Shown here piece after piece: positions 1-64,000 of a DNA stretch of 64,000 nucleotides. This DNA comes from Candidatus Nanopelagicales bacterium. Lineage in GTDB: Bacteria > Actinomycetota > Actinomycetes > S36-B12 > UBA5976. Under the pieces are notes generated by a model. That model did not search any database. It was not told where the DNA came from and saw only the letters and a list, made by a program, of their open reading frames with translations. The translations under genes were made by a program, and so were the position numbers. The DNA lies in the NCBI GenBank assembly GCA_049428425.1, contig JBMTAF010000001.1, forward strand, positions 3,464 to 67,463. Direction: 5' to 3'. Numbering within the stretch: position 1 is the first letter of the stretch; every line of letters starts with the position of its first letter.

Positions 1-1489
1 TTTCACTCGAACTAAAGCTGCGATTCTAGGCGAATTTGTTTTGTCTTCGTTGCGAGAGCGGTTTGTTCAACGGGCAGTTCAGTTACCGCCTGATGCGATT
101 GAGCGCGCAGGATCTGGTGAGCTGCTAAATCGCACCACAACTGACATTAATCACGTCACCTGGGCAGTTCGTGATGCACTGCCGGTAATCACAATTTGTA
201 TTTCAGAGATCGTGATAATCAGTTTAGGCATCTTCTTTACTGCGCCAATCTTCCTGGCTGCCGCGTTAGTCACGCTGCCGATTGTGGTGGCGATAACTAG
301 ATGGTATCTACGCCGATCACCACAGGCATACCGCGTGGAATCATCGCTGTATTCGCAGGTGAACTCAGTGCTGGTTGAAACTGCTGAAGGCGGCCGAACG
401 ATTGAAGCGCTGCAGCTAGGTGATGATCGATTGATTCGAACTCGCAGTGCAATCGGTAGATGGTTGCAGTGGGAGCAGTACACAATGCGACTGCGTAGTC
501 GCTGGTTCCCGGCTGTTTCGTTTTCTTATATTGCGCCGCTGGCTGTGGTGTTGTTAATTGGTGCGCAAATGTATCAAGCTGGCCAGATTAGTTTGGCTGA
601 GTTAACTGCTGCCATGCTTTATACCCAGATGTTGGCCGATCCAGTTGAAGGCTTGTTGTGGTGGATTGACGAATTTCAATCTGGCAAGGCATCGCTCTCG
701 CGATTACTTGGAATATATGAGGTGGCGGATCGAGAGATTCGCGAAGCCGAGCCAGCAAATGATGAACTAGCTGGTGAAAAAGTTCATTATGCGTATCGAA
801 CTGGTAAAGATGTATTGAAAGGCGTTTCATTTGAGGTTGAGCCTGGGACGCGATTAGCAATCGTTGGCCCAAGCGGCGCCGGGAAATCTACGTTGGGCAG
901 ATTGTTGGCCGGTGTTCAGCCGCCAACAGCTGGCCGGGTAACTGTGGGAGATGCTGAGATTGGCTATCTGCCAGTTGAGCAAGCCCGCTCGCATGTTGCG
1001 CTGGTAACGCAAGAACACCATGTATTTGTGGGCACTATTCGCGAAAACGTGGCACTAGCTTTCACTGATAAAACTGATGAGGAAATTTGGCAAGCGCTAA
1101 CTGCAGTAAATGCTGCTAACTGGGTTAGCGAATTAACCGATGGGTTAGATACTGCAGTTGGCAGTGGTGGTCACAAGTTATTGCCAGCACAAGCGCAACA
1201 GATCGCACTTGCCCGATTGGTGTTAGCAAATCCTCGCACCTTAGTGCTTGATGAAGCCACTTCGCTGTTAGATGCAAAAGCGGCACGCAGTTTAGAAGGC
1301 TCACTAAACCGGGTTCTGGGGGAGCGAACTGTGATTGCCATTGCCCACCGATTGCAAACGGCACATGATGCTGACTTAATTGCCGTAGTAGAAGATGGGC
1401 AGATCTCGGAGTGGGGCTCACATGAGCAGTTGTTGGCGGCAAATGGCGCATATGCTGCGCTGTGGCGCTCCTGGCGAGATGAGCACTAG
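1..1489 (+). CDS. ABC transporter, fused permease/ATP-binding protein (5' end outside the window)
   Basis: The frame is open to the window edge. Transmembrane-rich N-terminal part, then Walker A GPSGAGKST, signature-like LLPAQAQQIALAR and Walker B LVLDEATS. Confidence 0.85.
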   Translation, partial: FTRTKAAILGEFVLSSLRERFVQRAVQLPPDAIERAGSGELLNRTTTDINHVTWAVRDALPVITICISEIVIISLGIFFTAPIFLAAALVTLPIVVAITRWYLRRSPQAYRVESSLYSQVNSVLVETAEGGRTIEALQLGDDRLIRTRSAIGRWLQWEQYTMRLRSRWFPAVSFSYIAPLAVVLLIGAQMYQAGQISLAELTAAMLYTQMLADPVEGLLWWIDEFQSGKASLSRLLGIYEVADREIREAEPANDELAGEKVHYAYRTGKDVLKGVSFEVEPGTRLAIVGPSGAGKSTLGRLLAGVQPPTAGRVTVGDAEIGYLPVEQARSHVALVTQEHHVFVGTIRENVALAFTDKTDEEIWQALTAVNAANWVSELTDGLDTAVGSGGHKLLPAQAQQIALARLVLANPRTLVLDEATSLLDAKAARSLEGSLNRVLGERTVIAIAHRLQTAHDADLIAVVEDGQISEWGSHEQLLAANGAYAALWRSWRDEH

Positions 1490-1578
1490 TAAACGCGAAC
1501 AGATGTGCATGGTTGTGGTTTGCTAAGTTAGCTCTGCTGAGATGAGATACTTACTGCGCAATCAAAGGAAGTGATCTG

Positions 1579-3192
1579 TTGTCACGAATCATGCCTGGCA
1601 CGGGAGTCGGCTCGCATGCTGTTGTTGCGCCAGTTCATCGGTTAGCAGATCGACCAATCCAGCCACCTCCAACTAGACGAAAAAAAGCAATTGAAGACGA
1701 AGTTCAAGCGCTTGAATCGGCGGCTGAATTTGTACAAGCTTTACTAAAAGATCGTGCTGCCGCAGCCGCTGGTGAAACTGCCGATATTTTGAGCGCGCTA
1801 TCCGCATTTGCGGCTGATCCAGCATTAATGATGGCGGCAAAAGCTGAAGTAAACAACGGCTGGGATGCGCCAACTGCAATTAGTCGCGCGTCGAAAAGTT
1901 TCGCCCAGATGCTGCAATCGGCTGGCGGTGCATTTGCGGAACGCGCAGCAGATTTAGATGAGATTGCACTTCGTATTACTGCTCGCTTAACTGGCCAAGA
2001 ATGGTCGGTTGAGATCCCGGCCACCGGTCGGTATGTCTTAGTCGCAGAGGATCTAACTCCGGCTGACACGGCACAAATTGATCCAAAAATTGTCGTCGGT
2101 GTCGTGACCCAAAAAGGTGGCCCAACTAGCCACACCTCAATTATTTGTCGTCAAAAAGGAATTGCGGCAGTTGTTGGCTGCACCGCCGCGTTAGAGCTAG
2201 TCAATGGCGATTTGGTTTTAGTAGATCCAGTAGGCGATCGAATAGTGCTAAATGGTGATTTAACTGATGCCACTGCAGCGCTACCGACCGTTGACCCAGA
2301 TGCGCCAACTCTAATTCCAGTTTATGGCAACATCGGAAATCAAAAAGATGCCCAAGCGGTGGTGGCGATGCATGGTGCCGGGGTTGGTTTATTTCGAACC
2401 GAATTACTTTACCTAGATGCAGACACCGCACCAACAATTGCCGAACAGCGAAAAATATATGAAGGAGTGTTTGCTGAGTTAGGTGAGCGACCAATCGTGA
2501 TTCGGACGTTAGATGCAGGTTCGGATAAACCATTGCGATTCTTGAATTTAGCATCCGAAGAGAATCCGGCGCTGGGAGTTAGGGGATGGCGAATCGCTGG
2601 ACCGCAACCACAAGTGGTGTTTGATCAATTGACTGCAATTAAGCAAGCTGCTGATTCAACTGGTGCTGACGTGCGAGTGATGGCTCCCATGATCTCGATC
2701 CCGCAAGAAGCACATCAGTTTGCTGCGATGGCACGAGAAGTTGGACTGAAACATATTGGCATCATGATCGAAACGCCGGCAATTGCTTTTGCCGTTAGAG
2801 ATTTAGCCGGCCATTTAGATTTTGTTTCAATTGGCACTAATGACTTAGCTCAGTATTTGTTTGCCGCAGATCGCCAGCATAACGAATTAGTTGAATTCCT
2901 AGATCCTTGGCAGCCAGCGTTGCTTCGCACTATTAAGCGAATTTGTGATGATGCTGCCCGAATAAATATTGCTGTTGGAGTTTGTGGCGAAGCCGCGGCA
3001 GACCCGCTATTGGCAATTGTGTTAGCTGGAATTGGGGTTAATTCAGTTAGTGCTGCAGCCCCAGCAATTCCTGGCGTGCGCACTCGACTTGCGCTGGTGG
3101 ATCAAGCGACCGCAATCCAAGCGGCGGAAGTAGCGATGAAAGCGACCTCGCCAAGTCAAGCTAAAGCTTCAGTTAAAGCATTAATCGCTTAG
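1579..3192 (+). CDS. ptsI: Phosphoenolpyruvate-protein phosphotransferase (PTS enzyme I)
   Basis: Phospho-His motif GGPTSHTSIICRQKG, C-terminal PEP-utilizer motifs SIGTNDLAQY and VCGEAAADP. TTG start sits 7 nt after GGAAG. Confidence 0.85.
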   Translation: MSRIMPGTGVGSHAVVAPVHRLADRPIQPPPTRRKKAIEDEVQALESAAEFVQALLKDRAAAAAGETADILSALSAFAADPALMMAAKAEVNNGWDAPTAISRASKSFAQMLQSAGGAFAERAADLDEIALRITARLTGQEWSVEIPATGRYVLVAEDLTPADTAQIDPKIVVGVVTQKGGPTSHTSIICRQKGIAAVVGCTAALELVNGDLVLVDPVGDRIVLNGDLTDATAALPTVDPDAPTLIPVYGNIGNQKDAQAVVAMHGAGVGLFRTELLYLDADTAPTIAEQRKIYEGVFAELGERPIVIRTLDAGSDKPLRFLNLASEENPALGVRGWRIAGPQPQVVFDQLTAIKQAADSTGADVRVMAPMISIPQEAHQFAAMAREVGLKHIGIMIETPAIAFAVRDLAGHLDFVSIGTNDLAQYLFAADRQHNELVEFLDPWQPALLRTIKRICDDAARINIAVGVCGEAAADPLLAIVLAGIGVNSVSAAAPAIPGVRTRLALVDQATAIQAAEVAMKATSPSQAKASVKALIA

Positions 3193-3719
3193 GCGGATAC
3201 TGGCTCTAGCGCGCCAGTTTCCACATGATAAATCGCTCCGGCAACCACAACATCTTGCTTCAGCAGCGGAAAAGATCTAATTCGCTGCACATCAGATTTC
3301 AACGCGGCAACCTGATTTGAAACCGTTCGAAACTCAATGCTTCGAGTATCTACTTGGAATGAGTCAAATATCTCAGCGTGAATTGTCGTTTCATCACTTT
3401 TTGCCATTCGGCAATCCGTATGTGGCATTACTAAAATTCGAGTTACCCCAAGTAAGTAATTTGATAGCACGAGCGTTCGAAGCACATCTTCAGTTACGCG
3501 GGCGCCAGCATTTCGAATAATTTTCGCATCACCTGCAGCCATTCCAGTTACGGCGAGTGGATTAATTCTTGAGTCAATGCAAGTTACTATCGCCAAACCA
3601 CGAATTGCAGTTCCAGTTAAATTTGTATCTTCAAAAGATTGCTGAAAGTCGCGATTGGCTGATAAGACGTCAGCAAAAGATTCCGTTGGAAATTCCGCGT
3701 TAATTTCTGCCCCAATCAC
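3189..3719 (-). CDS. Beta-class carbonic anhydrase
   Basis: CIDSR and HTDCRM (C-x-D-x-R and H-x-x-C zinc-ligand motifs), 176 aa. Confidence 0.8.
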   Translation of the reverse strand: MIGAEINAEFPTESFADVLSANRDFQQSFEDTNLTGTAIRGLAIVTCIDSRINPLAVTGMAAGDAKIIRNAGARVTEDVLRTLVLSNYLLGVTRILVMPHTDCRMAKSDETTIHAEIFDSFQVDTRSIEFRTVSNQVAALKSDVQRIRSFPLLKQDVVVAGAIYHVETGALEPVSA

Positions 3720-3721
3720 TG

Positions 3722-4273
3722 CTACTTAATTGCAGCCACCAGTTTACTCATGGCGGTAGTAACTAATTCGCGTGCGGCAGGGTCGATTAGATCACCAATT
3801 TCGCTAAATACTTCACTAGAGCGGCCAATTGCCACCTCTGGCTCATCAATTAGGGCGGATTTGAAGTGGCCCATCACCTGCCGTAGATGCGGTTGCATTC
3901 GGGCGGTGCCTAATTTGCCTGGCGAGGTGCCCATGATCAACGTGGGCTTGTTCTCAAACGGGTTAAACCCAACTCTGGATAGCCAGTCCAGCAAGTTCTT
4001 AAGCCCGCCTGGAATCGACCAGTTGTATTCAGGCGATGCGATCATCACCGCGTCAGCAGTTTGAATCTGCTGCGCGATTGCCATGATCTGATCGTTAGCT
4101 GGCGACATATCATCAAAGATTGGAATCTGCTTCCAATCAATCAACTCGATGGACACATTATCTGGTGCCAGTTCCGCTGCCGCTCGGAGCAGTTGATGAT
4201 TACTTGAGCCGGGACGCAGGCTGCCGCAAATTGCCACAATAGTTTTCATACGAGCAGTGTTCCGCATTTTCAT
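3722..4273 (-). CDS. NADPH-dependent FMN reductase family oxidoreductase
   Basis: N-terminal IVAICGSLRPGSSN flavodoxin-like motif and PEYNWSIPGGLKN; typical size of about 180 aa. Confidence 0.75.
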   Translation of the reverse strand: MKMRNTARMKTIVAICGSLRPGSSNHQLLRAAAELAPDNVSIELIDWKQIPIFDDMSPANDQIMAIAQQIQTADAVMIASPEYNWSIPGGLKNLLDWLSRVGFNPFENKPTLIMGTSPGKLGTARMQPHLRQVMGHFKSALIDEPEVAIGRSSEVFSEIGDLIDPAARELVTTAMSKLVAAIK

Positions 4274-4301
4274 CTGCCAGCAACTCGACTAAGGTTCTCG
4301 C

Positions 4302-4748
4302 ATGTCTAATCCAGTGCTTGATGCCTATGTCGCCGGAATTGCCCAAGTGGCAGATCTGCTTACCTATTCGCCAGCTGATTTAGCCAAAGTTCCAGTAGAT
4401 GCTGGTTGGTCGGCAGCCCAAGTTTTGGGACATCTGGCAGATGCGGAGATTTCAATTGCGCTTCGAATGCGAATGATCTTTACCACTGATTCATATCATT
4501 TTTTGGCCTGGGATGAAGATGAGTTTGCCAATCTAAATCCAAACCGAAATCCAATTGCATCAGTAGGTGTGGTAACGGCACTGCGCCGAGCCAATCTAGA
4601 TTTAATCGATGGCTTATCAGCTGATTTCTTGACCAAAACTGGAACCAAACTTGATGGACAGCCAATTTCGGTAATTGATTATCTAGATCGGATGAATCAG
4701 CACACGCTGGATCATTTAGCTCAAGCGAAAACTGCGCTGGCAGGTTAA
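4302..4748 (+). CDS. DinB-family (DinB_2-like) protein
   Basis: 148 aa four-helix-type sequence with His motifs (GHLADAEI ... HTLDHL) typical of the DinB/mycothiol-dependent enzyme superfamily. Confidence 0.55.
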   Translation: MSNPVLDAYVAGIAQVADLLTYSPADLAKVPVDAGWSAAQVLGHLADAEISIALRMRMIFTTDSYHFLAWDEDEFANLNPNRNPIASVGVVTALRRANLDLIDGLSADFLTKTGTKLDGQPISVIDYLDRMNQHTLDHLAQAKTALAG

Positions 4749-4749
4749 C

Positions 4750-5373
4750 TTGCCCAACGCTTATTGGGCTTTCTTAATAAGCTCAATCATTATCATCTTA
4801 ATTCCCGGCCCATCGGTGATGTTTGTGATGAGTCGAGCCATTGCACTTGGCAAACGCGCAGCGGTAGCAACTGCAATTGGAAATGCATTGGGCACTTTTG
4901 TGAATGTTTTAGTGCTTGCGGTAGGGCTTGGACCAGTGTTAGAAAACTTCCCGGCGCTGCTGCAGATCATTAGGTACTTAGGTGCGGCTTATCTCGTTTA
5001 TTTGGGCTGGCAAGCGATAGCAGATCGCAATGATGTGGCACTAAATGCGTATGCTGGCAGTTCGCTACCAACCAAAAAGATTCTCACGCAAGGTGCAATT
5101 GTTGGACTTACTAATCCAAAAACTATAGTTTTCTTTGCAGCTGTGCTGCCGCAATTCGTGGTGACTCGATTTGGGTTTATCTGGTTGCAGTTATTGCTCC
5201 TTGGCCTGGTTTTTTGCGTGCTCGGAGCCACGCTTGATTCGATTTATGGCCTGCTTGCCGGTTCGTTTCGCAGTTGGTTTAGCGCAGCACCGCATCGATT
5301 AGCCCAATTGAGTGCCACCGGTGGCTTGCTGATTATCCTGCTTGGCATCGCAGTAGTGCTTGGTTGGTTTTAG
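4750..5373 (+). CDS. LysE family amino-acid translocator
   Basis: 207 aa, multi-TM, N-terminal IPGPSVMFVMSRA motif typical of LysE/RhtB exporters. Confidence 0.8.
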   Translation: MPNAYWAFLISSIIIILIPGPSVMFVMSRAIALGKRAAVATAIGNALGTFVNVLVLAVGLGPVLENFPALLQIIRYLGAAYLVYLGWQAIADRNDVALNAYAGSSLPTKKILTQGAIVGLTNPKTIVFFAAVLPQFVVTRFGFIWLQLLLLGLVFCVLGATLDSIYGLLAGSFRSWFSAAPHRLAQLSATGGLLIILLGIAVVLGWF

Positions 5374-5431
5374 TTTTCCACAACTTCAAAAATCTATCTC
5401 CGCGTTTTAATTTTTTCGAAATAGTTCGCAG

Positions 5432-6370
5432 ATGAATGAATCTGTCAAAGTCTATGGCCCCACGTCATTGATCGCCGCCTTGCCGTTTCTACTTGGTTTC
5501 AAGCCAAGTAATTCTCTGTTATGTGTGTTGCTCGATAACGAATCAATTACCGGATGTATTCGATATGACTTAACCGAAAATCCAGTTGAGATGTTTGACC
5601 TAATTCAAACTACTTTAGCGAATTACAACTACCAAACCATGGTGGTAGTGATTGTTGCCGAACCAGTGACAATAGACCTAGCTCGGCTAGTGGATCGGTT
5701 TCGCGAAAACGATATTCAACTACTTGATTTCTTAATCACTGACTGGAAGTTTTACCGATCAGCATTGTGTAAAGATCAAACTTGCTGTCCGATCACTGGT
5801 ACCGCACTCACTCAGGCGCAGCAGGATCAAATGGCGGCACAATTAGTTGCCGCGGGGCATGTAGCAGTTGACTCACGCTCGGAATTCTTGGCTCAATTGA
5901 CTTCAAACCCAATATCGCTGGATCAAGAGAATTCGGTGCCGCTGCTGCCACCCTTAACTTCAGCAGAATTAATTGCCAAGCTAACTAATCTGCGGCGAAG
6001 TCCAGTAAGCGTAACTGAATTGATCCAAATAAATCAGGCATTAATTCAGCCGGAGATTCGAAATGATCTGGAATATCACATTTTTGACTCTACCCAAGGT
6101 GAATTAAATGATGTTTCACAACTTCGAGTGGTGGCCGAGAACATTAGACAGATCGCAGTTAAAGTTCCCACAGCTAATTCAAGTATGGCCTATGGCTTGC
6201 TGGCCTTCTGTTATTGGAATTTAGGGGAGTGGATTTTGGCTGAAGCTGCGGCGGAAGTCTCACTCAATTTAGATTCAAACAATTCACCTGCGAAACTAAC
6301 TAAACGATTATTGATGCAAGCAGTAGATCCAGTTATTGCCCGAAAACAAATCTTTCCAAGTGCAGCTTAA
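5432..6370 (+). CDS. DUF4192 family protein
   Basis: N-terminal GPTSLIAALPFLLGFKPSNSLL is the hallmark of actinobacterial DUF4192, which is typically found near sigA. Confidence 0.65.
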   Translation: MNESVKVYGPTSLIAALPFLLGFKPSNSLLCVLLDNESITGCIRYDLTENPVEMFDLIQTTLANYNYQTMVVVIVAEPVTIDLARLVDRFRENDIQLLDFLITDWKFYRSALCKDQTCCPITGTALTQAQQDQMAAQLVAAGHVAVDSRSEFLAQLTSNPISLDQENSVPLLPPLTSAELIAKLTNLRRSPVSVTELIQINQALIQPEIRNDLEYHIFDSTQGELNDVSQLRVVAENIRQIAVKVPTANSSMAYGLLAFCYWNLGEWILAEAAAEVSLNLDSNNSPAKLTKRLLMQAVDPVIARKQIFPSAA

Positions 6371-7197
6371 AGATTTTCCTGTAAGTATTTTTTTGTAGCA
6401 TCGTATGCTGAATCCATTCGTTCAATTACTCGCTTTGCTTCACGTGGATCGAATGCCGCCCGATCAACTGACAGAATGGTATTTGATCCAGTGGGAAGTA
6501 AGAACACTTCTGCAGTTTCCTTAGCTTTTGTGACCGCGGCATTGAACCGAGCTCGTCGCGCTATTTCTAATGCGGTAAGAGCGCTAGAGATGGGGTTAGC
6601 CGGAACGGGCAAAGATTGCTCCATTTTTCCAACCTGAAGCACAAAGATTTTGGTAGCGCCAAGCTTTCGTGCGCGATCGACTGGAACTGGATTGACAATT
6701 CCACCATCCATGAAGTCTGCACCGCCAATATGAACTGGCGGATATATCCCGGGCGCCGCTGAGCTAGCCAATATTGCCTGGACTATTGGACCATGATCAA
6801 ACCAAAACTCGCGAGCATCTTGAATTCGCACGGCAACGCAGCCAAACATGATAGGTAGTTGTTCAATGTTCTCAACATTAAGTTGTTCAGTCAACAGCTT
6901 TCGCAAATAATCACTCTCAAATAGGGAAACCCTCGTTTTAGCCAACGTGGTTAATCGCTCCACAATCGAGCCGCCAAATGGGCTCTGGTCGGCAACATCA
7001 AGCCATAGCTGCGTTAATTTCGTAACGCCAGAAGCATCTGGTGACTGAGCAAACCCAGCGCCATTGATTGCTCCAATCGAGGCACCGAGCACTAGGTCAG
7101 GTTTAATGCCAAACTCAATTAGCGCTTGCAGCATTCCGACCTGAGTTGAACCCAGTAATCCACCGCCGCTTAACACGAAGGCTGTTTTTTCGCTCAC
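6367..7197 (-). CDS. Patatin-like phospholipase
   Basis: GGGLLG oxyanion motif, GASIGA (G-x-S-x-G) nucleophile and DGG catalytic Asp motif. Confidence 0.85.
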   Translation of the reverse strand: MSEKTAFVLSGGGLLGSTQVGMLQALIEFGIKPDLVLGASIGAINGAGFAQSPDASGVTKLTQLWLDVADQSPFGGSIVERLTTLAKTRVSLFESDYLRKLLTEQLNVENIEQLPIMFGCVAVRIQDAREFWFDHGPIVQAILASSAAPGIYPPVHIGGADFMDGGIVNPVPVDRARKLGATKIFVLQVGKMEQSLPVPANPISSALTALEIARRARFNAAVTKAKETAEVFLLPTGSNTILSVDRAAFDPREAKRVIERMDSAYDATKKYLQENL

Positions 7198-7282
7198 GCC
7201 GCAATTCTGCCACTCAATAAATTCTTCACCCGCTAATCCTAGCTACTACGTTCGGGTTAATCGGAGAAATGCGTTTTAACGT

Positions 7283-8077
7283 ATGAGTATGGTTAAACAA
7301 TTGCTCCTAAGTATTGCCCTGGGTATTACTGGCTTGAGCACGCCAGAAGTCGAAGTTATCGCTGGCAATGATGATGCTTATCAAATTTCTGGTCGATATT
7401 TATTGACCCAGGATGCTGTTGGTGCTCCAAATGTTGCTAAAAAAGCTGCAACCTGCATTGGTTGCAAGTGGCATTTGCAGCGAATTTGTCCTGATGAGAA
7501 TGTTACGAATCATCTTGGCTATGACTGCACTAAGCCAACTTCTTATTCGTGCGCCAACGGTTCCCGTTATCAAATCTGGTTCCTAGATGAAGGGTTGTGG
7601 CGACCAGGAGATTGGCAATTGCGAGGAAGTAGTTGTATCGGACCTCGCGGTCCCACCGCAATTACCCAACTACATCAAGAGGTGACTGATTCGGCAGTTG
7701 GTTACTTACCGGAATTGATCGTGAAACTACAGCCAAAAACTAATTCGTTAGTTAACCTGCCAACTAAAGTTAAGGTGAAATCAGCCAACCAATTCAGGTT
7801 CAATGTGGAAGTAGCGGGCATTCCAGTTGAAGTAACTGCAACTGCTAGCTATCGATATGAGTTCCGTGATGGCCATCAAATAACTACTTCAGCCAGAGAG
7901 ATTAATCATGTTTATCGAAGTCGGGGAGAGTATCCAATAAAAGTTACAGCAATCTGGCTAGCAACTTGGTCAACTGCATTGCATGGCACAAATCCAGTTG
8001 CTGGGAATGATTTAACCCAATCTAAAACCGTTGCAACATCAGTGCTTGCCGCAAGGGGACGGTTAATAATGCGCTAA
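7283..8077 (+). CDS. Secreted hypothetical protein with Cys-rich middle and PKD-like C-terminal domain
   Basis: Hydrophobic N-terminal signal-like segment, 8 Cys in the centre, and a C-terminal YEFRDGHQ...INHVYRSRGEYPIKVTAIW resembling PKD motifs. Confidence 0.5.
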   Translation: MSMVKQLLLSIALGITGLSTPEVEVIAGNDDAYQISGRYLLTQDAVGAPNVAKKAATCIGCKWHLQRICPDENVTNHLGYDCTKPTSYSCANGSRYQIWFLDEGLWRPGDWQLRGSSCIGPRGPTAITQLHQEVTDSAVGYLPELIVKLQPKTNSLVNLPTKVKVKSANQFRFNVEVAGIPVEVTATASYRYEFRDGHQITTSAREINHVYRSRGEYPIKVTAIWLATWSTALHGTNPVAGNDLTQSKTVATSVLAARGRLIMR

Positions 8078-8105
8078 AGTAATTGAGTTGTGCCAGAATT
8101 CCGCC

Positions 8106-8672
8106 ATGCTAAAAATCGCGCAACATGAAGCCGCTGATGCCTTATTGAACCGAGATCCACTTGCCTTGCTGATCGCTATGCTGCTCGATCAACAACAACC
8201 AATGGAACGAGCTTTCGCTGGGCCGTATCAAATTGCATCCAGAATGCGAGTTAAGAAGTTATCGGCAAAAAAGATTGCCAATATGGATTCCAGTGACTTT
8301 CTAGCAATCGTGAGTGAAAAGCCGGCAGTGCATAGATTTCCTAAAGCAATGGCAGCCCGAATTCAAAAGCTGTGCGCAATAATTGATGAGCAGTACGCAG
8401 GAAAAGCTGAACGGGTTTGGGTAGATGAACCTAACGCAGCTGAATTACTGCAGCGAATAAAGCAGTTACCTGGCTTTGGCGAAGACAAGGCCAAGATCTT
8501 TATAGCCCTGCTTGGAAAACAGTTAGGAATTAGGCCTAAGGGCTGGCGAGAAGTGTCCGCACCATACGGTGAGCCAGGCTCAAAAATGACCGTGGCAGAC
8601 GTCAAAAACCCCAAGACCTTGCTAGAGGTTAGGGCATACAAGCAGCAGATGAAGGCCGCTGGCATCTGGTAA
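8106..8672 (+). CDS. HhH-GPD-type base excision DNA repair protein
   Basis: LPGFGEDKAKIFIALLG helix-hairpin-helix segment; resembles the actinobacterial HhH-GPD family. ATG at 8106 preferred over the TTG at 8088. Confidence 0.6.
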   Translation: MLKIAQHEAADALLNRDPLALLIAMLLDQQQPMERAFAGPYQIASRMRVKKLSAKKIANMDSSDFLAIVSEKPAVHRFPKAMAARIQKLCAIIDEQYAGKAERVWVDEPNAAELLQRIKQLPGFGEDKAKIFIALLGKQLGIRPKGWREVSAPYGEPGSKMTVADVKNPKTLLEVRAYKQQMKAAGIW

Positions 8673-8778
8673 CTGGGCCTAAGCCGCCTAATTCCTTCCC
8701 CTGTGAGACACTTGGCCCCGCCTAAAGCAAGTGCCCGCACTTGACTTTGGGCCTTGTTATTGCCGAAATGGAGCCCAG

Positions 8779-10596
8779 GTGCCAACAGCTAAGAAGTCGA
8801 GTCCGAAAAAGTCTGCCGCGAAGTCCAAGTCCAGCGCTAAGCCCGCTGCTAAGAAGCCTGCTGCCAAGAAGCCAGCGGCTAAGAAATCCTCGACCAAGAA
8901 ACCAGCTGCCAAAAAGACGGCCACCAAGAAGAGTCAACCTAAGAAGCCTGCGGCGAAACCTAAATTGTCTGCCGCGGAACTAAAGAAGCGACAAAAAGCG
9001 CAAGCGGCAGCTGCTGCGGCTGAAAAACAGCGCAAAGCGGAGAAGGCTGCTCGGGAAAAGGCAGCAATTGCTGCGAAGAAAGAGCGCGAACGAGCCGCTG
9101 CACAATTAAAGAAAGACCGAGAGAAAGCGAAGCGAGAAGCTGAGGTTGCCAGGCAAAAAGCAGCAGCATTAAAGGCAAAAGAAAAAGCAGCAGCACAAAA
9201 GGCTAAAGAAAAAGCTGCTGAAGCAACCCGTAAAGAAAAAGAAAAACTAGCATTACAAAAGCAGAAGGAGCGCGAAGCGATCGCGCTGGCCAAGCAGAAA
9301 GAAAAAGAGCAAAAGCTTGCCGAGATTGCACGCAAGAAGGCTGAAATGCAGGCACTTCGCGATGCTGGAAAAAAGCCTTCGGCGATTCCGGCTTCCGTAA
9401 AGGCTGTGCTGGGCGAAGATGGCGAACTGCTTGAAGAAATTGAACCAATCCTTAAGCGCGGCAAGCGTGGCAAGGGTGACGAAGATGATGATGAGATTGA
9501 TCTAGAAGAGCTAGCTAACCTAGAGAAAGAACTCGAAACTGAGATTGCCGAAGAGATCGCTGAAGTTGCCGATGACAACGAACCGGCTAAAGCTGGAAAA
9601 AAGAAGACTGATGATGATTCTGAAGTCTTCACAATTTCAGATGTCGATGAATCAGACGAGCCAGTTCAAACTGTAACAGTTGCAGGCGCTACGGCAGATC
9701 CGGTTAAAGACTACCTAAAGCAGATCGGAAAAGTTCCGTTGCTAAATGCGGAGCAGGAAGTAGAGCTGGCAAAGCGAATTGAAGCGGGACTATTTGCTGA
9801 AGAAATTTTGGCAACTCAGAAGATTAAGAAGACATCTGAACGGCAAGATTTGCAATGGATTGCTCGCGATGGTCAGCGGGCTAAGACCCACTTGCTAGAA
9901 GCTAACTTACGTCTGGTGGTTTCATTGGCAAAGCGATACACCGGCCGAGGAATGCTCTTCTTGGATCTAATTCAAGAAGGAAACTTGGGTCTAATCCGTG
10001 CGGTTGAGAAATTTGACTACACCAAGGGATACAAGTTCTCCACTTACGCTACCTGGTGGATTCGCCAGGCAATCACGAGAGCGATGGCAGACCAGGCGCG
10101 AACTATTCGTATTCCAGTTCATATGGTGGAAGTAATTAATAAGCTAGCGCGAGTTCAGCGCCAGATGTTGCAAGATCTTGGCCGAGAGCCGACCCCAGAA
10201 GAGTTGGCTCGAGAACTTGATATGACGCCAGAAAAAGTTGTTGAAGTTCAAAAGTATGGCCGCGAACCAATCTCGCTGCACACCCCACTTGGCGAAGAGG
10301 GCGATTCGGAATTTGGCGACTTGATCGAGGATTCTGAAGCGATCGTTCCATCAGATGCGGTCTCATTCACACTACTGCAGGAGCAGTTGGAATCAGTGCT
10401 GATGACGCTAAGCGAGCGGGAAGCTGGTGTGGTTCGTATGCGGTTTGGCTTAACCGATGGTCAGCCAAAGACGCTTGATGAAATTGGCAAGGTTTATGGC
10501 GTAACGCGTGAGCGAATCAGGCAGATAGAAAGCAAAACCATGTCAAAACTTCGCCACCCATCGAGATCACAGGTATTGCGCGATTACTTAGATTAA
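8779..10596 (+). CDS. sigA: Principal RNA polymerase sigma factor (HrdB/SigA type) with long Lys/Ala/Glu-rich N-terminal extension
   Basis: Region 1.2 [11 protein letters not shown], region 2 [18 protein letters not shown], region 4.2 [23 protein letters not shown] at 8779 lies 5 nt after GGAG; the ORF track starts at 8731. Confidence 0.9.
8806..8965 (+). repeat. Imperfect in-frame tandem repeats encoding (A/S/T)AKKP pentapeptides
   Basis: Reiterated gct-aag-aag-cc(t/a)-gc(t/g) units: [32 protein letters not shown]. Confidence 0.8.
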
Positions 10597-10607
10597 CTAG
10601 GTAGTAA

Positions 10608-10814
10608 TTACTGCTTATCTGTATCGATTAAGCGGTGACTTTCGTCTTGCACGCCAGTTGCAATAGCGCGAATTTTCTCGCCGTGCTCAGTTGCATGATG
10701 GTTGCAGAACATAAGCTCAAGACCGTTATCGAACTCGAACCGAACATATGCCTGGGCGCCACAGCGATCACATCGATCAAGATTGGTAAGCGTTTTTGCG
10801 GTAGTTGTTGCCAT
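10608..10814 (-). CDS. Small zinc-ribbon protein (DUF7455-like), conserved sigA neighbour
   Basis: 68 aa with CDRCG...CNHH. Same position as the small conserved gene between hrdB and the parE-like gene in other actinobacteria. Confidence 0.6.
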   Translation of the reverse strand: MATTTAKTLTNLDRCDRCGAQAYVRFEFDNGLELMFCNHHATEHGEKIRAIATGVQDESHRLIDTDKQ

Positions 10815-10965
10815 GAAGCCCTCCTTTGTTAGGGGTAATCTTTACACCATTTCACTGACAACGCAGTGGCAAAATGCTGATTTTTCGCTCTCGGGTGTGT
10901 CGCGCTCAGATAACTCTCAGCAGCCTTCTACCCTCGGGATTGCAAAATTCATTACTTAGTAAAGG

Positions 10966-13032
10966 ATGTCCACCGCGATGGCAAAACAAACCAAAACTGG
11001 CTATGACGCGGCAGATATCACGGTTTTAGAAGGTTTAGATGCAGTCCGTAAACGACCGGGAATGTATATCGGCTCTACCGATGGTAGGGGACTTGCTCAC
11101 TGTTTATGGGAACTATTAGATAACGCGGTAGATGAGGCGATGGCTGGTTATGCCAAAAACGTGGAAGCCATCATTCATCCAGATGGCTCATTTGAAGTCA
11201 AAGATGACGGCCGCGGCATTCCGGTAGACATTGAGAAGAAATCAAAACTCTCTGGTGTGGAATTGGTAATGACCAAACTTCACGCCGGTGGAAAGTTCGG
11301 CGGATCCAGTTACAAAACTTCGGGCGGCCTTCACGGTGTTGGCGCATCAGTGGTGAACGCACTGTCATCTCGAATGGATGTCGAGGTGGATCGCGATGGC
11401 AAAGTTCATTTAATTAGTTTTCGTCGTGGCGTTGCTGGCACGTTTGATTCAGCTAAACCAGATGCTGGCTTCTCTAAGAAAAGTGGACTTAGAGCTGGCG
11501 GCAAAGCACCAAAGGGAAAAACTGGCACCAGAGTCAGATTCTGGCCAGATCGACAAATCTTTACTCCAGATGCTCAGCTAGATATCGCGCTGCTACATGA
11601 TCGTGCTCGCCAAACTGCATTCTTGGTATCCGGGTTGAATCTCACCGTTACCGATTTACGAAATGGAAAAGAGTCGGTTAGTTACAAATTCCAAGGTGGC
11701 ATCTCAGAATTTGTTGAGCACTTAGCGTCGGATGATCCAGTTACTCGGGTCATAAAGTTTGACGGGATTGGCAAGTTCCAAGAAACCGTTCCAGTTATGG
11801 ACGATAAGGGACATCTGACACCAAAAGAAATTGAACGAGAGATGCAGGTCGAAGTAGCACTCCGTTGGGGAGTGGGTTATGACAGTGAAATCAAAAGTTT
11901 TGTCAACGTAGTTTCCACGCCAAAAGGTGGCACTCACGTGCAAGGTTTTGAAAGGTCGCTAACCAAAACTATTAACGATCAACTTAAAGCCCAAAAGATT
12001 CTTAAGCCGAATGAAGATTCAGTGATTAAAGAAGACATCATGGAGGGACTGACTGCAGTTATCTCAGTTCGGGTTCCAGAACCACAGTTTGAAGGGCAGA
12101 CGAAAGAGATTCTTGGCACGCCAGCAGCAAGTCGCGTGGTTGCTAACGTGGTTACGAAACACCTAGGTGACTGGTTAGCAGAGCCGCCACGAGGTGCCAA
12201 AAATGAAGCAAAATCTGCCTTAGAAAAGATTGCAAATGCAGCTCGCGCTCGAATTGCAGCCAGAACTCATCGAGATATTCAACGTAAAAAAACTGCAGTT
12301 GAGTCTTCTGCGCTACCAGCAAAATTAGTTGATTGTAGAAGTAAAGATATCGCTCGAAATGAATTGTTTATCGTGGAAGGCGAATCTGCACTCGGCACTG
12401 CCAAGCTAGCTCGAGACTCGGAGTTTCAAGCTTTATTACCAATTCGCGGCAAGATATTGAATGTCCAGAAAGCATCCTTTGCTGACATGCTAAAAAACGC
12501 AGAATGCGCCTCCATAATTCAAGTGATAGGTGGCGGCTCTGCTCGTGAATTTGATCTGGACTCAGTGCGGTACGGAAAAATCATCATTATGACTGATGCT
12601 GATGTGGACGGCGCACACATTAGATCGCTGCTTTTGACCCTGTTCCATCGATACCTAAAACCGCTGTTGGATGACGGCCGAATTTATGCCGCGATGCCGC
12701 CGCTGCACCGCATTGAAGTAATGGGCAGCAAGGAAGTTCACTACACATACTCAGATGCACAGATGCATCAGATGACGCAATCGCTGACAAAGGCGGGTAA
12801 GCGAATTAAAGAACCAATTCAGCGCTATAAAGGATTGGGCGAGATGGATGCAGTGCAGCTACGGGATACCACAATGAATGTTTCCACCAGATCACTTAGA
12901 CGCGTTTCAGTGCAAGACGCAGCGAGGGATGCGGACGTGTTTGAGTTACTAATGGGAAGTGAAGTTGCGCCGCGAAAAGACTTCATCATCTCGGCAGCTA
13001 ATTCGTTAGATAGATCTAAGATTGATGCTTAG
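10966..13032 (+). CDS. parE: Type IIA DNA topoisomerase subunit B (ParE-like, second topoisomerase II)
   Basis: GHKL ATPase motifs ([14 protein letters not shown]), Toprim EGESALG, PLRGKILNV and [11 protein letters not shown]. Confidence 0.85.
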
Positions 13033-15446
13033 CTAAGCAAGCTGCCCAGTGCAGTAACCTGGCTAGTTAGTTTTTCACCTGTTGCGTCACGTTCGGAAAG
13101 TTTCGGCAGCTCAATCGCGGCGCCACGGGCAGTATTTGCAACGACGGGCGATGTGCCAACAAAAGCAGTTACTAGGTTGGTCTCGCCTTTGCGGAACTTG
13201 TGACACCTTACGCCACTACCACCACGGGCGGTGATGCTGAATTCTGCTAATTCAGTTAGTTTGATGCTGGAATGGTTGGTGCCCGGCAGGGCATCGACAG
13301 CGCCAGCAACTGTGATGACCTCAGCATCTTCATATGCAATAAAGAAACCAATCACTTTACCTTTGCTGGAAGTTTTCATTCCAGCCACGCCAGCGGCATT
13401 TCTGCCCTGCGCTCGGATGTCGGCTAATTCGAACTGCAGTAATCGAGCATCTTCCGTGATCATTACACCGAGCGGCTCGTCATCTGCCGCAATCCAGCCA
13501 CAGCCAACAACATTATCGCCAACTTTTAGATTGATTATCTCGATCGCATCTTTATTAGGTAGATCAGCAAGATCAAGTCGTTTGATCACGCCATTTGAGG
13601 TTGCAAGCGCAAGCGAACTAGTTGGATCCAGCGATGTGATACCCACGACTTGTTCGCCGCGCTTAAGTGATACCAAACTGCTTGCTGCAATGTTGCTGGC
13701 AAGGCCTGCTTTTGCAGTAACTGGAAGGTCAACTACGTTAAGTCGCAGCAACCTTCCTTCTGATGTAACTAAGCCAATTTGTGCTCGTGATCTGGTTTCA
13801 ATCTGTGCTGCAATCGCGTCATATTTTACCCGAGTGCCACCAGATGGAGTCTGATCTGTTTCGGTACGGGCTAGCAAGCCAGCTTGAGAATAAAGCACAT
13901 AGCAAGGCTGGTCTGGAATCTCGACTGATTCAACTTCAGCGGAAACTGGCAGATCATCGTCGCTCAAGATAGTGGTTCGGCGAGGAACCGCATGCTTGCT
14001 GGCTACCTCATCAAGTTCAGCTGCGACAGCAGACTTGAGTTTCTCTGGATCATTTAATATTGCAGTTAACTCTTTGATTTTGGCCTTTAGCTCGGATTTT
14101 TCAGTTTCAAGTTCGATTACCGAGAACTTAGTCAATCGTCGAAGTGGCATTTCGAGAATGTATTGTGTCTGAATTTCTGAAAGATCAAAAACTTTCATAA
14201 GTTTGGCTTTTGCGGCTGCAGTGTCATCGCTGGCTCGGATAACCGCGATCACTTCATCAATATCCAGCACCGCCAGCAGTAAACCCTCAACAAGATGAAG
14301 TCGATCTTTAGCCAGTTTGCGACGGTGCTCACTTCTTCTGGTGACAACCTCAAGTCGGTGATCGATAAAAACCTTAAGCAACTCGATTAGGCTCAACGTT
14401 TTGGGTTGACCATTTACCAGGGCTACATTGTTGACATTGAAAGTTTCTTCAATCGGAGTGGTCTTATAAAGTTTTGCTAGCACGGCAGTGGGCTGATAAC
14501 CAGATTTAATCTCAATTACTAGCCGCAGGCCATGGTCATAATCAGTTAAATCGGTAACGTTTGCAATTCCTTCGATCTTTTTTGAGGTAATTAATTCCTT
14601 TAGTTTCTCCACCACTCGCTCAGGTCCGACGTTGTACGGAAGAGCGGTGATAACTATTCCTTTACGCCTCGGATTGACATCTTCAATGGCAGCGCTGGCT
14701 CGCATTTTGAAGCTGCCCCTACCGGTTTCATATGCATCGCGAATACCATCAAGTCCCACGATCTGCCCGCCGCTTGGAAAATCTGGACCGGGAAGCACTT
14801 TCATGATCTGCTCTAACGTAGCTTTCGGCTTAGTCAGCAAAAGTTTGGCAGCGGCAATCGTCTCGCCAAGATTATGTTGCGCCATTGAAGTTGCCATTCC
14901 CACTGCAATACCAGCTGCCCCATTTACTAGGAGCGCGGGAAATGCTGCTGGCAGTACTTGCGGTTCTTGCTCACGACCATCGTAATTTGGCATAAATTCG
15001 ACAGTGTTTTCATCAATTGAATCTGTCATCGCTAATGCGGCTGGCGCTAACCGACATTCGGTATAACGCATTGCTGCAGGTCCATCGTCAACTGAACCAA
15101 AGTTGCCATGGCCATCAAGAAATGGCAGCGAAAGCGTGAATGGCTGCGCCATTCGAACTAAGGCATCATAAATCGCACCATCACCATGCGGATGGAGCCG
15201 ACCCATTACTTCACCGACAACTCGAGCAGATTTCACATGGCCTTTGTCTGGCCTAAGTCCCATCTGGGACATTTGATACAAAATTCTTCGCTGTACTGGC
15301 TTTAACCCATCGCGAGCATCGGGTAGGGCACGAGAGTAGATAACTGAGTAGGCGTATTCCAAGAACGAGTCGCGCATCTCATCGGCGACATCAACATCAT
15401 AAATCTGAGGTGTTATCTCCGCTGCCTTATTGCTTGGCTTTGCCAT
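13029..15446 (-). CDS. parC: Type IIA DNA topoisomerase subunit A (ParC-like)
   Basis: Active-site AAMRYTE Tyr motif and PHGD. No GyrA-box (QRRGGKG) seen in the C-terminal domain. ATG at 15446 is preceded by AGGAGG; the ORF track extends to 15482. Confidence 0.85.
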
Positions 15447-15614
15447 CGCTGTTGCTGCCTCCTGCCTGGGGCATCTTGCCATTAGAAGGCTGGCAGATCT
15501 GGGATTTGGGCCCTAATTGTGCGTAAATCAGTTTCTAAACAGGACTTGGAAATTGAATTATCTCTAGAATTTGAGCAGTCAAACAATATCCAGACCCCTA
15601 AGGAGTAGTTCGCT

Positions 15615-16232
15615 GTGGCTGAGTTGGTTTATTTTTCCGGCACCATGGATAGCGGTAAATCCACCTTGGCACTGCAAACACATCACAATCATTCAACTGC
15701 TGGCAGAACCGGATTAGTTTTTACCCGAAATGACCGTGCCGGAAAAGCAAGGCTTAGTTCGAGATTGGGTCTTGAAACTGTGGCTATTGAAGCTGACGAT
15801 GCGTTGAATTTCTATGATTTCGTGAAGGGTGAAATTGAATCTGGTGCTCGAATTGATTATTTAATATGTGATGAAGTTCAGTTCTATCAACCAGCACAAA
15901 TTGAGCAATTGGCTTCGCTAGTTGATGACTTTGCCGTAGATATTTTCACATTTGGCATTACCGCCGATTTCAGAACCGAATTGTTTCCAGGCTCTAAGCG
16001 GCTATACGAATTGGCGGATCGAGTTAGCGTGCTTCAAGTTGAAGCACTCTGCTGGTGTGGTAAAAAAGCCACACATAATGCTCGATTAATTAATGGGGAA
16101 ATGGTCACCGAGGGTGAACAGGTTGTGGTTGGTGACACGTCACCACATTCACCATTTTCAGTAACTTATGAAGTGCTATGCCGAAAACATCATATGAAAA
16201 AAATGCCGTCAAGCTACAGCTCTAGAACTTGA
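15615..16232 (+). CDS. tdk: Thymidine kinase
   Basis: P-loop GTMDSGKST and zinc-ribbon cysteines CWCGKKATHNAR...CRKHH. Confidence 0.9.
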   Translation: MAELVYFSGTMDSGKSTLALQTHHNHSTAGRTGLVFTRNDRAGKARLSSRLGLETVAIEADDALNFYDFVKGEIESGARIDYLICDEVQFYQPAQIEQLASLVDDFAVDIFTFGITADFRTELFPGSKRLYELADRVSVLQVEALCWCGKKATHNARLINGEMVTEGEQVVVGDTSPHSPFSVTYEVLCRKHHMKKMPSSYSSRT

Positions 16233-16854
16233 TTAAGTAATTAATCACGATCTCGTTAATCATATTTCCCCAGTCCTGCTCAGTTATCGGATCATAGGTA
16301 ATGTCGTCAACAGCTCGGCCAAGCGAATATGCCTGGATGAATACCGCAAACGCCTGTGGATTCACATGATCGTTAATTAAACCCTTGGATTTGGCAGTTT
16401 GAATAATATCTGCGATGGCATAAGTTGCTCGTTGTTGTTCGCGACCTAGAGCCTTGCGAAATCTTTCATTACCCAACGTTCTACCAAGTGTTCGGGCGCG
16501 CTCAAGTCGAAGCGGGGCAAGGTCTGGTCGCTGCGTCGAACGAGTGGATTGGCGAATGGTTTCGGCTAACTCTTCTGGGGTAGTTGCCACTTCGATAGCC
16601 GCTTGTAGCTTTTCTACTGCCTGATCAACCGAGAGAATAAATCGGGAGATCTCTGCTGCTTCAAATAATTCTTCAACATCCTCAAAATGATGGTAAAGCG
16701 AGCCTTTTGAGATTCCACTTTGCTGCAGAATCATTTCTACCGTGATTTCTGCTGGTCGCAACGTATCTAGCAGCGAAACGGTAGTTTCAATTAACTTCTG
16801 CCTAGTTGGATGCGGTGGTGTTAATTCAGTCGAAGAGAATCTGATTTCGGCCAC
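16222..16854 (-). CDS. TetR/AcrR family transcriptional regulator
   Basis: N-terminal HTH ILQQSGISKGSLYHHF. The GTG start shares one nucleotide with the sepH stop (taGtg). Confidence 0.8.
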   Translation of the reverse strand: MAEIRFSSTELTPPHPTRQKLIETTVSLLDTLRPAEITVEMILQQSGISKGSLYHHFEDVEELFEAAEISRFILSVDQAVEKLQAAIEVATTPEELAETIRQSTRSTQRPDLAPLRLERARTLGRTLGNERFRKALGREQQRATYAIADIIQTAKSKGLINDHVNPQAFAVFIQAYSLGRAVDDITYDPITEQDWGNMINEIVINYLIKF

Positions 16855-17705
16855 TAGTCATTGCCACCAAATAGAATCTCATCCCATGACGGAACGCTGG
16901 CTCGCTTTGATTTTTTAGCTGCAGGCTTTACTTCTGGCGATGGATCAGTTACTGGATCCTGATTAACTTCGGCGATATCTGGTTCAAAACTCTTTACCGT
17001 TTCAACCTTTGGCGCAACCGGCTCAGGCTCAATTTCAGGAGTTGATACCTGAGGCGCGATTAGCTCTGGCGTTGCTGTTGGTTTTGGTGTAATCGGGGTA
17101 ACCGATGCGGGTTTAGTTGGCACAGACTCAGTTGGCACTGGAACTAAGCGTGGTTGATTAGTAGGGGCAAGACCAATCAAAGTTCGAGCCACATCATCTA
17201 GTGGCCAGACGCTTTGTGATGATGTATCAAAGCCAAAATGTGCAATTGCGCCGCCTCTGGTAACCGTAACTGTCCAAAACGTTTCTTCGCCTCGGGTGGC
17301 ATCCCAAACTAATTGCTCAGTTGATTGACCTCGGTCATGAAGCAGATTCTCAATCTGATCACCAAGAGTGATTTCATCAGTGTTGCCCTTAATGCGAGCA
17401 CGCTGACTGCGCTGAGCCACATATGCTCGCTCTTGCATCACTGGACCTTCAAATCGACGAACCCGAGATTCGTCAACGCCAAATTCTGAAACTAACTGCT
17501 CTACGGTCATGCCAGCGCGTAGTCGAGCTTGAATTTGCGCGGGGCGAAGTTCGTCATCGCTAGCAGCTGAGATTGGGGCGAGGGCTTTGCGCAACGCCAG
17601 CAACAGGTCTGCTGAAGCTTCAATTGTGAATTCAGTCCCTTGGGCATCAGCGAAAACTAAATGCTGATTATCAGCGGTCAATCGGACAAATCGCAAAGTG
17701 CTCAC
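16854..17705 (-). CDS. sepH: DUF3071 domain protein (SepH-like septation protein)
   Basis: N-terminal DUF3071 pattern (LRFVRL...; RPAQIQARLRAGMTVEQL...RVRRFEGPVMQER) followed by a Pro-rich tail. GTG at 17705 lies 5 nt after GGAGG; the ORF track starts at 17717. Confidence 0.7.
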   Translation of the reverse strand: MSTLRFVRLTADNQHLVFADAQGTEFTIEASADLLLALRKALAPISAASDDELRPAQIQARLRAGMTVEQLVSEFGVDESRVRRFEGPVMQERAYVAQRSQRARIKGNTDEITLGDQIENLLHDRGQSTEQLVWDATRGEETFWTVTVTRGGAIAHFGFDTSSQSVWPLDDVARTLIGLAPTNQPRLVPVPTESVPTKPASVTPITPKPTATPELIAPQVSTPEIEPEPVAPKVETVKSFEPDIAEVNQDPVTDPSPEVKPAAKKSKRASVPSWDEILFGGND

Positions 17706-17758
17706 TTCGGCCTCCATCGAGGGGGAGTGTAGCCAAAGTAGGAGTTAGAAGGGGAGGG

Positions 17759-18958
17759 CTAGGGCTGAATTGGCCGAGAAAGCCGCCCCTGAGCCAGCAC
17801 GGTGCCCAGCGTAATTGCGAATGCTGCCCCAGTTCCCACAGTGAACGCCCAACTGGTGCCATGGTTATCGATTAACCAGCCAGCACTAGAAGCGGCGAAG
17901 GCAAATCCAACGCCAATTCCTGAATACATCGATGCAATTGCTTCAGTGGTTCGGCCATCACCAGCGCGCTGCTGCGCAATTGAGGCAGCAGAAATTAGTA
18001 GCGGTGCAATACCGAATCCAGCCATCACACTCATCACAGCTAGCACCGCCAAGCTATCAACGAAAGGAACAATTACTGCTGGTGGAATTAGTACCAGCGA
18101 GATAAGGATTAATTGCTTAGGTAGCGGCAGCTTAAAGTCGCTAGCGCCATAAAAAATGCCACCGATCAAACTACCAATCGACCATAAAGCGAGCAGGAAG
18201 CCAGCCGCAATTGGTATGCCAGCAAAATCACTGAACGCAATCATGGTGGTTTCAATTGAGCCGAAAAATATTCCAGCCAAGAAGTGAATAAAAACCAACC
18301 ACAGCAACCCATTTCGGAACACCACTGGTTTTCCGTGCTTGATCTGCTGTTGATTTATTGGTGGTTCAGTGTCACGCATTGAGATTAACCAACTGCCACC
18401 GATCAGTAAAAAAACCACCGCGATAACTTGCGGTGCGGCCGGATGAATATTTACCGAAGTGAAGGCCGCAACAGTGGGACCTATGACAAAAATTATTTCA
18501 TCAATCATGCTTTCAACCGAGAAAGCAGTAATTAATACTGGACCTGAAACGAGTAAAGCGGTCCAGCGTGCTCGCACCAAGGCACCGATCGAAGGTGCGA
18601 AAAAACCACTTATGGTCGCAAAGATAAAAATAAAGATTGCCGGTAGATTCGATGGAATCGTAAAGATCAGCGCAGCTGCTGCGGTTACCACAATAAAAAT
18701 TTGCCAAGGCAGCACCCGATGCTGGCCAAAACGGTCAGTCAATCGCGATGTTATTGGACCGCCAACTGCAGATGCGATTGCGCCAGTTGCCGAAACTGCG
18801 CCAGCTAAGGTGTAGTTTCCGCGAGCTGATTCGACATACATCAAAATGCCAATGCCCACCATCGAGATTGGCATACGTGCAATGAACCCAGCAAATGAAA
18901 ACGCGCGGGCACGCGGATCTGCGAAGGCTAAGCGGTATTTATTAAGCATAGGTGGCAA
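17759..18958 (-). CDS. MFS transporter
   Basis: 399 aa, about 12 hydrophobic helices, MFS-like loop motif TSRLTDRFGQHR. Confidence 0.8.
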   Translation of the reverse strand: MPPMLNKYRLAFADPRARAFSFAGFIARMPISMVGIGILMYVESARGNYTLAGAVSATGAIASAVGGPITSRLTDRFGQHRVLPWQIFIVVTAAAALIFTIPSNLPAIFIFIFATISGFFAPSIGALVRARWTALLVSGPVLITAFSVESMIDEIIFVIGPTVAAFTSVNIHPAAPQVIAVVFLLIGGSWLISMRDTEPPINQQQIKHGKPVVFRNGLLWLVFIHFLAGIFFGSIETTMIAFSDFAGIPIAAGFLLALWSIGSLIGGIFYGASDFKLPLPKQLILISLVLIPPAVIVPFVDSLAVLAVMSVMAGFGIAPLLISAASIAQQRAGDGRTTEAIASMYSGIGVGFAFAASSAGWLIDNHGTSWAFTVGTGAAFAITLGTVLAQGRLSRPIQP

Positions 18959-18967
18959 AGTTATCCC

Positions 18968-19771
18968 ATGACTGAAGCAGAATTGGCGCAGGACTTACTT
19001 CGACTAGCTCGTCAGGCGGCGACGGCAGCAGCTGAGTTAGTAGTAGCAGGGCGATCTGAAGTAATTGCCAAAAAGGCTGGCGTCTCAACTAAGACTTCAG
19101 CAACTGACCCAGTTACTGAGATGGATAAAGCAGCCGAAAAACTGATCGTGAGTTTAATTAAAGCGCAGCGCCCTAATGATGGTTTCATCGGTGAAGAAGG
19201 AAGTTCTGACCCAGGCAGTTCAGGTATTGCGTGGGCGATTGATCCAATTGATGGCACCGTTAACTATATGTATGGCTTGCCAGTTTGGACCATCTCAGTT
19301 GCAGCACTACAAGACGGCGACGCAATTGCAGGTTGTTTGGTTGCGCCAGATTTGAACAAAGTTTATTTCGGCACCAAAGGTGGTGGCGGCTTTGAAGAGT
19401 CACCTTCTGGGGTGCGACAACTTCAGGTGCTGCCTAGCGATGACTTAGCAAGATGTTTGCTGGCTACTGGATTTGCATATCGCAAAGAGCGCCGGGAAGA
19501 GATTGCGCCAGTAATTGCCCAAGTGCTGCCGCAGGTTCGAGATCTACGGCGGATGGGAGCTGCCAGCATCGATATCGTGTCTGTTGCAACCGGTGGTGTT
19601 GATGCTTATGTCGAATCTGGGGTTCGTATCTGGGATTATGCGGCGGCATTATTAATTGCAACTGAAGCCGGCGCAGAATTTATTCACCGCAATCAGCCTT
19701 GGGGTGAATGGCTTTTAGTTTGCCGGCCGGGCTTAACGGAAAAACTTGAAGCGATAACTAATCAACTCTAG
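18968..19771 (+). CDS. Inositol monophosphatase family protein (SuhB/ImpA/CysQ type)
   Basis: Motifs GEEG, WAIDPIDGT and IWDYAAA. Confidence 0.85.
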   Translation: MTEAELAQDLLRLARQAATAAAELVVAGRSEVIAKKAGVSTKTSATDPVTEMDKAAEKLIVSLIKAQRPNDGFIGEEGSSDPGSSGIAWAIDPIDGTVNYMYGLPVWTISVAALQDGDAIAGCLVAPDLNKVYFGTKGGGGFEESPSGVRQLQVLPSDDLARCLLATGFAYRKERREEIAPVIAQVLPQVRDLRRMGAASIDIVSVATGGVDAYVESGVRIWDYAAALLIATEAGAEFIHRNQPWGEWLLVCRPGLTEKLEAITNQL

Positions 19772-20276
19772 TTTGATACTGCAGGTAGTACTTGCCGCGC
19801 GCAACATATCCATCAGCGTTTTCGACAAACTGACCTTCGGCAACTGAATCAAGTTTTAATTTTGCTGGCACACCTAATGCCATTGCATAGGAGGGAACCT
19901 CCATGCTTCCGGGCACTAGAGCATTTGCGCCAACGAGCGAATTTCTTCTTACGATTGCGCCGGGTAGCAAAGTTGAGCCAGAACCAATTAGGCAATCATC
20001 TTCTACGGTGCAGCCCTCTAGATGCGTGTTGTGACCAACTGTTACTCGATCGCCAACTTTGGTAGGTAGCTCATCGGTATTGTGAATGATGCAGCCGTCT
20101 TGTATTGAAGTTCGCTCGCCAACATATATCCCGGCACCATCGCCGCGTAGCACCGCGCTAGGCCAGACGGTGCTTTCAGCGCCGATCACCACTTTCCCAA
20201 TCAGGACGGCATCCGGATGGACAAAAGCGTTCGGGTGGATCTGGGGCTCGTGCTCCCCAAGGCGGTATAGCGGCAT
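19758..20276 (-). CDS. Gamma-class carbonic anhydrase family protein (hexapeptide/LbH)
   Basis: 172 aa left-handed beta-helix hexapeptide repeats with the typical N-terminal P.IHP.AFVHP.A.LIG.V pattern. Confidence 0.8.
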   Translation of the reverse strand: MPLYRLGEHEPQIHPNAFVHPDAVLIGKVVIGAESTVWPSAVLRGDGAGIYVGERTSIQDGCIIHNTDELPTKVGDRVTVGHNTHLEGCTVEDDCLIGSGSTLLPGAIVRRNSLVGANALVPGSMEVPSYAMALGVPAKLKLDSVAEGQFVENADGYVARGKYYLQYQTRVD

Positions 20277-20393
20277 ATTTGCTCCTTTACTGACCTATTT
20301 TGGCGGGTGAGAGTGCCTTTTGTCGCTAGTTGTGGCACTATCCGCCCGCAACCAGGATTCACCCCACGGCTTTATTCCTATAGGAGAGCGCCA

Positions 20394-20696
20394 ATGGCAA
20401 CCGATTACGACGCACCGCGCAAGACGGATGAAGAGTTAGCCGAGGATTCCCTCGAGGAACTCAAGCAGCGGCACGCAGAAGCAGCACAAGCAGCTGCGGT
20501 TGATGTTGATGAAGCTGAATTAGCTGAAGTTATGGAACTGCCTGGCGCAGATCTGTCAGATCAGACATTGAGTGTGCTGGTGGTACCGAAGCAAGATGGT
20601 GAGTTCACCTGTTCTCGTTGCTTCTTGGTGCATCAACGCAGTGCACTTAGTCGAGAAGTTAACGGTCAGATGTATTGTCGAGATTGCGATCTTTAG
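20394..20696 (+). CDS. DUF4193 family protein
   Basis: MATDYDAPRK... acidic N-terminus and C-terminal CSRCFLVH...CRDC zinc-ribbon. ATG at 20394 is preceded by AGGAGAG; the ORF track starts at 20307. Confidence 0.7.
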   Translation: MATDYDAPRKTDEELAEDSLEELKQRHAEAAQAAAVDVDEAELAEVMELPGADLSDQTLSVLVVPKQDGEFTCSRCFLVHQRSALSREVNGQMYCRDCDL

Positions 20697-21144
20697 TTAA
20701 CGCTTGAATTAACTCCTGCGGATTTCTAGTGGCGATAAGCCACACACGGTATGGATCTCGTGGATCTGTTATCTCGATTCTGAGGTACTTTTTGGCGGTG
20801 TTGGTTCCTAAAACTAAATCGGTTGCTTTAAGTGACGTTCGAAACTGCATGTGATCAATAATTGATAATGCGCCGATTAGATCTAGTGGCAATCGATATC
20901 GACCCACTTCGAGTTGCTGATTTACTTTTATCCAATGTGATTGATTAAGTAGATAAATCAGCGTTAGCCCAATGATGAAAGTGCCGGCCGCTATTCCAGT
21001 TACCAGATCTGTGGCGTACCAAGTAGCCACACCGAGCACTAGGCCTGCCACTAAGCCAAACCCAACAATCGCTGGCGATGGCAGCACTAACTCTCGATAA
21101 CGGCGGTTCATAGGTGCATCTTGCCAGTCTTTTTTCTGAAACAA
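20659..21144 (-). CDS. DUF3093 family membrane protein
   Basis: Two N-terminal TM helices and the conserved position next to dut in actinobacteria. Confidence 0.6.
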   Translation of the reverse strand: MFQKKDWQDAPMNRRYRELVLPSPAIVGFGLVAGLVLGVATWYATDLVTGIAAGTFIIGLTLIYLLNQSHWIKVNQQLEVGRYRLPLDLIGALSIIDHMQFRTSLKATDLVLGTNTAKKYLRIEITDPRDPYRVWLIATRNPQELIQALTKDRNLDNTSDR

Positions 21145-21177
21145 TCTATAAGGTGGTGCCTGGTTGGAAGGAGTCGG

Positions 21178-21618
21178 ATGCTGATTCTGGTCAAGAAGCT
21201 AGTCCCGGATGTGCCGCTGCCTAGCTTTGCTCATCCCGGAGATGCTGGTGCGGACTTAGTTTCAACTGAGCATCTGGAATTAAAGCCGGGCGAACGAGCT
21301 TTGGTTCCAACCGGAATTAGCATTGCGCTACCAGCTGGATTGGTGGCTTACGTGATGCCGCGATCTGGTTTGGCGATTAAGCATGGTGTTACCGTGCTGA
21401 ATGCGCCTGGCACAATTGATGCTGGGTACCGAGGTGAAATAAAAGTCCCGCTAATCAATCTAGATCCGTCAAATTCCTACACTATTAATAAGTTCGATCG
21501 AATCGCACAATTAACCATTCAGCAGTTAGCTGAGGTTCGGTTTGTGCTCGCTGAAACTTTGCCAGATAGTCATCGTGGCGATGGTGGATTTGGTTCAACC
21601 GGAGTTAAAAGCAAATGA
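21178..21618 (+). CDS. dut: dUTP diphosphatase
   Basis: Motifs GDAGADL, PRSGLAIKHG, GTIDAGYRGEI and GFGSTG. ATG at 21178 follows GGAAGGAG. Confidence 0.9.
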   Translation: MLILVKKLVPDVPLPSFAHPGDAGADLVSTEHLELKPGERALVPTGISIALPAGLVAYVMPRSGLAIKHGVTVLNAPGTIDAGYRGEIKVPLINLDPSNSYTINKFDRIAQLTIQQLAEVRFVLAETLPDSHRGDGGFGSTGVKSK

Positions 21619-21720
21619 ACCGAAATTTTCCTTGCTATCAATTAAATTCAGTTTGGAATAATGCATCAACTGTAATCGCTCTGTTGCCTAACTCAAATTA
21701 CCTTCAAGCTAAGGAATCAG

Positions 21721-22341
21721 GTGAGCGAACCAAAAGAAGTTGATGACGCTTCAGTATTGATGAAACGCGCTTTAGGTGGCTGGCGCGGTTTTATCGCAAC
21801 GGCGCTACCAAGTTTGGTATTTGTCCTAGTTTGGGTATTTACCTACGACCTGAATCGATCCTTAATTTATGCGCTAGTTACTGCGGCAATTAGCGCTGTG
21901 GTCCAGTTAGTGTTGCGAGATACGCTGCAGCATGTAATTAACGGATTAATTGGAATAGCAATATCAGCTGCAGCCGCGAAATTTACCGGTAAACCAGAGG
22001 ATGCATTTTTGCCAGGATTAGTAATAAATGTTTCCTATGGATTGGTGTATTTCATCGGCCAATTAATCAAAAAGCCAATCCTGGGATTTGTTGTCGGTGG
22101 ATTACTAGGTGACTTAACTAGTTGGTTGAAAGATCCAGCAAAAGTTAAAGCTGCTTGGATTGCCGGCTGGTTCTGGGTTGGCCTATTTGTAATACGAATG
22201 GTGATACAAACTCCGCTCTATTTGGCTGGCGAGGTTGCAGCGCTTGGTTTTGCTCGGGTAATAATGGGATGGCCAGGATTTCTTTTGGTATCAGCACTCA
22301 GTTATAAAGTGATGCGACCGGCATTCACTCGGAAAATCTAG
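21721..22341 (+). CDS. DUF3159 family membrane protein
   Basis: 206 aa multi-TM protein in the conserved position downstream of dut. Confidence 0.6.
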   Translation: MSEPKEVDDASVLMKRALGGWRGFIATALPSLVFVLVWVFTYDLNRSLIYALVTAAISAVVQLVLRDTLQHVINGLIGIAISAAAAKFTGKPEDAFLPGLVINVSYGLVYFIGQLIKKPILGFVVGGLLGDLTSWLKDPAKVKAAWIAGWFWVGLFVIRMVIQTPLYLAGEVAALGFARVIMGWPGFLLVSALSYKVMRPAFTRKI

Positions 22342-22463
22342 CTTGTGCTAATGTCAAGAATATTCGAATCGCTGAAATCTAAAGTATTCATTACCTTCAA
22401 TTCAGCTTTGTCGCTTGGCGAAAATCAGAAAGTACTTATTTCAATTGATTTCTTGGAAAAGCG

Positions 22464-23609
22464 TTGATTGCAACGGTAGAAGTACTCAGATATGCCGCCG
22501 GTGGCAACTGTGTTGCCAGACATGATGGCAGAGTCCTATTTATTCGAGGAGTGATTCCTGGTGAAAAAGTTGAAGTCGAAATCGAAGACTTCAATTCGTC
22601 GAAACGTTACTCAATGGCGAAGCTGCTAAACATTATTGAACCTTCGCCGCTGCGCATTGAGCCAGCCTGTAAGTATTATGGAATTTGTGGGGGATGCGAT
22701 TGGCAGCACATCGATTTAGCAGAGCAAAAGCGAATGCACTGGTTCGTATTATCTGATCAATTATCTCGAATTGGAAAACTGCAAGTTGAACCTAAACCAG
22801 TACTTACAGTTGCTGATGAATCTGGCTTTGGCTACCGCACCCGAATGAGATTTGCCGTGAGCGATAGCGGGAAATTGGCAATGCGTCAGATTCGAAGCAA
22901 TGATCTTGTTGAGATTGATAGTTGTCTGATTGCTAGCGAAAAGATCGATGAAGTGACTAAATTGAATTGGCCACCAAGCACTGAGGTAATAATTACGCAA
23001 GGTGCTGATGAAGTCTTGGTATTGACCGAACGAATCGGTGCGCCGGAGATCACATATCGAAATAAATTCGGTGAGTGGCGGGCGCCGGCGGGTGAATTTT
23101 GGCAGGTCCACCAGATGGCACCAGAGACATTGATTTCGCAAGTGCTAAACGTGTTGCAACCCTCGCCAGGAGATGTCATCGCAGATCTTTATTCTGGCGT
23201 TGGTTTGTTTGCACAACCAATTGCGAAGAAAGTTACCGACGCTGGCAGTGTGGTCGCAGTAGAGTTTGATCAACCTGCCCATTTAAGTGCGATTAAGAAT
23301 TTATCGCTGTTCCCGTGGGCAACCGCGATTAACTCAGATGTCGCGCAATATTTGAAATCCGCCAGCGGATTTAACAAAGCAGTAGTAGACCCGCCGCGAG
23401 CTGGCCTTAATAAGTCGGTGATTACGTCATTGAGCAATATGGTGAGTCTGCAAAAACTCTGTTATGTCAGTTGTGACGCTGGCACTTTGGCTAGGGATCT
23501 GCGTGATTTTGTAGATTTGGGCTGGCAGATTGAATCAGTCCAGCCGCTCCTTCTCTTTCCGATGACGTCACACTTGGAGACGGTAGTCTCTCTTAGTAAA
23601 TTGTCTTGA
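22464..23609 (+). CDS. TRAM-domain class I SAM-dependent RNA (uracil-5) methyltransferase (TrmA/RlmD family)
   Basis: N-terminal TRAM-like segment, Cys cluster CKYYGICGGCDWQH, and SAM-MTase motifs DLYSGVG and VVDPPRAG. Confidence 0.8.
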   Translation: MIATVEVLRYAAGGNCVARHDGRVLFIRGVIPGEKVEVEIEDFNSSKRYSMAKLLNIIEPSPLRIEPACKYYGICGGCDWQHIDLAEQKRMHWFVLSDQLSRIGKLQVEPKPVLTVADESGFGYRTRMRFAVSDSGKLAMRQIRSNDLVEIDSCLIASEKIDEVTKLNWPPSTEVIITQGADEVLVLTERIGAPEITYRNKFGEWRAPAGEFWQVHQMAPETLISQVLNVLQPSPGDVIADLYSGVGLFAQPIAKKVTDAGSVVAVEFDQPAHLSAIKNLSLFPWATAINSDVAQYLKSASGFNKAVVDPPRAGLNKSVITSLSNMVSLQKLCYVSCDAGTLARDLRDFVDLGWQIESVQPLLLFPMTSHLETVVSLSKLS

Positions 23610-23649
23610 TATCAAGATAAATCGCCACTAAGATTTGGTCGGAGGAAAA

Positions 23650-26313
23650 ATGGCATCGAAAAATTCCCTTGGCGCAAAGCGCACGCTGACCGTTGGGACA
23701 GCAGAGCACACATATTACTCAATCTTGGAGATCCCCGGCGCCGAGACTTTGCCATTTAGTTTAAAAGTGCTGTTGGAAAATTTGCTTCGTACGGAAGATG
23801 GAGCAAATGTAACCAAAGCCCAGATCGAGTCGCTGGCTAATTGGGATCCTTCAGCTGAACCTGATGTGGAAATCCAATTCACTCCAGCTCGAGTAATTAT
23901 GCAGGACTTTACAGGCGTTCCTTGCGTGGTAGACCTCGCGACGATGCGTGAAGCGGTAACTCAACTTGGTGGCAATCCCGACCGCGTAAATCCATTAGCA
24001 CCGGCTGAACTGGTGATTGATCATTCGGTAATTGTGGATTATTTTAATCGGCCAGATGCCGCTGAGTTAAATGTTAAATTGGAATATGAACGCAACAGCG
24101 AAAGATATAAATTCTTACGTTGGGGGCAAGGTGCATTTGATGAGTTCAAAGTAGTACCACCTGGAACTGGAATTGTGCACCAAGTAAATATTGAGCATTT
24201 GGCCAGAGTCGTAATGTCTCGAAATGGTGAGATATTTCCAGATACTTGTGTTGGTACGGACTCACACACCACTATGGTCAATGGCTTAGGCGTTCTCGGC
24301 TGGGGCGTCGGTGGCATCGAGGCAGAAGCTGCCATGTTAGGTCAGCCAGTTTCAATGTTAATTCCGCGAGTAGTTGGTTTCAAGTTGCGAGGTGCTCTTA
24401 AACCTGGGGTTACCGCAACCGACTTGGTTTTGGTTATTACCGAAATGCTCAGAGAGCACAAGGTAGTTGGAAAGTTTGTTGAGTTCTATGGCGATGGCGT
24501 AGCGCAGGTGCCGTTAGCAAATCGCGCAACCATCGGAAACATGAGTCCAGAATATGGTTCAACCGTAGCGATCTTCCCAATTGATCAAGAAACGCTTGAC
24601 TATTTGACGCTAACTGGTCGCAGTAACGAACAAGTTGAATTGGTTTCTGCGTACGCAAAAGCGCAAGGACTCTGGCATGATCCGACAAAAGAAGCTCGAT
24701 ACTCAGAATATATTGAGCTCGACTTGGCAACTGTAGAGCCATCAATTGCTGGACCGAAACGACCTCAAGATCGAATTCTGCTGAAGAATGCTAAGCAAAC
24801 ATTCAGCGAAATATTGCCCAGCTATACCAACAATGCTTCGGCGACGGAACAAGTTACAACTGAAGGTAAATCTGTTTCTTTGACGCACGGAAAAGTTGTG
24901 GTAGCAGCAATTACCTCATGTACAAATACTTCAAACCCAGAAGTCATGCTAGGCGCAGGCTTACTAGCTAAGAAGGCTGTCGCTAGAGGGCTGACCAGGG
25001 CACCTTGGGTTAAAACTTCACTTGCCCCAGGTTCCCAGGTTGTTACAGATTATTTGGCCAAAGCAGGTGTTACGCCAGCTCTTAACGAGTTAGGTTTTGA
25101 TCTTGTTGGTTACGGTTGCACTACCTGTATTGGAAATTCTGGCCCATTGCCCGCTGAGATAAGTCAGGCCGTTCAAGATGGCGATTTGGCTGTAGCTGCA
25201 GTATTGAGTGGAAATCGAAACTTTGAAGGTCGAATCAATCCAGATGTAAAGCTAAATTTTCTAGCAAGCCCATTACTGGTAGTGGCATACGCAATTGCTG
25301 GCAGCATGGATGTCGACCTTACTTCCGAGCCAATTGGTTTTGATTCGACTGGAAAGCCAGTGATGTTAGCTGAGATCTGGCCTACTACACAGGAAATCCA
25401 GGCAGTGATTGCTGACTCGATTGATGTTGACTTATTTGTTAACCGATATAAAGACGTCTTCAAGGGCGATCAAAATTGGCAGCAGTTACCCACACCGGCT
25501 GGAAAAGTATTTGAATGGGATGCGAAATCAACCTATGTGAGAAAGCCCCCATACTTTGATGAAATGGAGCTAGCTCTAACACCAGTTACGGATATCAGCA
25601 ACGCAAGGGTTCTGGCAAAATTGGGCGATTCAGTCACCACTGATCACATTTCCCCAGCAGGCAGCATCAAAAAGGATTCTCCAGCAGGTAAATATCTGAT
25701 GGAAAATGGCGTTGATTTTAAAGACTTCAACTCCTATGGCTCTCGCCGTGGCAATCATGAGGTAATGATCCGAGGAACGTTTGCGAATATCCGACTCAAG
25801 AACGAATTGGCGGATGGCAAAGAAGGTGGCTTTACTAAGGATTTCACCAAGACGGAGCAACCCGTTGTTGCAATTTATGATGCGGCACAAGCATATGCCG
25901 CTGCAGAAATTCCATTAGTAGTGCTTGCTGGAAAAGAGTATGGTTCTGGCTCATCTCGCGACTGGGCAGCAAAAGGAACGGCACTGCTTGGGGTTAAAGC
26001 GGTAATTGCTGAATCTTATGAGCGAATTCACCGATCTAATCTAGTTGGAATGGGTGTATTGCCGTTGCAGTACATTGACGGACAAGATGCTAAAACTTTA
26101 GGTCTTTCTGGCGATGAGTCATTTTCGATAAGTGGCATAACTGAATTGAATGACGGCACTACACCAAAGCAAGTAAAGGTAGTTGCAACTAAACCTAATG
26201 GAACTCATATTGAGTTTAATTGTTTGGTGAGAATTGATACACCTAGAGAAGCTGACTATTATCGCAATGGTGGAATTCTGCAGTACGTTTTGCGAAACTT
26301 AGTTAGCCAATAA
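23650..26313 (+). CDS. acnA: Aconitate hydratase A
   Basis: [15 protein letters not shown] and [10 protein letters not shown] Fe-S ligand motifs, about 887 aa. ATG at 23650 follows GGAGG. Confidence 0.95.
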
Positions 26314-27058
26314 CAGCCGGAAGATTCTGCACTAACAGATAGATTGCAACACTAGTTACAATCAACGCAAAGATTCGCTGCAGTGTTTTAGCGTTTAATT
26401 TGGTCGCTAAAGGGGATAGCAGCGTCGAAGCAGCTATTGCGGCAATAGTAAACAGCGCAATTTCGAATGCGGGTATTTCAGTCCAATAATTAAAACGAAG
26501 CAAGAAAGCAATCACCGAATTTCCTGTAATCGCAACCAGTGAAGTTCCAACTGCGGTTTTCGTGGGCACTTTAAGAAACAAAACTAATGCTGGAACGATC
26601 AGAAAGCCGCCACCGATACCAAGCAGGCCAGTTAATACCCCGACGCCAGTTGCAGCTGCTACGACGGCGGACCAATTTGGTTTATCAGAAGTCGAATCCT
26701 TTACCTCTCGACAGCACATTGCATATGCTGAACTAAACATCAGCAGCGCAAAGATAGTTAGCAGTAGTTCGTCAGGGATGAATCTGAGCAGCCAGGTTCC
26801 AAAGAAGGTGCCTAGTAAACCTAGTGCTGAGAAAATCAGTCCTATCTTTATTTTGATTTGACCTGATCTTCTTCGACGCAACACACCTGCTATGGCTGCA
26901 GATCCCACGATAATTGTTGAGCTGGTTGTTGCAGCGGTGGCAGATAGACCTAATGCCGCAACTAATCCAGGCACTGCCAGAATCGCACCACCGGCGCCAA
27001 CCAGACCCAATACTGCGCCAACAATTACGCCGAGCAGTAAACCAAACAAAATGGTCAT
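26303..27058 (-). CDS. TauE/SafE family sulfite exporter
   Basis: 251 aa, 7-8 TM, Gly-rich helices ([26 protein letters not shown]) typical of TauE/SafE. Confidence 0.85.
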
Positions 27059-27061
27059 TTA

Positions 27062-27391
27062 TTAAGCAACCTGCGGATTGCCAGAATCTGCAACTATTGG
27101 CAGCCCTGCCGCATGCCAGGCTTTCATCCCACCTTCTAGATTCAAGATGTTCATCCCGGTAGGCGACAGTGCATCACATACTTGCCCTGATCGATTGCCA
27201 GATCGACAGATGAAAATGATGGGTTTATCTGTCTTTAATTTCTCTAAACTGAATTCACTTAGTGAATTCAGTTCAACGCCAGCAATATGGCCGGCATCCC
27301 ATTCATTCTTCTCGCGAACATCAACGCCATACGCTGTGCCAGCTTCCAGCATTTTTATAGCTTCTGTTGGTGAGATTAGATTCATTTTCAC
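27062..27391 (-). CDS. Single-domain rhodanese sulfurtransferase
   Basis: Active-site loop CRSGNRSG, 109 aa. Confidence 0.85.
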   Translation of the reverse strand: MKMNLISPTEAIKMLEAGTAYGVDVREKNEWDAGHIAGVELNSLSEFSLEKLKTDKPIIFICRSGNRSGQVCDALSPTGMNILNLEGGMKAWHAAGLPIVADSGNPQVA

Positions 27392-28797
27392 TACGCCAAT
27401 GCTTTTACGTCTGACGGTGCAACTGGTCCGGCATCAGCAGCGCCGGCAACTAGTACTAATTTATCCACAGATAGCGCCTTTTCGTAAGGTTCATTAATCA
27501 GCACCACAGAGAATCCAGCATTTTCCAGGATGCTGGCAGCAATCGCGGCACGATAGGCACCGGCACAGTGAACCCAAATCGTCTTATCTATTGGTAGCTC
27601 TGAAAGTCTGGCCTGCAGTTCATGTAGCGGAATGTGCGAACTGCCAGCGATGTGTGAAGCTTCTCGTTCGCTATTTCTTCTAACATCTAGAACTAAAATA
27701 TCTGCATTATCAATAATCTCTGGTACATCACTAAATTTGACCAATTTAGTTTCCTTTAAGTTTTCCATTTTTGCAATATCACCCACAAAACTACCGCTTG
27801 GGCGATCAATTCCAATTCTCACCAATTCGCGTTGTGCTAGTGCGATTTCATCAGGCTGATCGGAAATCAGAATCAATTCACTCTCGTAAGGGAATAACCA
27901 GCCTAGGTAGGTTGCAAAAGATCCAGTAACACCAAAATTAATTGTGCCTGGCAGGTGCCCGGCAGCCCAAGAATCTTTATTACGAAGGTCAACCACCCAG
28001 TTATTGTTAGAAATAGCTGTTAGTAATTCAGCGGTGCTCATTCGACGCAGTTCAGATAGATCAATTGGACCTGGTCCGGCATGGTTTGCAGGTCCCATAT
28101 GCTTGTAGTAAGCAGGAAATGCATCTAGACCAGCAAGCGTTTCACTCACGAAACGCTCAACCGTCATCAGGAGCGCTGGGTTTAGCCGCTTCTCATCACC
28201 AATAGTTGAAGAGGTGCCAGAGGTTGATGTCGCTGCGCAGAATGAGCCAAAGCCATGCGTTGGATAGATTGGCGTTTGGTCACTTAGTAATTCAACAATG
28301 CGGTGAGCTGATCCGTGTTGTAGTTTGGCTAGTTCAGCTGCGTGATCTGGACCTAGTAAGTCAGGCCTGCCAGTAGACCCATGAAGTAATGAACCGCCCG
28401 TAAAGATTCCTTGGTAGTTTCCATTTCCATCAGCTAGCAGGTAAGACAGATGGGTAAAGGTGTGACCAGGGGTGTGGATCGCTTTAATACCAAAAGTTCC
28501 AATGCTGAATTCATCCAAATCTGAAGCTGCGACTCGCTCGAACGAAACTGGATCAGCTGCACTAGTAATGTAATTTGCGCCAAAATTACGGGCGAGAACT
28601 AAGCCGCCACTGACATAATCATTATGCATATGCGTCTCAACCACCGCACCTAATTCCAAATGGTTATCAGCTAGAAGTTTTTCGACGCGATCAATATCGC
28701 GTTGCGGGTCGACTACTAGCGCAGTTTTTCCATCGTGGGCGATATAGCCGCGATCGCCTAGGGTAGGGGTATCAATACTGATTACGTTTAGAGACAT
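27391..28797 (-). CDS. MBL-fold hydrolase fused to rhodanese domains (persulfide dioxygenase-sulfurtransferase, CstB/Blh-like)
   Basis: N-terminal metallo-beta-lactamase motif THMHNDYVSGG, and two C-terminal rhodanese-like modules, the last with active-site HCAGAYR. Confidence 0.8.
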   Translation of the reverse strand: MSLNVISIDTPTLGDRGYIAHDGKTALVVDPQRDIDRVEKLLADNHLELGAVVETHMHNDYVSGGLVLARNFGANYITSAADPVSFERVAASDLDEFSIGTFGIKAIHTPGHTFTHLSYLLADGNGNYQGIFTGGSLLHGSTGRPDLLGPDHAAELAKLQHGSAHRIVELLSDQTPIYPTHGFGSFCAATSTSGTSSTIGDEKRLNPALLMTVERFVSETLAGLDAFPAYYKHMGPANHAGPGPIDLSELRRMSTAELLTAISNNNWVVDLRNKDSWAAGHLPGTINFGVTGSFATYLGWLFPYESELILISDQPDEIALAQRELVRIGIDRPSGSFVGDIAKMENLKETKLVKFSDVPEIIDNADILVLDVRRNSEREASHIAGSSHIPLHELQARLSELPIDKTIWVHCAGAYRAAIAASILENAGFSVVLINEPYEKALSVDKLVLVAGAADAGPVAPSDVKALA

Positions 28798-28824
28798 TTT
28801 GATCCTTTCTTGCTGAACCCTAGC

Positions 28825-28840
28825 ATACCCCCAGGGGTAT
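28825..28840. promoter_or_regulatory. CsoR/CstR-type operator palindrome ATACCCC-CA-GGGGTAT in the divergent promoter region
   Basis: 7-bp perfect inverted arms around a 2-bp centre. It is the only such element in the 76-bp gap between the two sulfur operons. A TATACT -10-like hexamer lies 4 bp downstream (28845-28850). Confidence 0.6.
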
Positions 28841-28873
28841 CTGCTATACTAAGCCGAGTCGAATTGGGGAAAA

Positions 28874-29362
28874 ATGCCAACTTGTTTTGCCGCGCTGAGT
28901 CAATGGCGTTTCAAGAATTGGGTAGTTGCTGCCGCAAGCAGCATTGCCACAGTGGTGATTATCGGTATTCCAACCGCCATGATTGCTAACCCAATTTTCG
29001 GCCGAGCCGTTGCTGTCACTGATTGGTCTTGGCCAGTGCTAATCGCGACTGCCATCTTGGCTGGATTATTGATTGGAAGTTACGTTGCGATAGATCCAAC
29101 GGCGACCGGCGAGCGTGAACTGAAGTTTGGCACAGCTGGTGGAATTCTTGGTTTTCTCGCCGTTGGCTGTCCAGTGTGTAACAAATTGGTTCTGATTGCG
29201 TTAGGAAGCTCTGGCGCAATGACTTATTTCGCTCCAGTCCAACCATTTTTAGGCATAGCGGGGATAGCTTTTCTGATGTATGCCCTTCGCACCAGACTCC
29301 AAAACCAAGCCGGATGCAAATTGCCAACTCAGAATCAAAAAATCAAAGCAACAACAGAATAG
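28874..29362 (+). CDS. Four-TM membrane protein with intramembrane CPVC motif
   Basis: Hydrophobicity pattern suggests 4 helices, with GFLAVGCPVCNKLVLIALG in helix 3. First gene of the operon that also encodes thioredoxin. Confidence 0.55.
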   Translation: MPTCFAALSQWRFKNWVVAAASSIATVVIIGIPTAMIANPIFGRAVAVTDWSWPVLIATAILAGLLIGSYVAIDPTATGERELKFGTAGGILGFLAVGCPVCNKLVLIALGSSGAMTYFAPVQPFLGIAGIAFLMYALRTRLQNQAGCKLPTQNQKIKATTE

Positions 29363-29369
29363 GAAACTC

Positions 29370-29738
29370 ATGGCTACTCTAGAACTAACAGCAGCAAACT
29401 TTGAAGATACGGTTACCAAAGACGGGATCACTCTGGTTGATTTTTGGGCTGAATGGTGCGGTCCTTGCCGAATGTTTGGTCCGATTTTTGAAGCAGCTTC
29501 AGAGCAGCATCCAGACATCACATTTGGCAAGGTAGATACTGAAGCCGAGCAGGGTTTAGCTGCTGCGGCAAACATAACATCAATTCCAACCCTAATGGCT
29601 TTCCGAGATGGCATTTTGGTCTTTGCTCAACCTGGAGCTCTGCCAGCAGCGTCACTTCAAAGTTTAATTGATGGTGTCAAAGCACTTGATATGGATGAGA
29701 TCAGAAAAGAAATTGCTCAGGAGCAATCGAATGGCTAA
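29370..29738 (+). CDS. trxA: Thioredoxin
   Basis: WAEWCGPCRMFGP active site, 122 aa. ATG at 29370 is preferred over the 29280 start, which overlaps the upstream gene. Confidence 0.9.
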   Translation: MATLELTAANFEDTVTKDGITLVDFWAEWCGPCRMFGPIFEAASEQHPDITFGKVDTEAEQGLAAAANITSIPTLMAFRDGILVFAQPGALPAASLQSLIDGVKALDMDEIRKEIAQEQSNG

Positions 29739-30042
29739 GTCAAGAATTGCAAATCAAAATCAAGAAATTGACAGTTACACTCTTCAAGACGAAGTTCAAC
29801 TAAAAGACATAATCAAACGAATTAATCGAGCCCATGGACAATTGGGAGCGGTAACTAGGATGCTTGAAGAAGGTAAAGATTGTGAAGCGGTGATTACTCA
29901 AATTGCTGCGGTTAGTAAAGCGATCAATTCTGCAGCATTTATGTTGATTTCATCCAGCCTCAAGGAATGCATGATTGAAGGCGAGCGAGATACCGAAGAG
30001 GTCTCTGCCAAATTGCAGAAGTTATTTTTAAGTTTAGCCTAA
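29731..30042 (+). CDS. CsoR/RcnR-family repressor, CstR-like (non-metal, persulfide-sensing type)
   Basis: RINRAHGQLGAVTRMLEEGKDC...KEC. The two Cys are 29 residues apart, and the position of the CsoR Cu-ligand His (C+25) is Ser. The start overlaps the trxA stop (ATGGCTAA). Confidence 0.75.
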   Translation: MAKSRIANQNQEIDSYTLQDEVQLKDIIKRINRAHGQLGAVTRMLEEGKDCEAVITQIAAVSKAINSAAFMLISSSLKECMIEGERDTEEVSAKLQKLFLSLA

Positions 30043-30054
30043 TTAAGGAGAGAG

Positions 30055-30447
30055 ATGCGAAAATACATAGCTTTAATTGTTACGCTGATGCTGGCTCTTG
30101 CTGGTTGCTCGAATTCAGCTAACAGTTCAGTCACTGATTTAAGTGTCGCTGACTTCGCAAACACAATAGCTACCGAAGATGTAGTTATTTTGGATGTGCG
30201 AACACCAGGTGAATTCACCACGGGACACATTGCAAATGCAATCAATATCGATGCTGAAAGCGGTAGCTTTGCTAGCCAAATTGAATCTTTAGACAAAACA
30301 AAAACGTATGCTGTCTATTGTCGTAGCGGTAATCGATCAGGTAACGCAACCAAAATCATGGCAGAGGCTGGGTTTACCAGTTTGTACAACATGTTGGGCG
30401 GAACTATTGATTGGACAAATTCCGGCTTCCCACTAACAACTAACTAA
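30055..30447 (+). CDS. Rhodanese-domain lipoprotein
   Basis: Lipobox LALAGC after a signal peptide, and rhodanese active-site loop CRSGNRSG. Confidence 0.8.
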   Translation: MRKYIALIVTLMLALAGCSNSANSSVTDLSVADFANTIATEDVVILDVRTPGEFTTGHIANAINIDAESGSFASQIESLDKTKTYAVYCRSGNRSGNATKIMAEAGFTSLYNMLGGTIDWTNSGFPLTTN

Positions 30448-30461
30448 AGAAGGAAACAGAT

Positions 30462-30638
30462 ATGTGCTCAAGAGTTACCTGTCGCAGTTGCAATAAGCCA
30501 ACTTGGTCCGGCTGTGGAAATCACATAGAGGAAGCGTTAGCGGGAGTTGCTAAGAAGGATCGTTGCCAATGCGGAAGCAGTTCGACAGCAACGACCCTTA
30601 AATCTGGTGGATTCTTCTCGAAACTCTTTGGAAATTAA
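30462..30638 (+). CDS. Small Cys-rich protein, 58 aa, below the ORF-track cutoff
   Basis: ATG lies 6 nt after GAAGGA and 14 nt after the rhodanese lipoprotein stop. Translation: MCSRVTCRSCNKPTWSGCGNHIEEALAGVAKKDRCQCGSSSTATTLKSGGFFSKLFGN (6 Cys). Confidence 0.45.
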   Translation: MCSRVTCRSCNKPTWSGCGNHIEEALAGVAKKDRCQCGSSSTATTLKSGGFFSKLFGN

Positions 30639-30641
30639 TCT

Positions 30642-30680
30642 TTACTCCGGGTTGATTAGTTCATCATCAACCCGGAGTAA
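30642..30680. terminator. Perfect 15-bp inverted repeat (TTACTCCGGGTTGAT-N9-ATCAACCCGGAGTAA) embedded in the last 13 codons of the S51 peptidase gene
   Basis: Read directly: arms 30642-30656 and 30666-30680 are exact reverse complements. It sits at the junction of convergent genes. There is no adjacent U-tract, so terminator function is inferred. Confidence 0.45.
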
Positions 30681-31379
30681 CTCACCGGGCAAAAGCGAAT
30701 GATCATGTTTGGTTAGGACAGTGGCTTTGCCGTATCCCCAAACTTCCCACACACGACTTTCGCCAGTGCTTACCAGAGCGGTATTTTCATCAATTCCAAT
30801 AGGCAAAATTTCTGAAGACGTTCGTCCCAAGAATTTCGCCATTGGTTTTGGTATCCATCCAAAGTATCGATCAAAATGTGGCAATACTTTCAGCCTCTCG
30901 GCAACATTTAGACCGGGTGTAGCAGCTGCGGTTAACTTAAATGGATTTGCGACTTCAGCAGATAGCGCCATAGCACCGGCGCTGCAACCAGCTAATGATG
31001 AACCAGATCTCCAGTTCTGCCAAATGGTTTCGAAAAGCGGTGAGCCGCGCAAGGTATCGGTCAGATAGATTGGATTGCCGCCGGATAAATAAATAAGTGC
31101 CGCATCTTCAATTTGTTGACATAAGGCATGATTCAACGTATCTGCTTTTTCATACGCTTCGACAAATACTGCTTCTACGCCGATTCGATCTGCTTGTGCT
31201 TGGCCCAATTCGCGCCAACGTTGCAGGCTTGCATACCCTTCTTGACCGGCAGCGGTTGCAAGTTGCACAAACTTAGGCTTTTTGCCATTGGCAACACCCT
31301 GCTCAATTAACTTTTGTTCAAGAGGTTCCATCGAAAGCAAATACTCGCCAGAGCCAACTAAGGCAATTGTTCCTGCCAT
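30642..31379 (-). CDS. Peptidase S51 / type 1 glutamine amidotransferase-like protein (cyanophycinase/dipeptidase E family)
   Basis: IYLSGGNP and GCSAGAMAL (nucleophile Ser) motifs, 245 aa. Confidence 0.7.
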   Translation of the reverse strand: MAGTIALVGSGEYLLSMEPLEQKLIEQGVANGKKPKFVQLATAAGQEGYASLQRWRELGQAQADRIGVEAVFVEAYEKADTLNHALCQQIEDAALIYLSGGNPIYLTDTLRGSPLFETIWQNWRSGSSLAGCSAGAMALSAEVANPFKLTAAATPGLNVAERLKVLPHFDRYFGWIPKPMAKFLGRTSSEILPIGIDENTALVSTGESRVWEVWGYGKATVLTKHDHSLLPGELLRVDDELINPE

Positions 31380-31442
31380 GCCCTCTCGATCCCAAAGAAA
31401 AATAGAGTTGCCTCTAAACTGTTGCTAAGTCTAGGGGGATAA

Positions 31443-31637
31443 TTGAGCAATCGATCTATTTCATATGCCGGAATTGCGCTGGCACTTTTAGCCTTTCTCA
31501 TTACATTTGATTGGGGCGAATCAAATCCTGACCAACTCTCGGCATCAGAGGCACTTACCACTTCCGCAGCGGTCTATATCATGGTTTTTGTGGTGCTCAA
31601 GCTTTTTGCTTGGTTAATATCTAAGCTTCGCGACTGA
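31443..31637 (+). CDS. Small two-TM membrane protein (hypothetical)
   Basis: 64 aa with two clear hydrophobic helices. TTG start and a weak RBS. The competing minus-strand ORF 31358-31561 looks less protein-like. Confidence 0.35.
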   Translation: MSNRSISYAGIALALLAFLITFDWGESNPDQLSASEALTTSAAVYIMVFVVLKLFAWLISKLRD

Positions 31638-32832
31638 CCGATTCAAATTTATCAGCCAATATGCCGGCTGCCCACTTTTTTGTACCTAATGAAATGAGTC
31701 GGTCCTCTATCAAGCTGCTTTCGGTAACCTGATCTTCAGCCCAGCAATACTTACGGAGACTGTCAGGGGAAATCAGTACTTCGGGTGAGATTCCAAGATC
31801 AACTGCAACCTCATTTGTTGCGGGGCGATATTTAATCCACCTTTGGTGCGCGGCTGGATTTATCTCTTCCCATGATTTTGGATTAGGGATAACATCATCT
31901 CGTTTTACAGTTCGTGGCAATTCTGATTCTGGCAGTTGTTTTGCCTCATTTATTGCATCTAGCCAAAGATCCAAATAATCCAGGGCATTACCGCGCAAAT
32001 ACTTTCGCAACTGGTCTTTATTTATATCGGAATTAACTGCAAACTTTGTAATCGCAATTATTGCCCGATCATTAAGTAATCTGCCAGGTGAAATGTCGAG
32101 TTGTCGAGCAAGAGAATCTCGAATTTCCCAAATCTCTTTAACTATTGCTTTTTGCCGCCGCTGTGGGAGTTCATGCATGCCTGAAGTTCGACGCCACTGG
32201 TCTGGCCTAGTTTGGTTCGGAGTAAAACTGAGGAGTTGATTGAATTCTTGTTCTGCCCAGTGTGCTCGATTCGTGTCGTTAAGTTGTTTCTCGAGCTCAC
32301 TTTTCAGATCAGGTAATAACTCCACATCAAGAGCGGCGTAATTGAGCCAATCTGACTGCAATGGTCTAATTGACCAATTCACTGCCGAATGCTCTTTTGC
32401 TAATGAGACATTGAGTAGTGATTCAGTAAGTGATGCTAATCCAACCTTTGGCAATCCTAAAAGTTTGGCAGCTAACTCAGTGTCAAACAACTTCGGAGGA
32501 TATAGTCCTAATTCATTAAGGCATGGCAAGTCTTGGGTAGCAGCGTGCAAAATCCAAGGGATAGAATTCAAATATTCCCTTAACGGTGAAATATCCAATC
32601 CAATTGGATCAATTAGCACAATTTTGGAATTGGCTCGAAATAGCTGAATCAAATATGCTCGTTGGAAATAACGATAACCAGATGCTCGTTCAGCATCTAT
32701 TGCAATGCTGCCACTTCCTTGCCTTAATGTGTCTATCGCCAAATTCAAGTCAGCTGAGTTATTGATAACAGGTAAAACTGGATTGACGGGGGAGACTCTT
32801 AACGGTGCGGTTTCATTTTCAGTTTCGGACAC
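31621..32832 (-). CDS. rnd: Ribonuclease D (3'-5' exonuclease with HRDC domain)
   Basis: DEDD exonuclease motifs (IAIDAERAS, HAATQDL, YAALDV) and a C-terminal HRDC-like region. Confidence 0.8.
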   Translation of the reverse strand: MSETENETAPLRVSPVNPVLPVINNSADLNLAIDTLRQGSGSIAIDAERASGYRYFQRAYLIQLFRANSKIVLIDPIGLDISPLREYLNSIPWILHAATQDLPCLNELGLYPPKLFDTELAAKLLGLPKVGLASLTESLLNVSLAKEHSAVNWSIRPLQSDWLNYAALDVELLPDLKSELEKQLNDTNRAHWAEQEFNQLLSFTPNQTRPDQWRRTSGMHELPQRRQKAIVKEIWEIRDSLARQLDISPGRLLNDRAIIAITKFAVNSDINKDQLRKYLRGNALDYLDLWLDAINEAKQLPESELPRTVKRDDVIPNPKSWEEINPAAHQRWIKYRPATNEVAVDLGISPEVLISPDSLRKYCWAEDQVTESSLIEDRLISLGTKKWAAGILADKFESVSREA

Positions 32833-32899
32833 AGCGCTAGCGTAGGCAAAAAAACAATCTTTTTTGGGATTTGTGCTAGTTGGATCAACCTAACCATGA

Positions 32900-33424
32900 T
32901 TACTTGATTGTGGTAACGCCTTCGGGATCAACTCCGGCCGCTAAACAAACTAATTCACCCCATGCGGAGACGTGCCGATCAACCTCGGTAACTGCTGGCG
33001 GACTCCAAGATGCGCGAATTTCGATTGTTGACGGACTCTCTTCGTCAATTGCGCCAAAGCCTTTTGAGGAGGTCCGGGTTACAGTTCCCGACAGCTCAAT
33101 CGCAGTAGCATCGAATTTACTCAACGACTCTTCCAGCCACTTCCAGGCAATCTGCAAAATTAAGGGATCATCAGCTAGTTCATTCTCGATCTCAGCCTTA
33201 ATGAAAATCACAACTCGCACCGTGGAATTCCAGGCCGGGTCACCGGCGGGGTTATAAAGAATCACCACTCTGGAATCAGCGAAGTGCGTCGGCGTATTTA
33301 TCTCACCCAGCAGGGATACCCCATGTGGGGCTAGCTTCTTGGGTGCTGGCGCAGCCACCACCTGTAAATCTGGGCGAAAAGTCGCCGATTCGGCCAGTTT
33401 TTCAAACTCTTCTGCGCTGAGCAT
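32900..33424 (-). CDS. DUF3000 family protein
   Basis: 174 aa, the conserved actinobacterial partner upstream of rnd. Confidence 0.6.
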   Translation of the reverse strand: MLSAEEFEKLAESATFRPDLQVVAAPAPKKLAPHGVSLLGEINTPTHFADSRVVILYNPAGDPAWNSTVRVVIFIKAEIENELADDPLILQIAWKWLEESLSKFDATAIELSGTVTRTSSKGFGAIDEESPSTIEIRASWSPPAVTEVDRHVSAWGELVCLAAGVDPEGVTTIK

Positions 33425-33522
33425 GCCTCACGATAAGAGAGAAACCTCGAAATTGGCCAAACCAACTCGCACTCCCTAGGGATTTTTAGGCCGGGGACCA
33501 TTGGGGAGGTTGCCCGGGAATT

Positions 33523-33588
33523 TGGGAGAAAAGTGGGTGAAGGGAGTTGACTTTGGGTCTAAATGGAGTAAAGTGGGGGAAAGTGGAG
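33523..33588 (+). promoter_or_regulatory. Candidate mraZ promoter overlapped by phased TGGG/GTGG direct repeats (putative MraZ operator array)
   Basis: -35 TTGACT (33547-33552), 16-bp spacer, -10 TAAAGT (33569-33574). TGG(G/A) boxes start at 33523, 33534, 33554, 33564, 33574 and 33584; the last four are exactly 10 bp apart, and three sit in AAAGTGG context. Confidence 0.5.
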
Positions 33589-33631
33589 AATATCCACGCA
33601 GAGATATGAATTCCGGGGGGAGGGTGTACTG

Positions 33632-34063
33632 ATGTTTCTCGGCACCCATGAACCTCGGTTGGATGACAAGGGCCGTCTTGTTTTACCAGCAAAATTCCGA
33701 GAGGGACTAGCTGCTGGTGTGGTACTTACTAAGGGCCAAGACCGATCTTTAGTGCTTTGGCCAATGGTGGAATTCAGCGCCTATGCCGATCGCCTTCGAG
33801 AAGCTTCTCGAACCGATGCTCGAGTGCGCAGTTACCTCCGCGTCTTCTTCTCGAGCGCGTTCGACCAGGTTCCGGACAAGCAGGGTCGAATTAACATCCC
33901 AAATAGTCTGCGTGACTATGCCGGGCTTGATCGGGAAGTTGTAGTAGTTGGCGCTGATACCACCATTGAAGTTTGGGATTCCGTAACTTGGAATACCTAT
34001 TTAACTAATGCGGAACCGAAGTTCGCCGATATCTCTGAGGAGGTAGTACCAGGCGTTTTCTAA
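33632..34063 (+). CDS. mraZ: Transcriptional regulator MraZ
   Basis: Duplicated DxxxR motifs: LDDKGRLVLPAKFRE and PDKQGRINIPNSLRDYAGL. 143 aa, first gene of the dcw cluster. Confidence 0.95.
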   Translation: MFLGTHEPRLDDKGRLVLPAKFREGLAAGVVLTKGQDRSLVLWPMVEFSAYADRLREASRTDARVRSYLRVFFSSAFDQVPDKQGRINIPNSLRDYAGLDREVVVVGADTTIEVWDSVTWNTYLTNAEPKFADISEEVVPGVF

Positions 34064-34316
34064 TCGATCAGTTTTGGCCTCTCGCCGCTGCACTCCGATA
34101 CGTCTTCCCCCGTAGCGGAAAGCAGTAGCAGCGGAGGGGGACCTGAATTGATCGGGATTAACACTCAACAACCAGGGGGCAATATGAATCATGTTTTAGG
34201 TGTCAGCAAACGAAATATGAAGTTCAAACTTCGAAGCGTGATTGCCGTTAGACGAAATCGCGAAATCTTGGCTAACTCAACTCCAGCATTACTAGCAGTA
34301 GGCAGATAGCCCAATA

Positions 34317-35285
34317 ATGTCTATTTCGGTTGAGCATGTTCCAGTAATGGTTGATCGCATAGTTGAACTATTGTCGCCAGCTTTAACTGGCGATGAGTCA
34401 ATTATGGTCGACGCAACTCTAGGTGCTGCTGGTCATGCAACCGTATTTCTTAAGTTATTTCCAAAGTTGCAGATAATTGGGATCGATCGTGATCCACAAG
34501 CGGCCCAGTTAGCACTTTCAAATCTAACTTCTACATTTGGCGAAAACGTAACGTCTAGATTTCGGATGCTAGAGGTCGAATACGATCAAATTGAGAGTGC
34601 TGTTAAACAGCTTCAGATTTCAGAGGTCGATGCAGTGCTGTTCGATCTTGGTGTTTCAAGTATGCAACTAGATCAGCAAAACCGTGGTTTTTCTTATAGT
34701 AAATCTGCACCGCTAGATATGCGGATGAACTCATCAACTGGCGTTACCGCAGCCGAGCTAGTGAATACGGCAGATGTTCGTGATCTAATTCGAATCTTAA
34801 AAGTTTATGGTGAAGAGAAATTTGCAACTCGAATAGCGAATGAAATTGTTAAGGCTAGAAGCAAAACTCCCTTTGAAACCACAGACCAGTTAGTTGCTTT
34901 ACTTTATGAAGTCATCCCAGCTCCAGCACGACGCACTGGTGGTCATCCCGCAAAACGAACTTTCCAAGCTTTGCGAATCGCGGTAAATGATGAATTACAA
35001 ATTCTTGAAAAAGCGATTCCAGCAGCGCTGAACTTACTTAAAGTTGGCGGCCGGATTGCGGTTCTTTCTTACCATTCTCTGGAAGATCGGATTGTAAAAC
35101 AAGCATTCCGAACTGCGATGGGTGAACAACCAATGCCTGGATTGCCACTGCCGCCTGCCCCAGCAAAGTTAAAGTTGCTGACAACAGGTGCGGAGCGACC
35201 AGCAGCAGCTGAAGTAGCGTTAAATCCACGCGCTGCCAGCGCAAAATTACGAGCTGCTGAGATTCTGATTAAGGCTGCCGCATGA
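34317..35285 (+). CDS. rsmH: 16S rRNA (cytosine1402-N4)-methyltransferase
   Basis: HVPVM, DATLGAAGH, DLGVSSMQLD and SYHSLEDRIVK motifs. Confidence 0.95.
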   Translation: MSISVEHVPVMVDRIVELLSPALTGDESIMVDATLGAAGHATVFLKLFPKLQIIGIDRDPQAAQLALSNLTSTFGENVTSRFRMLEVEYDQIESAVKQLQISEVDAVLFDLGVSSMQLDQQNRGFSYSKSAPLDMRMNSSTGVTAAELVNTADVRDLIRILKVYGEEKFATRIANEIVKARSKTPFETTDQLVALLYEVIPAPARRTGGHPAKRTFQALRIAVNDELQILEKAIPAALNLLKVGGRIAVLSYHSLEDRIVKQAFRTAMGEQPMPGLPLPPAPAKLKLLTTGAERPAAAEVALNPRAASAKLRAAEILIKAAA

Positions 35286-35680
35286 GCGCATTAGTAGATT
35301 TTGCATCAGCCAAAGTAGCGGTGATTCGACCACAACTGGGCGTGCTAACTGGCGGCAGAGAAATTGCAATTTCCAAGGTTCGCCCTATTTCAACTTCCTT
35401 TTTCGTCAGCATTGTGGCTTTGCTTATCGCTTCATCGATGATCGGAGTGATTTTTTTACAAGCACTTGTTGCCAAAAGTGCTTTTCAGAAAATTGATCTG
35501 GTTCAGCAACGAACAGAGTTGATTGCTGAGCGGGCTTACCTCATGGAACGTGCCGCACAATTAGAATCACCACAGCTGCTCCGAGAGCGCGCTGAGCGGT
35601 TAGGGATGGTCACGCCAGAACGTCCAACTTACCTAAGACTTTCAGATCAAAAATTGCTTGATGGGCAACGAACTAGATGA
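35282..35680 (+). CDS. ftsL: FtsL-like septum formation protein
   Basis: One TM helix followed by a coiled-coil segment. Lies between rsmH and ftsI with 4-bp overlaps on both sides. Confidence 0.6.
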   Translation: MSALVDFASAKVAVIRPQLGVLTGGREIAISKVRPISTSFFVSIVALLIASSMIGVIFLQALVAKSAFQKIDLVQQRTELIAERAYLMERAAQLESPQLLRERAERLGMVTPERPTYLRLSDQKLLDGQRTR

Positions 35681-37425
35681 CCGACCAACTGGCATTAGCT
35701 AAGCATCGAAAACAATCAAAAGGCAGAATGGTCTTTACTGCACTGCTTTTTTTTGCAATCTTTGTGACCTACACTTCACAACTAGTTAAAATTCAGGCTG
35801 TTGAAGCCGGTGAATTAGCGCAACAAGGGCTTGAAAAGAGATTGCGAGAAGTAGTTGTTCCGGCGATGCGTGGTTCGATTACTGATGTAAATGGCGTAGC
35901 ACTTGCAACTACCGTCCCAGCTTTTAACTTGACCGTGGATCAGACTCGAGTCGTTAAACCTGGCAAAACCGCGACAGAATTGTCGCGAATTCTTGAAATG
36001 CCAGCTGCCGAAATTAAGTCACGTCTTGTTGGTGATAAACGATTCGTTTATTTGGCTAGAGCAGTCACTACACAGACATGGGATCGAATCGCAAACCTAA
36101 AATTGCCAGGCATATATTCTGAACGAACAACCAGGCGGGTTTATCCCTATTCCGACCTGGCAGGAAATGTATTGGGCTTTGTTGGCACTGATGGACATGG
36201 ACTGTCTGGGTTAGAGTCCGGCTTGGAATCAATTCTTGGCGGCAAAGATGGCGTAATGCGCTTTGAAGGCGGCGCTGCTGGTAGAAAAATTCCAGCAACG
36301 GATTCGAGAACTGAAAATGCCGTACCAGGCACGACGGTACGGTTAAGCATTGACCGCGATTTACAGTATGTCGCACAAAATGCCATTGCTAAAAAAGTAA
36401 AAGAGGTCAATGCTGACTGGGGTAGCGTAGTTGTTTTAGAGCCAGCAACTGGTCGATTACTGGCACTTGCCTCGGTTCCAACAGTAAATCCTGCTGAACC
36501 ATTGAAATCGACCATTACAGATCGAAAAAATCGAGCAGTAACCGACATGTTTGAACCTGGCTCAACTGGAAAATTGATGACTTTCGCTGCAGCTTTAGAA
36601 GAAGGTGTGATCCAACCAACTTCCAAGATTAAGGTGCCACCGAGACTCGCACGTCCGGCAAAGGTATTTAATGACCATACCCCACACGGACATCTGAAGT
36701 TAACTGCAAATGGTGTATTGGCCCAAAGCTCAAACATTGGCACAATATTGATTGCGGAGAAACTCCCAAAACCAGAACTATTGCATGACTATTTTGTTAA
36801 GTTCGGCATCGGACAAAGAACTTCGTTAGGTTTTCCAGGCGAATCAGCTGGCGCAATATTGACACCTAGCAAATGGTCCGTAACCACATTTCCTACCATG
36901 GCATTTGGTCAAGGCTATGCAACAACTGCCGTGCAAATGGCTTCAGTTTTTGCAACCATCGCTAATGATGGTGTTCGGATGCCAGTCAGTTTAATTGACG
37001 GCTATGTTGGCAGCGATGGCATTTTTACTCCAGTGAAACCAAAAACTGGCATCGAAGTGGTCTCGCCACAAACTGCAATTACGCTTCGTGAAATGCTCGA
37101 GAGTGTGGTGGGTCCCGAAGGCACGGCACCCTCTGCACAGATCAGCGGTTATCGAGTCGCTGGTAAAACTGGAACTGCGCAGCGGTCAGAACAGGCTTGC
37201 GGCGGTTGCTACTCCGGCTTCACTGCATCGTTTATTGGCATGGCACCCGCGAACAAGCCCAGCATTGTGGTGGCGGTAGTTGTAGATAATCCACGAAATG
37301 GCCATTATGGTGGTGTGATCGGTGGACCAGTATTTAAAGAAGTGGCGACTTTTGCGCTGCAGAAGTTGAAAGTAATGCCACAAGGTGGCAGAGTGGAGAA
37401 AATTCCAACCACCTGGGGTAGGTAG
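35677..37425 (+). CDS. ftsI: Penicillin-binding protein (FtsI, class B transpeptidase)
   Basis: STGK (SxxK), SSN and KTGT motifs, with an N-terminal membrane anchor. Confidence 0.9.
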   Translation: MTDQLALAKHRKQSKGRMVFTALLFFAIFVTYTSQLVKIQAVEAGELAQQGLEKRLREVVVPAMRGSITDVNGVALATTVPAFNLTVDQTRVVKPGKTATELSRILEMPAAEIKSRLVGDKRFVYLARAVTTQTWDRIANLKLPGIYSERTTRRVYPYSDLAGNVLGFVGTDGHGLSGLESGLESILGGKDGVMRFEGGAAGRKIPATDSRTENAVPGTTVRLSIDRDLQYVAQNAIAKKVKEVNADWGSVVVLEPATGRLLALASVPTVNPAEPLKSTITDRKNRAVTDMFEPGSTGKLMTFAAALEEGVIQPTSKIKVPPRLARPAKVFNDHTPHGHLKLTANGVLAQSSNIGTILIAEKLPKPELLHDYFVKFGIGQRTSLGFPGESAGAILTPSKWSVTTFPTMAFGQGYATTAVQMASVFATIANDGVRMPVSLIDGYVGSDGIFTPVKPKTGIEVVSPQTAITLREMLESVVGPEGTAPSAQISGYRVAGKTGTAQRSEQACGGCYSGFTASFIGMAPANKPSIVVAVVVDNPRNGHYGGVIGGPVFKEVATFALQKLKVMPQGGRVEKIPTTWGR

Positions 37426-37427
37426 CA

Positions 37428-38888
37428 ATGAACGCTCCCACGTTGGCCGACATCTTTAAGCACTACCAAGTGGACTCAATCTCGCTAGTTGAAGTAGAAC
37501 ACGTCTATCACAACTCCGAAGATGTGACGTCAAATAGCATTTTCTTTGCGCTGCCTGGAGCGAATCAACATGGCGCAAATTTTGCCAAGAGTGCGATTGC
37601 GAACGGTGCAATTGCAATATTTACAGATGCCGCGGGAGCAAAACTAATAGATGGCGATATACCGGTTGTAGTTGTGATGGATCCGCGATTTGAAATGTCT
37701 CAGGTAACAAAATTTGTGTATGGGCACCAGATTGCTGATATGCATCTGTGGGGGATAACTGGAACTAATGGCAAGACAACTACTAGTTACATGTTGCGCG
37801 CACTGTTACCACAACCAGCTGCTGCAATTGGCACAACTGGAGTGGTGTATCCAGATCATCGCGAGACACTTGCTCGTACCACGCCAGAAATTGACGACTT
37901 GTATCGATTGCTAATCAAACTACGAAAAGATGGAATTAAGAAAGTAGTGCTAGAGGTATCTAGTCATGCTTTAGTCCTACATCGAGTAGCTGGATTAGAG
38001 TTCCAAGCGGTTGGTTTTACTAATTTAAGCCAAGATCATCTAGATTTTCATAAGTCTATGGATGAATATCTTCGCGCCAAGGCTCAATTATTTGATGGGA
38101 ATTACAGTAAGTATGCCGTTGTTTGCGTGGATTCGCTTTCTGGCAAATCCATTGCAGATCTTGCCGAAGCAAATGGCATGGTGGTATCAACGGTCAGCAC
38201 TAATGATTTAAGTGGAACCTGGTCAGTAACTGAAAAGATGGTCGGTATAACTAGCCTTAATTCGATCATCAATCCAATTGGGTTGAAATTGAGCCTAAAT
38301 TTTGGTGGGGAATTTAATTTTGCAAACGCTTTAGTTGCCGTTGCAATGGCCGATCAAGTGAGTGAAATATCGCAAAATCAGATAAATGCGCTCGCGAATT
38401 TGACCATCCCCGGACGAATGCAGGTTATCGCAGAAAACGGGGTTCAAGCCATTGTTGATTACGCCCACTCGCCGGCGGCAATTGAATCAGTGATTCAAAC
38501 GTTGCGCCAAAGCGTTTCTGGAAAGTTGATCGTGGTTATTGGTGCAGGTGGAGACCGAGATAAGTCAAAGCGGGCCGCGATGGGGAGTGCAACGGTTGGC
38601 GCAGACTTAGTCATTGTTACTGACGATAATCCACGCAGTGAAGACCCAGCAGTAATTAGGCAGCAGGTAATTCAAGGGATTGAATCAGAGGGAGTCACTT
38701 GTCAAGAGATTGGCGATAGAAGAGAAGCAATCGCGGCAGCAGTAGGACTAGTTTCATCGAGTAATGATTTAGTCGCAGTGCTAGGCAAAGGCCACGAACA
38801 AGGGCAGCAGATTGGTGAAAAAATTTATGACTTTGACGATTACACGGAACTAAAGTTTGCGATCATGAATCGAGGCAGCCATGGCTGA
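37428..38888 (+). CDS. murE: UDP-MurNAc-L-Ala-D-Glu--2,6-diaminopimelate ligase
   Basis: GITGTNGKTTT P-loop, DDNPRSEDP motif, and dcw position. Confidence 0.9.
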   Translation: MNAPTLADIFKHYQVDSISLVEVEHVYHNSEDVTSNSIFFALPGANQHGANFAKSAIANGAIAIFTDAAGAKLIDGDIPVVVVMDPRFEMSQVTKFVYGHQIADMHLWGITGTNGKTTTSYMLRALLPQPAAAIGTTGVVYPDHRETLARTTPEIDDLYRLLIKLRKDGIKKVVLEVSSHALVLHRVAGLEFQAVGFTNLSQDHLDFHKSMDEYLRAKAQLFDGNYSKYAVVCVDSLSGKSIADLAEANGMVVSTVSTNDLSGTWSVTEKMVGITSLNSIINPIGLKLSLNFGGEFNFANALVAVAMADQVSEISQNQINALANLTIPGRMQVIAENGVQAIVDYAHSPAAIESVIQTLRQSVSGKLIVVIGAGGDRDKSKRAAMGSATVGADLVIVTDDNPRSEDPAVIRQQVIQGIESEGVTCQEIGDRREAIAAAVGLVSSSNDLVAVLGKGHEQGQQIGEKIYDFDDYTELKFAIMNRGSHG

Positions 38889-40254
38889 ACTTACTTTAGC
38901 TGAGATTATTGCGATTACCAATGGTGTACCAAATCAATTATCTGATCTGGAAATTAAGCCAGTTGGGATTAGTTATGACTCTAGGGATACAAAACAGGGC
39001 GATTTATTTGCTGCGTTTGTTGGACAGAATTCAGATGGCCATGATTTTGTAAATGCAGCAATAGCTTCGGGTGCAGTTGCAGCATTAGTTTCAAAGCCAA
39101 TCGCAAGTCCAAGCATTTTGGTGGATGATGTTTTGTTAGCGATTACTAAGTTGGCAGCGGCAAATCGGGCCAAATTAGATGTTCCAGTTTTGGCACTAAC
39201 TGGATCTGCTGGGAAAACCACCACCAAGGATCTATTGATTGACTTATTGCAACCGCTAGGCAAAGTAATTGCGACAACGGGTTCGCGCAATAATGAATTG
39301 GGGTTACCCGTAACCCTGTTTGCTGCTGACAAACATACAGCCGCCGTTGTGCTTGAAATGGGAGCACGTCATCGCGGCAACATTAGAGAGTTATGCGAAA
39401 TTGCAAAGCCAACAATTGTCGGTATCACCAATATTGGTTCAGCTCACCTTGGTGAATTTGGTTCTAGAGAGATGATTATGCATACTAAAGGTGAGATAGT
39501 TGAGTTACTGCCACCAAGTGGAATAGCTGTTTTAAACGCGGATCAGCCGGAATCGATGCAGATTGCACGCAAAACGAAAGCCAGGGTTCAGTACGCTGGA
39601 TTTGCTGATTCAGCTGATCTGAGAATTGAAAATCTCAAACTAGATTCAACTGCCCGATGTTCGTTTGATTTGGTTACCCCGCTTGGTGAAGTCAGAATTA
39701 AGTTGAAGCTGGTTGGTGAACACCAAGCCCACAACGCCGCTATCGCAGCTGGAATGGCTTTAGCGGCTGGACTTTCCCTCGAGCAGGCTAAACACGGCCT
39801 TGAAGCTGCCGTCGCAAGGAGCCAGATGCGACTTTCCGTAGAAAAGATTTCGAACTTTATTGTTATTGATGATTCCTACAACGCAAATCCCGAGAGCGTA
39901 ACGGCGGCCCTAACTACGCTGAATCAGATGGAATGCTCGGGAAAGCGAATCGCCGTGCTTGGGGAGATGGCTGAATTGGGGGAGCAAAGTATTGAATTGC
40001 ACCAGGAGATCGGAAGCTCAGCAGCCAATTTAGACCTGCTAATTGGAGTTGGTGATTTTGGCAAGCTGATTATTTCTGGGGCAATTCAAGGCGGCATGGC
40101 GCCCGAGGTTGTTTGTTTGGTCGAAACGAAAGAATTAGCGATATCTAAGCTCAAGCAAGAATTACAATCCGGTGACGTTGTGCTGATAAAGGCCTCGCGA
40201 TCAGCTGGTTTTGACGAGATAGCAGGCGGCTTGCGAAATTGGGCGAAAGGGTGA
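38881..40254 (+). CDS. murF: UDP-MurNAc-tripeptide--D-Ala-D-Ala ligase
   Basis: LTGSAGKTTTK P-loop, DDSYNANP motif, and an 8-bp overlap with murE. Confidence 0.9.
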   Translation: MAELTLAEIIAITNGVPNQLSDLEIKPVGISYDSRDTKQGDLFAAFVGQNSDGHDFVNAAIASGAVAALVSKPIASPSILVDDVLLAITKLAAANRAKLDVPVLALTGSAGKTTTKDLLIDLLQPLGKVIATTGSRNNELGLPVTLFAADKHTAAVVLEMGARHRGNIRELCEIAKPTIVGITNIGSAHLGEFGSREMIMHTKGEIVELLPPSGIAVLNADQPESMQIARKTKARVQYAGFADSADLRIENLKLDSTARCSFDLVTPLGEVRIKLKLVGEHQAHNAAIAAGMALAAGLSLEQAKHGLEAAVARSQMRLSVEKISNFIVIDDSYNANPESVTAALTTLNQMECSGKRIAVLGEMAELGEQSIELHQEIGSSAANLDLLIGVGDFGKLIISGAIQGGMAPEVVCLVETKELAISKLKQELQSGDVVLIKASRSAGFDEIAGGLRNWAKG

Positions 40255-40264
40255 GGTAACCAAA

Positions 40265-41332
40265 TTGCGCTTAATCGTCTTCGCGGCAGTGCTCTCTTTA
40301 GTTACCAGTTTGCTTACCACAACTGTGCTAATTAAGTTTCTTCGCAATCGTGGTTTAGCGCAAGCAATTAAGCAATCAGGTGATGGCGCGATTTATCCAG
40401 ATCATGAGCATAAGCGCGGTACGCCAAGCATGGGTGGAATAGCCATAGTGTTTTCCGTGTTAGTTGGTTACAGCGGTTCGCATTTGGTTTTCTGGACTCC
40501 GCCTTCAGCTTCTGGATTATTAGTGCTTGGTTTAACTTTGGCGCTAGCATCGATTGGATTTGTTGACGACTATAAGAAAGTTTTCTTACAGCACAGTGCT
40601 GGAATTAAACCTCGCACAAAATTGATTTTTCAAACTCTGATCGGTTTTGCCTTTGCATTTACCGCACTTCAGTTTGCTGATGAACGCGGAATTACACCAG
40701 CATCACTGGCAATATCAATTGTTCGAGAAACCAGCATTGTTCTGCCTGCGGTGCTTATGATGTTATTTATCTGGCTAATGATTACGGCCACCACAAACGC
40801 CGTGAACATAACTGATGGTCTTGATGGTTTGGCATCTGGTGCCGCGTTTGTCACTTTTGCGGCTTACGCATTAATTGGGTTTTGGCAATTTGGTCAAAGT
40901 TGCGCAAGAGATGATTACATTAAATGCTATGAAGTAAGGGATCCACTTGACCTTGCGATTGTCGCGGCGGCTTTTGCGGCGGCTGTTTTTGGATTTTTAT
41001 GGTTTAACACTTCGCCAGCCATAATAATTATGGGTGACACTGGATCATTTGCCATTGGTGGTGCAATTGTTTCGTTGGCAATCTTTACCAATACCCAATT
41101 GCTTCTGATTTTTCTTGGCGGATTATTCGTCATGACAACTGGTTCGGTTGTCCTGCAACGAATCTCATTTAAGGTTCGGAGGAAGCGAATTTTCTTGATG
41201 TCACCAATCCATCATCATTTTGAATTAAAGGGATGGCCAGAACAGCAAATTGTGGTTAGGTTTTGGATTTTGCAAGGTCTATTTGTTGGCACTGCGATGG
41301 CACTTTTTTATGCAGAGTGGGTTGCTCGGTGA
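40265..41332 (+). CDS. mraY: Phospho-MurNAc-pentapeptide transferase
   Basis: 10-TM protein with VDDYKK, NAVNITDGLDGLA and PIHHHFE motifs. Confidence 0.95.
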   Translation: MRLIVFAAVLSLVTSLLTTTVLIKFLRNRGLAQAIKQSGDGAIYPDHEHKRGTPSMGGIAIVFSVLVGYSGSHLVFWTPPSASGLLVLGLTLALASIGFVDDYKKVFLQHSAGIKPRTKLIFQTLIGFAFAFTALQFADERGITPASLAISIVRETSIVLPAVLMMLFIWLMITATTNAVNITDGLDGLASGAAFVTFAAYALIGFWQFGQSCARDDYIKCYEVRDPLDLAIVAAAFAAAVFGFLWFNTSPAIIIMGDTGSFAIGGAIVSLAIFTNTQLLLIFLGGLFVMTTGSVVLQRISFKVRRKRIFLMSPIHHHFELKGWPEQQIVVRFWILQGLFVGTAMALFYAEWVAR

Positions 41333-42750
41333 GAGATTTATCGGCTATTTCTCGCAACCAAAGTCTTGCCGGTTGGAACATAGTTGTATTAGGAATTGGG
41401 GTAGCCGGCTTTGCCTGCGCTGATGCTTTACTGCGCTATGGCGCTTCGGTCACAGTTATTGATGAAGGTGATTCGGCAGATGCGAAAAAGCGAGCCCAAA
41501 TTCTGGAAACTCTTGGCGCTAGAGTTGAGTTAGCAGCAACCAATCTGCCACCGGCAGATTTAGTTATTACTTCGCCTGGGTTGCCACCAGATCACTCCTG
41601 GCTAATTCACTATCAATCGACCCAAACCCCTATTTGGGGTGAGCTGGAGCTAGCGTGGCGATTGCGTGATCCAAACGTGCCATGGTTACTCATCTCTGGC
41701 ACTAATGGTAAAACCACCACAACACTAATGACTAATGCCATTTTGACTGCAGCTGGATTGAAATCAAAAGCAATTGGGAATATCGGACATGCCGCAATTG
41801 ATGCGGTTACCGATGGCGAGACCTATGACGTTTTTGTGGTTGAAGTTGGAGTTCAGCAGTTGCCCTTTGTCTTTACCATCTCACCGCTTGCCGCGGTGGT
41901 TTTGAATCTTGCGCCAGATCATCTTGATCATTTTGGCACCATGGAGCACTATCGAAATATGAAGGCAAAGACTTATAACAATACGGTTATCGCTGCAATT
42001 TATAACGATGAAGATCCAATCACCATGAAGATGGTTGAGGATGCTGAAGTAGTTGAAGGCTGTCGCGCCATTGGCTTTACTCGAAATATTCCAGCGCGGT
42101 CAATGGTTGGGGTAGTTGAAGACTTGATAGTTGATCGAGCCTTTGTTGCCGAGCGCGCTACTTCTGCCCAAGAGTTAGCTTCAGTTTTAGACGTGAGGCC
42201 GTTTGCGCCTCATAACGTAAGTAATGCGCTTGCTGCAATTGCTTTAGCTAGAGCCTATGGCGTGCCAGCTAGTGCGGTCAGCGCTGGCTTGCGAAGCTTT
42301 GAACCAGCAGCACATCGAATTGAATTGGTTGCCGAGATTGATTCTGTCCGATATATCGATGATTCAAAAGCCACTAACGCGCACGCTGCAATACAATCTA
42401 TTTTGGCTTATGAGAATGTGGTCTGGATTGGTGGCGGTGACGCTAAAGGTCAGAATTTGCTGGAGTTAGTTAAATCAACCGCAGGTAACATGAGAGCTGC
42501 AGTGCTGTTGGGTCAAGATCGTGCTGAATTGTTCCAACAGCTGCGTGATACCGCACCAGATTTACCAATAACAGTTATCGATGAAACGAACCCGGACATA
42601 GCGATGGAGCAGGTGGTGTCAGCTGCCGCTACGTATGCACAAGCTGGTGATACTGTGCTGTTGGCACCAGGATGTGCCTCTTGGGATATGTTTAAAAACT
42701 ATTCCCATCGCGGTGAGCTGTTTGCAAAACATGTCAAGCTGCTTGGTTAA
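41329..42750 (+). CDS. murD: UDP-MurNAc-L-Ala--D-Glu ligase
   Basis: GIGVAGFA Rossmann motif and SGTNGKTTT P-loop. In-frame GTG at 41329 forms a GTGA overlap with the mraY stop; the ORF track starts at 41263. Confidence 0.9.
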   Translation: MRDLSAISRNQSLAGWNIVVLGIGVAGFACADALLRYGASVTVIDEGDSADAKKRAQILETLGARVELAATNLPPADLVITSPGLPPDHSWLIHYQSTQTPIWGELELAWRLRDPNVPWLLISGTNGKTTTTLMTNAILTAAGLKSKAIGNIGHAAIDAVTDGETYDVFVVEVGVQQLPFVFTISPLAAVVLNLAPDHLDHFGTMEHYRNMKAKTYNNTVIAAIYNDEDPITMKMVEDAEVVEGCRAIGFTRNIPARSMVGVVEDLIVDRAFVAERATSAQELASVLDVRPFAPHNVSNALAAIALARAYGVPASAVSAGLRSFEPAAHRIELVAEIDSVRYIDDSKATNAHAAIQSILAYENVVWIGGGDAKGQNLLELVKSTAGNMRAAVLLGQDRAELFQQLRDTAPDLPITVIDETNPDIAMEQVVSAAATYAQAGDTVLLAPGCASWDMFKNYSHRGELFAKHVKLLG

Positions 42751-44249
42751 TTCCAGTTTGGAACTGAGATGTATTTGGTTTCAAGGAATTCCTCAATGCC
42801 TTCAAAGCCACCTTCCCGTCCCAAACCAGATTGCTTAACACCACCGAATGGTGCAGCTGGATCGCTTACTAAGCCGCGATTAATTCCGACCATTCCAGTC
42901 TCGATCTGTTCGGCCATCTTCAAGCCACGGGCTAAGTTTTCAGTGAAAACGTATCCGACTAGGCCAAACTCAGTGTCATTGGCGAATGCGATTGCTTCTT
43001 TGTCGGATTCGATTCGGGTAATTGCTGCCACCGGACCAAAAATTTCCTCGCCCAACAGCGGGGAATCCTTGGGCACATCACCTAAAACGGTTGCTGCGTA
43101 AAAGGCACCTGGTCCATTTGTGCCAATGCCTCCAAGTGCGGCTTTGCTCCCTCGCTTGACCGCATCAATTACCAACTGCGCAACGCGATCATGAGCTTTT
43201 CTTGAAACTAGCGGAGCTAAAGTTGTATTTGGATCAGTGCCATGACCTGGTTGTAGTTTGGCCATTTCAGCACTTAAACGTGAGACAAACTCATCATGAA
43301 CTTTTGAATGGACAATAAATCTATTTGCTGCAGTGCATGCTTGGCCACAATTTCGCATTTTTGCAATCATCGCACCTTCAATGGCTTTATCTAGGTCAGC
43401 ATCTTCCATCACAATGAAAGGCCCATTTCCACCTAACTCCATTGACGAGCGCAAAATGCGACCAGCTGCTTTTTCGAGCAGCATTCGACCTATCGGCGTA
43501 GAACCGGTAAACGATAGTTTTCTTACTTCTGGATGTGAGAAAGCAGCATCAGTAATCTCGTTTGGGTTCTTGGTCGTTAATACGGTTAGCACACCAGGTT
43601 CAACGCCAGCATCCAAAAATACTTGCGCAATTGCAAATGCGGTAAGCGGTGTTTCAGTTGCTGGCTTCACCACAACTGCATTTCCAGCAGCCAATGCCGG
43701 ACCAATCTTTCTAGTCATCATGGCAGCGGGGAAGTTCCATGGCGTGATTAGGTAAGCAATACCAATTGGTTGCTTTACCGTAAGAATTCGGTGCACACCT
43801 GAAGGTGCAGTTCGAAGCTCGCCACCAATTCGGACAGTTTCTTCGGAGAACCAACGAAGAAACTCTGCTGCGTAAACTACTTCATTTCTTGCTTCAACTA
43901 ACGTTTTGCCACTTTCTAGTGTCATCAATAGTGCGATGTCATCAGCTCGCTCAACCATAAGATCAAACGAACGACGAAGAATTTCGGCACGTTCTCTTGG
44001 CGAAACTTTTGCCCATTTCTGCTGTGCCAGATGCATTTCATCCAATACTGCAAGTAGATCAGCTCCTGTGGCATTACCAACTGTCAGAAGTACTTCACCA
44101 TTGGCTGGGTCGGTTACTGGAATTGGTTCACCGCTGGTTGCCGACCAACGGCCAGCTAGCAGGGATTGGTGTGGAACGGTCTTTAGAACGGCTTGAGCAC
44201 GGGCCTGATCGGATACCGGGGCTGCCACTGGAAGATTTGAAGTAGTCAT
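42747..44249 (-). CDS. gabD: NAD(P)-dependent succinate-semialdehyde dehydrogenase / aldehyde dehydrogenase family
   Basis: ELGGNGP (catalytic Glu) and NCGQACTAANR (catalytic Cys) motifs, 500 aa. Antisense to the surrounding dcw genes. Confidence 0.85.
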   Translation of the reverse strand: MTTSNLPVAAPVSDQARAQAVLKTVPHQSLLAGRWSATSGEPIPVTDPANGEVLLTVGNATGADLLAVLDEMHLAQQKWAKVSPRERAEILRRSFDLMVERADDIALLMTLESGKTLVEARNEVVYAAEFLRWFSEETVRIGGELRTAPSGVHRILTVKQPIGIAYLITPWNFPAAMMTRKIGPALAAGNAVVVKPATETPLTAFAIAQVFLDAGVEPGVLTVLTTKNPNEITDAAFSHPEVRKLSFTGSTPIGRMLLEKAAGRILRSSMELGGNGPFIVMEDADLDKAIEGAMIAKMRNCGQACTAANRFIVHSKVHDEFVSRLSAEMAKLQPGHGTDPNTTLAPLVSRKAHDRVAQLVIDAVKRGSKAALGGIGTNGPGAFYAATVLGDVPKDSPLLGEEIFGPVAAITRIESDKEAIAFANDTEFGLVGYVFTENLARGLKMAEQIETGMVGINRGLVSDPAAPFGGVKQSGLGREGGFEGIEEFLETKYISVPNWN

Positions 44250-44330
44250 GGGCGCATCTTCTCACGAAGACCCAGCGACACGCAGCCGAGATTGCCCAGA
44301 CCAACGGCAACTGCAGTAGAGACTTACCCC

Positions 44331-45509
44331 ATGGAAAAGCACGCTTCCCCCGTGCCGGCCCGGTCGATGAGTCGACGGGTGCCTGCTCAGGCCTCATTTC
44401 AGTTGATTCGTGGCAGCGCGATCCTGCTGTTATTTATTGGATTAATCATGGTGCTTAGTTCCTCATACTACGAATCGAAATTGGTCTACGGCAGCGAGTT
44501 CACCATATTTTTCCGGCAGTCTTTGTACGCCTTGCTGGGCGCAATTGCTTTAGTGATTCTCGCAAAAATTGACCTTGATGTGTTTCGTCGATTAATCCCG
44601 CTAATTTTGCTCGGAGTTGTTGGTCTATTACTCCTAGTGTTTATTCCCGGCTTGGGTTCAACAGTTGGCGGTCAAACTAACTGGTTAGATTTTGGTTTCG
44701 GAATTCGACTCCAACCTAGTGAATTCGCGAAATTCGCACTTATAGTTTTTGGTGCACATCAACTTTCAACTCGGCATCACTTTCTGAATTCAAAATCTAC
44801 CTATGTAGCACCGGTAATTTTTACTACTGGATTAGTAATGGCGCTGATAATGTTTGCAGGGGATCTTGGCAACGCTGTGGTTATCGGCTTAGCTGTTGGC
44901 TTAATGCTATTTGTTGCTAACGCACCACTGAGATATTTTGCTGGGGCAGCCGTGATTGGCACTGGCGTGATCGGAATCATGGCTTATCTGCGGCCATATC
45001 GAATGGATCGAATCACATCTTGGTTGAATCCAGAAGCTGATCCTGAAGGCGCTGGATTTCAGGCAATGCATGCCAAGTTTGCGCTGGCTTCTGGTGGTTT
45101 TTTTGGACAAGGACTTGGTGCAAGTCGCGAAAAGTGGGGAACATTGCCGGAAGCGCATACCGATTTCATTTTTGCCATCATTGGCGAAGAGCTGGGAATG
45201 TTAGGTGCAATTGCAATTTTGACTTTGTTCTTAATTCTTTGCGCTGGAATCATCACGCTAGGTCGAAACAGTAGTTCTGATTTTGTCAGATATGTTTGCG
45301 CTGGCGCAGTTGGCTGGATCGGTGGTCAAGCGATGATCAATATCGGTGCGGTGCTTGGCGTGCTACCAATTATGGGCGTTCCACTTCCGCTGGTTTCGAC
45401 GGGCGGTTCCGCGTTAATCCCAACTTTGGCAATGATCGGTTTGTTACTGACGTTTGCTCAGCGAGAGATAGCTGATGCTGCGTCTGAGGAAAGTGCTGAG
45501 AAGAATTAG
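44331..45509 (+). CDS. ftsW: SEDS-family cell division protein FtsW
   Basis: Multi-TM SEDS protein with a TDFIFAIIGEELG motif. Start uncertain (ATG 44331 or TTG 44292). Confidence 0.85.
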   Translation: MEKHASPVPARSMSRRVPAQASFQLIRGSAILLLFIGLIMVLSSSYYESKLVYGSEFTIFFRQSLYALLGAIALVILAKIDLDVFRRLIPLILLGVVGLLLLVFIPGLGSTVGGQTNWLDFGFGIRLQPSEFAKFALIVFGAHQLSTRHHFLNSKSTYVAPVIFTTGLVMALIMFAGDLGNAVVIGLAVGLMLFVANAPLRYFAGAAVIGTGVIGIMAYLRPYRMDRITSWLNPEADPEGAGFQAMHAKFALASGGFFGQGLGASREKWGTLPEAHTDFIFAIIGEELGMLGAIAILTLFLILCAGIITLGRNSSSDFVRYVCAGAVGWIGGQAMINIGAVLGVLPIMGVPLPLVSTGGSALIPTLAMIGLLLTFAQREIADAASEESAEKN

Positions 45510-45511
45510 AA

Positions 45512-46597
45512 ATGCGTGTGGTACTTGCTGGCGGCGGAACTGCAGGGCATGTTGAACCGGCGATTGCGATTGCAGCCGAACTTGAGGCCTCCGGACTTGC
45601 AACCCGCTCCGAGATTTACTTTGTCGGCGGTTTTCGTGGCTTAGAGGGAAAGTTAGTGCCAGCGCGCGGTTTTCAACTTCGGCAAATTAATATTGTTGGC
45701 TTACCAAGAAAACTGAGCCTGGCGCTAATCAAATATCCATTCATGCTATGGCGGGCAAGATCTCGTCTGGTCCAGTTCTTGAAAGAAATAAAACCTGACG
45801 TTGTTATTGGTTTTGGCGGGTATGTTTCTGCCCCCACCTATCTGGCAGCAAAAAAATTAGGAATTCCAATCGTTGTTCATGAAGCGAATGCTCGACCTGG
45901 AGTTGCAAATCGCCGAGCATCAAAATTTGCCGATTTGGTAATTGATAGCTTTGCCGGCAGCATTCCAGGGGCAAGAACCCTTGGTGTACCAGTTAGAGCC
46001 GAATTAGTTGCACTAAATCGTGAACAAACAAAGATGGTAGCTCGAACGCACTTTGGTTTTGCTGGCAGCAATCCACTCTTACTAGTTTTTGGCGGATCAC
46101 AAGGTGCGGAGCGGATTAATCAAGCAGTTTCCGAAATCGCACCCACTCTTACATTTGCTGGTGTGGATATTCTGCATATTGTTGGGGATCTGAATCTTGC
46201 GAAGTATCAGTCGTTGACGCATCAAAGCGCTGGCGAATACAAAATACTCGGTTACTGTAATCGAATGGATTTAGCTTATGCTGCAGCTGATTTAGCAGTA
46301 ACTAGATCTGGCGCATTAACGGTGGCTGAATTGGCAGTGGTTGGATTACCAGCAATTTTAGTGCCATATCCAGTAGGCAATGGCGAACAAGAATTTAATG
46401 CCGCTGAATTAGTGGCGGTTGGTGGCGGGAAACTATTGCTCAATGCCGATTGCACGCCCGCAAAATTGAAACTAATGATTACGCCATTAATTAAGTCTCC
46501 GCAGGATTTGCAGGAAATGTCTGCAAAGGCAAAATCCATTGCTCGCCCAAATGCCGCAAGAGAGATTGTGAACGCAGTTAAGTTGGTGGTGAAATGA
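45512..46597 (+). CDS. murG: UDP-GlcNAc:lipid I N-acetylglucosaminyltransferase
   Basis: GGTAGHVEPA N-terminal motif, C-terminal SGALTVAELA, and dcw position. Confidence 0.9.
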   Translation: MRVVLAGGGTAGHVEPAIAIAAELEASGLATRSEIYFVGGFRGLEGKLVPARGFQLRQINIVGLPRKLSLALIKYPFMLWRARSRLVQFLKEIKPDVVIGFGGYVSAPTYLAAKKLGIPIVVHEANARPGVANRRASKFADLVIDSFAGSIPGARTLGVPVRAELVALNREQTKMVARTHFGFAGSNPLLLVFGGSQGAERINQAVSEIAPTLTFAGVDILHIVGDLNLAKYQSLTHQSAGEYKILGYCNRMDLAYAAADLAVTRSGALTVAELAVVGLPAILVPYPVGNGEQEFNAAELVAVGGGKLLLNADCTPAKLKLMITPLIKSPQDLQEMSAKAKSIARPNAAREIVNAVKLVVK

Positions 46598-47985
46598 CGT
46601 CGCTACCTAAATCTGGAATACACATCATCGGAATTGGCGGTGCCGGCATGTCTGCGATTGCTCGGGTGCTGATTGGTCGTGGATATCAGGTTTCAGGCTC
46701 TGATGCGAAAGACTCAAAACGGTTATTGATGCTTAAACAATTGGGAATAAAAGTGTCGGTGGGACATCAAGCTGAGAACTTAACTGGGGTGAAGCTCGTT
46801 GTCGCTTCAACTGCAGTTCCGGCGACAAATATTGAGATTGCAACTGCAAAGGAATTGAACATTCCGGTAATTAGTCGAGCAGAAGCCCTGGCCTTGATTG
46901 TGGCGGACTCAAAAGTTATCGCAGTTGCCGGCACTCATGGCAAGACCACAACCACATCGATGACCACGGTAGCGCTGCAGTCCCTTGGTTTAGACCCATC
47001 TTTCATCATTGGCAGTGAACTTAATGAAACTGGTAGCAACGGACACCATGGTGAATCTGAGATATTTTTGGTTGAAGCAGATGAAAGTGATGGCACTTTC
47101 CTCTGGCTTAAGCCGCAAATCGGTGTCATCACGAACATTGAGGCGGATCATCTAGATCGTTGGGAATCGCTCAACGAGATTGCAAATGCCTTCTATGAAT
47201 TTGGCATGTCTTGTGAATTGGGTGTGGTTAGTTGTGCCGATGATAACGGTGCCGCAGAGATAGCCATGAGATTGCAACAAGCAGGAAAACAAGTTTTCAA
47301 CTATGGGTTTGCTGATTCCGCTGATCTACAGCTAAGAAATGCCACAGTGGATGATGGAAAATGGAAAGTTGACCTGTACCTACACCAAGAATACGTTGGC
47401 GCATTAAGTTTGCAAGTGCCCGGAAAGCACAACTTGCTCAATGCTGCGGCTGCCATTTCGGTTGGAATATTGTTGAATTTTGAACTTGGCGAATTAATTT
47501 CAGGTTTAGCTGAATTCAGCGGAACTCGCCGCCGATTCGAACATCGCGGAACTGCTAACGGCGTAAAAGTTTATGATGATTATGCTCATCATCCAACTGA
47601 AGTTATGGCTACTCTCAGCGCTGCTCGTGCCGTAGTTGGGTCTGGAAATGTTGTTGTAGTTTTCCAACCCTTTAGATATTACCGAGTCGCAGCATTTCTG
47701 CCTCAGTTCGCTGCAGCGTTAGGTTTGGCCGATCGGGTAGTAGTAATGGAAACCTACGCGCCAGGTGAATCAGCCATTCCAGGATCTGGCGGAGCAGCTG
47801 TTGCAGCTGCGATTGACCTTGCGCCAGAGAATGTGACGTTTGAGCCATCGTTCCTGAAAGTAGTTGATTTGATTGCTGCCTGGACGAAACCAGGAGACAT
47901 CGTACTTACGTTAGGCGCCGGTGACATGGCGATGTTGGCACCTGAAATTGTTGCCGGACTTAAGCAAGTTGAAGATGAGAAGTAA
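46594..47985 (+). CDS. murC: UDP-N-acetylmuramate--L-alanine ligase
   Basis: GIGGAGMSAIA and AGTHGKTTTT motifs, and DDYAHHPTE. Confidence 0.9.
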   Translation: MTSLPKSGIHIIGIGGAGMSAIARVLIGRGYQVSGSDAKDSKRLLMLKQLGIKVSVGHQAENLTGVKLVVASTAVPATNIEIATAKELNIPVISRAEALALIVADSKVIAVAGTHGKTTTTSMTTVALQSLGLDPSFIIGSELNETGSNGHHGESEIFLVEADESDGTFLWLKPQIGVITNIEADHLDRWESLNEIANAFYEFGMSCELGVVSCADDNGAAEIAMRLQQAGKQVFNYGFADSADLQLRNATVDDGKWKVDLYLHQEYVGALSLQVPGKHNLLNAAAAISVGILLNFELGELISGLAEFSGTRRRFEHRGTANGVKVYDDYAHHPTEVMATLSAARAVVGSGNVVVVFQPFRYYRVAAFLPQFAAALGLADRVVVMETYAPGESAIPGSGGAAVAAAIDLAPENVTFEPSFLKVVDLIAAWTKPGDIVLTLGAGDMAMLAPEIVAGLKQVEDEK

Positions 47986-48658
47986 CTCAAAATCGATTCG
48001 ACTTAAGTGGTGGCTAATCTCAATCAGCCTCATAGTTGGCGCAGCGTTCGGAATAACTTGGGTGGTGCAAACCACATCAGATGCGACTGTTGCTGCGATA
48101 GAAGTACAAGTTGCAAGCAAGGCGCTAGTTACCCCAGTTAAGAACGTTGCTGCCATCGAGGTAGGCGAACGCATCTCTGATCTAAATCTAAGTGCCGCCG
48201 CGGCCAGAATAACGCAGTTGCCACAAGTTAGGTCAGCAAATGTTGAGCGCAGTTGGCCAGATCGAATTGTGATTTCTGTTGATTTGCGAGAGCCGATTGG
48301 CTGGCTTCGGTTTGGTGGTGAAATTTGGTATTTGGATAATACGGGTGAGAAATACCAACCAAAGGTAACTGCGGCAAAACCGGGTCTGCCACTTTTCGAA
48401 GCGGCCTCTGACCGATTATTGCTAGCGAGCACTCGAAGCTACGAGTATCTGCCCAATCGACTAAAGAATCGGTTGAGCAAGGTGACAGCTCCAACCACAT
48501 CGAACATCCGTTTCATCCTTACATCAGGAGTCACAATTATCTGGGGAAGCGAAGAGCGCAGTGCGCGCAAAGCTGAGGTGCTGAATGTTTTGTTGCAGCG
48601 AAAAGCCGAGGTTTATGATGTTTCTGCCCCTGATCTGCCGACAATACAACTGAAGTAA
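47975..48658 (+). CDS. ftsQ: Cell division protein FtsQ (POTRA domain)
   Basis: Basic N-terminus, one TM helix, POTRA-like segment, and position after murC. ATG at 47975 overlaps murC by 11 bp; the ORF track starts at 47921. Confidence 0.75.
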   Translation: MRSNSKSIRLKWWLISISLIVGAAFGITWVVQTTSDATVAAIEVQVASKALVTPVKNVAAIEVGERISDLNLSAAAARITQLPQVRSANVERSWPDRIVISVDLREPIGWLRFGGEIWYLDNTGEKYQPKVTAAKPGLPLFEAASDRLLLASTRSYEYLPNRLKNRLSKVTAPTTSNIRFILTSGVTIIWGSEERSARKAEVLNVLLQRKAEVYDVSAPDLPTIQLK

Positions 48659-48716
48659 CGCCACATATTCCTGTAAGCGTTTGCCAGCCCTTACATTCTG
48701 TTGCTAGATTCTTAGG

Positions 48717-49721
48717 GTGAAATCCACTATTGAGGAAGTCGCCAAACGTGCTGGCGTAAGCACAGCGACGGTTTCTCGTGCGCTTCGTGGCCTTGCCAGT
48801 GTGACGCCAGAGACAAAGTTTCGAGTTGAGCAGGCAGCGCGCGAACTTGATTATGTAATCTCACCATCCGCTTCAAGATTGGCGTCAGGCAAAACTTCAA
48901 CGGTTGGGGTTATTGCACCATTTATTGATCGCTGGTATTTCGCAAACTTGCTATCAGGGATTGAGCGGGTTAGTAGATCTGCCGGATTTGATATGTTGGT
49001 TTATTCCTTAGATCGTTTAGATGAGCGGGAGCGAATATTTCATCACAAATTAGTGAGGGAACGGGTTGATGCCTTGCTGGTCTGTGCTATGCCACCAAAT
49101 CAAGATGAAATTTCTTTCCTGCAACAAGCTCGATTGCCGGTCGCATTAATTGGTGCAGAGGTTCCAGGTTGTGCCAGCGTTCGAATAGACGATGTTGGTG
49201 GCGCAAAAGCGGCAACTGGTCATCTAATCAATATGGGACACCGCCGGATTGGCTTAATTGCTGAGTCACCACTGCAACCAATGTCCTTCACTGCGCCCAG
49301 GGATCGCCGAGCTGGTTTCCTAGCTGCACATGACGAAGCCGGATTGAAGTTTGATCCAGCGCTCGAGGCATTTGGTTCATTCACGATTGAAAGTGGTGAA
49401 CGGGCGATGGATGAGCTATTGGCGAAACCACAACCACCGACTGCCGTATTTTGCGAATCTGATGAGATGGCATTTGGTGCGGTAAGTGCGATTCAGCGCC
49501 ATGGTCTAAAGGTGCCACAAGATATTTCTATCGTAGGTTTTGATGATCATGATCTGGCTAAGTATCTGAATTTAACTACCGTGGCACAGCCGGTGCAGGT
49601 TATGGGGGAAACTGCAACTTGGGTGATTTTGGATCAGGTAAAAAATAACCGCAGCGAACCTAAAGCGGTAGTTATGCCCACGCAGTTAATTGTGCGTGGC
49701 AGTACCGCTCGCTTAACATAA
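48717..49721 (+). CDS. LacI family transcriptional regulator
   Basis: N-terminal HTH TIEEVAKRAGVSTATVSRALRG followed by a periplasmic-binding-protein-like sugar-binding fold. Confidence 0.85.
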   Translation: MKSTIEEVAKRAGVSTATVSRALRGLASVTPETKFRVEQAARELDYVISPSASRLASGKTSTVGVIAPFIDRWYFANLLSGIERVSRSAGFDMLVYSLDRLDERERIFHHKLVRERVDALLVCAMPPNQDEISFLQQARLPVALIGAEVPGCASVRIDDVGGAKAATGHLINMGHRRIGLIAESPLQPMSFTAPRDRRAGFLAAHDEAGLKFDPALEAFGSFTIESGERAMDELLAKPQPPTAVFCESDEMAFGAVSAIQRHGLKVPQDISIVGFDDHDLAKYLNLTTVAQPVQVMGETATWVILDQVKNNRSEPKAVVMPTQLIVRGSTARLT

Positions 49722-49753
49722 AAAACAGGGCCAACTTTCGCTGGCCCTGTTTT
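49722..49753. terminator. Bidirectional rho-independent terminator between convergent lacI-family and msiK-like genes
   Basis: Stem CAGGGCCA (49726-49733) pairs with TGGCCCTG (49742-49749) around an 8-nt loop. It is flanked by an A-run upstream and TTTT downstream. Confidence 0.7.
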
Positions 49754-49766
49754 CTGAATTATCTGG

Positions 49767-50834
49767 TTAGTTAAGGCGTGGACCTTCTTCAGTAGCATCA
49801 AAGAAATGCATTGAATTTGGCTTAACCTTGATTGTGTCACCACGCTTAATATTAGAATCAGATCCAACTCGCACAGTGATATCTTTCTTACCATCATCAT
49901 TGATGGTGCCGTAGAGGAATTCGTCTGAACCAAGTTCTTCGACCAAATTAACAGTCATGGAAATTCCGTCATTTGCTACTTCTAAATGTTCTGGTCGAAC
50001 TCCAACCACAACCTTGTTGCTGGAAGCTTTGGCAGCAGCGGCAGCATCCATGCTAACTTCGTAACCACCAATCTTCACAGTGGTGCCGCTTAGATTTCCT
50101 TCAAGTAGGTTCATCGCAGGGGAACCAATGAATCCAGCAACAAATGCATTTGCTGGCCGGTCATATAGTGCCCGTGGGGTGTCAACTTGTTGCAGCACGC
50201 CAAACTTGAGCACCGCAACGCGGTCACCCATAGTCATAGCTTCAACCTGATCGTGTGTCACATAAATTGTGGTAACGCCAAGTCGTTTTTGTAATGCAGC
50301 AATCTGAGTTCTGGTTTGCACGCGCAACTTCGCATCCAAGTTGGAAAGCGGTTCATCCATCAAGAAGACCTGAGGTTCGCGAACAATTGCTCGTCCCATC
50401 GCAACACGCTGACGTTGACCACCAGAAAGTGCTTTTGGCTTTCGGTCTAGATATTCCTCTAGATCCAACAGTTTTGCTGCTTCCTCAACGCGACGTCGAA
50501 TCTCGTCCTTTGCAACACCAGCAATTTGCAGCGCAAAGCCCATGTTCGCAGCAACTGTCATATGCGGATAAAGGGCGTAGTTCTGAAACACCATCGCAAT
50601 GTCTCGATCCTTTGGCGCAACATCAGTGACATCACGATCGCCGATCATGATCGCGCCCTGATCGCATGGCTCGAGGCCTGCGATCATGCGAAGCGCAGTG
50701 GATTTTCCGCAGCCCGATGGGCCAACTAGCACTAGGAACTCGCCGTCACTAACGGTGAGATCAAGTGATGAAACAGCAGGACGCGCACCGGGGGTGTAAA
50801 TCCGAGATGCGCCTTGAAATACAACAGGTGCCAT
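49767..50834 (-). CDS. Sugar ABC transporter ATP-binding protein (MsiK/UgpC/MalK type), orphan ATPase
   Basis: Walker A GPSGCGKST, signature LSGGQRQRVA, Walker B FLMDEPLSNLD, and a C-terminal MalK-like regulatory domain. No permease or binding-protein genes adjacent. Confidence 0.85.
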   Translation of the reverse strand: MAPVVFQGASRIYTPGARPAVSSLDLTVSDGEFLVLVGPSGCGKSTALRMIAGLEPCDQGAIMIGDRDVTDVAPKDRDIAMVFQNYALYPHMTVAANMGFALQIAGVAKDEIRRRVEEAAKLLDLEEYLDRKPKALSGGQRQRVAMGRAIVREPQVFLMDEPLSNLDAKLRVQTRTQIAALQKRLGVTTIYVTHDQVEAMTMGDRVAVLKFGVLQQVDTPRALYDRPANAFVAGFIGSPAMNLLEGNLSGTTVKIGGYEVSMDAAAAAKASSNKVVVGVRPEHLEVANDGISMTVNLVEELGSDEFLYGTINDDGKKDITVRVGSDSNIKRGDTIKVKPNSMHFFDATEEGPRLN

Positions 50835-50927
50835 TTGACTCCTCTAATCGGGCCTGCAAGCAGGCGAACTTGTTCGGCAGGTGTCCCCGGCCGTTCGGGG
50901 TTACTTGGCTAACTTAGCGCAGATGCT

Positions 50928-51467
50928 TCAGAAAGGGTAGGGGAACGCGGCTGCAGTTACGCAGCGCTTGGTTGAGCAGATGCTGGCTCGATTGAGAAAC
51001 ACTGCGTCGCGAGTGTTATTCCAGCCAGCCGCATGCGCGATGGATTCATCTGCCGCAGTTAGCGGAGGCGGGATATCAGCTGCAATTTTTCGACACCAGG
51101 AAATAGTTACTTGGTTTTCGTTAATCATTGCAGGTCCGCCCAACTGAGCAAAAAATGCTGCACAAAAATCTTCCGAACCAGTGAAGAATGCCGAACGCAA
51201 CGCTGCTTCGTCAGTTCCAAGTCCCGGCTCAAACTCCATTAATTCATCATCAGCCGAATGATCTGTATCGGCGGCATTTTCGTCCGTTATCTCCTGCTCG
51301 GCTAATGCCTCATCAAATGGCGGAGCAACATCTGGTGGTGTGACCGGTGCTGGAAAACTGGAATCTGAATTAGGTGCGCAGGCCGAAATTGCAATCAGCA
51401 ATATTGCCAGCAGACGAAGTTTCACGGTGAAAGCGTGGCAAGTGTTTATGAAATTTGCCTGCGACAC
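50928..51467 (-). CDS. Hypothetical lipoprotein
   Basis: Signal peptide KLRLLAILLIAISAC with a lipobox, then an acidic Pro-rich linker. The true start may be the GTG at 51425. Confidence 0.45.
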   Translation of the reverse strand: MSQANFINTCHAFTVKLRLLAILLIAISACAPNSDSSFPAPVTPPDVAPPFDEALAEQEITDENAADTDHSADDELMEFEPGLGTDEAALRSAFFTGSEDFCAAFFAQLGGPAMINENQVTISWCRKIAADIPPPLTAADESIAHAAGWNNTRDAVFLNRASICSTKRCVTAAAFPYPF

Positions 51468-51578
51468 GCACAGAAAATGTCCCCAGAATCACCTGCGACA
51501 ACGTAATTTCTTAGCAACGAAAGTTGAGTTATCTCTAACTCTCAACTAGAGAATTAGAGTTACGTTGATGGAGGCGTT

Positions 51579-52769
51579 ATGGCAGCACCACAGAATTACC
51601 TAGCAGTTATCAAAGTCGTCGGCGTAGGTGGCGGTGGCGTCAATGCGGTTAACCGCATGATTGATGTCGGACTTAAAGGTGTGGAGTTTGTGGCAATTAA
51701 TACTGATGCCCAAGCGCTGCTGATGAGTGATGCTGATGTAAAGCTAGATATCGGGCGTGATCTAACTCGCGGATTGGGTGCTGGCGCTGATCCTTCAATT
51801 GGTCGTCAAGCTGCGGAAGACCATGAAGAAGAGCTACGGGATGTGCTGCGCGGTGCCGACATGGTCTTTGTTACTGCAGGCGAAGGTGGCGGCACTGGAA
51901 CTGGTGGCGCACCAGTGGTCGCTCGTATTGCTCGAGAGTTAGGTGCACTAACTGTTGGTGTGGTAACTCGGCCGTTTGCATTTGAAGGTAGACGACGTGC
52001 GCAGGCTGCTGAAGATGGCATAGAAGAACTAAGGGCAGAAGTAGATACGTTAATTGTTATTCCAAATGATCGTTTGTTGCAGTTAAGCAACAAAGCGATC
52101 AGTGTGGTTGAAGCGTTCAAGCATGCTGATCAAGTGCTGCTACATGGCGTTTCTGGAATAACTGATTTAATTACAACCCCAGGCTTAATTAATCTTGATT
52201 TTGCAGATGTCCGAAGTGTGATGAAAGATGCCGGCGCTGCGCTGATGGGTATTGGTGCCGCTCGCGGTGAGAACCGAGCGCTAGCTGCAGCAGAAATGGC
52301 GGTTAGATCACCGTTGCTGGAGGCAGGCATTGACGGCGCCCGTGGAATTTTGATGAGTGTTGCCGGTGGTAGTGATTTGGGACTCTTTGAGATTAACGAT
52401 GCTGCCAGATTAGTAGCTGAAGCTGGACATCCAGATGCCACCATTATTTTTGGTGCGGTAATTGATGATTCGTTAGGTGATGAAGTTCGGGTAACTGTGA
52501 TTGCCGCTGGTTTTGAGAATGGCCTGCCAGCTGCTCGTCCAGTGAAGCGTCCAGAACCTACTGCAATTACGCCAACCACCGTTTCGCCGGCACTTGATGA
52601 TGCCACCGCGATGCCAGAATTCGAAAATTCCAGCAACGTAGATGATCAAACTGGTGAATTGGACCTACCGCTGGCAGTTGGCGAATCATCAGGAAGTCGG
52701 CCTCGAGTAGTTTTTGATTCAATGGACTCCATTGAAGACGAACTAGATGTACCTGACTTTCTGAAATAG
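51579..52769 (+). CDS. ftsZ: Cell division protein FtsZ
   Basis: [20 protein letters not shown] and the tubulin signature [18 protein letters not shown] is upstream. Confidence 0.97.
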
Positions 52770-53485
52770 TGATTAGTTGGCTTAGGTCAGGCGAGCTTGG
52801 TCGGGTAGCACAATTTCGGTTTAGCTCTAGATATGGTGGCGTAAGTGAACAGGCATACGCTGAACTCAACGTGGCAAACTGGGTTGGCGATGATCCAGAA
52901 AATGTTGCAGCAAATCTGAAGAGAGTATCTGATGAGATTGCTTTGCCCATATTTGCAATGAAGCCAGTACATGGCACTGATGTATTGGATGTTGCCAGTC
53001 AGGGATTCAAATCTAGATCTGCCGATATTCTGGTAACAACGGAGCGCAATATTGCATTGTTGGCTCCCAGTGCTGATTGTGTTTCAGTTGTGCTTGCTGC
53101 TAAAGCTAAACCTTTTTTGATGTTGGCACATATCGGTTGGCGCGGTGCAGCGGCCGGGATTTCTCGAAGAATCGTTTCATCAGCTCAGTTGTATGGAATT
53201 GAAACTGATGAATTAGAAATCGTCCTCGGTCCAGCAATCTGCGGAAAGTGTTATCCAGTTTCTGATGCCGTGCATGACGAAGTAGTTCGGGAACTTCCAG
53301 CAGCATCTGCCAAGTCTGGAAATCAAGTTGGCTTAGATCTTAGAGCTGGACTGGTTGAATTTTTTAGCCACCTTGGCAGTGATGTCATATCAGATTCACC
53401 GTGCACATTTGAATCTAATGATTTGTTTTCATATCGCCGCGACAATCAAACCGGCAGACAAGCAGTTGTGGCATGGTTGAGTTAG
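52769..53485 (+). CDS. pgeF: Peptidoglycan editing factor PgeF (YfiH/DUF152 laccase-domain protein)
   Basis: His/Cys/His motifs (VHGTDV, ADCVSVVL, AHIGWRG) and the conserved position after ftsZ. Confidence 0.8.
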   Translation: MISWLRSGELGRVAQFRFSSRYGGVSEQAYAELNVANWVGDDPENVAANLKRVSDEIALPIFAMKPVHGTDVLDVASQGFKSRSADILVTTERNIALLAPSADCVSVVLAAKAKPFLMLAHIGWRGAAAGISRRIVSSAQLYGIETDELEIVLGPAICGKCYPVSDAVHDEVVRELPAASAKSGNQVGLDLRAGLVEFFSHLGSDVISDSPCTFESNDLFSYRRDNQTGRQAVVAWLS

Positions 53486-54174
53486 ATCCCAAACGAACTG
53501 CCGAAATCAAATCTAATCTATCGATATTTCTTAACCAACTTGAGGATCAGGCACGCAACTGTGGACGAAATGCAGCTGAGATAACGGTAATTGCCGTAAC
53601 TAAAGGTTTTCCAGCTGCTGACCTACTCGCATTGCACTCGCTAGGCATTCGAGATTTCGGCGAATCTCGAGATCAAGATATTCGATCAAAGTTGGCCGAG
53701 ATTGCTGAAACTAATTTTCACTTACATTTCATAGGTCAGCTACAACGTAACAAAGTTAAGAGTGTATGTAGTTATGCCTCGGCAATTCATAGCGTTGACC
53801 GAATTGAATTAGTAAATGAGATGACAAAGTTGGCTAACCAGGGAATTGCGGTGCCGAAAATTTTGATCCAAGTCAACTTGGATCCTGAAAGCAGCAATTC
53901 ACGTGGCGGAACGCAAGCTAACCAGGTGTTGGAGTTGGCAAGAGTGAGTGCGGAAAACGGACTAACTCTTGCCGGGTTAATGGCGGTGGCACCGCTATCG
54001 GCTGATCCGGCGGATGCATTTCGGATATTTAGTGAAGTAGCAACGGAGTTTGCCAGTGAGTTTCCGGACGCCACCTGGCGTTCAATTGGAATGAGTAATG
54101 ACTGGCACCTAGCGGTTGCAGCAGGAGCGACACACCTGCGAATTGGCTCTGCCTTACTGGGGAATAGGGGGTAA
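53473..54174 (+). CDS. yggS: YggS/YlmE family pyridoxal-phosphate homeostasis protein
   Basis: VIAVTKGFP (PLP Lys), HFIGQLQRNK and IGMSNDW motifs. Confidence 0.85.
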   Translation: MVELDPKRTAEIKSNLSIFLNQLEDQARNCGRNAAEITVIAVTKGFPAADLLALHSLGIRDFGESRDQDIRSKLAEIAETNFHLHFIGQLQRNKVKSVCSYASAIHSVDRIELVNEMTKLANQGIAVPKILIQVNLDPESSNSRGGTQANQVLELARVSAENGLTLAGLMAVAPLSADPADAFRIFSEVATEFASEFPDATWRSIGMSNDWHLAVAAGATHLRIGSALLGNRG

Positions 54175-54225
54175 ATCAGGTATTTTTGGCGGACACGTAT
54201 CGCCACGTGGCCAAAAGGAGGAGTT

Positions 54226-54672
54226 ATGGCTAGCGCCGTTCGTCGCATGGCTGTTTATCTTGGGTTAATGGAAGATGCTCCTGAGGCCGAAATGACTCCA
54301 GAGAGCAAGCGAGATCTACGCCCATTGCGTACCGTTGAATCATTGCCTGGAGTTTTGCCAACACCTACCGAAGCACCAGCAATTGGTGATGGGGTAGCAA
54401 AAATCACCACCCTTCACCCACGTTCTTACAACGATGCAAAACGAATTGGTGAAGATTTTCGACAAGGCATTCCAGTTATTGTAAACCTCACGGAACTTGG
54501 TGAAGTTGATGCGAAGCGAATTGTTGATTTTGCTGCTGGACTTACTTTTGGGTTGAATGGTCGAATTGAGCGGGTTACTTCTAAAGTTTTCTTGCTCAGC
54601 CCAGCAAATGTTGATGTCGGCGTTACTGCCCGCGCGCAACTTGCTGAGGATGGCTTCTACAATCAGTCCTGA
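54226..54672 (+). CDS. sepF: Cell division protein SepF
   Basis: N-terminal MAVYLGL amphipathic helix and a C-terminal IPVIVNL...RIVDFAAGLTFGLNG core. Confidence 0.9.
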   Translation: MASAVRRMAVYLGLMEDAPEAEMTPESKRDLRPLRTVESLPGVLPTPTEAPAIGDGVAKITTLHPRSYNDAKRIGEDFRQGIPVIVNLTELGEVDAKRIVDFAAGLTFGLNGRIERVTSKVFLLSPANVDVGVTARAQLAEDGFYNQS

Positions 54673-54953
54673 TGATTGAATCCTTACTACTGAGTGTTCT
54701 AAGACTCTTTTTCTACACCTTAATCATTCGCTTTATTTTGGATTGGGTGCAAGTGCTCTCGCGAAATTGGCGACCACAAGGCCCGGTTTTGGTAATTGCC
54801 GAAATCGTCTACTCAATTACTGATCCGCCGCTTAATTGGATAAGAAGATTCGTTCGACCAATTCGAATGGGAACAATCCAGTTAGATCTGGCTTTTATCG
54901 TATTATTTTTTGGTGTTCAGTTCTTAATGAACGTAGTGCGGGTAGCTCTCTAA
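54672..54953 (+). CDS. yggT: YggT/YlmG family membrane protein
   Basis: 93 aa, two TM helices, conserved position after sepF. Confidence 0.8.
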   Translation: MIESLLLSVLRLFFYTLIIRFILDWVQVLSRNWRPQGPVLVIAEIVYSITDPPLNWIRRFVRPIRMGTIQLDLAFIVLFFGVQFLMNVVRVAL

Positions 54954-57900
54954 GCTTTCGTCAGCCAAAGGGTTAAACCCAACTCTTCATCAACTGCGGT
55001 AGCTGGTCTCGATTCCTCTCCTTTATTGAAATCTTTCGCGAGCACCTCATTAGAAATGGTAGTTAAATTCTGTTCAATTGCAGCATCAACTTCAGGTTGT
55101 GCTTGATAAGTCACCACGATTCGGTCAGTAACTTCAAAACCGCTAGATTTCCGAGTATCTTGGATTAGCCGAATAACTTCACGTGATAATCCTTCAGCAA
55201 CTAGTTCTGGCGTTAAATTCAAATCAAGTGCGACTGTGATGCCATCGCTTGCGGCAACTGACCAACCAACTGATGGAGTTTCGGTCAGAATTACGTCGTC
55301 ACGGGTTAGCTCAATAACTTCATTATTTACTTGTAATTTGCTAGCGCCAGATTCAGCGAAATCCTGCACCATCCTTGCCGCATTCACAGCGGCAATTGCC
55401 TGCGCGATTTCTTGAGTTCGGGCACCAAATCTTGCGCCAAGTTGTTTGAAGTTTCCCTTAGCACTCCAGGTGACAAGGTCACCTTCGCTGCTTACCTCAG
55501 CCAACTGCTTTACATTTAACTCGCTGGCAATTTGCTCTCGCAACTCGTTTGATAGCACCTGCCAAGCGGCTGATGAAATCAGAGCACGGGCTAGTGGTTG
55601 TCGATTCTTTACTTTGGATTCGGCGCGGGCGGTTCGACCTAACTCAACTACATTTCGAACAATATCCATCTGATTAGTTAGCGATTCATTAATCAGCCTG
55701 GTATCAACAGCTGGCCAGTTGGCTAAATGAACTGAGGCAGTATCTGAATCAGTGGTAACTACAAATAAGTGTTGCCAAACTTGCTCAGTAATAAATGGGG
55801 TAAATGGCGCCATAACTAATGTCAAAGTGCGAAGCGCCTCATGCAGCGTAGCCAGTGCGGCCTTATCGCCATCCCAGAAGCGGCGGCGATTTCGTCTGAC
55901 GTACCAATTGCTTAATTCATCAATAAAGTCAGCAATCAATCTGCCACCACGCTGCGTATCAAATTGATCTAGCGCTTGATCTACATCGCGAGCAAGTTTA
56001 TTGGTTTGACTCACTAGCCATTGATCAATTATTGGTCGATCAGTAACTGGAGGTACGTCTTGATAACTGAAATTTGCGATCCGACCGTAAAGTGCCTGGA
56101 ACGAAGCGGTTGCCCAGTAAGTAAGTAGATGTTTCCGAACAATTTCTTGCAAAGTGGCATGGCCTAGGCGCCGTGCTTGCCAAGGCGAGCCCGCCGCCAG
56201 CATGAACCAGCGAAGGGCATCTGCACCATGCAACTCCATCAATTCAGTTGGATCCAATACGTTGCCTAGGCTCTTGCTCATCTTTCGCCCAGTTTCATCT
56301 TGAATATGACCTAGGCAAACTACATTCTTGAATGAAGATTGATTGAACAACAAAGTGCCAATCGCCATTTGTGAGTAGAACCAGCCGCGAGTTTGATCGA
56401 TCGCTTCGCAGATGTAATCAGCTGGATAGTTGGCTTCAAATTCCGCTTTATTCTGATGTGGTGCACCCCATTGGGCAAACGGCATTGCGCCCGAGTCGTA
56501 CCAAACGTCAATAACTTCCGGCACTCTAGTTGCAGTCTCGCTGCATTGCGGACAGGGGAAAGTGATCTCATCGATGAACGGCCGATGGGGATCGAGATTC
56601 GAAAGATCGTTGCCAGTTAAGTTAGATAACTCAGCCCGGGACTCAATTGCTGTTTGATGTCCGGCTTCGCATCGCCAAATCGGCAGCGGGGTTCCCCAGT
56701 ATCGATTTCGAGAAAGCGCCCAATCGATGTTGTTGTTTAACCAGTCGCCATAACGTCCCCATTTAATATTGTTAGGGAACCAATTAGTGTTTTCATTTTG
56801 CTCTAACAACTGCTTTTTGATCGCCGTAGTTCGGATATACCAACTTGGCTGCGCGTAATAAATTAATCGAGTACTGCAGCGCCAGCAGTGGGGATATGGA
56901 TGCGGATACGCGGCCTGGTGCCATAACAAATTTCGCTTAGTCAACTCCGCTAGCACGACTTCATCAGCATCCTTAAAGAAGATGCCACCAACCACCGGGG
57001 TAGTGGGGTTAAATTTTCCATCTGGATTAACCGGATTAACTACTGGCAGACCAAGTGGTCGACAAAGTTCTAAGTCTTCGGCACCGAAAGCTGGTGCTTC
57101 ATGCACAATGCCAGTTCCATCTTCCGTGGTAACGAAATCGGCATGTAGAACGGTGTGCAAATAGGGAGAATCAAATTCTGAAAAATCTACCCAATCAAAT
57201 GGTGGTTGGTATTTATATCCAACCAACTGGCTACCTTTTACCGTTTTGATAGCACTTACTTCTTCTCCCAATACTTTTGTCATCAAATCAGCGGCAACAA
57301 TCAGGTGTTCATCGCCAATTTTGACAATGCTGTATTCAATTTCATTTCCAACCGCGCAAGCAGTATTTGAAACCAAAGTCCATGGTGTTGTTGTCCAAGC
57401 AATTAAAGCAAGGTTAGAAAATTCAGTCGCTAGCTCACCTTTGACTATGGGCATTCGGACATACGCAGACTCATCAACTACGTCTCGGTAGCCCTGGGCT
57501 AATTCATGATCAGATAAGCCAGTGCCGCATCTGGGGCAATAAGGCGTTACTCGATAATCTTCAGTGAGAAGTCCGCGAGAATGTATTTGCTTAAGCGACC
57601 ACCAAACTGACTCAATGTAATGCGCATCCATGGTCCAGTACGCATTGTCAAAATCCACCCAGTAACCCATGCGTTCAGTCATTTGCGTAAAGGCATCAAC
57701 ATGTCGCAGCACTGATTCGCGGCACTTCTCATTAAATTTAGCGATTCCGTAAGCTTCAATATCTTTTTTGCCGCTGAACTTAAGTTCTTTTTCTACCTCA
57801 ATTTCAACCGGCAAACCATGACAGTCCCAACCAGCACGACGTTCAACGTGATAGCCCTTCATGGTGCGGTAACGAGGAAAAATGTCTTTGAAGGTACGTG

Positions 57901-58090
57901 CTTCAACATGGTGTGCACCAGGCATGCCATTGGCAGTTGGTGGCCCTTCGAAGAAAACCCAATTTGGTTTACCAGCCGATTGCTGCATTGATTTAGCGAA
58001 GATCTGGTTGTCCTGCCAATACTGCAGCACCCGCTGTTCTAAGTTTGATAACTCAACGCGGGCTGACACATCGTTGTATTGGCTCACCAT
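54950..58090 (-). CDS. ileS: Isoleucine--tRNA ligase (long, type-2-like form)
   Basis: PPTANGMPGAHH (HIGH region), KMSKS and an editing-domain insertion, 1046 aa. Confidence 0.97.
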   Translation of the reverse strand: MVSQYNDVSARVELSNLEQRVLQYWQDNQIFAKSMQQSAGKPNWVFFEGPPTANGMPGAHHVEARTFKDIFPRYRTMKGYHVERRAGWDCHGLPVEIEVEKELKFSGKKDIEAYGIAKFNEKCRESVLRHVDAFTQMTERMGYWVDFDNAYWTMDAHYIESVWWSLKQIHSRGLLTEDYRVTPYCPRCGTGLSDHELAQGYRDVVDESAYVRMPIVKGELATEFSNLALIAWTTTPWTLVSNTACAVGNEIEYSIVKIGDEHLIVAADLMTKVLGEEVSAIKTVKGSQLVGYKYQPPFDWVDFSEFDSPYLHTVLHADFVTTEDGTGIVHEAPAFGAEDLELCRPLGLPVVNPVNPDGKFNPTTPVVGGIFFKDADEVVLAELTKRNLLWHQAAYPHPYPHCWRCSTRLIYYAQPSWYIRTTAIKKQLLEQNENTNWFPNNIKWGRYGDWLNNNIDWALSRNRYWGTPLPIWRCEAGHQTAIESRAELSNLTGNDLSNLDPHRPFIDEITFPCPQCSETATRVPEVIDVWYDSGAMPFAQWGAPHQNKAEFEANYPADYICEAIDQTRGWFYSQMAIGTLLFNQSSFKNVVCLGHIQDETGRKMSKSLGNVLDPTELMELHGADALRWFMLAAGSPWQARRLGHATLQEIVRKHLLTYWATASFQALYGRIANFSYQDVPPVTDRPIIDQWLVSQTNKLARDVDQALDQFDTQRGGRLIADFIDELSNWYVRRNRRRFWDGDKAALATLHEALRTLTLVMAPFTPFITEQVWQHLFVVTTDSDTASVHLANWPAVDTRLINESLTNQMDIVRNVVELGRTARAESKVKNRQPLARALISSAAWQVLSNELREQIASELNVKQLAEVSSEGDLVTWSAKGNFKQLGARFGARTQEIAQAIAAVNAARMVQDFAESGASKLQVNNEVIELTRDDVILTETPSVGWSVAASDGITVALDLNLTPELVAEGLSREVIRLIQDTRKSSGFEVTDRIVVTYQAQPEVDAAIEQNLTTISNEVLAKDFNKGEESRPATAVDEELGLTLWLTKA

Positions 58091-58145
58091 GCTCCATGGA
58101 TATTTAGGTTCAGGGCGGCAGATTACCGCCCTCTAGGGTTGGGTC

Positions 58146-58418
58146 ATGCGGATCAAGCTAAAAGTGCGCCCGAAGTCCAGCAAAATCTCACTTCGACTGG
58201 TTGATGATGATCCAATCCTGCTCGAGGTTTCAGTGCTTGAGGCGCCCGTTGATGGCAAGGCGACCAAAGCAGCCATTGCCATGATTGCCGCCGCCGCTGG
58301 AATTGCGCCTAGCCGGATATTCCTAGTCAGCGGGTCTAGGTCTCGCTATAAAACCATTGAAATCTCAGCCGATGACGAGCCAAAATGGCAGGAATTCGTG
58401 AGAACCCTGTTGGGATGA
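58146..58418 (+). CDS. DUF167 (YggU-like) protein
   Basis: 90 aa, pattern LKVRPKS...LEVSVLEAPVDGKATKA...SGSRSRYKTIEI typical of DUF167. Confidence 0.7.
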   Translation: MRIKLKVRPKSSKISLRLVDDDPILLEVSVLEAPVDGKATKAAIAMIAAAAGIAPSRIFLVSGSRSRYKTIEISADDEPKWQEFVRTLLG

Positions 58419-58465
58419 CTGGGTTGGCAAGTACAGTACCGCGCTGACTTACTTTGGAGGCTGCA

Positions 58466-58873
58466 ATGGCAAAAGACCCAAACGCATTACCCACGCGAAA
58501 GGGCGAGCGGGCTTGGAGCGAAAAAGACGTTGAGTCGGTTCGTACCGCATTGGCCGCAGACTTAGCAGAATTGAACCAAGAAATGGCCGCTGCTGAGGCG
58601 CAAGCTGCCGCCATTGCCGCGGGCATGGGAGATACCAGCGATGATCAAGCTGAAGCAGGAAGCTACATGGTTGAGCGCGAATATCAACTGGGAATTATTG
58701 AAAATGCCAAAGAACAGTTAATGCAAGTACAAGATGCTATTGCACGATTTGAGCGCGGTGAATACGGAATATGTGATAACTGCAAGCAGCCAATTGGTAA
58801 AGCACGTTTACTCGCATACCCAAGAGCCACTCAATGCGTTGAGTGCAAACGTGCTGAAGAGGCGCAGGCTTAA
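58466..58873 (+). CDS. TraR/DksA family C4-type zinc-finger protein
   Basis: C-terminal CDNCKQPI...CVECK and a coiled-coil N-terminus. ATG at 58466 lies 5 nt after GGAGG. Confidence 0.75.
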   Translation: MAKDPNALPTRKGERAWSEKDVESVRTALAADLAELNQEMAAAEAQAAAIAAGMGDTSDDQAEAGSYMVEREYQLGIIENAKEQLMQVQDAIARFERGEYGICDNCKQPIGKARLLAYPRATQCVECKRAEEAQA

Positions 58874-59380
58874 GTGAAGTCACCTGCCGTACGGATTTTA
58901 GGTACGGCCACTTTTTTGGTCGCGGTTGATCAAATTATTAAAGTTTGGGTGCTCGCAAGATTACGTGGTGAGCCGCCAATCGTTTTAATTGGTCCGCTTA
59001 GCGATAATTCCCAAGTTGATACCTTGCGATTCGTCTTTGTTAGTAATTCTGGTGCAGCTTTTGGTTTGGGTTCAAATCTAACTTTCATCATTTCGCTCAT
59101 CGCAATAGCAGTGGTAATCGGTCTTGTCCGATGGAGTTTTAAAGTTGTTGATTCGGTTTGGACTATTGCAGTAACGCTGCTGCTCGCGGGTGCAGCTGGA
59201 AATTTAGTGGATCGCTTATTCCAGCCACCTGGAATATTGCGAGGCCATGTAGTTGATTTTATCTCAGTAGGAACTTTTCCAGTTTTTAACTTTGCAGATA
59301 TTTGTATTACCTTTGCAGCGTTAACACTTTTAATTGCAACCATCACAAAACGTAATCCCGAAGGTGCAGGAAATGCCTAA
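58874..59380 (+). CDS. lspA: Lipoprotein signal peptidase II
   Basis: 4 TM helices, with conserved NSGAAFG and VFNFADICIT (catalytic Asp) motifs. Confidence 0.85.
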   Translation: MKSPAVRILGTATFLVAVDQIIKVWVLARLRGEPPIVLIGPLSDNSQVDTLRFVFVSNSGAAFGLGSNLTFIISLIAIAVVIGLVRWSFKVVDSVWTIAVTLLLAGAAGNLVDRLFQPPGILRGHVVDFISVGTFPVFNFADICITFAALTLLIATITKRNPEGAGNA

Positions 59381-60305
59381 GGAATTTGTAGTGGATTCGA
59401 GCTTCGCTGGAGAGAGGCTAGATGTTGCTATTTCAGCAATGCTAGAAATCTCCAGAACCGCAGCCGCAGAGTTAATTGATCAATCTTGCGTCAAAGTAAA
59501 TAATCGGGATGCGGCCAGAAGCTACCGGCTAAACCCGGATGATTTGATTTTAGTTACTGATCGCCAGGCGTCTGATGCTGAACCACAGTTAATTGCTGCC
59601 TTCCCTGATATCGAAATTCCAATTCTGTATGCGGATGACGATTTAGTAGTGATCAATAAGCCGGCAGGCGTAGCAGCCCATGCTTCAGTAGGTTGGAACG
59701 GTCCAGATGTTCGTCATCGCCTCACGCAACAAGGCCATCGCATTTCAACGAGCGGGGCTGCAGAACGACAGGGAATTGTGCAACGCCTTGACGTTGGTAC
59801 CAGCGGCGTTATGGTTGTTGCGAAGAGCGAGTTGGCTTACAGTGATTTGAAGCGGCAGTTCAAAGAGCGAGAAGTCACCAAGATCTATCTGACTATTGTT
59901 CAAGGCTATCCAGATCCGGCATCTGGCACGATCGATGCACCGATTGGCCGACACCCAGGTGCCGATTATCGATTCGCCGTTATTGCTGGCGGTCGACCCA
60001 GCATTACCCATTACGACACGTTAGAGATGTATCGGTATGCATCACTTTTACGAGTTGAGCTAGAGACTGGTCGAACTCACCAAATTCGCGTACATATGTC
60101 TGCGATCCGGCACCCATGCGTTGGCGACCTCACTTATGGCGCAGATCCAACCCTGGCTGCAAAATTGGGATTGAAGCGGCAATGGCTGCATGCTTCAGAA
60201 CTCGGCTTCACCCACCCGATGACCGGGGAGCGAATGAGATTCTCGGCCCCGTTGGCTGCGGATCTGGCCAAAGCACAACAAATCTTGGCAGAAGTTCTAA
60301 ATTGA
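59373..60305 (+). CDS. rluD: RluA-family 23S rRNA pseudouridine synthase (RluD-like)
   Basis: S4-like N-terminus, catalytic HRLDVGTSGVMVVAK, and GRTHQIRVH. ATG at 59373 overlaps the lspA stop (ATGCCTAA). Confidence 0.9.
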   Translation: MPKEFVVDSSFAGERLDVAISAMLEISRTAAAELIDQSCVKVNNRDAARSYRLNPDDLILVTDRQASDAEPQLIAAFPDIEIPILYADDDLVVINKPAGVAAHASVGWNGPDVRHRLTQQGHRISTSGAAERQGIVQRLDVGTSGVMVVAKSELAYSDLKRQFKEREVTKIYLTIVQGYPDPASGTIDAPIGRHPGADYRFAVIAGGRPSITHYDTLEMYRYASLLRVELETGRTHQIRVHMSAIRHPCVGDLTYGADPTLAAKLGLKRQWLHASELGFTHPMTGERMRFSAPLAADLAKAQQILAEVLN

Positions 60306-60376
60306 GTTAGCGTCAATCCTTAATTTCTGGAGCAGAGTGATTAGGGTTGCAAGATCGAGGCGAGATAGGAAAAATC

Positions 60377-63300
60377 ATGAGTGACTCATTTGTGCACTTG
60401 CATGTGCACACTGAGTACTCGATGCTTGACGGTGCTGCTCGATTAGATGACTTAACGGCCGAAGTAGCGCGGCAGCAAATGCCAGCAATTGCGATTACCG
60501 ATCATGGCTATCTGTTTGGCGCATATGAGTTTTACAAGAAATGTAAAGCAGTGGGAGTAAACCCAATCATTGGCTTGGAGGGTTATTACGCTCCCCAGGG
60601 AAGAGCGAACCGAACCCCGTTTGAATTTGGTGCAATTGGGGTTGAAGACGTAGCAGAAGGGCTAGCCAGAGGAAGTAGTGCATATACCCATATCACGTTA
60701 CTTAGCGAAACCACTGCTGGAATGCACAATTTATTTAGATTATCTTCGCTAGCAAGTATTGAGGGTTATTACTACAAACCACGAATGGATTTTGAACTGC
60801 TAGAAAGATACGCAACCGGATTGATTGCAACTACGGGATGTCCCAGCAGTGAAGTTAACCGATGGCTCCAAGCTGGAAAATACGACAAAGCAAAGGTAAC
60901 CGCCGCTATATTACAATAAATTTTTGGTAAAGATAACTTCTACTGTGAGTTAATGGATCATGGTATTGAAATAGAACGCAGACATCGGGACGATTTGCTG
61001 CGATTAGCAAAAGAGCTAGCAATTCCACTTTTAGCGACAAATGACACGCATTATGTCCATGCAGCTGATGCAGATGCACATGAAGCGCTGCTTTGTATTG
61101 GCACTAGAACGACGATGGCTGATCCAAATCGGTTCAAGTTTGACGCTCGAGATTTTTATATTAAATCTGCCGCCGAGATGCGAGCGGTGTGGGGAGACTA
61201 TCCAGAAGCGTTAAGCAACACCTTAGCAATAGCCGAACGTTGCGCGGTTGAGTTTAATGAAGGTGCGAATTTACTCCCTCGATTCCCAGTTCCCGCAGGT
61301 CACACTGAAGAAACTTGGCTAATTCAAGAAGTTGAGAAAGGGCTAATTCAACGTTTCAAAGGTAAGCCAACTCAACAGCATCTTGATCAAGCAAAGTATG
61401 AGATTCAAGTAGTCAGTCAAATGGGATTCCCTGGCTATTTCTTGGTAGTAGCAGATTTAGTACGACATGCAAAGGCTAATTCGATTCGAGTCGGTCCTGG
61501 TCGAGGATCAGCTGCTGGATCGGTTATTTCTTGGGCGCTAGGGATTACCGAACTAGATCCGATTAAGCACGGCTTATTGTTCGAGCGCTTTCTAAACCCA
61601 GATCGAATCTCAATGCCCGATATCGATATCGATTTCGATGAACGTCGACGATCCGAAATGATTCGTTATGCGACCGACACCTACGGTGATGATCGAGTTG
61701 CTCAGATTGTTACCTACGGCACGATTAAGGCAAAAGCCGCGGTAAAAGACTCAGCTCGAGTACTGGGATATCCATATGCAGTTTCTGATCGAATTACAAA
61801 AGTGATGCCGCCACCAATTATGGGTAAAGATGTGTCACTTAAGGAAATGTTTGATTCAAGCCACTCGCGCTATCAAGAGTCTGCTGAGTTTAGAAGTTTG
61901 TATGAAGTAGACCCAGACGTTACCAAAGTCGTCGATACCGCTAGGGGATTTGAAGGGCTCAAGCGCCAACCTGGAGTTCACGCGGCAGGTGTGATCTTAA
62001 GTCGCGAACCATTACTTGATGTAATCCCAATCTGGCGTCGAGATGATGGATCGATCATCACACAGTTTGATATGGGTGCATGCGAATCTCTTGGATTGTT
62101 AAAAATGGATTTCTTAGGTCTACGAAATCTGACGGTGCTTGATGAATGCCTGGCAAATATTAAGCGTAACCGCAATGAGACGATCGTGCTAGAAGAGTTG
62201 GAGTTAAACGACGCAAAAACCTTTGAATTGCTTTCCAAAGGTGAGACTTTAGGTGTTTTCCAACTTGATGGCGGGCCGATGCGTGCTTTGCTGAAATTGC
62301 TGCAGCCAGATTCATTTGATGATATCTCGGCCGTTATCGCGCTTTATCGACCTGGCCCGATGGGCGCTAACGCTCACGTCGATTACGCGAATCGAAAAAA
62401 TGGCAGAGAGCCAAACAAGCCAATTCACCCTGAGCTAGCAGAGCCACTAGCTGAGATTTTGGATGAAACTTATGGCTTGATTGTTTACCAGGAGCAAGTT
62501 ATGGCGATAGCCCAGAAACTTGCTGGCTACACCTTGGGTACTGCCGATTTGCTCCGCCGCGCCATGGGCAAAAAACAAAAAGATAAACTGGAAAAAGAAT
62601 TTGAGCCGTTTAAAAATGGCATGATAGAGCGTGGCTTTAGTGAAGCTGCAATTTTAAAGCTGTGGGAAGTGCTAGTTCCGTTTAGCGACTATGCATTTAA
62701 TAAGGCGCATTCGGCCGGATATGGCTTGGTGTCATATTGGACGGCATACTTGAAAGCCAATTATCCGGCGGAATACATGGCAGCACTCTTAACTAGCGTT
62801 AAAGACGATAAAGACAAGATGGCAATTTATTTGAATGAAGCCAGAAGAATGGGCGTGAGCGTTCTACCGCCTGATGTAAATGCTTCTTTTGTTGACTTCA
62901 CTACGGTTGGCGAAGCGGTCCGCTTTGGCTTGTCGGCTGTGCGAAATGTCGGCGAAGGAGTAGTTGAAAGCATCGTTCGCACTCGAGAAACTAAAGGAAA
63001 CTTCACCTCGTTTCAAGATTTTCTAGATAAAGTTGAGATTACCGTTTGTAATAAGCGGGTGTTGGAATCATTGATTAAGGCTGGCGCTTTCGACTCATTG
63101 AATCACGCCCGCAGAGCATTACTTGCAATTCACATAGATGCGATTGACGCGGTAACTGAAACCAAAAGAGCGGAAGCGGTCGGACAATTCGACCTCTTTG
63201 GTGGAATTAGTGAACCAGTGGCTGGACATCAAGTAGTTAATATTCCAGATCTGCCGGAGTGGGATAAGACCACTTTGCTCAATTATGAGCGAGAGATGCT

Positions 63301-63916
63301 TGGCCTTTATGTCAGTGATCATCCGTTATTCGGTCTTGAACACGTGATCAGTGCGAATAGCGATGTTTCAATAGCGGATATCCAGAATGATGAGCTACCC
63401 CACGAGCGAGCTGTGTTGGTTGCCGGCATGATCTCTGCAATTCAGCGCAAAGTAACAAAACAAGGTGCTTCATGGGCAATCGTTACTCTGGAATCATTAG
63501 ATGGCGTAATTGATGTAATGGTTTTCCCGCAGACTTATTCGCAGTATGGTCAACTATTAACTCAAGATGCGATATTGCAGATTCGTGGCAGATTAGATAA
63601 ACGCGAAGAGGATGCACCAAAATTTGTTGCTGTTGAAATTATGGTGCCACAATTCCAGGAAATGCCGATTGGAGCTTTGAAACTTTATGTTCCAGCGCAA
63701 CGTTTGGTGCCACCGTTAGTGGAAAAACTTAAAGCCGTGCTAGCCAGCCATGTTGGCACCACCGAAGTCCATCTGGAAGTGATTCACCCTGACCACACCA
63801 CGGCGTTGCGACTTGATGCAAATTTAAGTGTTTCAGTGAGTCCTGGACTTTATAGCGATCTGAAACAACTACTTGGCGCAAACTGCCTAACGCCACCACG
63901 AACGATGGCTAGTTAA
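60377..63916 (+). pseudogene. dnaE: DNA polymerase III alpha subunit DnaE, one reading frame interrupted by a single in-frame TAA at 60917-60919 (ORF pieces 60377-60919 and 60920/60953-63916)
   Basis: PHP motif HLHVHTEYSMLDG, then ...AAILQ-TAA-IFGKDNFYCELMDHG... is continuous in the same frame. Palm motifs GPGRGSAAGS and MPDIDIDF. The OB-fold C-terminus is intact. Confidence 0.8.
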
Positions 63917-64000
63917 CGTTAATACTGTAATCCGGCTCAAATGTTGGTAGGCATCGGATCTGTGAGATGAGCGAGTATTCACGTTTAAGTAGTTGCACAA

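Follow-up and report, generated by a model that had tools for sequence, protein, structure and literature searches.

Eight open reading frames at 26303-30638 of the window, the 64-kb stretch of DNA analysed here from a freshwater Nanopelagicales (acI) actinobacterium, are arranged as two divergent operons that probably form a persulfide/polysulfide (reactive-sulfur) stress regulon. Its core is a circuit with precedent in Streptomyces: a CstB-like MBL-rhodanese fusion, a rhodanese, TauE and a CsoR-family repressor of x-C-S-C type. Alongside it lies a second group of genes that is co-regulated, conserved in many genomes and not previously described, encoding a MerT-like protein, a thioredoxin, a rhodanese predicted to sit at the cell surface and a very small protein resembling a zinc finger; this group probably moves sulfur or electrons across the membrane. 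The features of the island, numbered from the first base of the window, were as follows.

26303-27058, minus strand: TauE/SafE-family anion exporter, 251 aa (PF01925, E 1.6e-41, 143 bits)
27062-27391, minus strand: cytoplasmic single-domain rhodanese (Rhod109), 109 aa (PF00581, E 1.2e-14)
27391-28797, minus strand: CstB-like (type III PDO-like) MBL-rhodanese fusion, 468 aa
28798-28873: divergent control region, 76 bp (sequence read directly)
28817-28822: candidate -10 element of TANNNT type, ACCCTA (TAGGGT on the minus strand), flanking the operator (read by eye)
28825-28840: predicted CsoR-type operator ATACCCCCAGGGGTAT (ATACC-N6-GGTAT), between the two operons
28845-28850: candidate -10 element of TANNNT type, TATACT, flanking the operator (read by eye)
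28874-29362, plus strand: MerT-like four-helix membrane protein (CPVC protein), 162 aa (alignment A1, hhalign)
29370-29738, plus strand: thioredoxin (Trx), 122 aa, WCGPC, cytoplasmic (TIGR01068)
29731-30042, plus strand: CstR-type CsoR-family repressor, 103 aa (PF02583)
30055-30447, plus strand: lipoprotein rhodanese (RhodLipo), 130 aa (PF00581, E 1.7e-19)
30462-30638, plus strand: Cys-rich CCCH protein (Cys58), 58 aa (alignment A2)
30642-30680: inverted repeat, perfect arms of 15 bp around a 9-nt loop (repeat search)

The original prediction of two divergent operons of eight genes was borne out, as every ORF was present with its domains as named, and HMM searches found Lactamase_B, Rhodanese, TauE and Trns_repr_metal-type domains in the respective products. 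The island is flanked by aconitase on one side and by S51 peptidase/RNase D genes on the other, a slot kept in the related loci L003 and L006. Its GC (0.40-0.48) was similar to that of the flanks, and no tRNA or Rfam features were found. The description of the module as clearly accessory is unsupported, given its kept synteny and unremarkable composition. As expected, no SQR homologue was found by tblastn within the 64-kb window. The 15-bp inverted repeat follows directly on the Cys58 stop and falls in the last part of the S51 peptidase gene, which is transcribed convergently; it is a possible terminator of the plus-strand operon.

In the 468-aa fusion, the MBL domain is followed by a pseudo-rhodanese and a C-terminal rhodanese, with Pfam matches to Lactamase_B and to two rhodanese stretches. 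The fusion aligned full-length to S. aureus CstB (PDB 3R2U; residues 25-439, E 8e-43) and over residues 25-429 to 3TP9 (E 4e-49), and the catalytic Cys of the C-terminal rhodanese was present (WVHCAGAYRA, compared with YVHCQSGIRS in CstB). Both iron-ligand His residues of the MBL domain were kept (THMHNDY and TPGHT). The Asp iron-ligand position, which lies within SGD/TGD in 3R2U, 3TP9 and 4YSB, was Gly (FTGG) in the fusion and in 15/15 actinobacterial homologues examined, and the motifs THMHNDY, TPGHT, FTGG and PTHGFG were kept in 12 locus homologues and three plasmid homologues. A 2-His-1-Asp iron site is formed in ETHE1 by H79, H135 and D154, with the Asp inside an S/T-G-D motif. Because this Asp is missing from the MBL domain throughout the clade of the fusion, dioxygenase chemistry is not assured, and the original persulfide dioxygenase-like assignment needs correcting on this point. 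GSSH is oxidised by ScPDO of S. coelicolor (PMC7533328). The start of Rhod109 and the stop codon of the preceding gene overlap, and the active-site loop of Rhod109 (CRSGNRS) was kept in homologues. The tauE gene is the last of the minus-strand operon, as it is in L003, L006, L009, L015 and L020; residues 7-241 of its product, a presumed sulfite/thiosulfate exporter, cover positions 2-237 of the 237 in the PF01925 profile.

The control region between the operons contains ATACCCCCAGGGGTAT, which is the sole perfect operator copy within the window and is identical and in the same place in L003. A perfect ATACC-N6-GGTAT site between the two operons agrees with the self-regulated, divergent CstR-type reactive-sulfur module that had been proposed. 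Indeed, it fits ATACCn6GGTAT, the site mapped by experiment for ScCsoR, which senses persulfide in S. coelicolor (PMC7533328). Copper sensors likewise use CsoR-type operators, with a spacing one base longer at Streptomyces Cu-CsoR sites (PMC3902906). The related loci, 896 kb in all, contained 81 perfect N6 sites and none of the spacing variants N4, N5, N7 and N8.

The repressor matched PF02583 with an E-value of 6e-22 (78 bits; cut-off 22.8). With its start corrected to ATG 29731, the gene shares 8 nt with the end of the thioredoxin gene. Cys51 and Cys80 of the x-C-S-C pattern, at positions X and Z, were kept, and Ser76 occupies the position of the ligand His of Cu-CsoRs, confirming that the Cu-ligand His is missing. 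Ser76 aligned with the His of 4ADZ and 6AHX and with an Asn of E. faecalis CstR (7MQ1). Consistent with this result, the Cu-ligand His was absent in 19/19 CsoR-family genes adjoining island genes in lineages that range from acI to Nocardioides and Arthrobacter. Actinomycete x-C-x-C proteins are candidate persulfide sensors that form cluster 3 in an SSN of the CsoR family (PMC8643695). The motif, the operator type and the adjoining sulfur-oxidation genes predict that the repressor is a CstR-type persulfide sensor.

The first gene of the plus-strand operon encodes a membrane protein to which no Pfam family was assigned, with GCPVCNK in TM3 and an invariant Cys148 in the C-terminal tail. Alignment to MerT by hhalign gave a probability of 92.4%, an E-value of 5e-7 and 40% identity over 62 columns, with residues 87-149 matching MerT 12-77 such that the CPxC lay opposite the CC pair and Cys148 opposite MerT Cys76. 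NCBIfam MerT was matched by 12 of 23 CPVC family members, MerTP by 11 and MerT/CopZ by three, all sub-threshold, and the window protein scored below the MerT thresholds (9.1 bits against 32.9 for PF02411, and 19.3 against 150 for NF010314). The hallmarks of MerT were replaced by CPVC in place of the vicinal CC and by the one invariant Cys148 in place of a Cys pair, and a divergent Salinibacter MerT-family protein did not match the CPVC family. Together, the alignments point to a probable remote MerT homologue. The likeness to MerT was not part of the original prediction. The AlphaFold model had four long helices at modest confidence (pLDDT 67), no structural neighbour of the model was found, and sequence searches revealed no kinship with DsbD or CcdA. 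Residue counts under the positive-inside rule predict the Cys148 tail to be cytoplasmic.

The thioredoxin gene, with its start corrected to ATG 29370, lies directly downstream of the MerT-like gene. Its product scored 102.7 bits against TIGR01068 (cut-off 96.8), carries the motif WAEWCGPCR and is 70.5% identical to trxA in a Streptomyces plasmid copy of the circuit. RhodLipo has a signal peptide, a lipobox (LAGC, with a lipobox present in 17/22 homologues) and the active-site loop CRSGNRS, and is predicted to reside on the outer face of the membrane; like Rhod109, it is single-domain. Cys58 has the invariant residues C7, C10, C18, H21 and C35 and is without a signal peptide. AlphaFold modelled a beta-hairpin and a short helix (residues 1-30 at a pLDDT of about 83), suggesting a zinc-knuckle-like fold. 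Several features mark the 58-aa ORF as a real gene. It is preceded by a Shine-Dalgarno sequence, it is kept in a relative in which the identity of the adjoining membrane protein falls to 58%, and its family comprises 1171 clusters in a representative library clustered at 50% identity. In other genomes, Cys58 carries its own operator.

These additional genes had been described as unusual, but they are not peculiar to the window. The CPVC family was present in at least 591 species genomes, Actinomycetota throughout except for a few MAGs titled otherwise. Among the 81 CPVC loci with enough upstream DNA to be tallied, the N6 operator lay upstream of the CPVC gene or its operon in 64: a perfect copy stood at most 160 bp upstream of the gene in 42, a near-perfect one in four more, and in 18 the operator was at the operon head. 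It was absent for 17 of the 81. Within 7 kb of CPVC in 83 loci (ORF calling being crude in the GC-rich ones), the co-occurrence that had been proposed as a check was seen for Cys58 (27 loci), Trx (25), RhodLipo (21) and CsoR (18), followed by Rhod109 (15), any MBL-rhodanese match (13, with the full-length fusion in 11) and TauE (11). Trx was the most frequent gene immediately 3′ of CPVC (13 loci), and the two genes overlap by 14 nt in L003 and L005. In other orders, a rhodanese or a TDT/TehA-type anion channel was divergent from CPVC across the operator. Loci of the sister acI lineage Planktophila keep RhodLipo-Cys58-CPVC-Trx, and the dioxygenase is swapped there for homologues of SQR (3HYV, E 5e-38) and CoA persulfide reductase (CoAPR; 8A56, E 4e-151). 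Judged from sequence, the additional genes belong to a regulon that extends through the phylum, in which they are conserved and linked to the operator.

In the proposed mechanism, a CstR-type tetramer would occupy the single operator between the divergent promoters until sulfane sulfur persulfidates or cross-links Cys51 and Cys80 and the repressor leaves the DNA. The minus-strand operon would then clear sulfane sulfur from the cytoplasm by oxidation, with Rhod109 and the rhodanese domains of the fusion as sulfur carriers. The Asp-less MBL domain would convert sulfane sulfur to sulfite or thiosulfate, and TauE would export the product. The plus-strand operon would supply the repressor and, as a second arm, a transmembrane thiol relay. 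Thiosulfate or polysulfide would donate sulfane sulfur to the surface lipoprotein rhodanese, the MerT-like protein would link this rhodanese through the TM3 CPxC and cytoplasmic Cys148 to the dedicated thioredoxin, and the thioredoxin would resolve the persulfide or disulfide, with Cys58 as a putative co-regulated cytoplasmic partner. Such a relay would amount to a rhodanese:thioredoxin sulfurtransferase with its two partners on opposite sides of the membrane, on the pattern of MerP-MerT-MerA or DsbD. Single-domain rhodaneses (E. coli GlpE and PspE) are known to use thioredoxin as an acceptor. We infer the relay in this order, and we know of no experimental precedent for one of this kind.

Alternatively, the plus-strand arm might acquire sulfur, converting external thiosulfate or polysulfide to sulfide for cysteine synthesis in a lineage without sulfate reduction. 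The placement of a rhodanese outside and a thioredoxin inside, the inward transport of cargo by MerT and the very high abundance of the arm in freshwater metagenomes would suit this role. Nanopelagicales are indeed without assimilatory sulfate reduction and are thought to be reliant on reduced sulfur (PMC5301498, PMC12817590). However, the repressor of the arm is predicted to be relieved by excess sulfane sulfur, and co-expression of the arm with an oxidising and exporting operon fits removal, not scavenging. The CPVC family is also widespread in soil actinomycetes, which are assumed to assimilate sulfate, and acquisition is on balance unlikely.

The handling of selenium or tellurium oxyanions, reduced by the rhodanese and thioredoxin and volatilised by methyltransferases, was considered improbable. 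Elsewhere, CPVC-Trx is flanked by ICMT-like and class I methyltransferase genes or paired with TehB-like methyltransferases and the TDT/TehA-type channel, but these methyltransferase and TehA genes are absent from the window, and the TDT family includes sulfite exporters too. Moreover, regulator and operator both correspond to those of a sensor shown to respond to polysulfide (PMC7533328).

Also improbable was the handling of a soft metal (Hg, Cu, Ag or Cd) by the MerT-like, Cys-rich and CsoR-family proteins, with the sulfur enzymes secondary. The probable MerT homology of the CPVC protein, the classically copper-responsive CsoR family and operator type (PMC3902906), and a copy on Rhodococcus pBD2 that adjoins metal-resistance genes are what this model would predict. 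Against it, every adjoining regulator is missing the Cu-ligand His, and the operator spacing is the persulfide type N6, never N7. P-type ATPase motifs were absent from the 83 loci, and HMA-like motifs numbered just two; MerR, MerP and MerA were not seen in the window or among recurrent neighbours in those loci, where the recurrent partners were rhodaneses, Trx, PDO-like, CoAPR-like, SQR, TauE and TDT proteins. Finally, that the additional genes are mere neighbours of a standard CstR circuit, as the many CPVC genes with no companion or sulfur gene inside 7 kb might suggest, is highly implausible given that in different orders the operator is kept ahead of CPVC, Cys58, Trx and RhodLipo, that the CPVC and Trx genes overlap and that the arm is retained where the core enzyme is swapped.

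As a persulfide/polysulfide stress regulon, the island can be compared with the S. coelicolor sulfane-sulfur circuit SCO0618-SCO0621 (ScPDO, TauE, ScCsoR and Rhod; Lu et al. 2020, PMC7533328), in which polysulfide releases ScCsoR, the targets are ScPDO, Rhod and TauE, and the PDO gene and tauE are co-transcribed (PMC7533328). The two have in common the four protein kinds, the phylum, the operator ATACC-N6-GGTAT and a two-Cys regulator, with no His ligand reported for ScCsoR. In contrast to S. coelicolor, the regulator here lies within a five-gene operon with the MerT-like protein, thioredoxin, lipoprotein rhodanese and Cys58, and one operator serves two operons.

The S. aureus cst operon encodes CstR, TauE, CstA, CstB and SQR. 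A CstR-type dithiol repressor, the CstB architecture (full-length to 3R2U) and TauE are common to both, whereas the window is without SQR and multidomain CstA and its fusion has Gly for the Asp iron ligand of CstB. The repressor probably belongs to a different CsoR-family subgroup from S. aureus CstR, because actinomycete sensors (cluster 3) are split from the latter (cluster 4) in the SSN (PMC8643695). The original analogy to cst logic thus stood for the shared CstR, CstB-like and TauE components, but the closest precedent is the ScCsoR/ScPDO/Rhod/TauE circuit with SSN cluster 3. The E. faecalis/streptococcal CstR operon encodes RhdA, RhdB and CoA persulfide reductase, and thus likewise places single-domain rhodaneses under CstR; a close CoAPR homologue occurs in the sister acI loci, whereas the window has the oxidative CstB-like enzyme. 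We know of no surface rhodanese or membrane relay described in Firmicutes CstR operons.

The mer relay passes from periplasmic MerP to MerT, with a membrane CC and a cytoplasmic Cys pair, and to the N-terminal CxxC of MerA. The plus-strand arm has the same predicted layout, with a thiol protein outside the cell, a pair of Cys in the membrane, and a further Cys and a CxxC protein on the cytoplasmic side, and TM3, TM4 and the tail of its membrane protein are probably remote homologues of TM1, TM2 and Cys76 of MerT. Unlike MerT, the window protein has CPxC rather than CC, two extra N-terminal helices and one cytoplasmic Cys rather than two, and its partners are sulfur enzymes. As in the DsbD/CcdA conduits, a cytoplasmic thioredoxin would be coupled to an extracytoplasmic thiol protein, a coupling suggested here by gene order and co-regulation.

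The eight genes of the original prediction were all present in the window, where ORF calls arranged them as two divergent operons:

26303-27058, minus strand, TauE
27062-27391, minus strand, rhodanese of 109 aa
27391-28797, minus strand, metallo-beta-lactamase (MBL) and double-rhodanese fusion
28874-29362, plus strand, membrane protein of 162 aa with the motif GCPVCNK (CPVC)
from a true start at 29370, plus strand, thioredoxin
from a true start at 29731, plus strand, CsoR-family protein, with an 8-nt overlap with the thioredoxin stop
30055-30447, plus strand, lipoprotein rhodanese (RhodLipo)
30462-30638, plus strand, Cys-rich protein of 58 aa (Cys58), with its own Shine-Dalgarno sequence

The stop of the MBL-rhodanese fusion overlaps the start of the 109-aa rhodanese by 1 base, whose own stop is 3 nt away from the start of TauE. 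The 3′ ends of the convergent aconitase and TauE genes share 11 bp (26303-26313), so there is no room for an intergenic terminator. The final codons of the S51 peptidase gene (30642-31379), which is convergent with the plus-strand operon, wholly contain a perfect inverted repeat of 15 bp with a 9-nt loop (30642-30680); it lies right behind the Cys58 stop codon and may be the terminator of that operon. The peptidase scores as cyanophycinase-like (TIGR02069, 63 bits, below the family cut-off of 126.6), and in several other Actinomycetota CPVC is followed, in the same orientation, by a member of another S51 subfamily. At 31443-31637, in the interval from the S51 peptidase to RNase D, a hydrophobic ORF of 64 aa probably encodes a genuine small membrane protein; a 64-aa gene was also called at the equivalent place in the related locus L003, and clustering grouped the L003 and L010 ORFs there.

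The island had been called clearly accessory, which was not borne out. Its GC content is close to that of its flanks, and no tRNA genes or Rfam matches were found in the 64-kb window. The closest genomes are Candidatus Nanopelagicales MAGs, and L003 has the gene order of the window (aconitase, TauE, rhodanese, MBL-rhodanese, then CPVC, thioredoxin, CsoR, rhodanese and Cys58), followed further along by S51 peptidase, RNase D and DUF3000. Because this order is kept, the island is syntenic within the chromosome of the lineage and no obvious accessory insertion. A mobile-element origin was rejected, given the absence of a composition shift, tRNA or repeats, together with the conserved synteny.

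The 76-bp region between the operons contains one perfect palindrome, ATACCCCCAGGGGTAT (28825-28840), the sole perfect copy in the 64 kb. The palindrome exactly fits ATACCn6GGTAT, the EMSA-mapped site of ScCsoR, a two-Cys CsoR-family repressor of Streptomyces coelicolor that is released from DNA by polysulfide and whose targets are the PDO-rhodanese fusion ScPDO (PDO, persulfide dioxygenase), TauE and a rhodanese (PMC7533328). The window repressor aligned with Cys51 and Cys80 and with a Ser at the His position of Cu-sensing CsoRs; the predicted self-regulated, CstR-type repressor without the Cu-ligand His was supported. Fakhoury et al. (PMC8643695) assign actinomycete x-C-x-C proteins of this kind to a cluster of 3,175 members regarded as candidate persulfide sensors. 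Candidate -10 boxes of the TANNNT type stand on either side of the operator, TAGGGT for the minus strand at 28822-28817 and TATACT for the plus strand at 28845-28850; with the operator between them, a single bound repressor could shut both promoters. A second operator-like site, at 61935, had three mismatches and was within chance expectation.

The core of the island (MBL-rhodanese, rhodanese, TauE and repressor) is a new member of the known actinomycete CstR/ScCsoR circuit. The whole length of the 468-aa fusion could be aligned with S. aureus CstB (3R2U) and with 3TP9, and the C-terminal rhodanese Cys is kept. In the alignment, the iron-site Asp of the S/T-G-D motif (D154 of ETHE1) is present in CstB, 3TP9 and the Myxococcus PDO, whereas the window fusion has Gly in place of this canonical iron ligand; given the Gly, the protein is named CstB-like. 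The motifs THxHNDY, TPGHT, (T/S)GG and PTHGFGSFC were common to 12 related-locus homologues, down to Nocardioides, and to three homologues on plasmids of Streptomyces and Rhodococcus, which served as a proxy for the SCO0618 sequence. The Gly clade comprises the window and loci L003, L006, L009, L015, L020, L021, L028, L034, L037, L038, L070, L087 and L088. Three His are still available in the Asp-less site, and the metal site may for this reason be of a 3-His type. ScPDO of S. coelicolor was reported to act on GSSH (PMC7533328); on the assumption that ScPDO itself carries GG, the Asp-less clade is probably functional, with a re-built metal site.

The remaining plus-strand genes (CPVC, thioredoxin, RhodLipo and Cys58, hereafter the arm) are built round CPVC, which belongs to no Pfam family. 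At least 1,536 homologues, all unnamed, were found, and a scan of one genome per species gave at least 591 carriers, all Actinomycetota except a few MAGs with other record titles. Three features do not vary in the family alignment: the motif G-C-P-x-C-N-K of helix 3, an Arg within external loop 1, and Cys148, which comes shortly after helix 4. A manual count by the positive-inside rule predicted the N-terminus, the second loop and the Cys148-bearing C-tail to be cytoplasmic. Comparison of the CPVC profile by hhalign with canonical MerT (a sequence 100% identical to an annotated merT) gave 92.4% probability, E 5e-7 and 40% identity over 62 columns. LVLIALGSSGA was paired with LVLIALGFSGA and Cys148 with MerT Cys76; at the paired cysteines MerT has CC, whereas CPVC has CPxC. 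Matches to NCBIfam MerT (12/23 members), MerTP (11/23) and MerT/CopZ fusion (3/23) were all below threshold, and hhalign gave no match to a Salinibacter “MerT family” protein of divergent sequence, so that the homology rests on canonical MerT. This profile evidence points to a probable remote homology rather than family membership.

Cys58 had no PDB, Pfam or NCBIfam relative and no named family was found, and structure comparison of its model gave only non-significant matches to small zinc fingers. The model, a beta-hairpin with a CxxC knuckle followed by a short helix, resembles small zinc fingers in predicted fold. In the family alignment C7, C10, C18, H21 and C35 are invariant and C2 nearly so. 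A profile search of 1.84 billion representatives returned 1,171 clusters, most of them stand-alone proteins of 40-100 aa. Two relatives are eukaryotic, a 60-aa protein of a chytrid fungus and a WD40-repeat fusion (P0361, P0342), which is unusual for a protein that belongs to a bacterial regulon. Rhodococcus erythropolis plasmid pBD2 (NC_005073.1; L088 1637-1765) carries an unannotated Cys58 homologue with an operator 55 bp upstream, near YgaP-like, DUF302, TauE, CsoR-family and MBL-rhodanese genes and with metal-resistance genes alongside. For the function of Cys58, the sole clue is that it is linked to RhodLipo, CPVC and the operator.

Gene neighbourhoods were surveyed in 83 distinct related loci, ORF-called with a GC3 filter (imperfect in GC-rich loci) and searched with the window proteins. 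The island genes co-occurred in related actinobacterial loci. In several Nanopelagicales, TauE-Rhod-MBLRhod is divergent from (RhodLipo-Cys58-)CPVC-Trx-(Rhod-)CsoR, as in the window. In Planktophila-type loci (L007 4710-6353, L011 529-2172, L052 412-1866; also L008, L016, L017, L029 and L040), homologues of SQR and CoA persulfide reductase (CoAPR) stand in place of dioxygenase, rhodanese and TauE: an SQR homologue (3HYV, E 5e-38) adjoins CsoR-RhodLipo-X-Cys58-ICMT-like-CPVC-Trx-methyltransferase, where X, a 547-aa fusion of CoA-disulfide reductase and rhodanese, shows homology to CoAPR from end to end (8A56, E 4e-151). As these contents show, acI lineages swap an oxidative core (PDO-like plus TauE) for a reductive one (SQR plus CoAPR-like) and keep RhodLipo-Cys58-CPVC-Trx. 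Thioredoxin is the commonest gene directly downstream of CPVC, with a 14-nt overlap in L003 and L005, and the lipobox is kept in 17 of the 22 surface-rhodanese homologues. The original prediction had treated the extra components as unusual; they are present, as stated, and form a conserved, operator-linked regulon arm in related loci. It was right in kind, the module being a CstR-type sulfur module; the accessory status was not supported, and the extras are not peculiar to this window.

A Streptomyces sp. NA03103 plasmid (NZ_CP054921.1 51754-65082; L087) carries two copies of the CsoR/MBL-rhodanese/rhodanese circuit. In one, a trxA 70.5% identical to the window thioredoxin lies next to the regulator, with a split TauE-like ORF in the unannotated gap before it, and the rhodanese has a C-terminal YgaP-like membrane anchor.

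Handling of selenium or tellurium is a rival reading, suggested only by methyltransferase and TehA-like neighbours. Planktophila-type loci have a methyltransferase gene on each side of CPVC-Trx, one for a short ICMT-like membrane enzyme and the other for a class I enzyme, a hint of S-methylation. In other orders CPVC is alone or divergent from a rhodanese or a TDT/TehA-type anion channel, the latter with ATACC-N6-GGTAT between (L042 5865-6932, L048, L050, L057, L079 and L085); the channel may be a TauE stand-in in other Actinomycetota. The suggestion comes from other genomes only, and the window contains none of these methyltransferase or TehA-like genes.

Handling of soft metals is disfavoured by the regulators, the operator and the gene content. 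All 19 CsoR-family genes adjoining island genes lack the His, and no MerA, MerR or P-type ATPase was found in the 83 related loci. Perfect ATACC-N6-GGTAT occurred 81 times in 896 kb of related loci, in which the same half-sites at N4, N5, N7 or N8 spacing gave zero copies. In the copper-sensing CsoR site of S. lividans, ATATACCCCTNAGGGGTATAT, the half-sites are one base further apart (PMC3902906). The N6 spacing and the missing His argue for putative persulfide-type rather than copper control of the arm, on one characterised example per operator type. Among the 81 loci with enough upstream DNA, a perfect operator lay within 160 bp upstream of CPVC in 42 and a near-perfect one upstream in four; in 18 it preceded the first gene of a multigene operon that includes CPVC, and in 17, several of them truncated contigs, none was found for CPVC. 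Related loci also had the operator upstream of MBL-Rhod, RhodLipo, CsoR, Trx, Rhod and stand-alone Cys58 genes. As a predicted site, ATACC-N6-GGTAT marks the CPVC family across the phylum. Mere adjacency of the extra genes to the core is contradicted by this operator conservation and by the gene overlaps.

From the observed parts, homologies and shared operator we infer a persulfide-controlled mechanism, in which sulfane sulfur would modify Cys51 and Cys80 and take the repressor off its operator. The minus-strand operon would then oxidise cytoplasmic persulfide and export the oxyanion. In the plus-strand arm, RhodLipo would take sulfane sulfur at the cell surface and be turned over by cytoplasmic thioredoxin via the membrane CPxC pair and Cys148. 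For single-domain rhodaneses such as GlpE and PspE, thioredoxin is a well-established acceptor, and MerT provides the precedent of an external thiol protein passing to a membrane Cys pair, a cytoplasmic Cys and a cytoplasmic CxxC protein. The sulfur atom could cross on cysteines, or leave as H2S while only electrons cross, and the purpose could be protection or sulfur supply. The acI hosts are the most abundant freshwater bacteria and are unable to reduce sulfate. Sulfur supply is relevant since Nanopelagicales lack sulfate assimilation (PMC5301498, PMC12817590). In the full proposal, which we consider rather unlikely to hold as a whole, a MerT-fold protein recruited to sulfur would work with a surface rhodanese and a dedicated thioredoxin as a minimal Cys relay through the membrane, moving sulfane sulfur in or reducing power out, by which freshwater bacteria would strip external thiosulfate or polysulfide under a persulfide sensor, in the same regulon as a PDO lineage without the carboxylate iron ligand. 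If true, the relay would be a new way of handling sulfur across the membrane and would bear on reduced-sulfur supply or tolerance in sulfate-auxotrophic freshwater bacterioplankton; if wrong, the genes still delimit a clean regulon.

The literature searched contained no description of the arm, and nothing relevant was found on MerT-like proteins in persulfide systems or on Rv1766. Most of what is known of CstR-type circuits comes from pathogenic Firmicutes, together with a single study in Streptomyces. The reductive core, with its CoA persulfide reductase, has been described in the enterococcal system and has its homologue in the Planktophila-type loci. New relative to the known circuit are the actinobacterial PDO-rhodanese clade without the canonical Asp ligand and the MerT-like/thioredoxin/surface-rhodanese/Cys58 arm, built round an unannotated MerT-related membrane family that is present in hundreds of species.

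Follow-up and report, generated by a model that had tools for sequence, protein, structure and literature searches.

Few gene orders in bacteria are as conserved as that of the dcw cluster, and why it is so well kept is still debated. In Mycobacterium tuberculosis the genes inserted into the cluster are co-directional with it. The break lies there between ftsI and murE, which are separated by PE_PGRS38 and Rv2161c-Rv2159c; transcription of the downstream block, murE to ftsQ, begins again at a promoter of that block, and ftsZ is transcribed separately (PMC3605390). In Streptomyces venezuelae, GACAC is the site bound by WhiA, a direct activator of ftsZ, ftsW and ftsK, and an ftsW-specific promoter was noted inside the dcw operon, the WhiA ChIP peak lying 269 bp before ftsW (PMC3781837). 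Likewise, the WhiA/WhiB2 motif of M. tuberculosis is GACACGCC, and WhiB2 binds and activates both ftsZ and ftsW (PMC13473873). WhiA has also been structurally characterised upstream of the -35 of the leaderless sepX promoter, with its box on the non-template strand (PMC10243135). Our literature searches on dcw interruptions in Nanopelagicales or acI bacteria, and on succinate-semialdehyde dehydrogenase (SSADH) in acI, retrieved nothing relevant.

The 64-kb stretch of DNA analysed here (the window), which comes from a small freshwater actinobacterium, carries 13 genes of the cluster on the + strand and in canonical order, mraZ-rsmH-ftsL-ftsI-murE-murF-mraY-murD-ftsW-murG-murC-ftsQ-ftsZ, as deduced from the ORF layout and NCBIfam scans. 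An earlier note on this DNA had described a single interruption of the cluster, and there are two, an antisense aldehyde dehydrogenase gene (ALDH) between murD and ftsW and a group of three genes between ftsQ and ftsZ:

41263-42750, + strand: murD, UDP-N-acetylmuramoyl-L-alanine--D-glutamate ligase (TIGR01087, E 1.1e-104, above cut-off)
42747-42750: TTAA common to the convergent stop codons of murD and ALDH
42747-44249, - strand: ALDH, 500 aa, GabD-type succinate-semialdehyde dehydrogenase-like NAD(P)+ aldehyde dehydrogenase (TIGR01780, PDB 3JZ4)
44331-45509, + strand: ftsW, SEDS peptidoglycan polymerase / lipid II flippase family (TIGR02614, E 7.7e-110, above cut-off)
45512-46597, 46594-47985 and 47921-48658, + strand: murG, murC and ftsQ, co-directional with ftsW and adjacent or overlapping (ORF layout, NCBIfam)
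48717-51467: second interruption, between ftsQ and ftsZ
48717-49721, + strand: LacI-family regulator, in the second interruption
49767-50834, - strand: UgpC/MalK-type ABC ATPase, in the second interruption
50928-51467, - strand: unk179, a 179-aa lipoprotein-like ORF, in the second interruption
51579-52769, + strand: ftsZ (TIGR00065, E 5.2e-124)

The same scans bear out the earlier claim of a GabD-like, 500-aa ALDH on the strand opposite to murD and ftsW. The proposed overlap of its stop with that of murD can also be read directly, with the murD TAA at 42748-42750 and the ALDH TAA as the complement of 42747-42749, and it is kept in two related contigs (L001 and L002). Convergent stop overlaps of 4 nt are ordinary for so compact a genome: another one occurs at 54950-54953 in the window, and the ALDH and ftsQ genes of acI bacteria share a TTAA as well. 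The murD/ALDH junction leaves no space for a terminator and none is predicted there, so antisense read-through across ALDH is possible, as had been suggested. The murD ORF, opening at TTG 41263, overlaps mraY, so that murD probably begins in fact near 41330. ALDH starts with the ATG at 44249-44247; its distance to ftsW, earlier put at about 40-80 bp, is indeed short, and it amounts to 81 bp because, although the ftsW ORF can begin at TTG 44292, it is ATG 44331 that is conserved in five genomes.

The order murD-ALDH-ftsW is also found in four independent assemblies from different samples of the same Nanopelagicales clade (L001, L002, L081 and L091), and the second interruption is kept in L001, L002, L091 and L171. 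Protein identity among the contigs sharing the murD-ALDH-ftsW layout is 60-95%, and flanking proteins go down to about 50-65%. Since these four other assemblies agree, we consider that the arrangement is real and free of assembly error; the comparison of related dcw loci, which the earlier note had called for, in effect refutes a mis-assembly. Indeed, the probability of a chimeric join at 42750 or 44250 is negligible, given that five contigs, each assembled independently and from a different sample, have both the order and the junction sequences in common. A further contig, L082 (P0007/P0008 contig), with another ALDH C-terminus and another downstream gene, was set aside as probably chimeric. 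In the outgroups (L003, L004, L005, L006, L008, L026 and L045), murD and ftsW are contiguous. Few Nanopelagicales came up in the genome scan, for which one MurD sequence was the query, and the insertion is therefore dated only coarsely. As in M. tuberculosis, we find an actinobacterial dcw cluster opened by unrelated genes, although the junction is murD|ftsW instead of ftsI|murE. Only one gene occupies it, a metabolic gene of high conservation, which converges on the gene before it and overlaps its stop.

The best-scoring family for the ALDH is TIGR01780 (E 2.9e-160; 534 bits, under the cut-off of 646), and it reaches 499 bits with PRK11241, under the cut-off of 828; the assignment is at the subfamily level only and the substrate is predicted. 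The best solved structure is the NADP+-dependent GabD of Escherichia coli (PDB 3JZ4, E 6e-139), with which it aligns over its full length and shares the ALDH catalytic motifs: WNFP, ELGGN and GQACTAAN align with 3JZ4 and are invariant in both the window and the acI clades. The ALDH superfamily fold is present, together with its catalytic Cys, general-base Glu and oxyanion-hole Asn, and Pfam PF00171 matched on all the homologs. Unlike E. coli GabD, the window ALDH falls under the SSADH cut-offs and has a lineage-specific N-terminal extension of about 16-20 aa. The gene is single copy within the 64-kb window.

Synonymous sites in ALDH are saturated, with pS values (0.68-0.74) like those of the flanking genes, and its dN/dS of 0.013-0.03 is comparable to that of ftsZ. 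The protein is 93-95% identical between genomes in which MurD and FtsW are at 77-79%. Because dS is as saturated as in the neighbours and dN/dS is so low, ALDH is an old gene, vertically inherited and under strong selection, and we are highly confident that it is real and ancient. A recent horizontal transfer, considered as the cause of this high identity, was rejected in view of the saturated synonymous sites and the unremarkable GC content. In a search for regulatory elements embedded in ALDH, synonymous-site conservation was mildly enriched at the 3' end only (4/10 versus a baseline of 15%).

The 81-bp gap between the divergent ALDH and ftsW genes contains the following candidate control elements, which are accompanied by an inverted repeat inside ftsW and by a second copy of the box upstream of ftsZ:

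44250-44330: putative divergent ALDH/ftsW control region, 81 bp, with a five-genome footprint and similarity to outgroup murD-internal segments
44256-44261, - strand: GAAGAT, at -12 to -7 of the ALDH ATG; GAGGAT or CAAGAT in the alignment of relatives
44276-44284, + strand (non-template strand for ftsW): putative WhiA-type box CGACACGCA, core GACAC, at -55 to -47 from the ftsW ATG
44319-44324, + strand: hexamer GAGACT, resembling a -10 (A at -11, T at -7) and 6 nt upstream of the ftsW ATG
44339-44355, + strand: inverted repeat GCACG-CTTCCCC-CGTGC, ftsW codons 3-9, invariant
51462-51470, + strand: another CGACACGCA, before ftsZ, with TAATTT (51504-51509) 36 nt further on

The elements preceding ftsW are ordered CGACACGCA-N37-GAGACT-N6-ATG. 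In the gap footprint, the box is invariant in 5/5 genomes; it matches all five positions of the GACAC core and 7/8 positions of the M. tuberculosis GACACGCC consensus, and binding of WhiA/WhiB to it is putative. The 9-mer occurs exactly twice in the 64 kb, both on the + strand and only upstream of ftsW and ftsZ, when 0.35 copies are expected and two were reached in 4/100 shuffles. L001, L002 and L171 keep the copy before ftsZ, at N36 to TAATTT or TAACTT, and its counterparts are GACACGCC-N37-TAAGTT in acI and GACACGCG-N36-TACCGT in Pseudarthrobacter. Over the whole window, however, N36/37 spacing was found for 5/48 GACAC sites, about the chance level for so short a motif, and in view of this lack of enrichment we left the spacing out as independent evidence.

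The sequence nA.ACT is kept at -12 to -7 of the ftsW ATG in the five genomes, at the exact distance of 6 nt (CAAACT in L081), and ftsW lacks a Shine-Dalgarno sequence, the best match being 4/6 at -16. The pattern nAnnnT at -12 to -7 without a Shine-Dalgarno sequence precedes five genes heading transcription units and no operon-internal gene. From this leaderless-type geometry we predict a leaderless ftsW mRNA. On the other strand, the GAAGAT before ALDH could serve as its Shine-Dalgarno sequence or, if the ALDH transcript is leaderless, as a -10. Scans for sigma-70 consensus promoters gave no promoter-like site, those for intrinsic terminators gave only weak terminator-like sites inside coding sequence, and neither the gap nor the junctions had an Rfam match at E <= 1 or fold z-scores outside -0.5 to +0.2. 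The repeat in ftsW shows no covariation and its fold z-score is -0.5. As in S. venezuelae and M. tuberculosis, there is a GACAC(GCC) box upstream of both ftsW and ftsZ, and the ftsW site of those bacteria is a dcw-internal promoter; however, their site lies in or near murD, with the cluster uninterrupted, whereas the candidate site of the window is in an intergenic gap of 81 bp beside a divergent ALDH.

Comparisons with bacteria whose clusters are uninterrupted suggest where this promoter comes from. The RHAP motif of outgroup MurD is encoded as CGA-CAC-GCn in 6/6 outgroups, although CGA makes up only 0.4-20% of their Arg codons (joint chance of 6/6, about 7e-9), indicating that the box in outgroup murD is under codon-level selection. 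It is followed by N36, then by GAGACT, GACACT or CACGAT, and then by N6 and the ATG of ftsW. In Actinobacteria whose clusters are uninterrupted, an ftsW-specific promoter thus appears to pre-exist near the end of murD, at its 3' side, within the codons for 'RHAP...ET.AM'. In the window, murD has lost this internal box, with LRDTAP in place of RHAP in the MurD alignment, and the gap shares with the murD-internal promoter the box, the N36/37 spacing, an identical GAGACT and 'CC ATG'. Moreover, its spacer is 35.6% identical to the murD segments (25.8 +/- 3.6% in permutations, P = 0.004), and its translation reads RHAAEIA where outgroups have RHAPEVP. The gap is therefore probably a decayed murD 3' fragment carrying the ancestral ftsW promoter, although the features in common also work as promoter elements and may have converged, and the likeness of the spacer could also stem from common promoter constraints instead of common descent. 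We consider it probable that an ancestral WhiA-type ftsW promoter sits in the gap. The new ftsW promoter that the earlier note had placed there thus has conserved promoter-like elements in its favour, but it would not be new. Because the gap element matches the pre-existing murD-internal promoter, in agreement with the published activation by WhiA/WhiB, the murD|ftsW junction would already have been an operon boundary; and, if the ftsW promoter is ancestral, both murD|ftsW and ftsQ|ftsZ were broken at junctions with a pre-existing internal promoter.

The dcw clusters of acI (Nanopelagicaceae-type) bacteria (L083-L089 and L092) contain an antisense cassette, pntAB, two PD-(D/E)XK genes and ALDH, between ftsQ and ftsZ. 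These acI ALDHs are the top 11 of the 38 matches to the window-clade HMM, and only they share with the window ALDHs the N-terminal extension and the motifs DPANG and WAK; quartet site counts favoured the grouping of both clades, at 4:0:1, 2:0:1 and 4:0:1. As in the window, the closest homologs are antisense, overlap a dcw gene (ftsQ) in TTAA, and belong to a unit that is back-to-back with the WhiA-box promoter of a division gene. Unlike in the window, the acI ALDH is behind ftsQ, as the last gene of an antisense cassette of 6-8 genes, murD and ftsW are contiguous, and the murD-internal box was lost without a visible replacement. The matches listed by the metagenome scan with the ALDH alignment were mostly soil ALDHs. 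Among these matches, information on the locus came from L091 and L092 only; the remaining 78 loci were used as a negative control, and none of them is near a dcw gene. Homologs of unk179 were found in window-clade members only, so that its link to the acI cassette gene Y182, which adjoins ALDH in L087, comes from a single profile alignment, a weak one (hhalign probability 23%, E 9e-4), in which four Cys are aligned and both proteins have a lipobox. Since the closest relatives of the ALDH are also antisense within a dcw cluster, movement within the cluster is likelier than the fresh insertion that the earlier wording had suggested; whether it occurred by duplication and loss we regard as an even call.

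We lean towards an explanation that combines an ancient, vertically inherited gene, an ancestral WhiA-type ftsW promoter and relocation by duplication and loss. ALDH, a functional and strongly conserved gene placed antisense between murD and ftsW, has been passed on vertically in one Candidatus Nanopelagicales clade since before this clade diversified, and the cluster would be split into separate transcription units, from mraZ/rsmH to murD, ALDH on the other strand, from ftsW to ftsQ, and from ftsZ onward. ALDH would be tolerated there because ftsW, served by the WhiA/WhiB-type promoter in the gap, would be independent of the upstream dcw promoters; the same box recurs upstream of ftsZ, with the same box-to--10 spacing (N36/37). 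As for its position, we infer that ALDH may first have been antisense behind ftsQ, as in acI today, and that a tandem duplication of the segment [murD 3' end - ftsW..ftsQ - ALDH], after which each part lost one of its two copies, could have left it before ftsW, with the duplicated murD fragment decaying to the promoter that now forms the gap.

Alternatively, ALDH could have been inserted afresh in the ancestor of this clade, coming from another part of the genome or from a different organism and independently of acI, with the WhiA-box promoter newly evolved by convergence, of which such short elements are capable. The sisterhood of the window and acI ALDHs is indeed weak (68/200 NJ bootstraps), the ALDH stem is long, the window-clade ALDH has diverged from that of acI beyond what the flanking genes predict, a basal subclade (P0015) lies outside the dcw cluster, and L045, whose cluster is contiguous, may branch off between both lineages in a species tree that resolves this point weakly. 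Nevertheless, the nearest relatives are all antisense in acI dcw clusters, against 0/78 of the other loci among the matches listed, the gap resembles the outgroup murD promoter well beyond the box, and neither GC content nor synonymous divergence shows any sign of recent foreign origin; we thus judge a fresh insertion unlikely, if still deserving some weight.

The other alternatives concern the promoter instead of the gene. The genes from ftsW to ftsQ might lack a promoter of their own and be expressed mainly by read-through across ALDH, with the gap motifs regulating ALDH, whose ATG is only 27-35 nt from the box; no terminator-like structure at the murD/ALDH junction or in the gap would impede it. 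This is very unlikely, because the identical 9-mer, with the same orientation and -10-like spacing, lies upstream of ftsZ, where there is no ALDH, because the strict position of nA.ACT and the missing Shine-Dalgarno sequence point to ftsW, and because control of ftsW by WhiA/WhiB is direct in the literature (PMC3781837, PMC13473873). It is also rather unlikely, though less so, that the box is bound by a regulator other than WhiA, common to ftsW and ftsZ, which would leave the rest of the model unchanged. Neither whiA nor whiB was seen in the 64-kb window (the motif scan covered WhiB only), WhiA binding is a prediction, and the invariant GCACG-N7-CGTGC repeat nearby hints at further factors; against this, the core is exact, the match to the M. 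tuberculosis consensus is close, and the box precedes exactly the two dcw genes that experiments in two actinobacterial orders besides this one have identified as targets of WhiA/WhiB (PMC3781837, PMC13473873).

Under our preferred reading of an ancestral ftsW promoter and a relocated gene, ALDH is a tolerated neighbour. Because its unit starts back-to-back with a WhiA-box promoter, that of ftsW here and that of ftsZ in acI, shared control of ALDH and a division gene is conceivable; that ALDH is more than a passenger, with one WhiA/WhiB control region setting a metabolic enzyme and the septal peptidoglycan machinery together or reciprocally, seems to us decidedly unlikely. If true, ALDH would act in the GABA shunt or a variant TCA cycle and in NAD(P)H supply, convergent transcription into murD would add antisense interference, and metabolism and division would be hard-wired in the most abundant freshwater bacteria.

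The locus can be regarded as a natural experiment on dcw gene order, in which the cluster is broken at the two junctions that carry WhiA/WhiB-type internal promoters in Actinobacteria. It suggests that transcriptional architecture, rather than adjacency as such, sets where the cluster opens; it marks a breakable point of a conserved cluster and does not reveal a new system. As a by-product, our analysis shows that in diverse Actinobacteria the box of the ftsW promoter is written in the Arg-His-Ala codons of murD, by means of the otherwise rare CGA. For acI-type bacteria, which are abundant and poorly cultivable, it yields concrete predictions, namely that ftsW is leaderless and that there are WhiA boxes at positions 44276 and 51462.

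The thirteen dcw genes from mraZ to ftsZ are complete and in order on the + strand of the window (GC content 47%), as deduced from a six-frame ORF list and NCBIfam scans, and the series is interrupted at two points:

Genes of the dcw region (ORF list and NCBIfam scans)
33632-34063, + strand, mraZ
34317-35285, + strand, rsmH
35282-35680, + strand, ftsL
35677-37425, + strand, ftsI
37428-38888, + strand, murE
38881-40254, + strand, murF
40265-41332, + strand, mraY
ending at 42750, + strand, murD
42747-44249, - strand, aldehyde dehydrogenase (ALDH) gene of 500 aa, between murD and ftsW
44331-45509, + strand, ftsW, from its conserved ATG
45512-46597, + strand, murG
46594-47985, + strand, murC
47921-48658, + strand, ftsQ
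within 48717-51467, + strand, LacI-family regulator (lacI)
within 48717-51467, - strand, orphan UgpC/MalK-type ABC ATPase
within 48717-51467, - strand, lipoprotein-like ORF of 179 aa with four conserved Cys (unk179)
51579-52769, + strand, ftsZ

The longest murD ORF, from a TTG at 41263, overlaps mraY by 70 nt and matches its family from residue 39, and the true start is probably near 41330. The ftsW ORF has a possible TTG start at 44292, but five genomes share the ATG at 44331 as a start; with the ALDH beginning from an ATG at 44249, the divergent gap between both genes spans 81 bp (44250-44330). An earlier note, made from the sequence alone, had described a 500-aa gene on the opposite strand between murD and ftsW, with its stop codon sharing a TTAA with that of murD. 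Both features are present as claimed, and the start of the gene is indeed close to ftsW, at 81 bp from the conserved ATG instead of the 40-80 bp first estimated. No terminator-like structure was predicted at the convergent murD/ALDH junction, and an Rfam search of 42000-45000 gave no match. There is nothing peculiar to this junction in a 4-nt convergent stop overlap; a second one occurs in the window at 54950-54953. Elsewhere in the window, dnaE (DNA polymerase III alpha) contains one in-frame TAA at 60917-60919, and the resulting ORFs (60347-60919 and 60953-63916) are in the same frame and match profile positions 3-162 and 176-1143; this TAA could reflect a sequencing error, a pseudogene or recoding.

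In a scan of species-representative genomes anchored on MurD, the window falls within Candidatus Nanopelagicales, freshwater Actinobacteria of the acI type. The interruption between murD and ftsW is real, ancient and stable. Comparison of related dcw loci by tblastn gene-order mapping, as had been proposed, identified the same murD >< ALDH <> ftsW order in four relatives (loci L001, L002, L081 and L091), whose MurD is 65-79% identical to that of the window, and the TTAA junction and the gap can be aligned among the genomes of this group (the window clade). Because these are independent assemblies that share both layout and junctions, the mis-assembly at 42750 or 44250 contemplated in the earlier note is excluded. 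In more distant Nanopelagicales (L003, L045) and in other Actinobacteria (L004, L005, L006, L008, L026), murD is directly followed by ftsW.

The interrupting gene codes for a full-length GabD-type aldehyde dehydrogenase, with TIGR01780 as its top NCBIfam family (E 2.9e-160) and E. coli GabD as its top solved structure (3JZ4, E 6e-139; WNFP, ELGGN and GQACTAAN motifs aligned). Its initial designation as succinate-semialdehyde dehydrogenase (SSADH)-like stands as to the GabD type; we do not name it SSADH because its score, 534 bits, is below the curated SSADH cut-off of 646. Its presumed substrate follows from homology. Between the window and L001/L002, identity reaches 93-95% for the ALDH and only 62-79% for murD, ftsW, murG and murC. 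A recent transfer is ruled out by its unremarkable GC content and by its saturated synonymous sites (proportion of differences 0.68-0.74). This saturation equals that of the neighbouring genes and therefore places the ALDH in its position before the split of these lineages. The ALDH gene is ancient, has been inherited vertically and evolves under strong purifying selection (dN/dS 0.013-0.03, a range shared with ftsZ). Upstream of its start, a hexamer reading GAAGAT or GAGGAT may serve as a Shine-Dalgarno sequence or as a -10 element.

Conservation of the gap is likely functional, because synonymous sites are saturated among the five genomes compared. Their footprint contains three invariant elements: CGACACGCA at 44276-44284; nA.ACT, located exactly at -12..-7 from the ftsW ATG (GAGACT, or CAAACT in L081); and ATGG..A.GCACG.TTCCCCCGTGC, spanning the first ftsW codons. 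The window-clade pattern is thus CGACACGCA-N37-GAGACT-N6-ATG, and a Shine-Dalgarno sequence is absent upstream of ftsW. GACAC, the core of CGACACGCA, is the WhiA recognition motif. The 9-mer appears exactly twice in the 64 kb (0.35 expected), both times on the + strand, upstream of ftsW and upstream of ftsZ; the ftsZ-side copy is kept in L001, L002 and a further relative, L171, and is followed 36 nt on by TAATTT or TAACTT, as the ftsW-side copy is by GAGACT 37 nt on. In S. venezuelae, ftsZ, ftsW and ftsK are directly activated by WhiA (PMC3781837), and in M. tuberculosis, where the WhiA/WhiB2 motif is GACACGCC, ftsZ and ftsW are bound and activated by WhiB2 (PMC13473873). At the sepX promoter, which gives a leaderless transcript, the complex has WhiA bound upstream of the -35 and connected by WhiB to sigma-A region 4 (PMC10243135). 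Neither whiA nor whiB was found in the 64-kb window, where the scan was by motif and for WhiB only.

Leaderless-type starts look normal for this genome: of 25 gene starts surveyed across the window, those of rnd, ALDH, ftsW, lacI and unk179 have nAnnnT at -12..-7 and lack a Shine-Dalgarno sequence. All five genes head transcription units, and no operon-internal gene shows this combination. Leaderless mRNAs would accordingly be common at the head of transcription units, and the ftsW start is predicted to be leaderless. For rnd (32832, -), lacI (48717, +) and unk179 (51467, -), TANNNT or nAnnnT occupies exactly these positions. An inverted repeat in ftsW codons 3-9 (GCACG-CTTCCCC-CGTGC, 44339-44355) is invariant in the five genomes despite saturated synonymous sites, and shows neither covariation nor unusual folding energy (z-score -0.5). 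An imperfect inverted repeat, AGTTGAGTTA-TCTC-TAACTC(TC)AACT (51522-51547), is also conserved between the WhiA-type box and the Shine-Dalgarno sequence of ftsZ; L171 has a similar GATACTTGACATAACT, and Pseudarthrobacter (L005, L026) a related GAGTTAC..GACATAACT.

The pattern in the gap has a counterpart inside murD in genomes with an uninterrupted cluster. The MurD residues RHAP are encoded by CGA-CAC-GCn in six out of six such genomes (L045, L003, L004, L005, L007, L008), although CGA represents only 0.4%, 1.8%, 2.4%, 12%, 16% and 20% of the Arg codons in their dcw genes (joint chance ~7e-9), which indicates selection at the nucleotide level for GACAC(GC) inside murD. The GACACGC over the Arg-His-Ala codons is situated ~230-310 nt upstream of ftsW. 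In four of the six, the box is followed at a distance of 36 nt by a -10-like hexamer (GAGACT in L045 and L007, GACACT in L003, CACGAT in L008), and 6 nt beyond this stands an ATG, which encodes the Met in MurD 'ET.AM'. The L004 segment reads like that of L003, and L005 carries extra sequence there. Judging from these sequences, a candidate promoter embedded in the murD coding sequence is conserved across actinobacterial orders. The murD box is lost in the window clade (peptide LRDTAP) and also in the related, Nanopelagicaceae-type acI lineage (FEKYSP, LQQLAP and similar), in which no replacement is seen within 330 nt of ftsW.

Since the murD-internal pattern of the outgroups matches that of the gap, the murD|ftsW junction was probably already a promoter-bearing boundary, which would explain why an insertion was tolerated there; the other boundary of this kind is ftsQ|ftsZ. 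The gap thus carries a predicted ftsW promoter that is probably ancestral, and not a new one as the earlier note had supposed necessary. The first 28 spacer nt of the five window-clade gaps show 35.6% identity with the outgroup murD-internal segments, against 25.8 +/- 3.6% in position-permuted controls (P = 0.004), and in the reading frame set by the box the gap encodes RHAAEIA, versus RHAPEVP in MurD; no comparable similarity is seen in the 27 nt that precede the box. The most similar outgroup sequence is that of L045 (full 9-mer, GAGACT, ..CC ATG), which a dcw-protein tree places together with the window clade and acI (177/200). We take the gap to be a probable murD relic, although common descent is likely rather than proven, because shared promoter constraints could account for part of the similarity.

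Insertions seem to have occurred repeatedly at the ftsQ|ftsZ junction. The three genes at 48717-51467, which include a possibly MsiK-like shared sugar-transport ATPase, are conserved in L001, L002, L091 and L171, and in acI genomes (L083-L089, L092) the same place is occupied by an antisense cassette of 6-8 genes, with a pntAA-pntAB-pntB transhydrogenase, two PD-(D/E)XK nuclease-family genes and an ALDH. In the Nanopelagicales-related MAG L007, a co-directional gene between ftsQ and ftsZ (5916-7646) resembles, from its sequence alone, a sodium:solute symporter.

Protein searches with the ALDH retrieved a tight clade at 74-99% identity, followed by homologs at 58-60%. The latter occur in typical acI genomes (GC 39-42%) and are also antisense inside the dcw cluster, behind ftsQ, in the order ftsQ >< ALDH <- PD-(D/E)XK <- PD-(D/E)XK <- pntB <- pntA <> ftsZ, with the ALDH and ftsQ stop codons overlapping in TTAA; subclade L087 has two extra ORFs immediately upstream of the ALDH. 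Outside the dcw cluster lie a basal ALDH subclade (P0015) and a GabD of Jatrophihabitans type (P0026) and, among the matches listed, no dcw gene neighbours any of 78 other ALDH loci. The two dcw-embedded clades alone have in common an N-terminal extension, a DPANG motif and a WAK motif, quartet site counts favour their grouping (4:0:1, 2:0:1 and 4:0:1), and all 11 dcw-embedded acI ALDHs outrank the other 27 sequences with a window-clade HMM that excludes the N-terminus. However, the neighbour-joining bootstrap for this sisterhood is 68/200, the window-clade ALDH is on a long stem, and the species tree leaves the position of L045 undecided between lineages. Additionally, unk179, which adjoins ftsZ, weakly matches an L087 ORF beside the ALDH (hhalign E 9e-4, probability 23%), with four aligned cysteines, a lipobox in both and similar length. 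In locus L082, the ALDH (P0008) is identical to another one, P0006, in the part of the N-terminus displayed, but its C-terminus differs and the ORF that follows it is co-directional; this contig is probably chimeric.

The ALDH does lie between murD and ftsW, but most likely as the outcome of a rearrangement inside the dcw cluster rather than of a simple insertion into it, the nearest acI ALDHs being also dcw-embedded. All the observations are explained most simply if [murD 3' end - ftsW..ftsQ - ALDH] was duplicated in tandem and the first ftsW..ftsQ copy and the second ALDH copy were then lost, which would leave murD >< ALDH <> [murD 3' relic = promoter] ftsW..ftsQ. We would give this path about an even chance.

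Interruption of an actinobacterial dcw cluster with a restart promoter is already known: M. tuberculosis has PE_PGRS38 and Rv2161c-Rv2159c between ftsI and murE, its genes from murE to ftsQ form a distinct operon driven by a promoter of its own, and ftsZ is transcribed separately (PMC3605390). Regulation of ftsW and ftsZ by WhiA/WhiB is likewise known. We found no literature on a conserved antisense metabolic gene inside the Nanopelagicales dcw cluster. The locus is thus a variation on a known sort of arrangement and not a new kind of system, in which the apparently undescribed features are this conserved antisense gene, with two alternative positions in related lineages, and a WhiA-type box that resides within murD codons and appears to have moved to an intergenic relic.

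Follow-up and report, generated by a model that had tools for sequence, protein, structure and literature searches.

An in-frame TAA in the dnaE gene of a freshwater Nanopelagicales actinobacterium is probably a consensus error

The dnaE gene in the window (the whole 64 kb stretch of DNA analysed here) carries a lone in-frame stop codon, TAA. On the best reading, the gene is of the ordinary DnaE1 kind and one of its bases is suspect; it is neither split nor intein-bearing, and neither an established pseudogene nor a site of recoding. In particular, the TAA, together with a neighbouring ATA, is probably a local sequencing, assembly or amplification error in this one consensus. The allele is private, looks unselected, is clustered with a second radical change and sits at a spot of extreme composition where another assembly breaks. 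From this we infer a technical cause rather than a mutation. DnaE1 is established as the essential replicase of Actinobacteria, so most cells of a growing population cannot be carriers of a dnaE nonsense allele.

The course of events that we propose is short. The organism would be a freshwater Nanopelagicales actinobacterium with a normal, single and intact dnaE of the DnaE1 type. Two substitutions, G>T (GAA>TAA, codon 181) and A>T (AAA>ATA, codon 178), would then have entered a single consensus sequence, the error most probably arising where the region is richest in AT and presumably most poorly covered. The step from AT-richness through low coverage to error is plausible and is put forward as such.

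The features of the gene itself are as follows.

60377..63916, + strand: dnaE, DnaE1-type DNA polymerase III alpha subunit; 1179 codons, one internal TAA
60377..60919, + strand: N-terminal fragment of 180 aa with seven of the nine PHP zinc ligands (H9, H11, D18, H43, E68, H105, C155)
60917..60919, + strand: in-frame TAA at codon 181; GAA (Glu) in six of the six same-species assemblies covering the site
60953..63916, + strand: 987-aa ORF past the stop, starting at the first in-frame ATG; without the IFGKDNFYCEL strand, with D223, H225 and all polymerase domains

Translation of 60377-63916 gives 1179 sense codons, a lone internal stop (...KVTAAILQ*IFGKDNFYCELMDHG...) and a natural stop at the end, and the two open reading frames 60347..60919 and 60953..63916 share a common frame. 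The NCBIfam model NF004226 matches the fragments consecutively: the N fragment scores 178.9 bits (profile positions 4-162) and the C fragment 1301.3 bits (166-1143), the latter alone exceeding the curated cut-off of 1002 bits. Pfam domains follow the order PHP, DNA_pol3_alpha, finger, HHH_6 and OB, and both fragments match an intact orthologue (P0121), in which the PHP match covers residues 7-195. Since the N fragment spans PHP profile positions 1-145 of 164, the stop lies within the PHP domain. The original prediction, which placed a TAA in frame within the PHP domain of dnaE, is thus borne out by translation, frame check and Pfam. Its further statement that nothing is inserted and no frame is changed holds as well, given a gap-free DNA alignment and 1179 codons against orthologues of 1179 aa; the same comparison leaves no extra sequence at the break, and an intein or split dnaE was rejected.

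All nine PHP metal ligands are present (H9, H11, D18, H43, E68, H105, C155, D223 and H225), and they are identical to the aligned residues in the proofreading PHP domain of Mycobacterium tuberculosis DnaE1. Beyond the counterparts of M. tuberculosis D23, E73, H107 and D226, the ligands are assigned as is usual for the family. The four M. tuberculosis residues are named as ligands in PMC5636811. The M. tuberculosis enzyme (PDB 5LEW / 7PU7) is collinear with the window protein over the 477 residues compared (E ~1e-164), has the same domain order (PHP, pol III alpha, finger, HHH, OB) and shares the conserved PHP zinc ligands. The difference is the TAA, which in the window copy takes the place of a conserved Glu/Asp 42 residues ahead of D223/H225; the stop column aligns to Glu in M. 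tuberculosis DnaE1.

The surroundings are typically actinobacterial. A division and cell-wall cluster is followed by ftsZ, sepF, ileS, a dksA-like gene, lspA, rluD and then dnaE, and the lspA-rluD-dnaE neighbourhood is kept in every same-species contig. The GC content of the window is about 47%.

The evidence that carries our reading comes from other assemblies of the same species. Six independent assemblies cover the site (ENA ERZ27315679, ERZ27315687, ERZ27315707, ERZ922568 and ERZ922574/SRR3139707, and the NCBI MAG GCA_049426505.1). They are 99.4-99.7% identical to the window there, without gaps, and 6/6 have A at 60909 (AAA, Lys178) and G at 60917 (GAA, Glu181). The ancestral codon 181 is therefore GAA, turned into TAA by G>T at 60917, and the single uninterrupted reading frame that marks a DnaE1 gene, broken in the window copy, is present in all six. 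The original prediction had observed that the TAA is one substitution away from GAA, and GAA is what these assemblies have. The wider set of same-species contigs comes from ERZ27315679, ERZ27315687, ERZ27315707, ERZ922568, ERZ922574, ERZ922557 and ERZ922644 at ENA, from the NCBI MAGs GCA_049426505.1, GCA_049454055.1 and GCA_049421045.1, and from Logan assemblies of several runs. Most of these contigs are 99.1-99.97% identical to the window and gap-free; in two, identity is 98.7-99.0% and a TauE-like gene contains one compensated 2-nt indel pair. ERZ922568, ERZ922574, ERZ922557 and ERZ922644 belong to project PRJNA309119, which is labelled crustacean metagenome.

Protein databases agree. A search with full-length DnaE returned a 90%-identity cluster of 29 sequences, whose representative, P0121 (1179 aa), is practically identical to the window protein and whose named members carry the label Candidatus Nanopelagicales or freshwater metagenome. 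One database protein, P0253, is encoded on two contigs of different runs; the window DnaE departs from it at two residues only, by K178I and E181stop. Further orthologues are 92, 89, 87 and 80% identical, and those of other Nanopelagicales about 68%. Every listed member of the 90% cluster that spans the site, and the 80-92% orthologues, have Lys, Gln or Asn at 178 and Glu or Asp at 181. A query of 350 aa had wrongly suggested an unsampled lineage (matches of 325-607 aa at 68% identity or less), an idea that was dropped once the full-length query found the species.

The same column was followed further out. Among JGI metagenome contigs, a codon-degenerate pattern found four relatives with GAG, GAG, GAG and GAT at codon 181, and an exact 43-mer in which both variable bases were given as N had no match there. 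The same-species assemblies and these relatives carry Glu or Asp at this codon (GAA, GAG, GAT), which answers the question, raised with the original prediction, of which residue orthologues hold in this column. Over 79 genome loci among the matches listed, from Actinomycetota and beyond, the column is Asp in 49, Glu in 25 and another residue in 5, so that 74/79 have an acidic residue (Asp or Glu); a stop occurs in 0/79 of these listed loci. Exact look-ups of truncated products of 180, 190 and 987 aa found none on record among 153 billion gene positions. On these sequence comparisons, the stop is private to this assembly.

The stop does not stand alone, as a second private change and an unusual local composition accompany it.

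60909, + strand: A>T, the other substitution private to the window at this spot (AAA Lys178 > ATA Ile), 8 nt 5' of the nonsense base; Lys, Gln or Asn in relatives
60907..60936, no strand: 30-mer with the lowest GC content in the 64 kb window (16.7%, taking the ancestral bases); holds both private changes

The original prediction overlooked both the second radical change at 60909 and how extremely AT-rich the spot is. The next-lowest 30-mer has a GC content of 20%, and the mean is 47%. Private sites were counted over the 38,468 positions (~38.5 kb) covered by at least three independent samples. No comparators were found for the first half of the window, and the strain comparison leaves out positions 1-23,600. 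Within the counted positions, 505 sites are variable and 23 are private to the window. The 23 comprise 19 synonymous changes, two mild replacements (K>T in rsmH, S>A in rluD) and the pair K178I and E181stop. By our arithmetic, the chance that a random pair of the 23 sites would both be among the four nonsynonymous ones is 6/253, or ~0.024. The ordinary private variants bear the signature of purifying selection; the K178I/E181stop pair does not.

In dnaE there are four private changes, and the two outside the pair are synonymous. Both lie 3' of the stop, where they are the only private changes in 998 codons, and there are no indels; this upholds the view of the original prediction that the rest of the gene is intact and argues against any decay of dnaE. 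An established (old) pseudogene was rejected, given no further lesions, no indels and no relaxed selection past the stop.

Another assembly also breaks at this spot. Contig JBMSYH010000005.1, from the unrelated MAG GCA_049426505.1, ends at 60920, 3 nt past the site, and carries the sense allele; the next dnaE piece of that MAG begins only at 62452. We roughly estimate at <1% the probability that a contig ends no more than a dozen bases from a given site, taking the genome to be ~1.3 Mb in ~90 or more contigs. Contig ends in the other assemblies showed no general match to low GC, and for this reason we treat the end at 60920 as merely suggestive; it could be a coincidence. Two sources within the DNA itself were tried for the changes and rejected: a templated origin of both, as no similar 23-mer occurs elsewhere in the window at three mismatches or fewer, and a quasi-palindrome origin, as the changes leave the local quasi-palindrome no better than before.

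Consensus error has precedents. Assembly errors often lie behind 'pseudogenes' with an internal stop, and they vary with coverage and with the assembler used (Cooley & Wright 2024, PMC11017572). The window dnaE is like these spurious pseudogenes in having one stop in an essential and intact gene, in that near-identical genomes disagree, and in its spot of extreme composition. It differs in that such errors are tied to generally poor assemblies with many of them, whereas dnaE is the sole disrupted gene in 64 kb. What speaks against an error is that the window is otherwise clean, with no indels relative to at least 10 other assemblies over 40 kb and with other private variants that look natural; because of this cleanness, two wrong bases are themselves unusual.

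This cleanness also counts somewhat towards the main rival, a fresh mutation in the sampled DNA. That is, the pair could be a real, very recent, clustered two-hit mutation in a single cell, in a small clone or in a minor variant picked by the assembler, non-viable or short-lived and unscreened by selection. Two substitutions 8 nt apart on one haplotype can come from a single error-prone synthesis event, and such an event could have given both changes here. The otherwise intact gene, with its two synonymous private changes 3' of the stop, would fit an allele of negligible age, and the contig break at 60920 in another sample could reflect heterogeneity in the natural population. Yet the contig that ends there has the sense allele, no contig with T at both positions was found, and the allele is absent from the six same-species assemblies and from all database proteins. 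Moreover, a lethal allele should not attain consensus frequency in a metagenome or a culture. On balance we consider a fresh mutation unlikely, though it is the rival to be taken most seriously. Of the four origins that the original prediction left open, error and a very recent private nonsense allele are thus the favoured ones; readthrough as a property of the organism is argued against by what follows.

A tolerated allele would require either near-cognate readthrough of UAA or a working enzyme formed by the 180-aa N fragment and a product re-initiated at the ATG at 60953. The frame is perfectly kept past the stop, the nine PHP ligands and all polymerase domains are present, and the first in-frame ATG lies 34 nt 3' of the TAA. 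Against this, the stop is conserved in no relative, with a sense codon in the six same-species assemblies (GAA in 6/6) and in all relatives (GAG or GAT in the four from JGI), and TAA is a normal terminator here. No stimulatory structure was found either: the segment 60900-61000 has a minimum free energy of -12 kcal/mol, compared with -16.4 for shuffles (z = +1.40), its flanks are unchanged in the GAA strains, and the 64 kb window holds no tRNA gene, suppressor or otherwise. Readthrough of UAA, as entertained in the original prediction, accordingly finds no backing. An A_AAT_TTT run was rejected as a recoding signal, since it is out of the zero frame and nothing calls for a shift of frame. Reassignment of TAA is excluded, as TAA terminates 17 of the 44 long ORFs, among them gene ends common to other assemblies (e.g. 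54172 and 58871), and no other gene of the window has an internal stop. Re-initiation, for its part, would remove the conserved IFGKDNFYCEL strand and leave the trinuclear zinc site divided into 7 + 2 ligands (D223 and H225 on the second piece). Single PHP ligand mutants of M. tuberculosis DnaE1 lose exonuclease activity and stability (PMC5636811). The sequence from stop to ATG is identical in sense-codon strains, so there is no adaptation for re-initiation. A real and tolerated allele is for these reasons very improbable, and the specific picture of a TAA in living cells, with an essential single-copy replicase sustained by low-level readthrough or by a two-piece enzyme, is if anything harder still to credit. 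It is also barely credible that the gene is a dispensable pseudogene whose role in replication was taken over by a second alpha subunit (another dnaE, dnaE2 or polC) elsewhere. The context lspA-rluD-dnaE is conserved and the gene is intact in every other strain, selection is not relaxed (the two private dnaE changes outside the pair being synonymous), and nothing in the 64 kb window supports a second alpha subunit. Among NCBIfam models, the replicative DnaE model scores 1301 bits, well above the 569 bits of the error-prone polymerase model. Given that the gene shows no decay and that the species normally has dnaE intact, a second alpha subunit is unnecessary as an explanation.

Known cases of interrupted replisome genes differ from this one. 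In cyanobacteria, DnaE is split within the polymerase core, DnaE-n and DnaE-c being separate genes with intein halves. The likeness is that the alpha subunit is encoded as two ORFs; unlike the cyanobacterial ones, however, the ORFs of the window adjoin in one frame with no inserted sequence, and the break falls inside the PHP barrel. Programmed recoding sites, such as the -1 frameshift in dnaX that yields tau and gamma, or bacterial readthrough sites, are conserved across strains and species and have slippery or structured signals. The window dnaE resembles them in having a translational discontinuity inside a replisome gene, but its stop occurs in a single assembly, involves no shift of frame and is followed by no RNA structure.

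With consensus error as the preferred reading, the result is of curation value only: dnaE should be treated here as an intact gene with a suspect base and not as a pseudogene or recoding site. Comparing a lone internal stop with same-species metagenomic contigs quickly tells private, unselected changes from conserved features. If the TAA were instead true of living cells, it would bear on how little DnaE1 a slow-growing cell needs, or on whether the PHP domain tolerates splitting, and it would describe a streamlined freshwater actinobacterium able to survive on trace or split DnaE1.

Finally, a stop scan of both strands (single stops with at least 100 open codons on either side) brought up dnaE as the one interrupted gene of the 64 kb window. 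Checked against gene calls, its remaining six cases are ordinary gene ends or antisense frames. Small overlapping ORFs at 28.9-30.4 kb were considered as further broken genes and rejected; they are separate, intact genes for a membrane protein, a thioredoxin, a CsoR-like repressor and a rhodanese.

An independent metagenome-assembled genome of the same species (GCA_049426505.1) carries the sense allele, GAA, at the site of the in-frame TAA in dnaE (60917-60919), and its contig JBMSYH010000005.1 (L082) terminates at window position 60920 (position 10544 of the contig), 3 nt past the stop position at 60917. The next dnaE piece of this genome (L083) begins only at window position 62452. The contig end at 60920 could reflect a local problem, of coverage or of heterogeneity, that is common to both assemblies; it could instead be a chance coincidence. 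The local sequence is unusual in its composition: with the ancestral bases restored, TAAATTACAAGAAATTTTTGGTAAAGATAA (60907-60936) is the 30-mer richest in AT across the 64 kb window, and it encodes a conserved protein block despite a GC content of 16.7%.

Contig ends coincide near ftsZ. Two contigs of the species from separate projects, assembled with unlike k-mer sizes (L085 and L087; k119 in ERZ27315687 and k127 in ERZ922574), start at the identical window coordinate, 51684, and just downstream, at 51737-51893 in ftsZ, SNPs between strains form a cluster. Given this shared start just upstream of the cluster, we regard 51684 as a recurrent assembly break point. Several remoter actinobacterial DnaE proteins in the databases (P0092, P0102, P0024, P0042 and P0003), encoded on long contigs, are truncated with out-of-frame tails; disrupted dnaE predictions are thus no rarity among public assemblies. 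For example, the break falls at an identical position, near residue 323, in both P0092 and P0102, whose contigs measure 147 and 190 kb, and P0024, at 532 aa, comes from a Klenkia terrae contig of 4.85 Mb.

Strain differences along the window are grouped in short blocks (60433-60538, 59919-59975, 50055-50142 and 27979-27988), which look like recombination tracts between co-existing strains that are ~99.5% identical. The clusters private to the window are all synonymous except for an S-to-A change at 59919, and one haplotype at the start of dnaE is common to L081 and L086 only. Two contigs (L102 and L107) are clearly more divergent than the others, with an overall identity to the window of 98.7-99.0%. 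Relative to the window, they carry two 2-nt indels, one a deletion and the other an insertion, spaced 6 nt apart at 26657-26664 within a TauE-like gene on the minus strand; the pair is either a frameshift with its compensation or an allele that has diverged.

This freshwater Nanopelagicales species is present in runs labelled crustacean metagenome, namely in PRJNA309119 (L084, L087, L095 and L100) and in SRR30952015, SRR30952023 and SRR30952024 (L088, L099 and L109). The strain nearest to the window is found in SRR30952024 (3 mismatches over 8.5 kb). The project of this run may lie near the source of the window, but it yielded no contig covering dnaE.

When homologues were sought with a 350-aa query, all proteins listed were 325-607 aa long, and the 100%-identical orthologue of 1179 aa was absent. 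Match lists seem to be limited by how long a protein is compared with the query, and this can give a well-sampled lineage a novel look.

A further feature lies elsewhere in the window:

27062-30447, compact group of sulfur and redox genes

The group comprises two rhodanese-domain genes, a TauE-like exporter, a thioredoxin, a CsoR-like metal-sensing repressor and a secreted rhodanese. In a check limited to ORF intactness, its overlapping small ORFs proved to be intact genes.
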